The notes beneath the pieces were generated by a model. The model did not search any database. It had not been told where the DNA came from and saw only the letters and a list, made by a program, of their open reading frames with translations. A DNA stretch of 56,553 nt, counting the filler, from Circinaria calcarea (lineage: Eukaryota): the NCBI GenBank assembly GCA_051942165.1. It is 3 parts of 3 records of this genome, joined end to end, with 100 filler letters (N's around TTAATTAATTAA, not from the genome) between each part and the next. Parts side by side here need not be neighbours in the genome. Positions count along the whole stretch, not along the records: positions 37,771 to 56,553 come from JAVECS010000226.1; 2 more parts are not named here. One strand, given 5' to 3'. Below, in pieces: positions 1-56,553 of this stretch. Positions within the stretch are counted from its first letter, which is position 1. Each line of letters begins with the position of its first letter. The position numbers and the translations under genes were made by a program.

Positions 1-541
1 GATATGGGGGAAGGAGATGAGATTTTGCCACTTGAGAAAAGAAAATGGGAACGGGAATGGGGTGTTTGGGAAGGGGATGGGATGGGATGTATGTGTGCGC
101 ATGTGCACGTATATGAAGCTACGGAAATTGAAAAAAAAATCCACAAAATGATTTGTTGCACTCCTGTGGAAGAAGTTGCCAGGATACGCAGTACGCAGTA
201 CGCTATTTCTACTTCATTGATGATCAACGAAAGTATTACCCGTCCGACCCCAAAAGAAATTCCCGCATCCGAAGCTCCCCAAAAAAGCCAGGAAAGCGTC
301 CGCCGGCCAGGTACATGATGGCCCCGAATTCTGGGGATATAATAAAAAGCACATACACACTCCCGAAAAGAAATAGGTATAAGCCCGATGTATCCATTAT
401 TTTGGGAATCCAAAGAGAAAAAAAGGACATGAAGAAGAAAGGAAGAAGCAAATATATGCACTGAACATTACACCCGCAATCTCCGGAAACTTTCCTACAG
501 ATCCGTATCGTTCTCGTTATTGAAGATCAAGTAAGAGGCTT

Positions 542-2920
542 CTACCGACTCCCATCCCTCCCTCTTGGCTCCTCTCCCTCACTACCTTTCGCTTGCGACT
601 GGTTGTCCGAGTGCGCATTCGAAGAGGCCATCCCCCTCATATAGGACAAAAGTCCTCCTTGCCTCAGCGTCCCCTCCGCCACCGGGGAAATGGGGATAAG
701 ACCATCATTGCCTATCGGAGAAGCGGCCACGGGACCCTGAGCCGGACTCGATATGCCTGACGGCTGACTTGGTAACGAAGGCGTCTCACTGGCCAGCGTG
801 TCCATTGTCGATATTCGGGCTTGGAACGGAGGTCTTGATGGCCGATTGCTAGGGGAGCGACCTCCTCCTCCCAAGGGACGGCAGACGGGCGAAGAGCCAA
901 TAGAGCGGTTGACTAGGGAGCCAGTGGTGGAACGCATGACGGGTGTGGAAGTCATGGATGACGGGCCTGAAGCGCAAGGCGTGGAGCCCTGGAGTTCAGG
1001 ATAAGAGTCTGCCGGGAGCTCGACCGGGGCTGCAGATGGATCGTAGAGCTCGTAGTGCGGTGCTGGCCCGTTGTTGGAGCCTAGTTCTGCTGCGGTTTGC
1101 CCGTCTCCCCTGAGTTCCGCGGGTAGTATGTCATGATTTGATCGGGAAGTAGAGTTTGGATCCTCTGCTTGACTGACGGCTTCGTATTTGGTGACTGCTG
1201 ATGCGCCTAATTCATGTCGGCTATGTTCGTTATCAGTGTCAAGCTCAGTCTTGCCGAAGCCGTGTTCGGATTGCGTAGCTTCAATTTCTGTAGCTGATAA
1301 TGCTGCAGCATCGGCCGCGGCCTTTGTTCTCTTTCTCCGTCTCATCAGGAGGAAGGTAGCAACGCCGCCGATAAGTATAAGGACCACTATCACTACTCCA
1401 ACGGCGATGCCAATAGTCTTGCCATTGCCAGAACTTTCGCTGTTACCCGAACTCCCTTGGCCATCGGTAGATGTCGAGTTCAACGTTGTACTCAGAGCTT
1501 GAATGGTAACAAGCTCCTCTTTCATGTTTTCGTCAAATTTGCACTGAGAGATTGAGAAATTGCTACGCTCCCAGTCGACGACAAGGTACCTGAATCGGTG
1601 TCAGTTAGCGATTCGTTCCATCTGGGTCACGACTTGCTTACGCCTCCTGTAAAAATGTCCTGCCCAATGCGTATTGGGTATCGATGGCCGCCTGTTTCAG
1701 CGGAAAATATCTCGTGCTGTTTGGATATACCGGAGAACTCGCCACTAAATCAAAACTATCATACGGTAGAGTGATGTTAATGGTCGAACCGCCACTCCTA
1801 CTGTTACCTAAAGTAAAAGTGACACTGGGATTTGAAGCCAATAATGCGGTGCGCATGGAAGAGGTGACTGGGTAAAGTTGGCTAGTGCTGTCGTATGTCA
1901 GATTGAAGGCTTCTTCGAAAGCTCGACACGCTTCAGCTGGTAAATATATATAAGGGACCGTAGAGTCAACATATGCCAAGATTCCCGAGGGAAGTAGATC
2001 ATGACTCTTTCCGTTCTTATCGACGGAGGTAATAGACTGAATCCCCACGACGAGGTCGCGGGAGTTGTCAGGTGCAAAGGTGAATGATAGATCGTTTGAA
2101 GAGAACCTAGAAGAATCAAAACCACCGAGTGTAAGACTGCCAAAAACACCTTTCAGCTCTTCAAAGGACTGTTAGCCTCTACCTTGCGTACAGGGAGAGA
2201 ATCAATAGAGGTCACATACGATATGGAGCGCCTGCTGTATATCCAAAGGATAGGCTTGGTATCATATTCTGTTCCTTCAAGTTCGTCATATAGCTTGCTT
2301 GACCATTGTTCAACTGGCCATTGTACACCGTATCCGAGAAGTTGGTCCGCTTAGGGTTCACCCCGAACGCGCCGATCCAGGAATTGTTTGGGTCCGCGAT
2401 TCCGCTGAGTATTTGACCATTCAGCGTCGGTCCGCCGCTTCCTTCTACTCCCAATGTTATAGTATCGTTACCAAACATGCCAGTCGTATTCCAGCCTAGG
2501 TTTTCTTCCACCCCCAGATTGAAATAGCCACGCTGGCTCCATGTGCTGGAAGTGGCGTTGTCATAGGTTCCACCGCGTATTCCTGGACAACCCGTGAAGT
2601 TCGACGGACAGCCTAGAGGCAGGATGACCACGGTTTTCGAGTCCGCTGTTGAGATTAAGACACGAACGTCCTGCGCTGGTGTACCGACTTGAAGGGCAAA
2701 TGTGGACCACGGGCCATCGTTACCTTCCCTAACAAAACAGAATCAGCCCCCCATTGGATCCAGATACCGCCGTTGGAGAATCGACATACCAGTTCTGAGA
2801 AGGAGGTATGGAAATAGGGGCTGGGATAGTCGTCCTTCGTTCAACCAGCGCATTACTCCCGTGAGCGGAAGCCTGCCTTTGCGCAAGCCATACAATGGCA
2901 GCGACAGTCGAAAGTTTCAT
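542..2920 (-). CDS. Pepsin-fold (A1) aspartic-protease homologue with signal peptide, single TM helix and Ser/Pro-rich cytoplasmic tail; ~734 aa, 4 exons
   Basis: Exons 2920-2790, 2728-2220, 2158-1642 and 1589-542 joined at GT..AG introns give one frame: signal peptide MKLSTVAAIVWLA, WEGNDGPWSTFALQVGTPAQDVRVLISTA, GSLTLGGFD, VDSTVPYIYLP, LGRTFLQEAYLVVDWE, then TM IGIAVGVVIVVLILIGGVATFLL followed by RRRKR. Confidence 0.88.
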
Positions 2921-4149
2921 GGTGGTACTATGCGACCACGAGCAAAAAGCCCAATGAAGAAGAGATTACTGTGAAGCCCGCGCGAGCTTGGCTCGTCCGT
3001 CTCTTACTTTCATGCTCTCCCACGCAGGCAATAAGCACGTAAGATAAGAGAATTGCGAGTATTCCGTGCATCCAACAGTCACCAAAAAGTAAGCGCCATG
3101 AAGGAGGAGGAGATCTGTCAGCAAATCCCTGTTCATCCTTCCTCCTTCCCTTGCCAGGCGTCGTTTCGTTTAGCCCTCAGCCTCCCCGCGCCCGCCATAC
3201 CATAGAGAGCCAGTGAACTGCTTCGAGAAAACCCCTCAAGTTCCTTACCATCGACCAATAGGAACATGCGTGGCGTGGAGCACTTTCCTCGCCCATGTGG
3301 GAAGGTTGCGCTATTTCTGCGGGTAGTTTTAGAGCGGGGTCCCCACAAGAAAACAAACCATTCCACTGAAGTTTTCAGGCGTAGAAACAGGTGCATAATA
3401 AATCGTTTATTGGCTGTAATTTGCTTGTAGCCTACGATCCTCTTTTCAGTGAGGAGCACAGTAGTGCATTTATGCACCTAAGCATAATAACAGCACTCGA
3501 GCCACCGCTACTGGGTAATCGCGCCCAAACATTCACCAGCAGATCAACAGAGAGAATAGAAAGGTAGATTGCACAAACTTCAGTTGTCTATAGTAGTAAA
3601 AGATGATCTCGTGTTCGTACAACAAAGGAACCAGTCGCGGAACCACCCCTCCCTGGACTTCTTGAGAGCGAAGATGTTATAAAAAAGCGCTTCGATAACA
3701 GTTGACTGTCCCATCTACACTCGAACTTGACAAAAATGTAAATCCCAGGGGTCGGGGATAGAGTTAATCAAACATGTCAATCCGGCTTTCGGATCGACCT
3801 TCCCTTATTCCCATGCAACGTGCCTTGTAGCTTTCAGGTAGGAAGGGAGCCTCGCTCCAGCAACTACGAAACCTCCAGAGATCCGATGGCCGGGCCGTTG
3901 GTTCACCTTTCCATCACTTAAATGCCTCTGTAGTCTGATTTTACTCTCTACACATTCCAGGAGTCTGTACCATCAATCTGCACTGCAAATCCCAGTGCTA
4001 CTGGTCTGTCATTCTGCCGCTCATATTGACATGGAAGGGATAGGGACCACCGCAACAGTGGTCTCTTAGTTTGACTGGTACCCCCATGATTCTTTCCCCC
4101 GGGCAGGGGTCATAGACAGGTAGGGCTACCATAATCAAAGTGTTGTCTG

Positions 4150-7100
4150 CTACCAGCCCATCGCTCTCAACCCTTCGGTCATCCCACCTCCTCCAGCCGC
4201 TCCCCCACCATCATCCTTTTTCCTCTGCCCCGCCAGTTCCAGTTGAATTCCCCGATGCACATGCACGAGCCAATCGACATAGCTCTGCGCCTCGTTGTTC
4301 CGATCCTCCACCAACAACCGCGCGAATTCATACTCCGCTCCATCCAGCCCCTGCCGAGCTAGTTGCACTGTCAACTGCTTGCTGCCTCTTACGCTACCCC
4401 AGTATGCCAGTAAATTCCTGACCTGGCAATTCAGATGCGTCTCCAAGACGGGAAGCGAGGAGAGGAAGGGGTCGAGGGAGGAGAGACTGGTGTGGTCGGG
4501 GCCGAAAAGGTCCTCGAGGAGATGCGGTGAGACGCGAGCATGCAGCCACAAGAGGCATACTTGACCGTCGTCAATCAGGTATGCGCCGCCCTCTTCGATA
4601 CGGGAGAAGGAGGCGCGGACAGTGGGAGGGAGGACAAGGTGACCGGTACTGGGGTCGGGAAAGCCGGTACTAGGATCAAGGGAGTGTATCGCAGTAATTC
4701 GCGGATAGAGGAGGAGAGAGAGTTCGAGGGGAGAGGCAGACTTGAGTAGGCGCATTGTATAAGTACGGCGGTCAGAAGGTTCTTGTCCGGCTACGGAAAC
4801 GTGTAAGTGAAACGTGTAAGTGATGCAAAGAGGTCTGTGGGAAAGGGTAATGATAGCCGGGATTGATTACCTTTGAATGCACGGCATTTCAGTAGGCCAA
4901 GTATATACATGCTAAACTCTTTCAAGTTTTCTGGGAGCACTAGTTGCCCTGGTGGGTGAGATCCTGAGAAACTCTTCCGATATCCAGCAAGAATATCGAT
5001 GGTCTTTTCGGTAAGCGCACTTCGCACATCTTTCAGCGTTCGCTCTGTCATGCGAGTAGCAGCTTATGAAATGTCAGCCCCAATATCTCTACCTCGTCAA
5101 TGAAGTTGTATCTTACCTTCTTTGGCAATCATGCCGACGACAGCATCCTGGTCAATGAATCTCATACTCTCGACAGCGCTCTCGCTCACGCTCGCCACAG
5201 TATTCGTACATCTGACTCGCCGTTCGCCGTTTGCAGAGGTGTACAACAGAGCACATTGAAAGTGCGCATCGAGTTTAGCATCGAGCTTTCCATCATAGCT
5301 GAACATAACTCCGATAGCCTTATCGGCGTCGATAACCCCAAATTCGAGATCTGCGCCAAATGTATGCTGTAAGAAGTTCCCATGATAAGCTGACACTTGT
5401 AGACCGTTGGAGCATCGGACTTTCATAAGTGCTTGATAACCGGTTTCTCGAATTATAGTGTGTTTGACTTCCTGCGATAATTTAAGATTATCCCGAGGGG
5501 AATGGAAGTTAGGGTAGAAGAACGTTTCTCCGCCACTTATGGCGGAGAGATGACCTGGTTCACGGTCAGTATGTGGGGGGACTTGGGAAAATTGAAGGGA
5601 TTACCAATAGTAGCGATATCCATATAAGCACCTCCAGGAGCAGCGATGAAAAAGTCAATTCCTACTCCACTCTCGACCATTTTGACCCCCGTCTTTCTCC
5701 ATCCTGGATGTTCGGTCTGGAAAAGTTTCTTCTCCGTTTCAATGCCATGCATCTTATTGTCGTCTCTCATGAACAGCCTGCCTGGGCCCCATGTTGGTAA
5801 CGCCGACAGTGAGCACACGATTTTACCGCCTGTAATGGTTAACGCTGATAATGCCGCATTGAGCGTCGGAAGCAAGGCTGGTTCGGCGTTCTTGACATGG
5901 GCGAAAAGTGCTGGTATTTGTGTGAGGAGCGACGTAATGGTGGAGCTGACATATTAGCGGAGTGGTATAGAATGAAACATTCGCACATACCGGGATTCAT
6001 AGGGATCAACAAAAAGGCCGTCACTACCCAGTGGCACAAAAGGATCTTCGATGTCTGGCATCACGAGCATCTGTGCTTGATCGAGACTAGCCTTTCAAAA
6101 CGTTAGCTTTGAAATAGTAATGCACGAGTGTGTGGAACATGTACGTTGCAGTTATAGAAATGAATTTCTTTATCAAATGTAACGAAGCCAACTCTGGAGC
6201 CCACCGGTAGATTCCTTATTGACTCCATCCCATCACTGTTCTGATTTTCTTCGTTATTTTCATCCACCGAATCCTCACTATACAGGGCATTTAGAATACC
6301 TTCGCAGAAGGCTTCTAAGAAACCCCTGTTGATTGCTTCTTGCCCAACGTCAATGACAAAGAGCCACCGCAAACCAACCGGCTCCTTGGCCCAATACTCT
6401 TTCGGAACCATGAACTCTACCGTACCTAATTTCAACTCTGCCCTTTGATCCCGATCTACTCGTACGCCTTGAGGATCTGTCGGCGCGAAGTATTCGGGGG
6501 GGACGTCGTTTGGAAAAGTACACATATTACAAACAAACTTATTCCCTCCCGATCGAAATATCATAAATGGGTTGATGTAAGTCCGACACCTTCGACAACG
6601 TGGAGGTCCTGGCTCGCCAAAATCAAGGACTGGTATAGGTTGCTCGCCGGGTTGTATCGGAGCGAGTGGCTGTAAAACCAAGCCCAAAGGTAAAGCAGTA
6701 GCGTTAAGGGCTTCTGACGAAGAGGGAATGTTGTTAAGTGTAAGGCGAGCGTATTTAGGCGAGGAGTTGCCTTGGTCATATGCAATGAAGGGGATGGCAC
6801 CGGGAGGAGGCAGATGCTGTTCCATTGTATGGTAAATGTGATCCAGATAAAACTGCGCCGGTCCATCTCGAGATCTCGGTATGCTAGGTATCTGCTCCGG
6901 GTCGACTCGTCCCTGCGCAGAAACCCCATGCCCGCTAGAAACCGGTACTGACGGGGTTCCACCTCCGAAATTAGGTTGGCTACCAGGAGTAAATGCTCCC
7001 CCGGAAGAAGCAGGAAACTGATTCATAGCCGGAGTAATCTGCTGGCCCGTATACGGGTGACCCTGTGCCACTTGCTGAGACTGATCGAGATAGTGGGTAG

Positions 7101-7551
7101 GGTTTATTTCACCCTGAGGCGTACCATTGAAAGCCTGTGATGAGCCACTGGGCTGTTCAAGATTGTGGTAGGCGTGCCTGTTCTTCTTCTTGTTCACCTT
7201 GGACGAACTCCCCCCTTCACTTCCAAGCCCCATAGATCCCATCTGCGCGGCTAGCCCCCCGATCCCCCCATCAGGTTGTGGTGAACCCTGTCCTTGCGGT
7301 GGAAAATATCCTTGCTCTTGCGCTGGGCGCTGCTGGACCTGATATCCATTTTGCGGTAACTGTCGGTATTGTACTTGTAGTGGTGTACCTTGCTGACCGT
7401 ATGGCGAAGCACCCTGTTGGTACCCTATAGGAGCGGGAGCAATGGGTGGACGGAACTGAGATGCTGCTGGTTGTGTCCTTGGTTGTGGATTAGCAGGATG
7501 TTGGTGCGGATCCTCCTCCACTAAGGCATGATATATCGCATGATCCGACAT
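4150..7551 (-). CDS. SFB3: COPII Sec24-family cargo adaptor, Sfb3/Lst1 (Sec24C/D-like); 6 exons
   Basis: Q/P-rich N-terminus, zinc finger CRRCRTYINPF...CNMC, trunk domain (FVIDV), MKVRCSNGLQV beta-sandwich, LVLPENLKEF helical domain, gelsolin end LVEDRNNEAQSYVDWLVHVHR. GT..AG introns at about 6144-6092, 5989-5947, 5604-5554, 5116-5063 and 4870-4791. Confidence 0.9.
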
Positions 7552-8343
7552 TGTGAGGTTCGACAGATGAACTCTGAAGAAGGCAATTAATGGAATGCTT
7601 AGCTTTGGCGCTCACAAAATCGCTCAGGTATGGCGGTACACATATTACAAGGGTGGCACGGTTTGTAGCGGTTCTTATTTTGCTTCATCACCTGTGCGCG
7701 GATGTTCGTTGAAAATCGCTGTTCATGATGATATGGCAGGAGCATTCATTGGGCATATGTATCATTGGTACGACGTTTTGGACAACTTGCCGAATGGTTC
7801 TATATTGATACGCGAGTCGCAGGGCTGAAATACGAGGTCCCTTCGATCTCTACAATCTAGGAATTCAATCAAACACTCTATTTCTTTCTAATAGGAACGG
7901 AATACAGAGATGTTCGTCAGTAGAAGTTGATGGGGATATTTGAGAGGGGCGTGGGACAGTTTAGGTATTGTTATCCTAAAGTTTCTCGATATCCGGGTAA
8001 CTGATAGTATCCTTCGTGACTGAATTCCTCTTCTGCTAATTACCAGGAAATCCGTTGCCTTATATCCTTGACCTCGATATCCATTAAGCCTTGTCAATTC
8101 AACAAGCCTTTACGCTCTTTCGTATTGCAAAAACGCCTCCCACCTAAGCAAAACTCAACCCAGGGGTATTTCCTAAAACAAAAGTCAGAATATGCCGCCC
8201 CTAGGTCTCATGATCCGGTTCTAGCTCGTGAAATCAAAACTCCAGTCCTAATAAGAATCACCTATGGTATCCCCAGGGGAGGATCGTTGTCGTTGGCCTC
8301 CTAAGTAATATTTGCAGGCGAGATTGGCGCCAACCAAGCCGTC

Positions 8344-10171
8344 TCAGGTAACGAGCAAGTCTATATCCATCGATGCCATGATGCCTTCCCAATCCCAACT
8401 CTTGTCATCGCCGTTATCCATCATCTCCCACACTCTCCTAACCACCTGCCTTGCAGGCCTAATGTTTCCTAAATTGCTATAAGCTTGTAGATTGTCAAAG
8501 GCCGTTTCAAGGTCGGGTCTCTGTCGTTTCTCGAAGGCTGCGCAGCCTAAGAGGAAGATTGGCAAGAGGAGGACGCACTGAACCGATTCAGTGGGAGTCA
8601 AGACCCGAAGGTAGTCCAGGCCGTCATCAACAGCTGCACAGATCTTGGCTGACGGTCTCGATGCTTGAATAGTGCGGTAAAGGTAGACCCATGTGCACTG
8701 ACGATACAGTTGTGCAGCAACCCATAAGGGCGTGTTGGTTTCCTGTTTTGGGTCCCAGTCGCGGATGCCAGCATCAATTAGCACCGCCTGAGAGAGGCTC
8801 TCGTAGACCACTGCCGGCTCCAACCCCGCACCAATGCGCCTCCGTACGCTGTCGCGGAGTACGGTGATTCGGGTAATGTATTTGAAGAGTCCCTCGAGAA
8901 CACCTACCATCAAGCCTGCGCCGGGCTGTAACGCGGGTTGGATTAGGAAACTTGGAAGAGAACGGTCATCATCGTCATCAAAACTAATAGGCCGGCGATC
9001 AAGGGAGGTCAAAGAGTTCATGACATTGTGATACATGAAGAATTCCATGATAAAGCGCTGAAACTCTGGATTTTTGGATTTTCGTTTATCTCTTTTAGCT
9101 ATCAGTGACCGTGCACCATTCATGTGTATCCGATAGTCCCCATTGGTTGACCCGCTGCAGATGGAGATGAGGCAGTGGACAATAGTGGAAGCCACCGCGG
9201 GATCTTCGACCAAAAGATTGCTCGCCTCTTGGTCACCCTCAATTGCCGATCTGATCGTTGCATTCAAAGTGCTAATAGCGATGCTGTAATGATAAAGCTG
9301 GCGATTCTTAAAGTCGGGGTTTGGCTCTTTGGCAATGATATGCGAGCCGGAGAGTGCCATTAAGGAATGCATCAGGCCGCTGTGCTGGGTCGCCATGGGC
9401 AAGAGTAGGTCTTTGAACGGATTCGAGTCATCGTCGTGGATGGTGAGGACTCCACTAAGCTCGAAGACAAAATGATCGAGGAAGCGCCGATCAATATCCG
9501 TTTCAATCCCATCCACTAGGAATGGCAAGCACCGAGGGAAAGTGAAGGAGTATCTCCGCACTGGACCAACCATTAGCGAGTCATTAGAACTCATAAGGAG
9601 ATCTTCTTACTCTCCTCCGGCCGCCTTTTATTTCCGGGTTCCCAGAACCGTTTGACCGGATATCCCTCGCAGACTACGGCATTCTTTTGACAATTCAAAC
9701 CTGACTGGGTTAGGCTTGGCCACGAATATTCTATGGACTCCTCCAGTTTTGTACGACCATGGAAGCAGACTCACAAGACGGCTTAGCCTCATCACACTTC
9801 TTCTTACGCTTCCGACATGTTACGCATCCGGTTTTCGACCTTCCTTTTGCAATTTTGCTCACCGTAGTCGAAGGGGCAGGTACATTTTTCTTCGGCCGTC
9901 CCCTCTTCCTCTTCGATAAGACTTCATCGAATTTATCCTCTGGAGTCTCCGACATATCTGACCTCTTAATGTCCTCAATTGAGGCTACTTCCGAGTCCTC
10001 GACCTTCAGGACAACATCGTCGACATCATCGTTATCTGCCACTTCTTCTTCCCCGTCCGATGACATGTACGCTTCGGACCCCATTGTCGATGCGGACCAG
10101 GACGAATTGCTCGATTGGTCAATGGGAGACCCGACGCAAGTGCTGATCTCGAGCGCCGACAAACCGTTCAT
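8344..10171 (-). CDS. Zn(II)2Cys6 transcription factor with AT-hook and C-terminal fungal-specific TF domain (Fungal_trans_2 type; possibly OefC-like)
   Basis: KRKRGRPKK AT-hook. GCVTCRKRKKKCDEAKPSC|LNCQKNAVVCEGY is completed across intron 9774-9701; a second intron 9610-9561 leads into RRFLDHF...NPFKDLLLPMA...HSLMALSGSH. Start codon uncertain (first in-frame ATG at 10171). Confidence 0.88.
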
Positions 10172-13100
10172 CGCCAATTTACCGGATGGGCTGGTCCGTA
10201 ACCGCAGTCGGGAAGGGACTTCCCGACTGACCACGGTGTCTGAACGCAGTGGGAGGTTCCATTGCGACTGGGAAAGGCCCGAGGCAGCCAGCGTGCCGGT
10301 TGAGCTGAAGGGTTGGCTCTATCGGCTCGTTGCAAAGCCGCGTCGAGGAATATGGGCGACAGGAAGAAAGCGTGTGAGGCTGGTGATGGAGGTGGAGGAG
10401 GGTAGCGGATCATTGAACCAGCGTCTCTGGACGGTATTGGAGGAGCAGAGGACCCGCTAATGAGGTGATCCGAAGTAATGCAGCCTTTGCCGAAAAACTG
10501 ACGGTCTGATGCATGTGGAACCGACCGGTCCCAGGTCAAGGGCGATCACCAATCTTTATAGGTAGGCCGGTAGCCAAATGGACATGGAAGACCATAGCAT
10601 GGAGACGACTCGAGAAAAACGACGCTAGGTAAATAAGATTTGGGCCAAAATGGATTCCCTGTCGACCGAAGGGTTTAGCGTGGAGTTAGAGTAGGTAATC
10701 CGAGTAAAGTAATCCGAGGGTGGAGAATCCCTGCTGCTTATTCGGTTGCAAGTTCCGAGTAGTACTTGGGGGAAACCGGTGGTTAGAAGATGGGAAGTGC
10801 GGGGTTTTGTACTACGTATTCCGTGGCGGGCTGTAGATGGCCTCAAAGCGGAGGATGGCCATAAGCGAAACTCCCCCTTTTCGATACCAGATGACCTTAA
10901 CGAAAGAGGCGGTGAGACTCAGCGGCCAAAGGAACGATCATGGGGAAGATCGGTCCAGGATGGGAAACGGCCATGTTGCATGACGGCAGGAATCACTCCC
11001 ACCACTACTTATATCAGATTGGCTTTTCATAGCCTCTCTCCGTCACCGGCGTTTTCGGGCTTTTCTGGGCCCCACGGGCTTGGAAACGGCATGGGAGCCT
11101 CATCACGGGGCGGACCACTTGGTTGGTTCAATTCGAAGTTTGAATTTCCTCGTCTGTGACCGAGCAACCGTCCGACCTCTCATCATCTCCCACATGAGCC
11201 GTTGTTTACTGCCGAACTGACCGCCGAATGCAGAGAGATAACATGCCAACCCAGAGCCAACTCAAGCGGGTAGCTGGTAGATAAGCCGCAGGAAGAGTAG
11301 AGTAACCCGCTGCTCTCCCGCATCTCCTCCGGACACAATCGTCGGGACCGGTCTTGCAAACTCTATCCTTCCTGTCTCATTGCTGACGAAGGGCGATCAT
11401 CGTTCCGCCGCCAGCCGCTAAATCGAAGAGCGTTCTGATTGGCCTCCTTCGACGAGGATAACTGCTACAAGGGTAACTGCTACAAGGGTAATAAGCCGTC
11501 GTCCGTGCGCAAAGCCCTAATTCCTCAAGCCGAGCTAACTTTGGAAGCCGCCAAAAGGTCGTTCCAGCACCGTGTCTCATCTTTTCGGAAAATTTAACGT
11601 TTTCAAGGCAATCGCTGCCAATTCCAAGGGCGAGACGGTTCCGCCAGGACACGAGAGACTCTCGCGCGCTATCAATCCGTATTTGGGACCCGTCACATTT
11701 ACTGGGTAATCTCCCTTTGCTGTCACCTGTCCGATTCCTGATCCGATGGCTTCCTTCCGCATCTCGATAGTAGGTCCGTAAAGCTCGTTTGCTGCCTCTG
11801 TGCGGAATTTAGGCCCCAATCTGTATGGGCCGCAAGATCAGGGTTGGGAAATACGTACCATAGGCTGAGTGAGCACTTGCGCTACTTTGGAGTACCAATC
11901 TAGATCTAACTTGCCGGACTGGAACGGGGCGTAAAGGTTCCAATGTTTGTACCCTGAAGTATTCATCCTCTCGCATTAGGACACGGGATAGAGATCGGCA
12001 TATCTCCCCGTCCCAGCTGTGGCTTTTCCCAACCCATTCTGTCGGGCACTCCATGCGAAATTAATTACTGTAGTTGCAGGCACAATAGATGTTTGGCGTA
12101 GGTTTCGACCGACCCCAGATTCTGGAGAGATAATACGGCTCTGGGGGTGGCGGGAAGTCGTAATCCCTAGCGAGAACTGGATCATGTAAAATTGAAGAGA
12201 GAACAAACTTACGTCCGTATTGCCCTTTTTACTCATCCATCCACCATCATTCAAGCGATCCTGTCAGCCACCCGAGACCCTCCAACCACAACACTATTCC
12301 AGATTCATCTAGGGCATTATCAAGTGCTGACTTGCCATCGGCGGCGGCCATCGTCCGTGCGAAATATCCTGATCACCTACATGCTGATGACCCCCCAAGT
12401 CCTCGTCCTCGAGTTCGACACCCCCTGGTCATCTCTCTCAGCCTGGTCCCGATAATGCGGTCTACCATGATAGTCAGTCCGTTTTGACCTTGGGACGTGG
12501 GATGGTGGCGCGCTGCGTGGAAGAAAAACGGCGAAATGATTCATCGGAACAGCCAGCCGAACTTGGGACACCGGCTAGAGCATACTACAGCATTGGACTC
12601 AACCGCTCGGCGCTCACCATGAAAGCTCAGCGTTTGTTTACCATAGCGCGAACGGTCAATTCTTTGTTCGGATATATTGCTGCACCAGCGCTCTTTGCAT
12701 ATCCGGAATAGATACGTGACCGTATTGTTATTGCTGGACACCTAAGACGGCCCTTCCGAGCTGTTGACTATAGCATTCAAGGGACGTCCAGTGCGGGGCT
12801 GCAGTGGTGACGAGACATTTCCGAAAGCAGTAGAAGATACATGTATATACAATGTCCAGACCGTTCTAGCCAAACACACATGACGCTAGGTTAGGAAGAC
12901 AGCCGACAGGCAGGGTAGCAGTCTTCATGGTTCAACATTCAATACTTCCCGTAAGCAGTGCCCATCGTCCTAGCGGCCATTCGGTTGACCTTGCCGAAAC
13001 GTGTTCGTACCTGGTCCAGTAAGTCAGTCAATCTGCAGGACCAGCACTCGTCCAATGGCATTGCCGAACCCATTGGGGAAGAAGATATTGCGAACGTCTT

Positions 13101-13529
13101 TTGCCACCCGAAGGTTTGATCGGAGCTTCTCTTGCTAGCATGAACCCAGTGCTGCAGCGTTGACCCTATTGTAGCACTTGCAGCAAAGAACGCTAGGAAC
13201 CTCGAGGGTAGCCTTGTATCCTATCGACTGTCTGCAAAGCCGCTCTTGCAGACATGCAGCTGTCGGAGATTATCGTAATGCCGCAGCTGGGCTTTCTTGC
13301 GAAACTGCGATAGGAACGCCTATAGTGCTGCAGCTGTGCGGATGCCTCTCTTCGAACCTTATCTGTAGCATCAACAGCTTGGGAGGGGTAAAAGTGGAAT
13401 GCAGGTTCTGATTTCGGGCACTGTCATTGGTGATAGTTCAATTAAAGTTGAGGCATATAAACTTTGCTCGGGCTGGCCATGGAAATGGGCATGCATTGAT
13501 GAAAGTATCGACTGTCCTGTCGAATCTAT

Positions 13530-14325
13530 AACTCTCACGCCAATCATCTGCTCGTGGGTCATGACATGTCTTCCAACGCAGGAAAAGCGCCGCTTGTGCA
13601 ACTCGCTATGCATCACCCCTGATACAAATTCAGTACAATGCAATGAGTATCCACCATCATGCGACTTGCTCGCTGGAGCTTAAGCATGATTTTCTCGCCA
13701 AAGCAAGCCCTCATAGTCGCAGTCGGCGTACTTATTAGTCAGTACCTTCACCAAATGGAGTGTCCATGGAGTCCATCGTCACTTCCTTCGGTTGAAAAAT
13801 AATGGCTTTTGTGTGGATGAACGGTGTGGCAGCAACTCTCGCAATAGGAGCTATCTAGGCTTCCTGAGTATGTCGAGGTCCGGCAATTGACGAGAGGCTT
13901 ACGATCGCTGTCCCAACTTCTTATCTTTCGACCATTGGCATATAAGATAGCAACATAGGCGTACACATTTGTCATCGGTTCCATCTGCCAGCGCCCAAGC
14001 TCTCCGCTCATATCCTCTCGTCCTGCGGGTCCACTGCTGCCGACACTCTTGGCCAAATATCTATTCGCCCAGAGTTCCCCATGCAAGCAATAGATCTCCT
14101 TATGTGACATGGTACAGGGTACGTCTCCGTACATCATGGTCACCCTGATGGGACGGAGACTCACCAAAAATCTGCAAAAGCCGCGCAATCTGCAGCGGCG
14201 AGGAACACTGCAGCCAACGAGAGTAGCACCTTGACGAGCGAATAATGTAGCTGCTGTCATCCCAACCCTTCGCCAATGCAGTCAATACCGGCAATAGCAT
14301 AACAGCCAGTAAGATCGTGGGTTGA
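13530..14325 (-). pseudogene. Decayed short-chain dehydrogenase/reductase (3-oxoacyl-ACP-reductase-like)
   Basis: Colinear SDR fragments in shifting frames with stops: HDLTG..IAGIDCIGEG, TAATLFARQGATLVGC, SVGSSGPAGREDMS, AIVSLSSIAGPRH, MDTP/LVKVLTNKYADCDYEG, GDA*RVAQAALFL. Boundaries approximate. Confidence 0.75.
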
Positions 14326-14464
14326 TAGGTTGGCAATACTAACTCCAGTTTGTACGCTGTGATTGCAGATACAGAGTCGAAGCTGGGTAATCGAATGGGA
14401 GCAATTCCGCGTCATCAGCTGCCGGAGAAGAATCTACATGTAGATTTTCTGGTATTTGTGGACT

Positions 14465-16060
14465 CTATGGGTCAATAAGCATTCCTAGCATTCCCTGGGT
14501 TTGCCAAGCTTGTTGAGCTCTGTCGACCTCTCGACGAACTTGATCATGCAATCGGCGTGTCAAGCTGTCAATTTCTTGAGATTGACCCATTTGTGCGGCG
14601 TACAGATCCAGAATGAGTACCCCGATGTCAACGCACACAGTGACATATCGAGGATCGGTGATGTGTTTACATGTCCATTTGAAAATGGGTTGCAGGGATA
14701 CTTCGTCCCTACCTGCTAGGGCCGTCCTCATAGCTGATCGATGGCGTAATGCTGTCAATAATGTCATGGTCCTAGGCAAGTTGTTGTCCCCAAGAACGCA
14801 ATCGAGAGCGTCAGCGTACTTGCCTTTCCGGAGCATGTCCTCCCAAGGCTTCGGTTTCGCTGACGGTCTTCGTTTATTGCCCTCGATGATGACATCTGTA
14901 CCCTCACCTGTAAAATCGCGTCCTCGTAAGCGCCTCTTCAGTCCACTTGGCGTTTTCTTTGCACGTTTCCTATCCAGTTCTTCGATACGTCCATCGATTA
15001 GCGCTTGCATCTCTTTTTGCCTTTCCCTTTCCTTGACCCTTTGCTGACCAGATAACCGTGTCTTGATTGACAGTAGGCCTGACTGCATTCCCACGGCAAG
15101 ATGTCTATCTTCACGTCCCGAGCCAGAGCTGATGATACTCAAGCTGAGAATTGGAGACGGGTACTTCGATCCGGATACAACGTTCCAGCCTGTGGTTTCA
15201 AAAATCTTCACATGGCCATCCAAACCGCCACTTACCAATCTCGTATCATTGGAGGCAAGACATAATGATGTAACAGTCTTTTGGTGGTTCTGTAGCACCT
15301 GTAGGGGGCGCCCAGCAACGATATCGAGAACTGAAATCTTGTTATCTGCCGCAGCCAGTATTGTAGTTCCTGCAGGCATTGGCAACACAGATTCGATAGG
15401 AGCAGCATGTTTGAAAGTTATAACAGCTTTGGATGGTACCCGTGGATCCCAGACTCGGACTGTTTGATCATAGCTTCCAGAAACTACTAAGCCAGCAGCC
15501 TGGCCAGGCATAAATGTTCCACTTCTAACGTAGTCCTGGTGACCCACGAACGTCGCAGTGCTTTCTTGACTTGGTAGATCCCACATCCTAACTGTCTTGT
15601 CATCACTTGCACTCATCAACGTCGTTGACTCGAACGGTGAGAACCTCGTGGTCCAGACGGGCTGTTTGTGCTCCTTCCATGATTTCAGAATCGCTCGGGA
15701 GCCGACATCGAAAACTTGGATAGAACCGGACTCGTCGCCCGCAACCATAATCCGACCATCCCGGCGAATTTCGGCACCATGTGCAATGTCATCGAATCGA
15801 GAAATGGATTTGACCAGTTTTCGAGATCGAACGGAGAACAGCTGGACACATGTGCCTGCCGTCACGACGAAGAGATCTGACGGTTGCGAAAAGCCATTTG
15901 AAGGGCCGCAAGGAAAAGAAATGTGCGTGATTGGATTGTTCGAGGGTGAAGGAAGTAGCAGTTGAGACTTGAATGTCCGCCAGTACCTTTGCTCCGGCGT
16001 CAGAGAAGATGGCCCTGGAGGTAGTTTCACAGGCTGCAACGAAGTAACTGGGGCTGCCAT
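14465..16060 (-). CDS. UTP15: U3 snoRNA-associated protein 15 (WD40 repeats + UTP15 C-terminal domain)
   Basis: Intronless 531-aa ORF; EQRYWRTFK N-terminus, WD40 repeats (SASDDKTVRMWD, GHQDYVRSG, SGSYDQTVRVWD), C-terminal LRHRSAMRTALAGRDE. Confidence 0.93.
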   Translation of the reverse strand: MAAPVTSLQPVKLPPGPSSLTPEQRYWRTFKSQLLLPSPSNNPITHISFPCGPSNGFSQPSDLFVVTAGTCVQLFSVRSRKLVKSISRFDDIAHGAEIRRDGRIMVAGDESGSIQVFDVGSRAILKSWKEHKQPVWTTRFSPFESTTLMSASDDKTVRMWDLPSQESTATFVGHQDYVRSGTFMPGQAAGLVVSGSYDQTVRVWDPRVPSKAVITFKHAAPIESVLPMPAGTTILAAADNKISVLDIVAGRPLQVLQNHQKTVTSLCLASNDTRLVSGGLDGHVKIFETTGWNVVSGSKYPSPILSLSIISSGSGREDRHLAVGMQSGLLSIKTRLSGQQRVKERERQKEMQALIDGRIEELDRKRAKKTPSGLKRRLRGRDFTGEGTDVIIEGNKRRPSAKPKPWEDMLRKGKYADALDCVLGDNNLPRTMTLLTALRHRSAMRTALAGRDEVSLQPIFKWTCKHITDPRYVTVCVDIGVLILDLYAAQMGQSQEIDSLTRRLHDQVRREVDRAQQAWQTQGMLGMLIDP

Positions 16061-16262
16061 GTTGGTTTATCTCCCTGTATTTTCTAGTAGAGAGATTGAA
16101 AGATATCCACCTCGAGAAAAACATGACTCGCTTATCGCATTTATTTTCAGCCTTATCAGATAGACATTTCTTGGATTCGGCAGCAGCTCCGAGGGTTCTC
16201 AACGTAACTTCGTCTTGTATGAAAGGCAAGATTGCTACACAGGATGTTGTATCATCTACTCT

Positions 16263-16550
16263 ATGGCACGTGAACTCATTACGCTCCATCTCGAGCGGCT
16301 ACTCGAATCGAGGGTGTTTCCGAAGACTATTTGCCCATCCGAAGTGCCTCGAGCATTCCCGATATCGGAATTAGAAGATATAGGCGTGTCGGATTGGCGG
16401 GATTTGATGCCCCAAGTTCGGAGTGTACTGTGGGAGATGCGTTCTCGAGGGGAAGTGGAAATACTGCAGAAAGGTGTACCCTTGCCCCGCACAACGGATT
16501 TAGATCAGGTGACGGGACCCATAAGAGCTAGGAGGAAGACTCATGGATGA
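16263..16550 (+). CDS. Small DUF3253-like (winged-helix-like) protein, ~95 aa
   Basis: PKTICPSEVPRA...WRDLMPQVR...GEVEILQKG...GPIRAR matches the DUF3253 pattern; ATG at 16263 (the ORF track starts at an upstream TTG). Confidence 0.75.
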   Translation: MARELITLHLERLLESRVFPKTICPSEVPRAFPISELEDIGVSDWRDLMPQVRSVLWEMRSRGEVEILQKGVPLPRTTDLDQVTGPIRARRKTHG

Positions 16551-16768
16551 TCATGACGCTTCTCACGACATACCTACACTTTCATCTTCTTGGTGGACTT
16601 GAGGCTTGCGCGAAGCCGTATGGTACTCGCGTAAATCTTTCATTCTCTAGGCAACTATCGTTTCAGCCGAAGCCATTAGGCTTCCTCTCGACCACTGCTC
16701 TTCGGGTCCGTAACTTGTCGGGACTTTCTGAATCTGTCCACGAAACGAGGAGACGCAGATACATAGCA

Positions 16769-17575
16769 ATGTCTTCGTCAACCGTGGAACTCGTGCGCCT
16801 TTTATCACGTCCAGGACCGCCAGTCACCGTTCAAAAAGTGGATTTTAAGAATACAGATCTACCAGAAAACGCAAATCTTTACGCCGTCATTCTTGACAAT
16901 GTACTCACTGCCAAAGAATGCCAGCACCTAGTGGCTGCTGCCGAGGCCTCTACTAACAGTGTTTGGGAGCAAGCAATGGTCAGCATGGGCAACTACCAGC
17001 AAGAGTTGCGTACCGATGTGAGGGACTGTGGTCGAATTATTTGGGACAACGAAGAAGTGGCGGGAATGATTTGGCAAAGAGTCGAGAGCTTCGTACCAGA
17101 AATCAAATCTTTGAAGGACGTACCCATAATCACAGGCAAAGGCCCTATGAAGCGCAAGGAGACCTGGCGGTTATCTAGACTGAACGAACGACTGAGACTT
17201 TTGAAGTATGGTCCAGGACAATATTTCCGAGGTGGGAAGCCCACTACCCTACCTACCTGGATAGATACCTGACTTCGATCAGTTCATTGTGATGGTACTT
17301 ACCAAACACCAGACAAATCAGAGATGTCCTTCTTTACTCTTCACTTGTACCTTAACGAATCCAATCCTTGTGATCCTAATGGCGAATTGAAAGGAGGGTC
17401 GACGACTTTTCACTCGGGGGACATGAGGAGAGAATACAAGGTGGAGCCAAGGATTGGAAGAGTCTTGATATTCCAACATAGGTTCCTCTTACATTCCGGG
17501 GAAGAGGTTATCACGGGTACAAAGCTAACGCTACGAACGGACCTAATGTATAAGAAGGCTGGCATAGGCTCTTGA
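16769..17575 (+). CDS. 2OG-Fe(II) oxygenase (prolyl-4-hydroxylase-alpha-like), 2 exons
   Basis: A 51-nt intron 17232-17282 joins LNERLRLLKYGPGQYFR to VHCDGTY (HxD); distal His in LLHSGEEV and K..LRTD 2OG-binding end; LDNVLTAKEC N-terminal motif. Confidence 0.85.
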
Positions 17576-18376
17576 AGGTTTTGGATGCGAAGTAAGATGG
17601 AAAGGGAAAGACCGACATATGTGCGTCATAGGATGATTAGCTAAGCACAAAAATCATGTACCGGCAATCAAGTTAGGAAACCTTTTAAGATAAAAGGTTT
17701 GCCAATAATGAAAGCCTGGTACGGTTATTTGCGGGAATGAATACGGTCTGCCACTATTTGCTAGAGGTCGAGTTCTTCGATATATAATTCTTTGGTTACG
17801 TATATATGATTGTTGGATATCGATCTCAAAAAGTACCTTTGCTATATAGGCCTCGAGACAAGCCGTCATGGTCATACAATTTCCAGAACATACAATGAGC
17901 ACATATGAGATCTGGAGACAACCCGTGGCAAATAATGAGTCTACCGTGATAGAATTGCTAATATCTTAGTGGTAGAAATATGCATCAATGCCCGCCTTGT
18001 CATATATGAATATGACCCTTATAGCAGATCCATTTCTCTATCCTCTTGCGGTTATCCCTTCACCTTAGCGAGGTATTTCTAACTACTAAATAGGTAAACA
18101 CTAACAGCCGTTGAATGCTTATTCACTCCCCACCTTCACATCTCTTCATTTATGTTATATAGATCACGCACTTGCACTTATTACTACTCTCCATCATCTC
18201 CAATTTCTCTCGACAGTAACCAAATTCTTCAATTTGCAACAAGACCATTATTTTAATCATTCGATCTTCAGGGTAACTATCAGTTGTACAGCTCTTCTTT
18301 CATTATCTATTTACACATCAGCCTCTGTACTGTTACTCTTGTTGTATATTAGATCGCCATCTCCAACTGCCACGAT

Positions 18377-18786
18377 ATGTCGACTGATTCAAGGATGCCT
18401 CCAGAAACCCTGCTCCAAATCATGGGATATCTGACACCGTCGGAGCTATTCAACCTTCGCAGGGTTTCACGTGGCCTTGCAACGTTCACCGACTTCCACT
18501 GCGACTACCTCGTGCTATGCATGGCGAAGTGTCAATTCTCTTTGGAACATGACATCTTGGAAGATAAGGACCGCCATAGGAGGAGAATGGTACTCTCCAA
18601 ACAGCATGTACCAGACCGTGTTCTCAAGCTTGCGGTTGCCGCGATGATGGGTGATAATACCGACCTGTATCCAGGCAACATGTTGCCCGTCCTCCTGAAC
18701 GTTCAAAACCGGCAGACAAGGGTGCACCATCTGTGGCCACCGAATGGCATAGAAATGGACCGTCACTTTCATGATCATCACGACGG
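18377..18786 (+). CDS. F-box domain protein, 3'-truncated by assembly gap
   Basis: MPPETLLQIMGYLTPSELFNLRRVSR is a typical F-box; the ORF runs into Ns at 18787. Confidence 0.65.
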
Positions 18787-18886
18787 NNNNNNNNNNNNNN
18801 NNNNNNNNNNNNNNNNNNNNNNNNNNNNNNTTAATTAATTAANNNNNNNNNNNNNNNNNNNNNNNNNNNNNNNNNNNNNNNNNNNN
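18787..18886. other. Artificial contig linker (44 N + TTAATTAATTAA + 44 N)
   Basis: Exactly 100 bp with a six-frame stop palindrome; identical design at 37671-37770. Confidence 0.97.
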
Positions 18887-18893
18887 TAAAATT

Positions 18894-21800
18894 TTACTTG
18901 GCCATGACATCAACATAACCCCTTCCCTTCTTTCCCTTCTTAATTGTACCGCCCTTCCTTGGCGCCGGCACTCCCAGTAAATCATCAATGCTTGCGCCAC
19001 CACTACCCGCAACCCCATTCCCCGTACTTGGTCTTGATGGAGGCGCAGAAGGGGACGCCGAAGGTGGTCGAGAAGGTGGACCGGAAGCACCGGGTAATGG
19101 TGGTGAGAGTGTCAATCTCGGCTCCCCTGAAGGTGTAGTAGGTGAGAGCGTAGAGCCAAGACTAGGTGATGCGTCTCGCGAAGGTACAGCAGAGCCTGGA
19201 GGTTGAGGTGGGGAGAAGCCCCCCGTCCCCGCGATACTACCGAGGCTGGCTGGGGTTCCTCCAGCTACACTTACCGCTCTCGAGGGTGGCCCTTTTGGTG
19301 GAGGAGGCGTCGAAGTTGGCGTTGCGGCATTGGAGGCACCGTCTTTTGGGTTAACCCATTTCTTCAGAATCGGATCGTACTTGAAAGAACTTGCTTCACC
19401 AAGGTTTGCTCTAACAGCACGTGGCTGTGAAGACGAGGATGATTTGGAGGAGAGATCTTTGCTTTTGCCACCACCGAGCCAGCCACCGAACCAGGAAGAC
19501 TTAGCAGTGGGTGCGCCAGGACGAGTGTCTTTTTGGGCTATTGGGAATTAAGTGTCAACAGTCTAAACTCCTCATTTTCCTTCTAGGGGTTTTCTTGGGC
19601 ATAACTTACCATCTGCCTCTGCAGCCTTCCGGAAAGCCTCATCAGCTTCTCGATCGTTTCGAGCCTTTTCAGCTTTGAGAACAGCAGCTGCCCTGGCGGC
19701 AAAGCTATCTTCATCGTCATCGTCCATGAAGGACTTTTTCTTAGATTTTGTTTCGACGGGTGAAAGATCGTCACTTTGGGTATCGGGATTGTAGCTAGGG
19801 GGATTATACGAGCTGGTGCTGGGAGGCTCATATCCATATGAGGTTGTGGGAGTATCGAGGGCGGCTGATGGTGGGTCATATGAAGTGGCTTGCGATTGAC
19901 TAAATGTAGGAGAGGGTTCGTATGAACGAGGATACTCATTGTAAGAAGCGGAAGTTGGCTGACTCAAAGCGGGTAAGGGTTCATAACCTGCAGAACGTGG
20001 CAAATTAGAAGTGAGAGGGGGTTCCTGGCCTGCAGAACGTGACTCATAAGAATCGGAAGGAGTTTGGTAGATATTCGAAGAAGATTCATCAGACAGTGTT
20101 GACGGGTCGTTGCTGATGTCTGATGTAGAGTTGTTGGGTGGAATGAGATTCTGAGAGTATTGCGATGAGGGTGAGCGTGGATATCCATGTGAGATTTGCT
20201 GATGCTGAGGTTCGGCAGATTTTCGAACATGGTCTTCGGACTTATAATACGACCCTTCTGGAGGTGTTGGCGAGTACCTTTGGGATTTTGGGGGAATGTT
20301 GGCTGAGGCTGGTCTCGGGACTTGCTGAAATGTGTTAAGCGGTTGTTTCCTGTACAGATCCGGGGAGCGAGTTGGTAAAGAAGAGTAGGATGGCTGTTTC
20401 TGGAGGTTGGCCCGTTTAAAGGATTCAACCTGGGCAGGTTTCTGCGAATCTTGACCGAGGTAACTCGGTTGCTCCAGCGATGAACGTGGAGTGTAGACTC
20501 CAGCGGGAGCGTAGGGCGAGCTTGCAGCTGGAAAGGTAAGGGGGCCTGGCGCATATACGCCGCCATTGACGTACGGTCCGTATGATTCGTTGGGCGAAGA
20601 CTCCCGACTGATTGCTGGCGTATCACCCGAAACCCTACTGAATGGTCCAGCCTCGGAGCCTAAGACTTTACCAGAACCCGTCGAAGAGGCGTCACTGGCG
20701 TCCCCAGTGACGAATTGGTAGAAACGACTTCCAAGAGATCCTGAAACTTTGTCCATACTAGCACTCGTGATCCATGAAGCCGATCCATCCCTTGGCACTT
20801 GTTTCAGTCGAGCACTGAGGTCCTCCACTGCCTCAAAAAGTAGACTATGGTAGTAAGGCGACAGTTTAGTTGTAGCTTTAAGGGCACCCTGGATAGCGTC
20901 ACAATACTGTTGGGCTTGCTCGCGGTAGCCGTGTTCGGCCAATACCATCGCATGGTGAAGCTTATGTGCCTGCAAATGCGGCATTGATGTTAAATTTGCC
21001 GAGGGGGGCAAAGCTGTCAGTGCAAACTCGTAGATCTCTGTCAAGAGTACACTGTTAAGATCCCGGCTGTAATCAAACGGTTGGTGTAGGTGATCAGCAC
21101 CCAGGAGCACGATGCTGGCTTGTGCATCATTCGGTCCACCAAGCAATGCCGTAGATTTGGCAAAGATGTAACAGACGTGTGCTGCTTCAATCCTCTCATA
21201 CCTGGCCAAGAGTTGGCCAAGTGCAATTAAGGCCTTCTCATCATCAGGAGTTCGATTACTCAAGATAAGACTTAATGTTTCTCGCCATTTGTCAAGCCCA
21301 TCTAGCGCATTCTTTGTTGGCCCAGGGCCTGCATTCTTACTGACCATCTGCAAGCCCGCTCGAGCAGATGGAGGTACGAGTTCGTCAATGCTATCCTCCC
21401 AGTTTCCTGCGAAAATATCGTAGAGAGCTGCAATAGACTCTGTGTTCTCACCAAACGTCTTCACTTCGTGGCGTACGAACTCTTGGATGACCTTCTTCCA
21501 AATGTCACTTGATAGCGTAGATGAGATAAGCATAGCGTGACCCCAAAGACGTTGGTCAACAGCATGCCACACAGCCTTTTCACGCTCCCCGTGGAGTAGA
21601 TGCTTTCGTAGACCTTCTAGGGCTTCAGGATCTTCAATGCTGGACGTGTTTTTCGATGCATTAGATCTTGAAATTCTCCTAAGATGCAAATTTGACTCAT
21701 ACGACAGTTGACCGGAGCTTTCACCAGAAACTACTTCCGGGGATAAGATGTTTCTAACAGCCTTCTCTGCTGCAGCATTCCCATCGATGGAATTATCGTA

Positions 21801-24800
21801 CTCAACCAAGGTTTGGAGAACTTTCCACATTAGGGTTTTTTCCTCATGACGCTTCCGCGAATCTTCAAGTGCTTGATTAGGAGAAATAGGTATGTACTCT
21901 TGACTGAGCTGCTCTATGCCTTTACTAAGCCATTCCAACACGTCTTTCTTTTTACTTTTGGATTTCAGAGGACCCGGGAAAGAGGCCACCCGTTCGTCCA
22001 ACGGCAATAGCTTGTCGTTACGTATCCTGACTTCACCAGGACTGCACTTGGTTAATGGTACTTTCTGTCCTGCAGCGAAGCGAGGAACCTGCTTGGGAAA
22101 ACTCGTCACGATGTTGCCGCCGAAGCCGAAAAAGAAGATAGGGCAACCTTTCCATCGCTCTAACGGATCTTGTTCACGTCCATCTGAAGGAATTAGATAA
22201 TTTATCCGTGGTAACGGGTTCCGCTCTGGCCGGACAGCAGAACCGGAAGTTATCTGGTGCCGTATGAGGTAAGGGATTGGGTTCACCGACGAGGTATGAT
22301 GATTGATAGAGGCCCGTCTTGGAGACTCTGACAAGTCTCGGTTACCGTGATGTGTGTCCGGAATTGCGGTACTAGTCTGAGACCTTCCCGGGGCTCCAAA
22401 GTTGTGGTTATCGGGCGACAAGATCTGTGATTGTTCAAGAGGGTGATGGTACTGCAAGGTGCGTGGTGGAGCGTCGTTCTCTCCTAGAACAATTCCTGCG
22501 CTCTGTGCTGAAATTAGTGGAGGATTTAAGTTGTTAAAATCATTGATGTTTGTAGGCAAAGGCCTTTCAGTATGAAAAGATCTCAAAGACGGCCGTCTTG
22601 ATTCAGTAGGAAAACTCTGAGGAGGACCAGTGCCCGTCTTTTGAGAACCCAATGTGTGCTGTTGTAACGCTGATGTACTCCTTGCTAAAGGGCTTGAGGT
22701 ACGAGGCTGGAAAGGTAAGATCTGAGTTACTGATGGCGGACGTGCCGGGCCTGTGGGTGCTGTATCGTAGCGATTGCGAATGAGAGGTACATTTGGTTGA
22801 CTAGGAGGGATGGGAGAGTATCTTGAGTTTACTGCTGGCACACTTTGGGTTGTCGGACTGGGTGCAGCAGGATGAGAGTATGGCGAAATACGTTCGGGAG
22901 GAAGAAGCTGATGAGCCAGGGACGAGGCAGTTTCTGGTGGTGGAGGTGCGTAAGTAGATTGAGGAAAATGTCCACGCTGAGGAAGGATTTGTGGCGGAGG
23001 CGGCATAGTCGGGGGAGACTGAGATACAGAGCGCCCAAGGCTACTAGTAGATCGAGGCTTAATGGTAAGCGGCAATTCTTCGAAAAAGGTCCCTGATTGA
23101 GGTTTTGTCGACGCCGAAGAAGTTAACGTGTTTAACGGAGGTGCAGTAGGACTGAATGCTGAAGGTGACAAGCTTGACCTTGGAGTATTGGCGGGAGGTG
23201 GTAGGTAGTTCACTGATCCGATTGGAGACAAGACAGTAGATGACATACTGCTGCCCCGAGGTGGTGGTGGAGGTATATTTGCAAGAATATGGTTAGTATT
23301 TTGCAACTGTTGAAGATTCGTTCGTTTCTTTGGGCGAGACGTAACATCCATGGGTAGGTCATAGGGCGAAGTATAGCCTCCTTTGGATTTGTCAACAAAA
23401 CTCTCCCTTTTTTCTGGCATACCTGGCCGTTGCATCAACCCTGAAGTCGTATATGATGATTTCTGTGCTGCTCCATTGAAACCTACTGACGATTGGAAGG
23501 TATTTGTAAGGGCACCGCCCCCCTGTGCATATGGTGACTGTTGCCCATATGATGCATACTGCATAGGACTGCTTACAGGTGGGGCAATATTTTGCTCCTG
23601 AGGCTGATAGAAATGCCCTTGCAGAGCATTTTTATCAGGAACAGGACGGTAGCCTGTACTGCTGAAAACTTCGGAACTTTGCATCTTGCCTCTTGACCGA
23701 AAGCTTGGCTGTGAAGGGGGTAAAGAAGGTTGCTGTGGGATGAATTGGTCCGTCTGAGCTTGACCATCGTCAGCAAGGAATTCATCTCCACTCTCGTCAA
23801 AGAATGTGGTCGAATCCACAATTGGCTCATCTTCAAGGAATTCGTCGTCAGCTAGAGCAGCCTGCCACATGGCAGCTAAATCTTGGTCTTCAGTACTGGA
23901 TGCCCCTAGTTGTTGCTCAGGGACAATGCCAGTTTCGTCTTTCATTTCATCTACCAACGCTTGCGATGCAACAGTATTAGTCGACGCTGCAGTGTTACCG
24001 TTTGGCAAATCTCCCAAAGTAGAGCCTGTATCCGAATTTTTTGGCGTGTCATGTGTTTCGTTGTGAGGGGGATATCGCATAGATTCTAGTACTTGAGTTG
24101 TCGTCTTCCGATCCAAAGGTTGCGGTCTGAAATATGAACCCTCAGGTGAAAATTCGGAATTGTCGTTGACAAGGAGATCATTATCAGACATGCCTAATTG
24201 TTCAAGTGGATCATGCACAACACCTTCTTTAAATCGCGAACGATCAGATGCTAACATACTGCTGTCACTCAGATCGTGATGAACCAGAGGCAATCCCTCC
24301 TCATACCTGGCTTCCTCATCCGCTGGTGTAGATATATCATGGCCACCTATGCTATCCACGCTGGCAAAGAAACTGTCCTCATTCCCAGTAGTACTTATGC
24401 CGAAGGGGTCAGGATCTTGTATACCGCCTTGCATATTTGGGCCAAGATCCCAAGAACCGGCTTCCTGAAGTTCATCCAGGGCATCCCCAAATTGTGATTG
24501 GGCAAAAGGGGGTACAGGACATAAGTTCTCAACCTTGTGCAACGGAGGTACTTCTGGAAACGAAGTGGTGCGACTCAAGATCGAGAAAGGATCCTCAAGT
24601 TTCTCATCCGAGGAAGCCATTAGAGAGTTTTCAGTTGTAACGATTATAGTCTCGGCTACCTTTCTCATGTCCTTGTCTACCTCTCGAGACTTATGACTTG
24701 CGCTGACAGAGGCCTCCGGTGGTGTATCGATGCCCAAGCCCAAGAGTTCCTTTGATTCGCCATCTTCCATTGTATTTGCTTTTGCAGGTGATGCCTGAGA

Positions 24801-25046
24801 TAAGTTTTCGTGAGATGACTGGGTCTGTGGCGCAAGGGTTTCGAGATCGAGTGGTGTAGCTGGCGCAACTGTGGGAGAAACAGATCCTCTGCGATGGCTT
24901 TTTCCAGCTTCGATATCTGATGTTGTATCATTCCGGCGCGTCTGCTCGTCGAGTTCCATGGTAGTAGTGTCCGTATCCGGTCTTCGAGCAGGGTGCCATG
25001 AACCAAGTCCCATGTTATTAGAGAGCCCTGATAGCGTATCCTCCAT
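18894..25046 (-). CDS. SEC16: COPII coat assembly scaffold Sec16
   Basis: SWHPARRP N-terminus, SFVDKSKGGYTSPYDLP, central conserved domain (DPLERWKGCPIFFFGFGG, FPGPLKSKSKKKD, LWGHAMLIS, WRETLSLIL). Intron 19609-19538 leads to C-terminal SWFGGW..ANLGEASSFKYDPILKKWVN..IDDLLG..RGYVDVMAK*. Start may be 25046 or 25208. Confidence 0.93.
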
Positions 25047-25511
25047 ATTCTCTATTAGGACAGATAGTGCTCCTACTGTACAAGGTATCAGCAATCTCGT
25101 AAGCCTATAGTCATGTAGATCACCCTCCAGTCCTTGTCTTGAGACTGGAAGAGATGGGGGCGAGGAAGTAACTCGCACCTTTACCACCCGGATCGCTGTT
25201 GAGATCATTAGAGCTTCAGCATGCTACCGACGAATCCTCCACGCCATCGCGATGCAACACTAAACAATAAACTCCCCGCAATTGTAAGTCTGAATGATTT
25301 CGAAAGAACGAGTATGATATTGCATGTGGTTCCTCGATTCGACATCGGTGTCATCTTGCCGGCTAAAGCTCGGACTTTTATTCACGCCGAGGACACCTAA
25401 ATCGGAGACAGGACCGGACAATGACAACCTCTCTCACGGCACAACGAACGATGTCTGTCTCTGACCACGCCGTTCGACCAAGTTGCAAGTACCACTTCCC
25501 TCGGCGAAGTC

Positions 25512-28500
25512 ATGTCGAGAGCTCACTTTTACCATCGACCTAACTCCCCCGACGTATCTGGAGAAGATCCCGATTCTGACCTCGAGCTGGATTTGCAAGA
25601 GCTAAGGCCCCATAAAGATGGTGGCAATGCGGTACATGACAATAACCGCTTACGAACCAAGCAACGTGATTTATCTGAACATGACACCCGGATACCGCTA
25701 CGGAAGCTGCGAGCTGGTGGTCTGAGGGTCTCCGGCCGGCGGACAAGGCAGTCTGATGGAACGAATGGGCAAGAGAACCAGGGAGCGGGTCGAGGTGATC
25801 TTGTGCAGGAATCTGTGGATGGAGAGGAAACGTCCGAGAATGACAATAGTACGGGGGATGCTACACCGTTGCTTAATTCAGATGGGCAGGCCAGGCCAGT
25901 GAAGCCCGGGTTCCGCTTGTTTGGAGGCCGTCTGAACGTTCCCCGCTCTCTATTCCAATGGAGTAGGCGTAGTGAATTGTATGAGCAAGGTTCGAACAGC
26001 AGTCACGAATCGCCAACCACGGGCTCACCACGAAGTATTAGTGTAGGCCAGGCTCCAGCAACTCGATTCCCACCTAATACAGTATCAAATGCCAAATATA
26101 CACCTTGGAGCTTCCTTCCACGCACATTGTACAACGAATTTTCTTTTTTCATTAATCTTTATTTTCTTGTGGTTGCATTGTCCCAAACGATACCCCCTTT
26201 GCGCATCGGATACCTGTCCACGTATATTGCACCTCTGGCGTTTGTTTTGATTGTTACCCTGGGAAAAGAAGCATTAGACGACATTGCAAGGCGCAGGAGA
26301 GATGCAGAGGCTAATAAAGAGAGTTATACTGTTCTCAGGGTGAGGGATACATCAAGTAACTCAACCCTGCGGACGAAAAGTATTCGAAGCGGGAAAAGTG
26401 CAAAGGACAATCGGAATAGGGCTTCTTCGACCGGTCAACGTCGTCTTGATGCTATTGAGGAGGAAGAGGAGAATGTTGGCTCGCTGGCTAGCCAGAAATC
26501 CCACATTGAGGTGGATGAGTTCCTCGTCAAGTCCCGAGATCTGAAGGTTGGAGACATTTTGAAGCTTGGGAAGGATCAAAGGGTTCCTGCGGATTTGGTA
26601 ATCCTAAAGAGCTATACTGCAGGGTCAGTTGCGAGCGATGCTCCTCCATCGAACAATACCCAAGGTCAAAGTCAGCCGATCCTAGTTGCAGAACCAACTG
26701 GAGATCCGCCAATATCTAATTCGACAGCAGCATCTAAAGGCTCTAAACAGCCTCTAGCATCTGATAATTCTACCCCTTCGGCTGACGGAGACGGGGTTGG
26801 GGAGACGTTTATCAGAACTGATCAGCTTGATGGAGAGACGGACTGGAAATTGCGTCTTGCATCACCGCTCACACAAACACTCGATCCGCGAGATTACCTG
26901 AGGTTAACAATCGCAGCGGGAAAACCTGACAAGAAGGTCAATGAGTTCATAGGTTCCGTGGAGCTCGCACCGGAAAGGAGAACTCCTGCAGATGGAGGAG
27001 AGAACAGCACCCACCAGACGCAACCCCGAGACCATAAGATTCTAACAGCACCTTTGACAATCGATAACACTGCTTGGGCAAACACAGTATTGGCATCTAG
27101 TGCGACTGTTCTAGCCGTGGTCGTATATACTGGCGCACAAACCCGTCAAGCTTTGTCCACGTCTTCATCGCGCTCTAAAACAGGACTCCTAGAGTACGAA
27201 ATCAACAATCTTACCAAAATTCTTTGTATTTTGACGGTGACACTTTCCGTCGTCCTCGTAGCACTTGAAGGGTTCAACAAAAGACCAGAACAAAAGTGGT
27301 ATATCACTATAACCCGCTTTCTCATCCTTTTCTCGACGATCATACCTATCAGTCTTCGTGTCAATCTAGACTTGGGCAAAACGGTGTATGCATGGTTTAT
27401 CGAGCGAGATCATGATATGCCCGGCGCTGTGGTAAGGACGAGTACAATACCTGAAGATCTGGGTCGGATTGAATATCTTCTTAGCGATAAGACGGGCACG
27501 TTGACGCAAAATGGTGAGTGAAACTAAGATTCTTTTGGACGATCTCACTAAGTGTAATTAGACATGGATCTGAAAAAGATACACGTTGGAACAGTTTCCT
27601 ACGCCAACGAAGCAATGGAAGAAGTCGCGTCATACGTCCGGCAGGGCTTTTCTAATGCTTCCTCTGCCGACCCCAGTCAGCCAACTGTACTCGTTAACCC
27701 TTCTTCGCTAGTGAATACGAACTCTTCAACTGGAGCAACGACAAGAACGAGGAGGGAGATTGGATCTCGAGTGCGTGATGTGGTTTTGGCTTTGGCCCTT
27801 TGCCATAACGTGACACCTACCACCGAATTTATAAATGGCGAAAGCACTACAGCATATCAAGCATCTTCACCAGATGAAATTGCTATTGTGCGGTGGACGG
27901 AGAGTGTAGGACTGCGGGTTGTACACCGTGATAGACACAGCATAGCCCTTCAGTCAGTCGATTCATCTCGGATAGCCGTTCGTGTCCGCATTCTAGAAGT
28001 CTTTCCTTTTACCTCGGAAGGAAAACGTATGGGCATCATCCTTCAGTTTATGCAAGGGATTGAGTCTTCAACTTCATCTACGACCGAGGGAGGTGAGATC
28101 TGGTTCTACCAAAAAGGTGCTGATACAGTCATGACGTCTATTGTGGCTGCAAATGACTGGCTTGACGAAGAGACTGCCAACATGGCAAGGGAAGGTCTCC
28201 GAACTTTGGTCGTTGGACGACGGAAGTTATCCTTTCACCAATACCAAGAGTTTGCCGCAAGCCACAAGGAGGCTTCCATGTCTCTTCAATCCCGCGATGC
28301 GAGTATGGCTCAGGTCGTTCGGGAATATCTTGAGCACAATCTGGAACTCCTCGGCGTTACTGGCGTCGAAGACAAACTCCAGAAAGACGTCAAACCCTCC
28401 CTCGAACTTCTCCGCAATGCCGGCATAAAAATCTGGATGCTGACAGGCGACAAAGTGGAAACCGCTCGCTGTGTTGCCGTCTCCTCCAAGCTCGTCTCGC

Positions 28501-29582
28501 GCTCCCAGCACATTCACGCAATCACCAATCTCCCTTCACTCACCCGCACAAACCCCCAAGCCGCCACTGACGCCATCTCCTTCCTAAACTCCAATCCACA
28601 TTCCACAGCCCTTCTCATAGATGGTGACTCCCTCTCCCACCTTCTTCTCCACCACCGACTTCCCTTCATCTCCCTCGCTGTCCTTCTCCCAGCTGTAATC
28701 GCTTGCCGCTGCTCCCCGACCCAAAAAGCAGACATTGCCCTTCTCATCCGCGCCCACACTCGTAAACGAATCGCCTGTATTGGGGACGGCGGCAACGACG
28801 TGTCGATGATCCAAGCTGCCGATGTCGGTGTCGGGATTGTAGGAAAAGAAGGTAGGCAAGCCTCTCTCGCTGCCGACTTTTCCATCACCCAATTCCATCA
28901 CCTCACCAAGCTCCTTGTCTGGCACGGCCGCAACAGCTACAAGCGCTCCGCCAAGCTCGCTCAGTTTGTCATCCACCGCGGCCTGCTCATCTCCGTCTGC
29001 CAGACCGTCTACAGCGTATCTGCGGGTTTCGAACCGCACGCCCTCTACCGCGACTGGCTGCTCGTCGGCTACGCGACTGTCTATACCATGATGCCCGTCT
29101 TCTCCCTCGTACTGGATCGCGACGTCGATGAGCGCCTCGCCAACCTTTACCCAGAACTCTACAAAGAACTCACGCCCGGCTCGTCACTCTCTTATCGCAC
29201 TTTTGCCATTTGGCTACTTGTCAGTTTCTACCAGGGCTGCGTCATTCAGATCTTAGCCCAGTATCTCACGGGCTCCGTTACTTCGCCGCAGATGGTTTCC
29301 GTCTCCTTTACCGCCCTCGTGGTCAACGAGCTCGTCATGGTCGCGGTGGAGGTCACGACGTGGCATTGGATTATGCTCGCTTCCCTGCTCGGCACCGCCA
29401 CTATATATGCGGTTAGCATCCCCTTCCTCGGCGGCTACTTTGATCTAGCATACGTGTGGAGTTTGGGCTTTTTATGGCGTGTGGTCGCGATTGCGGCGGT
29501 GAGTCTGGCGCCGTATTATGTGGGGAAAGTGGTCAGGCGGACGGTAAAGCCGCCGAGTTATCGGAAGGTAAGGGGCGTTTGA
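25512..29582 (+). CDS. NEO1: P4-ATPase phospholipid flippase, Neo1/ATP9 class
   Basis: NAKYTPWSF, TDQLDGETDWKLR, IPISLRVNLD, SDKTGTLTQN (phosphorylated Asp), WMLTGDK, GDGGNDVSMIQAA, PPSYRKV end; one 48-nt intron at 27514-27561. Confidence 0.95.
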
Positions 29583-29996
29583 GGGGGGTTTGGAAGGCGT
29601 TTAAAGGTCAAGGAGTGAGGGTCCGGGAGAGAATGAAGGGTGCTGAGCGGTTTAGAGTATTGGATGCTGGCGTTGTTTTTTATTGGGCTCTCGGGGGGGG
29701 GAAGGGGGGGGGGAGAACGATATTCCTGCTTTTCAATAGGTGCTTTTTCCTTCGCTGACGGTATTAAAAACTTTCCGAGCCCACTCTATAATTTTGCCAC
29801 CGAATTCCAAACCCCCTCGGTAATTTGGTAAATTAAAAATAAAACCAAAATCTCGTATCGATCCTATTTATCTCTCTCCCTTTCTAGCTATCTATCTATT
29901 TTCCTTTTTATATTAAATGCCCCCAGTGCCCATGCCATTGAAGTTCCCCCCAGCTTCGGAAATAAATTTTTATTATATATATATATTATATACACC

Positions 29997-30161
29997 CCGA
30001 ACTTGGGATTGGCGAGTACCGTTTTCGTTCGGGAAAGGGAGCAGGGCCGCTTTAGAGGGAGTAGCGAGGGAGCACGGGGGAGCACCGAGGGGCAGTGCAG
30101 GGGCGCAGCAGGTGGGAGCCTGAAACAGGTAGCTACCTCCGTCTCGGCTTAAGCTGCCCTC
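29997..30161 (+). repeat. Degenerate ~170-bp repeat, copy A (TIR-like)
   Basis: CCGAACTT..GATTGG..CCGTT..GGAAAGGGAGCAGGGCCGCTTTAG..GGGCAGTGCA..TCGGCTTAAGCTGCCCTC; colinear with the reverse complement of 30678-30858 and with 33989-34177. Confidence 0.8.
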
Positions 30162-30677
30162 CTTGCTTTATTACTGTCTAGACTTTGCCACTTCGAGGGA
30201 AAGATAAATAGCACGATATAAGTATATAAAATTTTGGGATTTAGCTTCGTGGGTACGATAATTAGACTTCTGGAATTTGGCGTCTACGGGGAGTATTACT
30301 AATGCAGGCTTCTGGGGAAAGCCTTTTATCTATATTTTTTTTTCTTTTCCAATACAGGGGAATAGAAAACTCAAAAAAAGGGAAGCTTTTCAGGATCGCG
30401 ATTTTAGCTGGAGTAGTATAAGGGGACTCAATAGCAAGCCGAGGAGTAAGTACGCGTACGACCGGGGGTGAAACATTAAAGATACATGCGTATAGCAATT
30501 CCTTAGGTTCAATTTGACCTATCTAGGCTGTGTAAACATGGTGTATAAAGTGCTTAATTTGATGTTATAATATCTCATACTCTACATACAAATTTTGGTG
30601 GGGAGCGCACGATCGCCTGACTGTGTGACCGCGCGACCGCTAGAATTTTTGGACTTTGCTCCTCAAAGACCACCATT

Positions 30678-30858
30678 GAGGGCAGCTTAAGCCGAAACGG
30701 AAGAAGCCGATTCAGGTTCCCTGCCCACTTGCTGTGTTCTTGCACTGCCCTAGAGCACTTCCCTGCTCTCGCTCGTGGTCCCTTGTTCTCGCAGTGCTCC
30801 ACTATAGCCGCCTTGTTCCATTTCTGACCAGAACGGCAATACCCAATCTTAAGTTCGG
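30678..30858 (-). repeat. Degenerate repeat, copy B (inverted relative to A and C)
   Basis: Begins GAGGGCAGCTTAAGCCGA, the exact 18-nt reverse complement of 30144-30161; the remainder is colinear, with many G/A transitions. Confidence 0.8.
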
Positions 30859-31820
30859 ATTAGATATTTAAGTTTTCTTAGGAGTCGATGCTAAGGCGCT
30901 ATCCAAGTGCTTTTTTCCATCCTCCAAAACTCATTACTTTGACCTCGCACGCAAAGTGAGGTGGGTTTTAGCCTCACCTCCGCCGTGTTTGGAGGCGATA
31001 GAAAAATCGCTTATCTAGATATTTTTGATCGGGAGTGTAAAATAGCGGGACATTTCCGAAAATTTTCCTTAAACGTCTTGCCTGCGAGTTTATCGATCTG
31101 ACTATTTTACCTCGGGGATGGGGTGGGGCCCCTTTGGTTTTCAGCCCCGAGCTGAATCAGATGGCTGCGGCGATGATAAGGCTAAGTTTTATAGAGATAC
31201 GGGGAGATCCAGTCAGGAATAAACCCCGGACTCCACTATAATGGTCACAATTGACTTCAAATCTCTTAGCATCGAAAGAGCAGTTCCGTTTTGCTACAGT
31301 ATTTGGGCGCACCTTCTCTCTTACGATGACAGGCGAAGCCCGTGTAATACTCCTTGAATCTTGAGGTAGATTCCCTACTCAGTATTGGTGGTGTTCTGGG
31401 TCAGGCTTACTGGCGCAGCCACGAATGCTTTTAATAGTACCGGTATTTCCTATTTTCCGATTTAAAGCGCCTTGGCATTTACGCCCTGCGCTAATGCATC
31501 TGCTAAAATCACCGAGTGCGTGCGCTGCAATGCTGCTATTTCTATAGCGCATTCCCACTCTCTTTTAGCTATTAAGGCAGTCAATCTTCGCACATTGTAA
31601 CATAACAATCGTCTCAGCTCACGTCCAGAAGCTTAACTCAACTTTTCCCAAAATTTTCTCGTGAGACTAGGTGTCTCTTCTTGCATTTTATAACATAAAT
31701 ATAGCGGGCGAAACACCCTATATTTTTATACACTGTCTTTGACTCTCGATATAGGTACCTGTCGTAGGAGGTCGCAATACTCAGTTTAATCGTTCTTATC
31801 TAGCCCTTGACGATTTTCAG

Positions 31821-33686
31821 ATGGATTATCGAAGCACGATCTCTGATGAAGAACGGAAAGCTCAGGATAAAGTTCTCGAAGGCCTTCTCTCCGATCAGCT
31901 CTTCAATGAATTTGATCCTACATTTTGGTGCTCTGCTGAAGCCGATAACGCTAAAATATTCGCGAAAAAGGTATTCCCTCTATTGGCGAGATATTTGGAT
32001 GGGGAAAAATTAGACGAGATTGTCAGGAGTCATCAATGGCTTGATGATATTGCTATTCCGTCGAAGATATCTAAATCGGCGCAAATCTTTCAAAAGGATC
32101 CGGCACACAATCTTACAATACTAGACTTGTTTGCCAAACTCCACTTCTTGAAGACCTGGGGATCTGCCACTATATTTACATCCGACCCTATGGCCTGTAT
32201 ATTTTATGAGATGTTCAAAATCATTAACGCAATGAGAAACACTCCTGAAGCCAAGGCGGCATGGAAGGATGGAATTGAACAATGCACCAAGGCAGGCGAA
32301 ATAATAGCGGAGATTTATAATCCAATCGCGATGGATCAGGATCTGAAGCCAAAATCGGACAATATGTGTCAAGACTTCCCAGTCCGATGGGACGAATTCG
32401 TGAAAGAGTAGGTGCTTGCATTGAAAACTTTGAAGTCAAAATACAAGGGTCAATCTAATAATTTGAATAGGAATGGCAAGAACAGTCGGCGCTCTTATTA
32501 TTCCGAACTAGCAGATTATAAGGAAACCGAGGAATCTTGGCTTCTTTATGTCGAAATCGACGAGTTACTTTGCAAACGAGTTAGCAAACAAGCCATGACG
32601 GCCTTCCTGGAAAATTCAAGCAATACAAATGCTTATGAAAGACATTCGTGGGGACTCCAAGCAGTGATTCAGTCCTGGGCTACGATCCAAGATAGCGACA
32701 AATTCACAAAGGACAATTATCTTTGTGGAAAGCTCATGGAAACCTGGAAACAAGTTGTGAGGAACATGGTCAATGAAAATTATGGCTGCGGGAAACGCTG
32801 GGCGGAATTTAGCGATCGTATTTGGTCTTTTTGCCTTGCCGCAGGATGTCCGAAACCTAACAGACGTGATCCATTTAAGAGTCTTGAAGCATTGAGAGCT
32901 TTCGTTAGCGGCCAATTTGCATTCACGGCTGATCTGCATAAGAAAATTTCGGAACTCAATCAGCAGATTATGCTTCAACAGCGTATGATTACGGCACTCG
33001 CCTACCGGAACGTTCTAGAAAATATTTCGGCAACAACTCCAGGTCGTAATTCAACAGAAAAATGGGAAGCTTTCATTCAAACGATGTTTAAGAGCGTGGA
33101 AAATGGTAGTTTTCCTTCTGGAGATGCATTTAATGATCTCTTTGATAGGCAAAGTATAGAAAAGAAATACGACTTCGACTACCTCAAACAAATGGCCGAA
33201 GAGCTTTATTCGACTCTGAGCCGAACGATCCATAACTTCCAACCGTCGAGAGACTTCGATCAATACACTCTGGTGCCCAGCCAATTCGATCCAATGCAAA
33301 TCGACTTCATGGCCGCGATGGCGCCACTGAAAGAAAATCGCAACCGCACTGGAGATCCCAACTGGGAGAAAGAAAGGAAACGATACCCGAAACAAATCGT
33401 GAGTACCGAACGAGCAGAGAAGAAGCCCCAAAAGCAAACAGAAAAGGCCAAAGAAGCCATCTCTGGTACCGATGGGATCATATTCTCATCCTCGGGTATG
33501 GAAGATCTCCTAGACGCCGAGCAGAATATGCAAGCCGAATGGTCAAGCTCCAACCAAAGCATCAAATGTCAAAGCGACTTAGAGTGTGAAGAACACGAAG
33601 AAAGTTCAGAGAGTGAAAAGGACCAAGCGAGTTCGGACACCGAAGATGCATCTTTTTTCAGGTCCGGCAAGAAGGAGGAGCGCTAG
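31821..33686 (+). CDS. Orphan 600-aa protein, 2 exons; central coiled-coil-like segment, HEPN-like motif, acidic tail
   Basis: The two track ORFs are in the same frame. A 63-nt intron 32408-32470 (GTAGGT...CTAAT...ATAG) removes the TAG and gives ...DEFVKE|NGKNSRR... No family recognised with certainty. Confidence 0.75.
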
Positions 33687-33988
33687 TGATAGGAATATGC
33701 ATTTAACTACATCTGGCGGTTGAAGAAGCTAAAAAGGCTAAATATAAGGCCGGCGGAAGAAATTTTTTCACGAGTCTGATACTTTTTATTTCTGTTATGG
33801 ACCTACTGTGCGCAGGGCCGTTTAGGCGTCTGTTTGCAGCTTAGCGTACCCCACCGTAGTTAAAAGGTCGTGGCAGCTTAGAATTCAACTACAGGCTATT
33901 CACCACCACTACGTTCCGTGACAATTTCCAAAAAACCCTTCTTGCCGTAAATTTTATTTTTATTTTTGTTTTTATTTTTGGTTTATTT

Positions 33989-34177
33989 ATATATTATATA
34001 TTCCCCGAGATGAGGGTGAGCCTGATCCGTTTTTAATATGGAAAGGGAGCAAGGCCGCTTTTAAGAGAGCAGCGAGAGAATAACAGAGGAGTATAAAGGA
34101 GCAGGAAAAAAGCATGAGGGAGTATAGGGGAGCACGGAGGGAGTATAAGGAATAAAAGTAGTTGAATACGGCTTAAT
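33989..34177 (+). repeat. Degenerate repeat, copy C (direct relative to A, inverted relative to B)
   Basis: ATATATTATATA..CCCGA..CCGTTTT..GGAAAGGGAGCAAGGCCGCTTT..GCGAGAGA..CGGCTTAA; more A-rich than copy A. Confidence 0.7.
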
Positions 34178-34402
34178 AAGGGGGGCAGCCTATTTGTAAG
34201 GATCTTCTACGAATAATATAATGATCTTACGATAAGGGTCGGTAAATTATGTAATAATAAGCTCAATGGGTTCGCGTAAGCGTATAAATTATTGTTAAGG
34301 AATTCTGATGTAACACTTCGCGGAGAAAACCTTTCTCGTTAAATTAACACCTCGTGACCTCGGTGTATAGTTCACCCGTAGGGTTCGTAGGGGTTCTCAC
34401 TG

Positions 34403-37402
34403 TCACCGAGTGGCAAAGGCCGTTACAGTAGAGTTCTCATCGAAAACTGATGCTAAATTCCTCCCCACGTGTAGAAAAAGGTCGATGACTCCATAAACCA
34501 GTAAGGCCATCAAGGATGCTACATATCCGGTTCTGAGGACTAGAGCTTCGACGAAGGTCAAACGCAAGAGCCTAGTCGCAGTATCCCACAATATTACAGT
34601 AGGGCAGTTGCGCTTGGTCACTTTGATCAAGCTCTCGAGAGGCTGGAAAGCAAAAGCCACGGAAACTACATTGTTGGTTAGAAGTAGATTGCATATAAAG
34701 ATAATGTGAAGCTTACTGCGCAGTTGCGACCACATCCTGTCGGTTCGAGTGGGCACACGGGTGCCACTCTCCTTGCCGCTTTTATTCTCTGAGCAGAAAA
34801 TGAGGCCAGGCTGGGAACTTGTAGTGGACTGGAGCACGGCCAGAGTTTCCTGATCATCATCGGCGGAAACAAATCGCTGCGGTGGTTGATACGGCCAGAT
34901 ATAGAGCTTGGTGGTGGCCCGAGGATGCGGTGCAGATACGAAATCTTTTGCCATGTGAAAGGCGGTTCGACCGCAAGGATCAGCTCTCATGGAATCTGCA
35001 CCGTTTTCTATCAAAAGTCTGGCACATGAAGCACGACCGAGATGTGTCGCGAACGTTAGCCAAGTATACTTGCCGACCACATCGCCCTTTATTGACACCT
35101 GTTGGCCGCCGAGAACCTTGCCGATCGGTTCATTTCCGTTGATGGGGAAGCCGCTGCGGTAAAAATACTGCAGTATCTGTGGTATATCTAAAAAGATGAT
35201 TGCTATCAGGTAGCTGTTAAGCAGTTCCTGGGGCTTACGTCCGATGATGTTGTGACGGTGCAAAATGAACCTCTGGATTAATCCATCAGCAGCGGCAGGG
35301 AAGTATGTCCGAACGTCGTCTGTCCTTAGTAAAAGGGAAAGTAGACCTTCTTTATTTTCCTCTAGATGTCGCGGATTTGTGCGATTCACCAGCTCCAATA
35401 TCATTTTCTTCCTCGACGCTGGATATTTACATTGCGGAAGATAATTCGGATGACGAGACAGATATATAAGTGCCCATGTCGGACAAGCACCGGCACCAAG
35501 CAAAGCCTGGAACGTATCGAGGTTGCCCCATTTGACAGCTTTACTAAGGTAACTCAATCGAAGCCAGGGCATTTGTTCGTTACTTGATTTCTCGTCCAAG
35601 TCAAATCCTGCTCTTATAAAAGGGGCAATCATATCCTGAGTACCCCACTTGCAAACAACCTTTAAGAATTCAACTCTATCCCTAGTGGAGGCCTTCTGCA
35701 CCTCAGAAACAATGACATCAATGTTAAAGGCTGTGCCTAAATTAAGGTGGACTTGCGAAGCGCAAAAAACTGATCTGTACGATGCAAAATACTTTTGCAG
35801 TGCTTTGCAAAACTTTTCATCTGTATGCTGAAGAATGCCCACAAACCATCTGTCGATGGGCAAAAGATCGTTGACGGTCCAAGGCTCCGATTGATTGAAG
35901 AGATATTTAGATATACAATCAAATGTGGCTCCGTGGCGCATAATAAGCGTTAAGATTGTTCCCCAGTTACTGTGTTGCCAGAAAATGTTGCCCCCATAGG
36001 CTAGGAAGGAATCTAGCGCATCTTTCAACTGCGGTTGAGACTGTCTGGCCGCTGATATGAGCACCTTGGCGTGGCACGCGGTAAATCTAGTAACACGTCC
36101 TAAGTTGACATACTAAATGATGAATATTTGCGCTTACAAGGGGTCACCACTGCCACAACCCTCTTTGAGTAGGCGTTTATACATCGCGAGAGCTTCACTA
36201 TTCATTTCCCCTACTCGCGCAGTAAACGCCTGTATAAATGATGAGCTATCTTTGCGTTCACATGGGCTTGCAAACTAACCTCAAGTAAGGAAATTGGTCT
36301 ACGGTGAAAGATATGGTCTGTTGGCCGCGCAAGGCCCTCTCGAAAGAGTCTTTGCAATTCGAGTACATCGAATCTGGCTATCGCTGCTTTGAGATCCTGA
36401 CTCGGGTTGTAGCGTATGGGTGAGAGCGATAGAGTGATCCTAGGAAGCTTGCTAACTGTTCTATAGATGTGAACATCCCAGTGAATCGCAAGAGATGAGA
36501 GCCATCGTGGTGGAATGTATGTAAAGGTATGGTGAATGATAGGCCTACTCGATCCTTTTCCAGCAACAGTTGTGTTGCTAGACACTACTTTACCCAATAG
36601 CATCAGATCAGTATGGCTCCTCTGATAGGTAGAAGGCAAATGAAAATCTCTGGCCACCACTGTCTTTCCAATATGTCCTCTGCGCATCATAACGGTATCG
36701 ACTCGGAGATATCCTTGCAAGTCACGCAGACGATCTTCTATTCTTGCAAAGGCGCCTTGATAGAACTCTCGCTGAGCACTTTGAGACAAATTAAAAGCTG
36801 CAAGATCAGAGTGGAGGACTCCAAGACCCGCGTCAGTCTTGGCTAGAAGCTCGGCCGTTTCCAGTGAGACTTTATAGAGCTTTCGGCTTGCAGTAATGAC
36901 TTGTCAGACGTGTTCTGTACTACGGCATCATTTCGCTCACTTACCTGGTCAATATGCCCACAAGAAATGTAAGGGTTCCTACATGAGATGAGATCAGGTA
37001 TTGATACCGTTGAACCCTATCCTCTTGAAGAACATAACGGATGCGTAATGCGAGATATTTCCTCCGAGAAGCGGGGGCCAATAACAAATCCTTCAATTTC
37101 AGCATCGAGGACTCAAAATCGCCCAAATCCTGATGCATATAGTGTACGGCCGACGTGAATAGCGTTCCCATGCCCAATGCGGCATACTCGGAGGGATAAT
37201 CTCGTATTCGCTCTTGGACTTCGGAAAGGAGACATTCAAACTCCTTCAGCTGCCTATAAAGGCGCCTAATATCTTCCGGTGCGTCCTTCAACTTGCTTCC
37301 GACATTGTACAGGATTTTAGAGCTGTCGATCACTAAAGCCGCGAGCGTAGCCAAGCTGGCAGCGAAGCCGATGAAGGCGACGGAGGTGGACAGAGGATCC
37401 AT
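34403..37402 (-). CDS. HeLo-like (fungal STAND N-terminal) domain + ankyrin-like repeats + C-terminal hydrophobic segment, ~930-946 aa
   Basis: MDPLSTSVAFIGFAASLATL...KDAPEDIRRL N-terminus. Exons 37402-36945, 36886-36280, 36229-36138 and 36086-34403 splice in frame (optional in-frame 51-nt intron 34716-34666). ANK-like SYLSKAVKWGNLDTFQALLGAGA and TWLTFATHLGRASCARLLIENGAD..D..GRTAFHMA. Confidence 0.78.
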
Positions 37403-37670
37403 CGCATCCGAATGCTTGAGATAGAGGTTTCATACGCAAGGTGAAAGATTAAAAAAATAATGAGTCAGTTGTAATCAGGGTGGAAGCTGCTGCCAAAGGA
37501 GCGGGATCAGGCACCTGACCTACCGCCTAATTAGTGGTATGGTACAGCCCCGCTGCATGTGAGTTTAACCCTGCACGGTCTTGTTTCAAGGCAGACACCA
37601 CACCGTTACACTCTCATATTATAAATATACAAACAATTAGCAAATTTCATGATATAATATAATATAATAT

Positions 37671-37770
37671 NNNNNNNNNNNNNNNNNNNNNNNNNNNNNN
37701 NNNNNNNNNNNNNNTTAATTAATTAANNNNNNNNNNNNNNNNNNNNNNNNNNNNNNNNNNNNNNNNNNNN
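37671..37770. other. Artificial contig linker (44 N + TTAATTAATTAA + 44 N)
   Basis: Same 100-bp design as 18787-18886. Confidence 0.97.
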
Positions 37771-39341
37771 TGCCCATAGAAGAGAGCTTTCGGAGCATAA
37801 ACCTAGCTTCCTTTCCCTCCCTACTCAACCGGCTATGGAGTGCTAGTGGACTCTCATTCAAACCCACTCTCCGTTCCTGGTCGTCGAAAGCAATGTAGAG
37901 GGCATAATTCCGCCAATAATCCTGTATGCCATACGATTTTAGGACAGCGGGTAGTATTTTTTCGCAGGAGTCTGCTCCATGGACAGGAAAGTTCTTAAAA
38001 ATCTGCCCGGTGAATGACGGCGACGAAGTACTTTCTGAAGACAGCACTGGTTTTGGGGAATCTGGAGGCGTTGCAGGCATATTTTTGTGTACTGCTGTGA
38101 CTCTTCCGAAAGTTTGGGTTCTATTAGGAGATCTTGGTGTGATTGGAGGTGAGTGTACTACCGTATCTTTACTGAAAGAGAATGTGCTAGGCTTGTTGAC
38201 GCGCCGGGGCGAGCTTGGCCACCTCATCTTATCTTGAGTTCCTGAGGTATATCGAATAGCTGGCAATGTTTGCGGAAGATCCTCTGGATACACAAGGACT
38301 TCACCTTTCGGTCCCACATCAAGCTGGGCTCTTGAATCTAACTCTGTAACCCTAGATTTATGCATCTGATCCCAACGTCCTCCTTGGTCTGTCCATTTCC
38401 AGAGCAAAAGAGACAGGCGTCTAGTCTCTGGAGGAGAAGTTGAAGCATTCTCTCTTGGTTGAGAACCTAAGTCTAGACTTGCATTCGCTTCGGGTATGAG
38501 ATCATGAAGCCAGACTGATGTTCGTCTGTTCTCCCTAGCACTAAGACTTGATGCTGGTCTAACAGAAGTCCCATCCGCCACATTAGAATACGCCATAGGG
38601 TTAACGACGTAGTCTTCCAAGGAGGGTGGTTGAGCTTCCGCCAACGTAGTGCAGGACTCATTCGAATGATCCGATTTCTTGTCAACATGATCCATATACT
38701 CGCCTTGTCCGTTCTCTAGCTCTTCGAGCCTCTCTACTGCACACTTCTGCGCAATGACCAGACTTCGAGTCATGATTTCTTCCTGCTCATCCTCTAAGTC
38801 GGTTTCGGAGGTTGAGATCCTGCAACATGCTATCAGTACGTGATAGGTGGTTGATCAAGATTCTTTCAGCCCAGACCTACCTTCGCGCCGATACTCTCTC
38901 TGCAAATTCTAAAGTCGTCAACATAATGTGCAGAGTGATTTTGCATGACTCCAATGTCGTCCTATGCATCTGTACTTTATCACGTTTCAAGACCCATCTC
39001 AAGCGTCCCAAAATGTCTATCGTCGTCTCGCTGGAGGAAGGCTTGCTTTTGATAAGGCTGTCGAAAATAGCTTGCAGCTCATTGAAAACCACTTGACATT
39101 GCTCGAGTATCTCCTGCGTCGTTTCGATTGCGCTGATTGAGTACCGACGGTCTTTTGCCTTGGCCAAAGTCCTCTCGAGTTGCTTGAGGACAGCGCAGAA
39201 TAATGATATCTCGGTCCCAATTGAACGTACCTGCGAGCCAGCAGAGCCAATGCTGTTTCCGAAGTCAAATAGTACAATAGATAGCTTGGCGCCTGCTCCA
39301 ATGATTCCGATGATACTGGCGATTGCGCCCAGTTCTGCCAT
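37771..39341 (-). CDS. HeLo-like N-terminal domain fused to Ste50-type Ras-association domain; stop codon lost in gap (>=503 aa)
   Basis: MAELGAIASIIGIIGAGAKLSIVL...RLRWVLKRDKV..LESCKITLHIML; a 61-nt intron 38880-38820 keeps frame; C-terminal IFKNFPVHGADSCEKILPAVLKSYGI..WRNYALYIAFDDQERRVGLNESPL..LSREGKEARFMLRK. Confidence 0.8.
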
Positions 39342-39954
39342 CTTACGATCATATGGACGTAAAAGAGGAAGACTGTAGACGGTAAAGAAAGTATATCGTT
39401 CCTAATAGCAGGATATGATCTCTTTCGACTTCCCTAGGTACCTAAGTGGCAGTGCAGGTTAAGGGAATTCCAGAGTAGGAAAAGCCGCAGGCTGACTGCA
39501 TGAACCTTAAGGGTGGCGTACTAAGCCGCCAATAACAAAGCCGCGCATTCGATGTTGCCCGCCAATACCTAACCGAAATGGCATTCTCAGTCTGTCGTCG
39601 AATGATTCTTTAGATCAATCTTGGTTCGCAGCAAAGACTGTTTATATGTCATAGCCAGATATCCACCGCGATTCAAAAGGTGTTGGATTGACGGATTCGG
39701 TCGCTCAGCTCACTGCGGCTCTCTCCCCTCCCCTTATGAAGCATGCCCTATTACAAATATTGTCCATATCAAATCAACCTGCTACTAGAGCTATGTATGT
39801 GAGTGCATCTTAGTTTTAGCATATGTAGTACATGCAGTACCTTCGTCTCGGTGCTTGGAGATCCTGAGTGTAGACGTTATGCAAAATTGCTTGACTGTGA
39901 TAAATTGAGCTCTTGGAACTTATAAGACATCTGCGAAGCCTCAGTCCATAAGCG

Positions 39955-41403
39955 TCATCTTGTGGCAATGTTCTTCGAGGATTTGCCCCCAAATTTTTCA
40001 ACTGCTTCTTGAATGACCGGCTTCGACAGATCAGGGACACTCTCCGCACTTCCATTTACAGGGTAAATGCTAAATCGAGTGGGAGCCTTCATTAGTCCAG
40101 GCCAAATATCTATTGGTAAAAAGTCGCCTTGTTCGTGCTTGAAGGCTTCTCTGTTTGCAACCTCTTCATCGCACAGTTTATTCAACTTGTCCACGGCGTC
40201 CTGGAGCACTTTCGCCACCTTCACCTCAACGGACTTCCTTCTACTAACCTCAACAATCAGATTATCATATGCTCGGATAAACCCTTCGTAGAAGTCTCGG
40301 AGATCCTCTAAATCTTCCATGCGCTGCTCAATCTTTGTCTTTTCTTCGTCCCACCTGAACAGAAAGAGATGGCTTTGTGTGGTGTAGCTCGGTAGTCGAC
40401 TTGCCAATTTTTCTAGCAACTTGACGGCTTCGATAGTTCTGGCAGACTCATCTGCTAAGTGTTCGTTGTATTCGCCTATACGTTCAAATCGTGCTTCCAT
40501 GTTTGAGCGGCGGTCCCTGATTTCTGATACAACATCCTCTACTTCGTTCGAATCCCTTTCCAGCACCTGGAGCATATCTCGTTTCTCTTCTTCACTGATT
40601 GATTCCGCTGATTTGTCGGCGTGAACCATATTTAATCCCAGGTCCACTCCCTCAGGCATGTCGGCTGCAATTCTCTGTGCAGCTGCGTTACCTCCTTCCA
40701 TATGTTTAATGGCGGTAACGCAGAGATCGAAATGATTCACAAGGCTTTCTAAGTTGTCCGCCATCTCCTTTGCGTGCTCTTCCATGTGATGTAGAGCTAT
40801 AGGTATAGGCAGAATAGGGACTTGTATACTAGCCAAGCCGCGATCCTTACCCAGCAAGCTTTTGATGCTGGAGACTTCTCGCTCCATAGCTGCATTCGAG
40901 TTCTCGTATTCCTTCCTTGCCTCTCCGGTAGCATCAATGCTTTCCTTGATCATTCCCAACAAAGCCTGCACGCCAGTCTCATCCACAAAATCGATAAGGC
41001 TTCTCCTTTCTTCACCCTCGGGTCTTAGTTTGACTTCGACCATCGTACTTCGCAGTTGATTAAGAGTCCTTCGTAATCTGCTCTCGGCCGTGTCTAGACC
41101 CTTTATAACTGACTGAAACTCCGCAACACATTCTTGAGCCACACTCTTTGAATGATTCTGTACCATTTCCAGGATCTCAATCTGAGAGAAACTCTCATTC
41201 TGCAAGAATTTCGTGCGTGCCACTTCAACTGTAGTAGACTCAAGTGACTGGCGCGTGGCCGTGACGATGTCATTGGCACGATAGACATGATCCACGGAAG
41301 ATAACGAACGTTTAGCTGCAAGGAGATGGGAGACCAAAGCTTCGAGTGAGGGAAGCGAAACATCAGGAGCTTGGGATGGGAGACTAGATGTGGAAGATGC
41401 CAT
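39955..41403 (-). CDS. ATG17: Autophagy scaffold Atg17
   Basis: LVSHLLAAKRSLSS, RSLIDFVDETGV, LESLVNHFDLCVTAIKH, AYDNLIVEVSRR, GDFLPIDIWPG; intronless, 482 aa. Confidence 0.92.
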   Translation of the reverse strand: MASSTSSLPSQAPDVSLPSLEALVSHLLAAKRSLSSVDHVYRANDIVTATRQSLESTTVEVARTKFLQNESFSQIEILEMVQNHSKSVAQECVAEFQSVIKGLDTAESRLRRTLNQLRSTMVEVKLRPEGEERRSLIDFVDETGVQALLGMIKESIDATGEARKEYENSNAAMEREVSSIKSLLGKDRGLASIQVPILPIPIALHHMEEHAKEMADNLESLVNHFDLCVTAIKHMEGGNAAAQRIAADMPEGVDLGLNMVHADKSAESISEEEKRDMLQVLERDSNEVEDVVSEIRDRRSNMEARFERIGEYNEHLADESARTIEAVKLLEKLASRLPSYTTQSHLFLFRWDEEKTKIEQRMEDLEDLRDFYEGFIRAYDNLIVEVSRRKSVEVKVAKVLQDAVDKLNKLCDEEVANREAFKHEQGDFLPIDIWPGLMKAPTRFSIYPVNGSAESVPDLSKPVIQEAVEKFGGKSSKNIATR

Positions 41404-42163
41404 CCGAGCGATGTTTCAGAGCCAGAGGACTAGCCGATCAGAATAGGGTTTGCAAAGATGCGTAATAGAGAAAGTGATGATGTTCCCTCTACTCTCGTAT
41501 GACGATATAAGGTAAGGAAGTGGACGATAGGGATCTTCTCACAGAATCATAGTTGACGTTCCACAAGGTCTCCTGCTCACCGAAGATTAGTCTCTTCACA
41601 GAGTCTGTATGCCTCACCATTCCATGTAGATCTTGAGCCATTCCCAGCAACATCTTCTAAGGAAAGGGATGATTCTGCGGTAGTCGTCAAGATATATGGA
41701 GGTAGTGAAGGGAGATCATCGCACAACACGAGAGCGTTTCCGGGTCTGCCGCGGTACCGTGCAGCTCCGATCGTGTGGCGGCCGCTAGTACTCGGCGACT
41801 CCGCTTATTTGTTAGCGTAAGCAAGCCAGCAAGGGTGGCTGAATGAGGAGACCTGGAGAAGTTCTCCAAGGTCGAGGGCAAAGGAACAGAAACGGGCAAA
41901 ACCATTCTACATCATGCCATCTGAATACTGCATTCAACGTTTCTTGTTCTACGAACCTTTGCGACCAGGATAGTACCACGTTTGGATACTGCGAGGGTTT
42001 TTTCTTTGTTCCTTCAAGCTAAATCGAATCGCACGCCATCGATTGCGAATATTTGACCGATGAAATCCCCTCTGTACCCGTTGCCTCTACAAATGGCCTA
42101 GGACCTCTAACCCGATCGTCTTTGATTCCGCATTTACCGAATTGGTATACCCTTCTTCCCAAG

Positions 42164-44371
42164 ATGGGTGACTATCTAGGAAGCCCTCCGAAACGGCGGC
42201 GACTGTCACTGCTTCAAGCGGGCCTACCTCTCTCTTTTGGCAGCCAGGTTATCACGGAAGACACACGAAGCCAAGGGTCAGCTACGAGAGGGAGCAACAA
42301 AGATAGGATAAACGAAGGGGATGCCACTATCACCATTTCTTCGACGTCAAAGCTTGCTGGTCAAACCGTTGCCCCCTTTCTTGCCAAGCATATACCAGAC
42401 CAATATGCGCCTCTGGGAGGTTCTGGCATTTCCAATGGCGCTGCAGCAAAAGATTCAAATACCAAGTATTGCTATCGGCATCGACCTGACCTGAAATGTA
42501 GGAGACAAGCCAACGAACCTTCTATGGACCAGCTACAACATGTACGGGCTATCCTTCCTCAAGGCTTTAGGCGTATCTAATGTATTGTATAGGAGTTGGA
42601 GACGTTATCACAGGGCGATCAGCAAGGCATTGCGCATGTCTGGACGCTTTTTTCTGCTGCACCATCCAAGCACCGGAACCTGATGCTTCAGGGTATCCTT
42701 ACCCAATGCTGCTTTCCACAACTCTCATACCTTTCTACGCATGTTCGGGAGCTCATCCGAATCGATTTTCTTACCGCTCTACCCACGGAACTAGCTTATA
42801 AAATCCTTTGCTATCTCGATACGACTTCTCTCTGCAAAGCTGCCCAGGTCAGCCAGCGTTGGCGTTCTCTTGCGGACGATGATGTTGTCTGGCATCGGAT
42901 GTGTGAACAGCATATAGATAGAAAGTGCACTAAATGTGGATGGGGTTTACCATTGCTGGAAAGAAAGAGGCTTAGGGCTTCCAAACGGCAGATACAACTT
43001 AGGGCTACGGGCCAAGGCTTGAACGTTTGGTCGCCGAACATCACGCCGTTCCCTGAACGCACCTCGCAGAGCCGGTCCAGTACGGCGGAAGATCACTCCG
43101 ATATTGACAGCGAGTCGAATTCGAATACCACTCTCAACCCAACCAAGAAGCGCTTACTGGCAGATCATGCTCCGAAAATTCCGACAACGTTTGCACAGTC
43201 AGAGTCTGTAGAGATTGAAGAATCTTACTTCAAACCTCGTTTTCGGCCTTGGAAGGATGTTTACAAGGACAGGTTCAAAGTAGGGTCAAACTGGAAACAT
43301 GGCCGGTGCTCGACCAAGATCTTCAAAGGTCACTCCAACGGTGTCATGTGTTTACAATTTGACGAGCACATCCTGGCTACTGGATCCTACGATGCTACCA
43401 TCAAGATATGGGACATCGAGACAGGCGAGGAGATTCGCACGCTGAAAGGCCACACCTCCGGCATTCGCTGTCTTCAGTTCGACGATACTAAGCTGATTAG
43501 CGGAAGCATGGATACAAGTTTAAAAGTATGGAACTGGCGCACTGGCGAGTGTCACTCGACATATACAGGCCATAGTGACGGCGTTATTAGCTTACATTTT
43601 GACTCGACAATACTTGCGTCTGGTTCTGTGGATAAGACGATTAGGATATGGAACTTTGAAGACAAGTCTACATGCGTTCTCCGAGGGCATGACGATTGGG
43701 TCAATGCCGTTAAAGTTGATTCCGCATCTCGGACTGTATTTTCGGGTTCGGACGACTGCACCGTTCGGTTATGGGACCTTGACAGAAAATCTACAATCAA
43801 AATCTTCAAGGGTCATGTAGGACAGGTGCAGCAGGTCCTTCCCTTGCCGCGTGAATTCGATTCCGAAGAAGGGGATGCAGACGACAAATCGAATGATCAA
43901 GATGACTCCGCGTCGGCCAGCAGCTCTCTTGACCTTGCCACTACTCCATCGCTTCCGGTAGCAAGCCCCTATGGTGCCAACTTCACCTCTTGTGGTCGTT
44001 CTCTTCCGCCACGCTTCATGCTTACCGGGGCACTCGACTCTACGATTCGACTGTGGAACGTGTCGACGGGCAAGTGCTTACGTACCTTCTTCGGTCACAT
44101 CGAGGGCGTTTGGGCTTTGGCTGCCGACACATTACGGGTTGTAAGTGGCGCAGAAGATCGGACAGTCAAGGTATGGGATGCACGAAGTGGTAGATGCGAA
44201 AGGACATTTACCGGCCACCTTGGTCCCGTCACCTGTATCGGGTTGAGTGATAGTCGAATGTGTACGGGAAGTGAAGATTGCGAGGTCAGGATGTACAGCT
44301 TCAAAACCGAGGGCAGACGGAGAGGTGGTGGCGGAGAGGAGGAAGACGATGCGAATAGCGTTCCGTCATGA
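42164..44371 (+). CDS. sconB: SCF F-box/WD40 sulfur-metabolite repression regulator SconB/Scon-2/Met30
   Basis: [24 protein letters not shown]-box [47 protein letters not shown], multiple WD40 repeats; intron 42542-42592; ATG at 42164 preferred over TTG at 42053. Confidence 0.93.
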
Positions 44372-46037
44372 TGAGATGGATCTCCCTGTGTATATTGTTT
44401 GGTGGAATTTCTGAATGGCGAAACGATGATACCCGGACGCTAGCTATGCATTGATTGGAGCATATTTTGGGTTCGTGTATATACGGGATCAAGCATGTAG
44501 TTGATACCTCAAATCTACAAAGTAGTTAACCTTCCGGCATCCTCGAGTGTCTGCCATGCTCGTGTGGGGTGAGCAGAAGTCGTTGCTAAAAATAACAGTA
44601 TGGCACTGGAGGACCCCTCACACTGGAATCATGGCTTGTCGAATCAAGTAAGACCATCAACGTATGTATAGAATGCTGCATAAAAGACTAGGTAGGGGCG
44701 CCCCTCATACGCTGATTGTGATCTCATCGGCAAACGACTTTTGCCCACCGACCTCGAATATGGTAAATCAGTATCAGCTGGTGCCCGCTCCAACCTTCGG
44801 CACTTCAGACATGATATTCCGTAACCCCGATTTCTTGCTGGTCCTTCACACCCGGACGATCGGTCATGCCTGGAGGTGGTTTCACAATGCATGATGATGG
44901 ATTTCGAGAGTTGGCGTTGTACATTCGAAACATCTGCGCCTCAATCTTCTGACGTTTGTCCCCACTCTCCTCGATCCATTCCTCCGCTATTTCCAGGAAC
45001 CAGGAGCGGGAGGAGGATCTAGACGGATTCCTTCGACACGTTGTCAGACGCCCTATAGGTAATCTCCCCCACTTCTTATCCTTCACCGTCTTAAGGATTA
45101 ATCCTGACGCTCTGAGAGGCCGCTCGTGCGACTTCAGGACTCTTGGACTCCAAGCCACGCCTCCAAAGCAAGCGGCGTAGGGCTCCACAAAGATATTGGC
45201 AGACATGGGTCAACACCCTCATTCTCTCAAGGGGCGTACGTATACCATGCAGCAAGGACACACCCGAGCAGCACGTGGAGACTGCTGGCAACTTTCATTG
45301 CTCGGATTGACCATGCCGTCGAGGCTTCCCGCCCAATCGCCGCTACATCGTCGTCTCCGCTAATGCATGCGAAGTGAATTGACAAATTGTGGAAGTCGGT
45401 CAAGCGGACTGAAGATTCCCACCAACGGCAAGTCATTCGGGCTGCACCACCCGCAAAACCGTACCCCTCCCACCTCGAGCTAAATTTGCTTCGAGTAAAA
45501 CGATAAGCTTCAGCGGTCCTGGATCGTCGTCGCTCACCGTTCGCCCTTCGCTCCCTTACCGCACTAAAAACGACGCCAACAGTTCCAGCCGCATGGGACG
45601 ACAAGGGGGGTTTCGGGAAGCACATGGTCTGACTCTTACGTGAAGTTGTGTTTCGAAAAACATTAAAGAAGCTTGCTTGCTCCTCCATCAATTGTTATTT
45701 CTCCATCATCCAACTCTTGTTGTACATTGTCAATCGAGTTGCTTTACTGTAGCACTGCCTGGCATATAATAACCCCGAGTGCTGTTTGTTATCATTATCC
45801 TCTGCTCTCCTCTATCTTACTCCTCGACATCTCCCAACTCCGCAGCTACCACCATAACTGTTTGCGAGAAAATCACCCTGCATCTAACCATTCCATCTGG
45901 ACCTGCCTGGGTACCTCATATTCGGAGGATTACCGCCTCTTTGCGGATTGGTGCATCGAACACTTGGACAAACAGCAAACGTCACCTCTACCTACATTCC
46001 CCGAACCACTCAGTTTGACACTTCTCCCGCCTGAAAA

Positions 46038-46505
46038 ATGTCGTCCACATCTTCCATCTCGGCAGAGTCTAAGCCAACATTGAACCGAGCCAACACCGAC
46101 GCTCCCCAGACACCATTTTCCCCTGCCTCTACTACCACATCTTCGTCACCTGGTTCCCCAAGACCACAGTATGCCCGGATCACCGCATCGGAAACTACCA
46201 TCTTCGCTCGTATTCGCACTACTCGCTCGCGCAGTCGGTCACCCAACCGATCCCACTCCACCTCGACCCCAGCCTCCTCGCCGACTACGCCATCAGAAGA
46301 GCGTCGCCAACCTTATCTCCACCTCCGCAGTGACTCTGGCACCTCCAACGCTTCGAGGGGCCGCTCACGGAGTCAAAAACACAAGTCCGGTACAGTTATG
46401 CAAGTGGGACGTCATAGTAATGACTGGCTTTTCGGGGGCTTCAGCTTCACGGAGGCAGTGAGGGGACTGCTTTCACCAAATGACAGTGGGAATGATAGCA
46501 ATTAG
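46038..46505 (+). CDS. Small Ser/Thr/Arg-rich hypothetical protein with C-terminal GRHSNDWLFGGFS motif
   Basis: 155-aa ATG ORF in good context (AAAATG) after a pyrimidine-rich leader. The motif resembles one I recall from small conserved Pezizomycotina proteins (not verified). Confidence 0.6.
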   Translation: MSSTSSISAESKPTLNRANTDAPQTPFSPASTTTSSSPGSPRPQYARITASETTIFARIRTTRSRSRSPNRSHSTSTPASSPTTPSEERRQPYLHLRSDSGTSNASRGRSRSQKHKSGTVMQVGRHSNDWLFGGFSFTEAVRGLLSPNDSGNDSN

Positions 46506-49500
46506 AATATCGGGTAGTGTTGCAACGACGACATATACTTAGGGAAGTGAGAATGTCGGTCGTCTATGATGAACAGCTGGTAGGGGGAGTCGGTGCAGGA
46601 ACACAATGTCTCTTCTTCTGACAGAACTAATAAACACCGACCGGCGTTATTCGCCTAGACACGCTTGAGCTGTGGTCTCTGGGGTTTGGCTTTCAATGGG
46701 GAGTAAGCAGGGGCTTATTGTGTGGAGCCTTGGAAGTAAACAATCTTTTGGATATCATTCTAACTTTTTTTTTATCTCTGCGTTACACATACCTGATGTT
46801 GATGCAAGAGAAAGGTGCTTATTAAGTGGCTCGCACTCCGCTATGTATATATGATAGATACCCAATTTGCGACTCTGTCATTACGCAATACAGATTAACT
46901 GGCGTTGGAACTAAATCTGTTTCATGTATGGCTTTCCCAGCACCCTCTAAACTTTTTCTGGACTCTCTCTATTTGGTGAGATAGATCAAACGATACCATT
47001 CCTCGAAGCCGTGCGCAGAGTTTCCAAAGTCAAACCGCTGCAGCCTATACTCCAGAAATATGAGCGTATAAGAGTATTACGAGAAATAGTCGAGTCTGAA
47101 GAACCGTATGTCGGTTTCAAAGAATAAATAGATCTTGATACTATTATTATTATATTGAGCTCGAAAGCCTTAAAAGAAAAGAAGGGTCAGGAGCCGACAG
47201 CCGAAGAGCTAATCAAATACTATTTATTCCAGGCAGCGTGGACCGGCGGCAGTGGGCAGATCAGCCCTGATGTGGCTTTGTCATCAAGGCTCTATACTCC
47301 GATTAGTTGTGAGCCCATCATCTAAGTTCCTGGTTCTAGAGATTATTATTACTAGACCCTGTTCCTATTATCTATCAGAACGAAGAAGACAATTGGACGC
47401 GATCAAATCAAGCATCTTCAACCCCATACCCTTCTCTTAGGCCCTCTTTAAGCTGCTCGTTAGAGAGTATATTGAAAGGGACGCCCAATGCTGACACTCT
47501 CCTGGAGGTGGAGATCTCGAGCCCTCCAAGATGCAAGTAAGAAGCTTGAGCTCGTCATCGCAACTTCACCTCGGGGTATACTCAGCAAAGGGGGTTTGGC
47601 TGCAGCAGCAGCACACGGTTCCCGTACAAGAGAATCAAGCATGACCTGTCAACTTTACAAAAGGCTACGGACATCTAAGTACTATTACTTTAAGAGCTTA
47701 TCTCGAGACAGAATATATACGGCTATTTGGCTAAGGAATACTCCCCTAATGCTACATCCGAACGCGGTACGAAACTTAGAAGCAGCTGCGGCAGGTAAGA
47801 GACAGTAGCTACCTAGCAATCGAGAATACATTTGTACCCCTTCTTTTCCGTCCAGGAGGCCTACTTATCGGATACAATCCCTCGACTTTGTCCGATTTCT
47901 CCGGTGTACTCCTTAAATCGAGAATACATAAGTACGACATAAGATGCTGAAGCCGGGAAACTGCGTGATCAAGCTTGATGTTTTGGATGAGTTCTGAAGA
48001 AGTTTTTCATGGCGATTCACTTCTGATAATGGCAATATTGTCCTCGAGAAGGCTATACTCCCAGAAGTGCTGGATGTTAAGGTCTATCCGGGTGGACCTC
48101 CTTTCTCAGGCCTCACTTGCTCACCGTTGTCCAAGCAGCCTATCTGGGAGCTGCATTTGGCTCTTTTATGACGACTGCTCTCCTTGGAAGGAATACGAAG
48201 GAAGAACTTGTGTGGCAGCAAAACCTGTTTCAGTAAGGAAGTCTATGCGCAATTTCAACTGGGAAATTTATTTAAGAGAGGGATTCTGTGAAGAGAAACC
48301 TGAGTCACGGAAAGTCGTTTATGCTAGGAGCGCTTCGCCTGAAAGTCAAATCTATCGTCATCTGGCGCATGTCTTCTCCACTGACGTTTCTACTTCCCTA
48401 TAGTAAAGGGGTAAAGCATATATAAGCATCCGCAAGCGTGACGGGAAATGTCTGATCACTGGAGAATATACCGAATGAAGCAGAACTGACATCCATAAAA
48501 TGCACTATGCAAAGGAAATGCCAAGGCGGAGATCAAGATGGAGATTTCTCTTCGAGTTCATTAAAGAGTAAAAGCCAATGCAATCCAAATTTGTTCGTCG
48601 TCTTGCTCCTTGAAGCTGATAATCGCAGATGGAGATAAGGAGCTACATTTGTTCACCACCTACCCTCTTCCATCTCCTCCTCCCAGTGGTCATGTAGGCC
48701 GAGGCACCAAGATCTTTATGGCCATCGGTGCGCTTTAAGTTCAGCTGTCATCATGTTAAGAAATTCGAGACTCTCTGGGGCGCCGCACTGCTCTGGTCCG
48801 GACTATATACAACAAGAACCCTGCTCAACAGAAAGATTGTCAATGGAGGACGGGGCTTTCCTTTCGAGTAGAAGAACACGACTTACGGTTGGATTCATTA
48901 TAAAATCATCGAAAATTGCGTTTCCCTGCGATTAAGTTGCAAATCTATCGAATATGCTTTTCCAACCTAAAAGACCTGACTAGGAGGACGAAGTGGAAAC
49001 ACGCAAGCCTGGTAGCCTAGGTCGTATCTCATGATATGGATTGGGAGTATGATGATCCAGACGGAATCAAGTGGGAACGATGGTGATATGGAATATCTGT
49101 ATCAAGACAATGTAGCCAGCATAACTATTGAGTTCCGCAGCCGAAAAGAAACATCTTGCAAACCAAGAGCCAGCGGAAGCTACCGCCAGAAAAAGGCGAA
49201 GATCAAGGACGCTAACATATCGGATAGACCTAGATCCAAAGGCCTTGGGAATGTTGACTTCAATAATTACTCATAATATACGATTGGGATCCAATATGAA
49301 AGATCATAGTAAGATTCGAAAACTGACTCGGCGTCATTTCAATCTTCTACTCATCGCAGCTATTCTCCATGATGAATATAAGATAAGTTTTGGACTCTTG
49401 GGGTATGGCCACAAAGAAATTCTCCGTGAAAGTCCGGGGTAAGAAAGCGAAGACGACATCCGTTGGTTCCAACTCTCATGGAAACTCCAACCGAATCTTT

Positions 49501-52500
49501 GTTTTTCCGACAGTCAAGACAATTGTTATACGATAGCCCTCCCACTTGATCAACTGACCGGTCACATGCGTTGTTGGCTGGGAGGCCGATTTACCTAGAT
49601 TGGAAACTTGAAGAGCACGTCGACATGGAGCGGCTCATGCACCTATCCCTAGGTTGTACGAAATCATATTAGCTTGGATCCGCGTTGCGTTCTCCTTGAA
49701 CTGCTGATACAAAGATGCAAAAAAGACTCACCCGATTCCATTTTTATCGCCGGGGATAAGGTCATGCGAAGAGCACATACAAACCCTTGGTAGATAGGCT
49801 ATGCCAACGTTTCAGCTGTGTCTCAGAGCCTCTACGCTCTCAGAACTTAAGAAACGGTTAGACCTTCGGTTGAGATCAATCCGCTATCATCACGCTTTAT
49901 AAAACAAGTCAAGGAGTGTAGACGGGCTCTCAGGGCTTTGAATATGCTCGATGAAAGTAAACACGGTTTCAAATGAGGATAAAGGGCGGATGGCTAGAGA
50001 TAACTCGAAAGAGAAGACAAGTTTCTTGCAACAGAGCAGATAATGTGGTCTCAAGTCCAGTCAGGCCTCCAAACCTGTCGAAAGCTATGTTGTATATTGC
50101 CCTGTTAGCATGCTGTCACTGCCATCGTCGAAAAGAGGATGGAAAACAGCAGCAGCCAGCGCCATTTAATCTTTGAGATGCTATCAGTTGGCTAAGAGCA
50201 ACTATACATTGGAAGTTGACTCGAGGCCATCTCAATATATCGCGAAACGCTCCTTCCATGCTTGCTTCATTGGCGCAGGGAAGGTATTCAGCTGAGACGT
50301 TGATTTTAAGATGTGCTTGATACCGCCTTATATATAAAATGCTGCAACCCGGATTCTCTTTCGTTGGAATCCAGAAGGCAATCAGTCTTGCAAGGGAATC
50401 AAGCTTGCAGAGATCTCCCCAACGCAACGGAAACTAGACAGCTTCCCGGACTGAGTCTTGAGGTCGTTGCTGCTGATACAATGCCAACTGATAGCCAGGC
50501 TCCAAACCAACAGTAAAAGAGGGAGGGGGGCCCCCGAGGATAGCGTTTGGTGCGTGCAGAGTTAAAGAAATAAAGGACAAGGGGAAGCGCTAATTCTTAG
50601 CGCGCCAAATGCTTCTTTTTCCCTCGAATGGCGGGGATACCCCTTCTCTAAAGGCGCTTTATATTTCTTAAGTATGTGCACCTCCTGCTCCTTGCGTGTT
50701 CGCTGACAGCTCCGAACCCACCGACTCGAGCAAGAGGGCCGTGCCAAGCCCAAGGCCCTCAAGGAGAAAAAGGTTAGGGCCTTGGAGCGTATTGCCCTAG
50801 CTAGTGAGCGGCAGGTGAAGATAGCGCTTCAAGTTGTAAGTGCACTGGCTCCTCGCACCTACTGTTAACTAGCTGTCGTCTACTATTTATGTATGCCGAG
50901 TACAGTTTAGCCTCAATATGGGCGTATCTATCATAGAATCTTATAAGTTTCTTTCTATACTAGTTGCTCAAGAGATACGATAAGTTTATTTAACTTGGCA
51001 GCAGTTTCACTTTCAAAAAATGCAAGAGCGTTAATCGACCTATGAGTTTTATTTTTGTTTATCTAAACTTTACTAACGTGTGTCGGCTAAGCTATCGAAG
51101 CCCCAGTTACTCCCATAACCTCAAGTTTATATTATATTACTTCCGACGCTGCCCTCGACACCCTACGTTGGCCCTCCCTGTCACATCAGACCGATGATGA
51201 AAATGAAAAGGAGAAACACTTTGTCCCGGATACTATCAAAGATCTTTGCCGATATTGTCTACGCTCTTATAACAATTATAAGAGCGAAAGATTAAGTTGG
51301 AAACCAGTTAAGTTTCTTTCTACTGGGAACATCCTTAAAAAACCAATTACCCTGACTCTTGTACCAACCTTACTTATATCAGGGTGAAAGCTAATAGTGT
51401 ATATCTCTAAATTTCTTACAATCAACAGAGAGCGGAAGAGTGCAGCAAGGATACAAAAGCACGAGGAGAAGGTGGCTACGAAAATGATACAAAGAAAGTT
51501 GGAAAGGAATCAGGCAATACAAAAAAGCTGCTGAATATTTATTAATAATTAGGTGTCTTGTAAGTTTTGAGGGAAAACTTTTTACCTTTTTCGCATCGAT
51601 GTTTCGATCTCTATAACATCATGGAGGAACTTCTCACCTGGAATTCACTTCACATTGACTCTCATCACAGCCCACCACGCCTTCGAACTCGAAGCATCAG
51701 GATATCAATTTTAAACCTCAAATACCGTTACAACTTATTATATGGAAAAATTCGAGGCATTCGACTATTCGGTTCAGTCGGTTAGCGACAGCAATGCTTT
51801 CAAAGGCGGCGGCATACCACCATCTCCTTTTCCATATCCATCATCTCTTTCACCATTATCGCCAACAGTAGTTCCCGGAGCATAGTACCCTTATGGGAAC
51901 GACAACAAAGCTATTCTGCATAAATTCTTGGTCTTAGTAGCTACACACTTTAGCACCGCTTCGATAGAAATAAAGGGTTTCGAAAGGAAAAAGAACATCA
52001 CATTGGTCAGGAGCAGCGCAACATATTGATATATAAACCGTATATTGCAATCAGTCGCTCCAACATCGTACCCCTAAAGGGGAATAAGGATAGGCGTTGA
52101 AGCATGTCTCAAGACCAACCAACGGCTTCCGGACCACTACAAAACGTTGTGTCAAAGAAAAGTACATATTATAATGAAAAGGAAAGGGCCGATTTTGGCC
52201 TCTTAAACGGCGAGCATTCAGTGATTGCTCAGTCTACAATATGGGTCTTCGAGACTCAGCGACAGGAAGAAGAGAGGAAATTGGCCGCGGAAACTCTGTG
52301 GAGTTGGAGGAGAGGGCAGCAACAACACCAAAGTAGAGATTAGCTGAACGCAGTGACGCTCGAAATAAAAATTATCACCACTGCCAGAGAATACCTCGAC
52401 ACAGCCATACACTGGCTTTAAGTACGAGAGATTCATATACCGTAAAGCCAAGTACCTTAACGAAATGGATATTCCCGGAAGAAAATAAAATTCCTTCATG

Positions 52501-52882
52501 CACTTTTGTCACTTACCGCAGTGCCTTTTAATGCAAACGGGAGCAATCCACCGAGAGAACGAAAACAGCTTAGTCAAGGAGGACGGCTTATAACTATTAC
52601 AGGCTGAACAATAACCTGAGAAGAAAATATCTGAAACTGGGTTTTGGCACACTGATCAAAAAAGCTTCCTCAAGGGCCAGCAGTTTGTCACACCATCGAG
52701 TGTCGAAGGAACTGGAGAATTTAGGGTGGTCGCGTGGTGATTAAGTGGACAGGGGACAAATCTGTATACAACTAGCTCCCAGCCATAAGAAACTCATGTC
52801 AACACTGGATAAGTTAGCCTAAGGCATTAGGGGAAAGTATGAACGTTAATGGCAAAACGATGGGGAAGAATTCAAAAGAGGA

Positions 52883-53167
52883 GTGCCAGACGAATATGAG
52901 GAAAGGAAGAAAAAAGCAAGGAGGCCAGGATATCATCCAGAAGTTACGAGACGACATCCTCTTGCTCCCACGGGTTGCCGTGTCCAAACTATCATCTCTC
53001 CACAGGTTCACCGCTTTTTTAAATCCCCTTGTATCCCGCCATGGGTCAAGCAAGTTATTGGAAGGATCCACCGGTTCGGAAATCCGTTATCATGGGTATA
53101 CATTTACGAGATTTATTTCTGCTTAAATCCTTCAATTCAGTCAAACCTTTGCCATGCCACCGAATAA
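52883..53167 (+). pseudogene. Possible relic of an SF2/SNF2-type helicase C-terminal domain
   Basis: QVIGRIHRFGNP..VYIYEIY (motif at 53051-53080) resembles helicase motif VI QxxGRxHRxG; surrounding frames are stop-ridden. Confidence 0.45.
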
Positions 53168-53929
53168 GGGTGTTTAATCTCAGTTCACCACATTGCTGCG
53201 TATAGGTATGAGACTTATCTCTTCTTTTGTCAAGGTGTAATTAGAAATAATATCCTAACCCTCATCTCTCCTTATTACAAAGTGCATAAGATGATTAAGT
53301 AACGATGAGTGGAAGAGAATATGAGGAAAGGATCCATTGGACAAGACGAAGCGGAAAGTCCTCGGCAAATAGGGAAAGCGTCCTTCTACCTATCCATAAT
53401 CTTCAGCGCAAAGACCGTCCCCGATCTATTAAGAAACGTACAACGAACCAATAAAAACCGTCTCATAATATCCAGTGGACCACACAAGCAAGAATCAGGG
53501 TTTTACAGTTGCAGAACTCTATCCAGCCTCGAAGCAAAGTGATTCCGGCGCAATGATTTTGTTTCCAGGAGGAAAATGCATGTTAGAAAAGATCTCCTTG
53601 CCTCTCATTCACCCAGTTAGCAAAGGATAACAGCCATGAAATCGTCAACCCCAAAGCCCACAGAAACAAACAGATGCACCGATTGTTTCCTCCCAAGTGA
53701 CAGGAGGCACCAACACCGTTTCCATACCGCTAACATAGCCGTCTGTAGCTGTGAATACCTTTACACCTTGTGGCGAAAGGCCCTTAAAACTTTCACAAAG
53801 CTAAACTAGAATTTCCAACCTTGGAGGACATCGACGTTACGTACCACAAAAGACATAAATGTTTACCAGGTAAACTAAGATACCGGCTACGGAGGGTATA
53901 GGCAGTGGCAGGAGAAAAAGGAAAGATCT

Positions 53930-54055
53930 GCTACCCCAACCCCCTCAATTTAGGCAATTTCAGGTAGCACAACGAGTGCCTCCACCAGAACCGCTACCAT
54001 AACCCCCTCAATTTGGGCCATTTGAAGTGACACAACAGGTACCTCCACCAAGACC
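53930..54055 (+). repeat. Two-copy 63-bp tandem repeat encoding a Pro/Gln-rich 21-aa unit
   Basis: GCTACCCCAACCCCCTCAATTTAGG...CCTCCACCAGAACC followed by GCTACCATAACCCCCTCAATTTGGG...CCTCCACCAAGACC. Confidence 0.8.
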
Positions 54056-55987
54056 GCCTCCGCCAAGACCGCCACCAGGACTGCATTGCAGCGACTCTGC
54101 TTTTGCACTGCTTTTACACTGCTTAGTCCACTGCGTCTTGTCCGCTATTCATCTGGCGCGTCTCTTGGGCCAACTTTTCGTACTTGTCGGATTCCTCTCA
54201 TTATGATGGGAGTTGCCACAGACTTTGAGCGGCCGGGCAAAGGAGTTTCAACGGAAACAAAGAAAAGGGATGATGACACTTCCCATAACCGACCTCTGGG
54301 ACCGCCAGATCGGTGCGACCCTTTGCTCCTCCTGTGCTCGCTACGCACTCAAGCACCAAACTTGTTTTTCCGACGGAGGGAGACGGGGTGCCATACAGGT
54401 TGAAATACAGGAAAGCTCCACCATCGAGTTGTATGCAAGGTTGGAGGGGTATGGAATGCCGGAGGCGACCCTCTACCATCAAGCGACGTCTCTGAGGAGG
54501 GAGGGACCGATCTTATCTATCCGCAGATTCGCAGCCATTCTTCAACCCTTCTTCAGCACGTACCCCTTGTACATTCGACGGGTAATCAGGGAAAGCACTT
54601 GCAGTGCCCCGTCTCTCGTCCTATTGAAAACGGGGCTTTTTGATGCTCAGCACCTTACTCTAAAGAACTTTCAATTCGCTATATACAATCTACAGCCATA
54701 GATACATGTCAACCCTGATCCCGATCAAGCTGTAAAGGACTTTGACGGGTTCGAATCGGAACTGCAAGTTATAGAGCAAAGAGAGAGAATCTATTATGGG
54801 CTAGCAGCCGGAATCTAGTCTCTCCTGCAGAGACGACGAGATAAGGTGTACTGACAGTTCTTTGGAGCTGGCGCGGAGCTGGACCGTTGCGGGTAAGTTA
54901 CTTGTATAATGAAATGCAGGATAGAGGTTAATGGATCTGGGATAGCCTTGAAAGCTCCCAGCAACCAATAGCAGACCTACAGTCAAAGGTCCTCGCGACC
55001 AGGTCTCCACAAACTTGCGCTTGGAACACAACCCTTGTGGCGGTTAGGAGCAGCCTCCTCATAAGCTAGTGGCTCGAATCAGGAACACTCTGCACTTGGG
55101 CGAGACACCGCTACCTAAAGCCTCTCCATACCCAGTTTTCCCCACTCAAACTCGCTCAACTCGTTTAACTCTACCGTTCACACATCGCCCATGTCTCACG
55201 GCCAAAGTCCTTTCTTACCACACTTCGAAGCTCTTCTACTCTGAGCAATATGGTCGATAGCCAGGTGCGATCGAAGGACCCTCTCTGCTTGGAAACGCTC
55301 CCCTTGAACAGTCATACTGGCATTCGATAGCGCAAGTCATGTCCCAGCGAACAAAATTAACTCCCTCACGAAATATACTTTGCGCCAGTCACAATGAAGA
55401 GGATCGGACAGCCTCGGCAGAATAGGTACTTGAGAAGCTTTGACGGGAAGGAGAACAGTTTGGGATACTAGTGGATAGGGGCTATCATACACTCTTGGGA
55501 TACCAGAGATGTACGCTGTGGAAAATGGACCTAGATCTAAGCTATGATGGATAGAGATCTTCTACTAATAGAATTTGCTGATGTGTATATATGAAAGTCG
55601 ATAGAAACCAGTATTAGCTGGGAAAGCTCAGCATGCGAAAAGGGGGAAGCACGTGCTGAGTGTGTCTCAATTTGATGTAGTAAAATTAATATAGGGCTTA
55701 GCTTCCCATATGAACACAAACCTGATGATTCGGAAAAACTTTTCATCGGGACCTGCGAACATTGAAGCACGCGAACAATCCTTGCATTGTTTACGGGGTA
55801 CAGGATGAAATTCCCGTTGCTAGGCTACGGCCTTCTCACCATTAAGAAGAGTAAGTAAATTCACACCCATCGCTGTATTGCAAATTTGAGGCCAGGAAGC
55901 TGGAGGGTGGAAATAAGCCGCAAATTACAAGAGGATAAGAAGCTAATAAACCTATTTGTCGTAGCACTTTCGGACTTGAAGAAGAAG

Positions 55988-56553
55988 ATGAAGGCCAAAA
56001 CATATGGCAAAAAGGGCCAGGGACCCCCAATTGCGGAGTTCGAAGTCTTGGCGCTGGAATCGCCACCAAGAGGTACGCTTTCTATATGACACACTTAAGG
56101 TCTTGACTGATTCCTCTGAACCAGATTCAGACGGCAGAGCGGCCAAGCAGGCCGGCGAGATTGATGCCCTCGCCCGGCGACCTCTCATAGAGAGGTCGAG
56201 CAACATCAACGAGGCAGCGCGCAAGCGCAAAAGTCGCAAGCGAACGGCCCCGGCTAAAGTAACTGAAGCAGCCCTGCCTCCTCTACCGGGCCCAAAGTTC
56301 GCCAGGCACCCAGCATGCATCGATGCAGAGGTAGCAGCTTATACCAGCTCGCTTACCGCCCTAGTTGGACCCATCGAAGACTTTCAGCAGTGGACCGATG
56401 AACGTGCAAAAGGACTCAAGCTCCGAAAGGTCGGTGAAGGCTCCTATGGCGAAGTGTACCGTGCTACAGCTCCCTCCGGTGAATCCGTGATCTTCAAGCT
56501 TGTACCGTTGAGAGCAAGGAAAGGTCCGGGATCGAAATCGCACACTGCCATCA
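55988..56553 (+). CDS. Protein kinase 5' part, probably haspin-like; runs off the window
   Basis: MKAKTYGKK..SPPR, intron 56073-56124, then an open frame to the window end: EDFQQW...LRKVGEGSYGEVYRAT...SVIFKLVPLRARKGPGSK (glycine loop and beta-3 lysine). Confidence 0.8.

Follow-up and report, generated by a model that had tools for sequence, protein, structure and literature searches.

Ste50 is a core adaptor of three MAPK pathways, and HeLo-like domains have so far been read as the part that kills in fungal NLR and amyloid signalling. The Ste50 literature consulted here reports that, in yeast, the RA domain of Ste50 functions in membrane recruitment, with Cdc42 and Opy2 as its binding partners (PMC6589780). 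A second paper describes HeLo and HeLo-like domains as pore-forming, MLKL-like effectors and places SesA/HeLo-like domains either before NACHT/NB-ARC or in free proteins with an amyloid motif at their end (PMC9815663). According to a third, the sesA signature overlaps with the HeLo-like one, the two having been merged, and the SesA/PigL_N group is typical of fungal NLR N-termini (PMC4986451). Here we analysed a window, the whole 56,553-nucleotide stretch of Circinaria calcarea DNA under study, in which the initial annotation had noticed a HeLo-like bundle and a Ste50-type RA domain within one gene. This observation held, as judged by Pfam domains, by splicing in a relative and by 30 of 291 fetched proteins with the same combination. 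The architecture had been thought to be uncharacterised, and a full-text literature search likewise revealed no publication on an N-domain joined to RA.

A two-exon gene at the edge of an assembly piece

The gene lies on the minus strand and consists of two exons and one intron (window sequence; Table 1). Its ATG at 39341 fits the family-conserved MAE.G N-terminus, and the 46 aligned N-domains of the family begin at the same Met. The span first given for the gene, 37771..39341, was right at the ATG but not at the other end: 37771 is not the true end of the gene because the assembly piece stops there, with the frame still open. Exon 2, starting at 38819, runs in the frame that had been predicted. 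We estimated that ~10-25 codons are missing from the 3′ part at the contig boundary; homologues have 12-27 further residues after the RA domain, and the RNA and DNA contigs of runs X1-X4 extend past 37771. A second, identical N44-TTAATTAATTAA-N44 joiner is found at 18787-18886, the window being three stitched pieces.

Table 1. Features of the gene and of its assembly boundary, in window positions
Feature	Position	Strand	Description
Exon 1	39341-38881	-	Residues 1-153 and two bases of codon 154; SesA/HeLo-like bundle, helices 1-4
First helix	39267..39323	-	Residues 7-25, hydrophobic, glycine-rich; Kyte-Doolittle mean 2.12 (19 residues)
Intron	38880-38820	-	61 nt, GT..AG, phase 2; GTAGGT...TACTGAT...CAG, with TACTGAT branch-like
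Exon 2	38819-37771	-	Incomplete; frame still open at the end of the assembly piece
Fifth long helix	38711..38818	-	Start of exon 2; helix 154-198 in the model of homologue P0007, pLDDT >90
Linker motif 1	38492..38533	-	ENRRTSVWLHDLIP; family consensus R.S..L
Linker motif 2	38360..38422	-	…LLLWKWTDQG…; family consensus LL..WTDQ
RA (ubiquitin-fold) domain	38002-37787	-	Residues 273-344; Pfam RA PF00788
Artificial joiner	37671-37770	.	N44-TTAATTAATTAA-N44 between assembly pieces; not biology, truncates the gene

The intron had been predicted from the genomic sequence, and we found it spliced in RNA. In a metatranscriptome RNA contig (run X4) from a relative ~92% identical, exactly the 61 nt were absent, and they were retained in the DNA contig of run X1. 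The RNA evidence for splicing is that of the X4 contig; the X2 and X3 contigs do not span the intron. The annotated homologue from Trapelia has its exons joined at the same point. Among 45 fragments covering exon 1 only, 39 reach the intron point, and 31 of these 39 end within 20 residues past it, 13 of them at one residue past. The single X4 contig and the Trapelia annotation also bore out the expectation that both exons are co-transcribed. It is highly improbable that the locus is not one gene but separate genes, a pseudogene or an assembly chimera. The incomplete end at the contig boundary and the stitching of the window from three pieces leave some room for such an explanation; however, both exons lie within the single piece 37771-56553, with an open frame throughout, and the same order from N-domain to RA recurs in the annotated Trapelia protein and in 29 other fetched proteins. 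Furthermore, the joining of both exons in one RNA contig, with the 61 nt removed, largely refutes it. As a two-exon gene of a filamentous ascomycete, the locus is genuine and expressed, its transcript being that of the ~92% identical relative. Given this transcription in natural communities, a lethal activity, if there is one, would have to be latent.

A SesA/HeLo-like bundle, a linker and a Ste50-type RA domain

When exon 1 was compared with Pfam, it matched both SesA (PF17107; E 1e-7, 32.5 bits, cut-off 26.3) and PigL_N, formerly Helo_like_N (PF17111; E 3.8e-7, 30.1 bits, cut-off 27.2), scores that exceed the cut-offs by just 3-6 bits. HeLo proper (PF14479) gave no Pfam match at E≤1 in the window protein. 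Using hhalign, the family N-domain alignment was matched to an ordinary PigL_N-type domain with a probability of 92.3% (E 5.6e-7, 134 columns) and to the true-HeLo protein P0147 with one of 0.1%. The N-terminus is HeLo-like, as initially described, in the SesA/PigL_N sense, but it is not HeLo proper. Its first helix is conserved across the 46 family N-domains, and its hydrophobicity is within the range of membrane-spanning segments. Past the intron, the helical domain takes in a further ~36 residues at the start of exon 2, where a T.SL..A.Q pattern is conserved, and in relatives including P0011 and P0012 the PigL_N matches reach approximately residue 200.

The AF2 model of exon 1 was a confidently predicted helical bundle (pLDDT 92.3, pTM 0.85). 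MLKL was among its structural matches (4btf, Z 11.1, rmsd 2.4 Å over 100 residues), with unrelated bundles scoring equally high, and a second MLKL structure (6ux8, Z 10.6), the Rx coiled-coil (Z 11.3) and MLA13 (Z 9.8) fell in a Z range shared with unrelated helical bundles. AtMLKL3 and the Sw-5b helical domain were also found among the 50 best structural matches. The best match was an unrelated microtubule protein (Z 12.6), and the IncA, THATCH and talin bundles match the N-domain as well as death domains do. Foldseek returned no match at E≤0.001 for the exon 1 model or the P0007 model, and a profile search of the PDB with the N-domain gave nothing under E 0.02.

The linker had been described as low in complexity and rich in S and P. 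We found it S/P-rich, but only moderately so (S 12.4%, P 10.7%), and it contains two motifs conserved in the family. The RRxS in motif 1 presumably resembles a basophilic-kinase site, and the equivalent of motif 2 is a helical stretch in the P0007 model (pLDDT up to 88-92).

The RA domain was recognised by Pfam (E 9.5e-9, 36.2 bits, cut-off 21; profile positions 17-90 of 93) almost exactly where it had been placed, at ~38005-37786. The match begins at profile position 17 in the window protein and at 14-18 in six SAM+RA proteins. Comparison with the RA of the SAM+RA protein P0145 revealed 46 identical residues of 94 (49%, E 8e-25), and the median identity to 58 Ste50 RA domains was 52%; the RA domains of homologue P0007 and of P0149 share 66% identity. 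In addition, the family profile matched proteins named Ste50, MST50 and BcSTE50 at E ~1e-42 to 1e-44. The P0145 identity and these profile matches, at ~1e-43 for named Ste50/Mst50 proteins, substantiated the assignment to the Ste50 type. The ubiquitin-like fold was examined on the model of homologue P0007, in which the RA has a pLDDT of 95-97 and matches solved RA domains (afadin RA1, TM 0.63, target-normalised; PLC-epsilon RA, Z 7.7; afadin, Z 7.6). A PDB sequence search with exon 2 retrieved afadin alone (E 0.37), and one with a canonical Ste50-like protein retrieved generic SAM domains only and no yeast Ste50 chain. A word search with the RA alone (10 candidates) yielded nothing beyond a single near-copy and the fragment of the window itself.

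The absence of a SAM domain was likewise confirmed: no SAM family matched either exon at E≤1 in Pfam, and none of the 30 N-domain+RA relatives matched a SAM profile. SesA/PigL_N and RA were the only Pfam domains found in the window protein, with no NACHT or NB-ARC, and no amyloid motif was recognised in it. No NLR neighbour was seen on the upstream side, where the adjacent gene is ATG17; on the other, downstream side the contig ends.

Distribution of the family and possible functions

The pattern is no product of chance: the family profile matched 1054 cluster representatives at E≤1e-10, including N-domain-only and RA-only matches. The N-domain was combined with RA in 30 of the 291 fetched proteins and with SAM in none, and SAM+RA was present in 58. 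The 30 N-domain+RA proteins come from five classes of Pezizomycotina and are all unnamed or misnamed; the named family members listed belong to scattered taxa, none of them standard model species. The Trapelia homologue carries the public name 'Adaptor for signal transduction', which is that of true Ste50 proteins and looks like annotation transfer through the RA domain alone; we flag the naming of family members as the Ste50 adaptor as an annotation error. Canonical SAM+RA proteins were found in other Lecanoromycetes (Xylographa, Loxospora, Lecanora helva and Trizodia), and none of Trapelia coarctata was among the 120 matches listed. Alternative C-termini on the N-domain were SH3+WW, SH3, SH3+2xRA, 2xRA, RA+WW and synaptobrevin (SNARE), and no NOD module was detected at E≤1e-4 in the 148 relatives scanned. 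A further protein, P0147, joins a true HeLo domain (PF14479) to a Spa2-homology domain (SHD) and an RA. Collectively, the architecture is one form of a broad, uncharacterised Pezizomycotina family, recorded in public databases as hypothetical proteins, and is not a one-off. Its constant part is the N-terminal SesA/HeLo-like bundle with the hydrophobic first helix and the two-motif linker, and the C-terminal docking module is variable.

Median RA identity was 0.47 within the family, 0.62 between the family and Ste50, and 0.87 among Ste50 domains, the last value being inflated because that set holds near-duplicates (Orbilia and Xylographa clusters). Judged by its sequence, the RA module here closely copies that of Ste50 and is fast-evolving. 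A view of the relatives' SH3 domains as copies of Sho1 or of another HOG-branch component gained no support, their best PDB matches being generic (GRB2, beta-PIX, p47phox). The best Protein Atlas clusters score 0.89 or less and are a lead only.

As the most likely of the readings considered, we tentatively propose that the protein may be a conditional membrane-perturbing or cell-death effector docked at the partners of Ste50. The RA would bring it to the Ste50-RA partners at the plasma membrane, which according to work on yeast Ste50 are Cdc42 and the Opy2 tail, and docking would position the HeLo-like bundle there or set it free. From this site it could act on the membrane as its fungal NLR and amyloid cell-death relatives and MLKL do, with the conserved linker motifs holding it inactive until a trigger arrives. 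The protein might also compete with Ste50 for partners. Counting against this effector reading, the SH3, WW and RA modules and the conserved linker motifs also fit an ordinary signalling scaffold.

Such a scaffold is the substance of a possible, if doubtful, alternative: a benign signalling adaptor of polarity or MAPK pathways that tunes or competes with Ste50 and kills nothing. Its N-domain could conceivably serve oligomerisation or peripheral membrane attachment, with RA, SH3, WW or SNARE modules binding pathway partners. Every C-terminal module in the family is a classic adaptor domain, an RRxS-like site is among the conserved linker motifs, and the gene is expressed in environmental RNA; all of this suits an adaptor, as do the lack of any NLR or amyloid link seen here and an unspecific structural match in which the IncA, THATCH and talin bundles score equally. 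On the other hand, sequence puts the N-domain in the SesA/PigL_N group, given in PMC4986451 as typical of fungal NLR N-termini, the named members listed are scattered over taxa that include no standard model species, and an RA identity of 0.47, against a Ste50 value of 0.87 that near-duplicates inflate, suits an accessory or fast-evolving role over that of a core scaffold.

The initial annotation had viewed the gene as a candidate integrated decoy or guard. We consider the strict form of this reading unlikely, namely that the RA is a bait copying Ste50 and that the fused executioner is triggered directly, without a NOD, by an antagonist effector aimed at Ste50 or by the loss of Ste50's partners. 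The family RA is nearer to the Ste50 RA (median 0.62) than family members are to one another (0.47) and is fast-evolving, which would suit a bait, although the same pattern is equally expected from independent divergence off a slow Ste50-like ancestor. Bait-like modules are exchanged on a constant N-domain, and HeLo+SHD+RA arose independently, as seen in P0147; however, the relatives' SH3 domains match generic SH3 (GRB2, beta-PIX) and no particular fungal hub, no NOD or oligomerisation switch is present, and no effector targeting Ste50 was found in the literature examined. Extended to the whole family, it is improbable that these proteins form an NLR-independent surveillance system, in which a constant MLKL-like executioner would carry swappable baits that copy polarity and MAPK hubs. 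There is little likelihood that the Ste50-type RA, SH3, WW and v-SNARE modules, together with SHD+RA in the parallel true-HeLo version, are such baits, and it is similarly doubtful that an antagonist tampering with the hubs, or mis-engagement at cell fusion, leads to direct membrane attack.

A widespread, fast-evolving family that welds a HeLo-like bundle to a Ste50-type RA, and in relatives exchanges that RA for other adaptor modules, could represent a path leading straight from signalling hubs to an attack on the membrane, as the effector reading would have it. Alternatively, signalling proteins may use the 'death' fold as a membrane anchor, a non-lethal role so far unrecognised. In both cases the many HeLo-like genes of fungi would have to be read differently.

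Comparison with described systems

The protein shares with Ste50, Mst50 and STE-50 an RA of the same subtype, its match starting at about profile position 15-17, and, as in Ste50, the RA lies at the C-terminus and is preceded by a long disordered linker. Unlike Ste50, it carries a SesA/HeLo-like bundle at the N-terminus in place of the SAM, which is also lacking in all 30 family members, and the family RA evolves much faster (0.47 vs 0.87, the latter inflated by near-duplicates). Because the window protein has no SAM, no link to Ste11 is expected. P0147, an environmental protein, also joins a death-type N-terminal domain to a Ste50-type RA, and this RA falls among Ste50 RA domains in a quick-method tree (96 domains, 88 columns) in which 61 of 90 inner branches are open. 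Its N-domain differs, being a true HeLo (hhalign 0.1% to the family N-domain) accompanied by the Spa2-homology domain.

The N-terminus resembles the SesA/HeLo-like domains (PF17107, PF17111) of NLR and amyloid-partner proteins in sequence membership, in its helical-bundle model and in its hydrophobic first helix; in contrast to those proteins, what comes after the bundle here is a linker with conserved motifs and then an RA. The analogy with integrated decoys of plant NLRs, drawn at the outset, is loose, because the protein has no NOD/NLR part, that is, no NB-ARC/NACHT module. MLKL and the helical domains of plant NLRs have a comparable bundle in the model, at Z scores within helical-bundle noise, and have no sequence similarity to it. 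The logic may nevertheless be analogous to that of MLKL, with an N-terminal membrane-acting bundle held by a C-terminal regulatory part; the regulator here would be the RA and linker rather than a pseudokinase or NB-ARC.

Gene structure and genomic setting

The HeLo-like/RA gene opens with an ATG and is interrupted by a 61-nt intron, after which exon 2 follows in the frame predicted initially and runs open to the end of the assembly piece. Because homologues extend just ~12–27 residues past the last conserved block, the gene is nearly complete, with its 3′ end outside the window. Close relatives of this stretch were found in four public sequencing runs. An X4 metatranscriptome contig (1011 nt, ~92% identical) aligned to 38351–38818 and 38880–39363 and omitted exactly the 61 nt, whose ends read CT..AC on the plus strand and GT..AG on the gene strand, whereas a contig from the DNA run X1 (37771–39397) retained them. 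The X2 and X3 RNA contigs stop short of the intron. Both exons are therefore carried by one transcript in a close relative, as the initial annotation required, which is good though indirect evidence for the organism of the window. In P0007, the NCBI-annotated full-length homologue from Trapelia coarctata, the exons are joined at the same residue, and P0008 has a 17-residue insertion at this point, as expected if the gene caller read through the intron. Among 45 exon-1-only fragments from other assemblies, 39 reach the junction, 31 of them ending at most 20 residues past it and 13 one residue past. Collectively, these data showed that the HeLo-like/RA gene is a real, spliced gene.

Two identical artificial joiners revealed that the window consists of three assembly pieces of ~18.8 kb each and not one continuous locus, so genes flanking a joiner are not real neighbours. 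The HeLo-like/RA gene occupies the first positions of the third piece, where it is directly preceded by an ATG17-like gene and also has an F-box/WD40 gene as a true neighbour; no NLR-like genes were seen among the scanned ORFs near it on this piece. At its end, piece 2 holds the start of another, distinct HeLo-like gene, and an ankyrin-repeat ORF lies downstream of it on the same strand; the closeness of this gene start to the HeLo-like/RA gene is a joiner artefact. The other pieces carry ordinary fungal housekeeping genes, whose products are Sec16, a P4-type phospholipid flippase (two ORFs), UTP15, a Sec24-like zinc-finger/trunk protein and a fungal-specific transcription factor.

Features of the window and their positions
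Feature	Position	Strand	Remark
Housekeeping genes	6103-7611, 8344-9606, 14465-16066, 19572-25223	-	other pieces
Housekeeping gene	25425-29582	+	other pieces
Artificial joiners	18787-18886, 37671-37770		N44-TTAATTAATTAA-N44
Ankyrin-repeat ORF	34403-36112	-	piece 2
ORF starting MDPLS...	36941-37429	-	PigL_N E 2.4e-6; piece 2
Third piece	37771-56553
Exon 2	38819-37771	-	open at piece end
RA domain	38002-37787	-	residues 273-344
Intron	38880-38820	-	5′ GTAGGT, TACTGAT branch-like site, 3′ CAG
Exon 1	39341-38881	-	ATG at 39341
ATG17-like autophagy scaffold	39955-41415	-	E 5e-89; piece 3
F-box/WD40 protein	42593-44371	+	piece 3

Domains of the encoded protein

The exon 2 product matched the RA family PF00788 (E 9.5e-9), and no SAM family was found in either exon at E≤1 in Pfam, in line with the initial annotation. 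Its proposal that the RA domain is of the Ste50 type was also borne out. The window RA is identical at 46 of 94 residues (E 8e-25) to that of P0145, which has 493 residues and both SAM_1/SAM_2 and RA domains; the RA domains of P0007 and P0149 share 48 of 73 residues; and the family profile retrieved proteins named at source 'protein kinase regulator Ste50', 'MAPK adapter protein MST50', 'BcSTE50' and 'protein STE50' (E ~1e-42 to 1e-44). The Pfam match starts at profile position 17 in the window protein and at 14–18 in six SAM+RA proteins. One study describes Ste50 RA as missing the canonical N-terminal strands and binding Cdc42 and Opy2, not Ras (PMC6589780); the late start fits that absence. 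The window protein thus has a Ste50-type RA domain without SAM.

Exon 1 matched SesA PF17107 (E 1e-7) and PigL_N PF17111, formerly Helo_like_N (E 3.8e-7), at 6 and 3 bits over the curated Pfam cut-offs, respectively. When a profile of 46 family N-domains was aligned by hhalign with the ordinary PigL_N-type domain found at the end of piece 2, the probability was 92.3% (E 5.6e-7, 134 columns), but a protein bearing a true HeLo showed no similarity (0.1%). The HeLo-like N-terminus claimed initially therefore holds in the SesA/PigL_N sense and not as HeLo proper; in Dyrka et al., the sesA and HeLo-like signatures overlapped and were merged (PMC4986451). With a Kyte-Doolittle mean of 2.12 over residues 7–25, the first helix of the bundle is strongly hydrophobic. 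The linker, described as low-complexity and S/P, proved S/P-rich to just a moderate degree and contains two family-conserved motifs, R.S..L (RRTSVWL in the window gene) and LL..WTDQ.

Modelling of the exon 1 product with 46 relatives gave a confident helical bundle (pLDDT 92.3, pTM 0.85). The full-length P0007 model (50 relatives, overall pTM 0.60) had five long helices within residues 2–198 (pLDDT >90), partly ordered helices at both linker motifs (pLDDT up to 88–92) and an RA domain at pLDDT 95–97, which resembled solved RA structures, namely those of PLC-epsilon (Z 7.7) and of afadin RA1 with HRAS (TM 0.63 normalised by target). The 50 best structural matches of the bundle included MLKL (Z 11.1, rmsd 2.4 Å, 100 residues; second entry Z 10.6), AtMLKL3 and the N-terminal helical domains of Rx, MLA13 and Sw-5b. 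Unrelated bundles reached scores just as high (top Z 12.6), and below a Z of ~13 matches between helical bundles are not specific. Neither Foldseek nor a PDB profile search with the bundle gave a significant match. The modelled fold agrees with the MLKL/HeLo-like class, without proving membership.

A broad, modular and fast-evolving family

At E≤1e-3, a profile made from two full-length homologues and the two window exon products matched 2339 cluster representatives, of which 1054 passed E≤1e-10 and 101 passed E≤1e-30; N-only and RA-only matches are included. Local profiles applied to 291 fetched proteins (the window's own three excluded) found N-domain+RA in 30, SAM+RA in 58 and N-domain+SAM in none. 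Named members come from a Helotiales/Mollisiaceae species, Oidiodendron maius, Phialocephala subalpina, Diplodia intermedia, Elasticomyces elasticus, Fusarium nematophilum, Trapelia coarctata and Cladophialophora carrionii (with the SNARE form), and all except the Trapelia protein are called 'hypothetical' or 'Ras-associating domain-containing protein'. The public record of P0007 (MCJ1248300.1) calls it 'Adaptor for signal transduction', a name it shares with genuine SAM+RA Ste50 proteins from Orbilia, Xylographa and Loxospora; since it has a HeLo-like N-domain and no SAM, the name was probably transferred on the strength of its RA domain alone.

Pfam analysis of 148 of the 150 best representatives uncovered variant C-termini. 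After the N-domain and linker motifs follow SH3+WW (P0015, P0073), SH3 (P0040), two RA domains (P0014), RA+WW (P0093) or a synaptobrevin (v-SNARE) domain (P0126); P0023 has SH3 and two RA domains after the linker, and in P0158, a longer protein of its cluster, the N-domain is present as well. The SH3 domains matched generic SH3 structures only. In the environmental protein P0147 (578 aa), whose cluster mate is P0159 (738 aa), a Ste50-type RA occurs together with a Spa2-homology domain (GIT_SHD) and a true HeLo domain (PF14479, E 1.8e-23). Here a death-type domain and this RA were brought together a second time and independently. In a protein atlas, P0007 lay nearest ascomycete clusters of PigL_N plus the ubiquitin-like ULD_2 PF22893 (scores 0.89 and 0.87, leads only). 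Since the RA fold is also ubiquitin-like, a HeLo-like bundle followed by a beta-grasp domain may be a wider theme.

RA identities were compared among single-RA proteins with at least 65 RA-model positions covered, leaving out tandem-RA proteins, RA-only fragments and two near-copies of the window protein. Median identity was 0.87 (10th percentile 0.81) among 58 Ste50 RA domains (1653 pairs), somewhat raised by near-duplicate clusters, 0.47 among 45 family domains (990 pairs) and 0.62 between the two sets (2610 pairs); the window RA had medians of 0.52 to the 58 Ste50 domains and 0.44 to the 44 other family domains. This pattern means a rapid divergence of the family RA domains away from a Ste50-like sequence which has itself changed very little. 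It is compatible with either one ancient capture of RA or several; 61 of 90 inner branches of the RA tree were open. A full-text literature search, with little coverage of subscription journals, returned no paper on a HeLo-like/SesA domain joined to an RA/Ste50-type domain, and the family is unstudied.

Possible roles

Our leading reading, a tentative one, is a latent membrane effector: the RA domain would dock the protein to Ste50's membrane-associated partners, the helical bundle would act on the membrane at that site, and the conserved linker motifs would restrain it. A non-lethal scaffold or competitor comes next as a plausible alternative. The stricter bait or decoy version, close to the integrated decoy/guard of MAPK signalling put forward initially, appears unlikely, and an artefactual gene is highly improbable, as the X4 RNA contig joins both exons with an exact 61-nt skip. 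The protein differs from Ste50 in composition: Ste50 proteins combine SAM with RA, whereas the window protein joins a HeLo-like N-domain to RA and SAM is absent.
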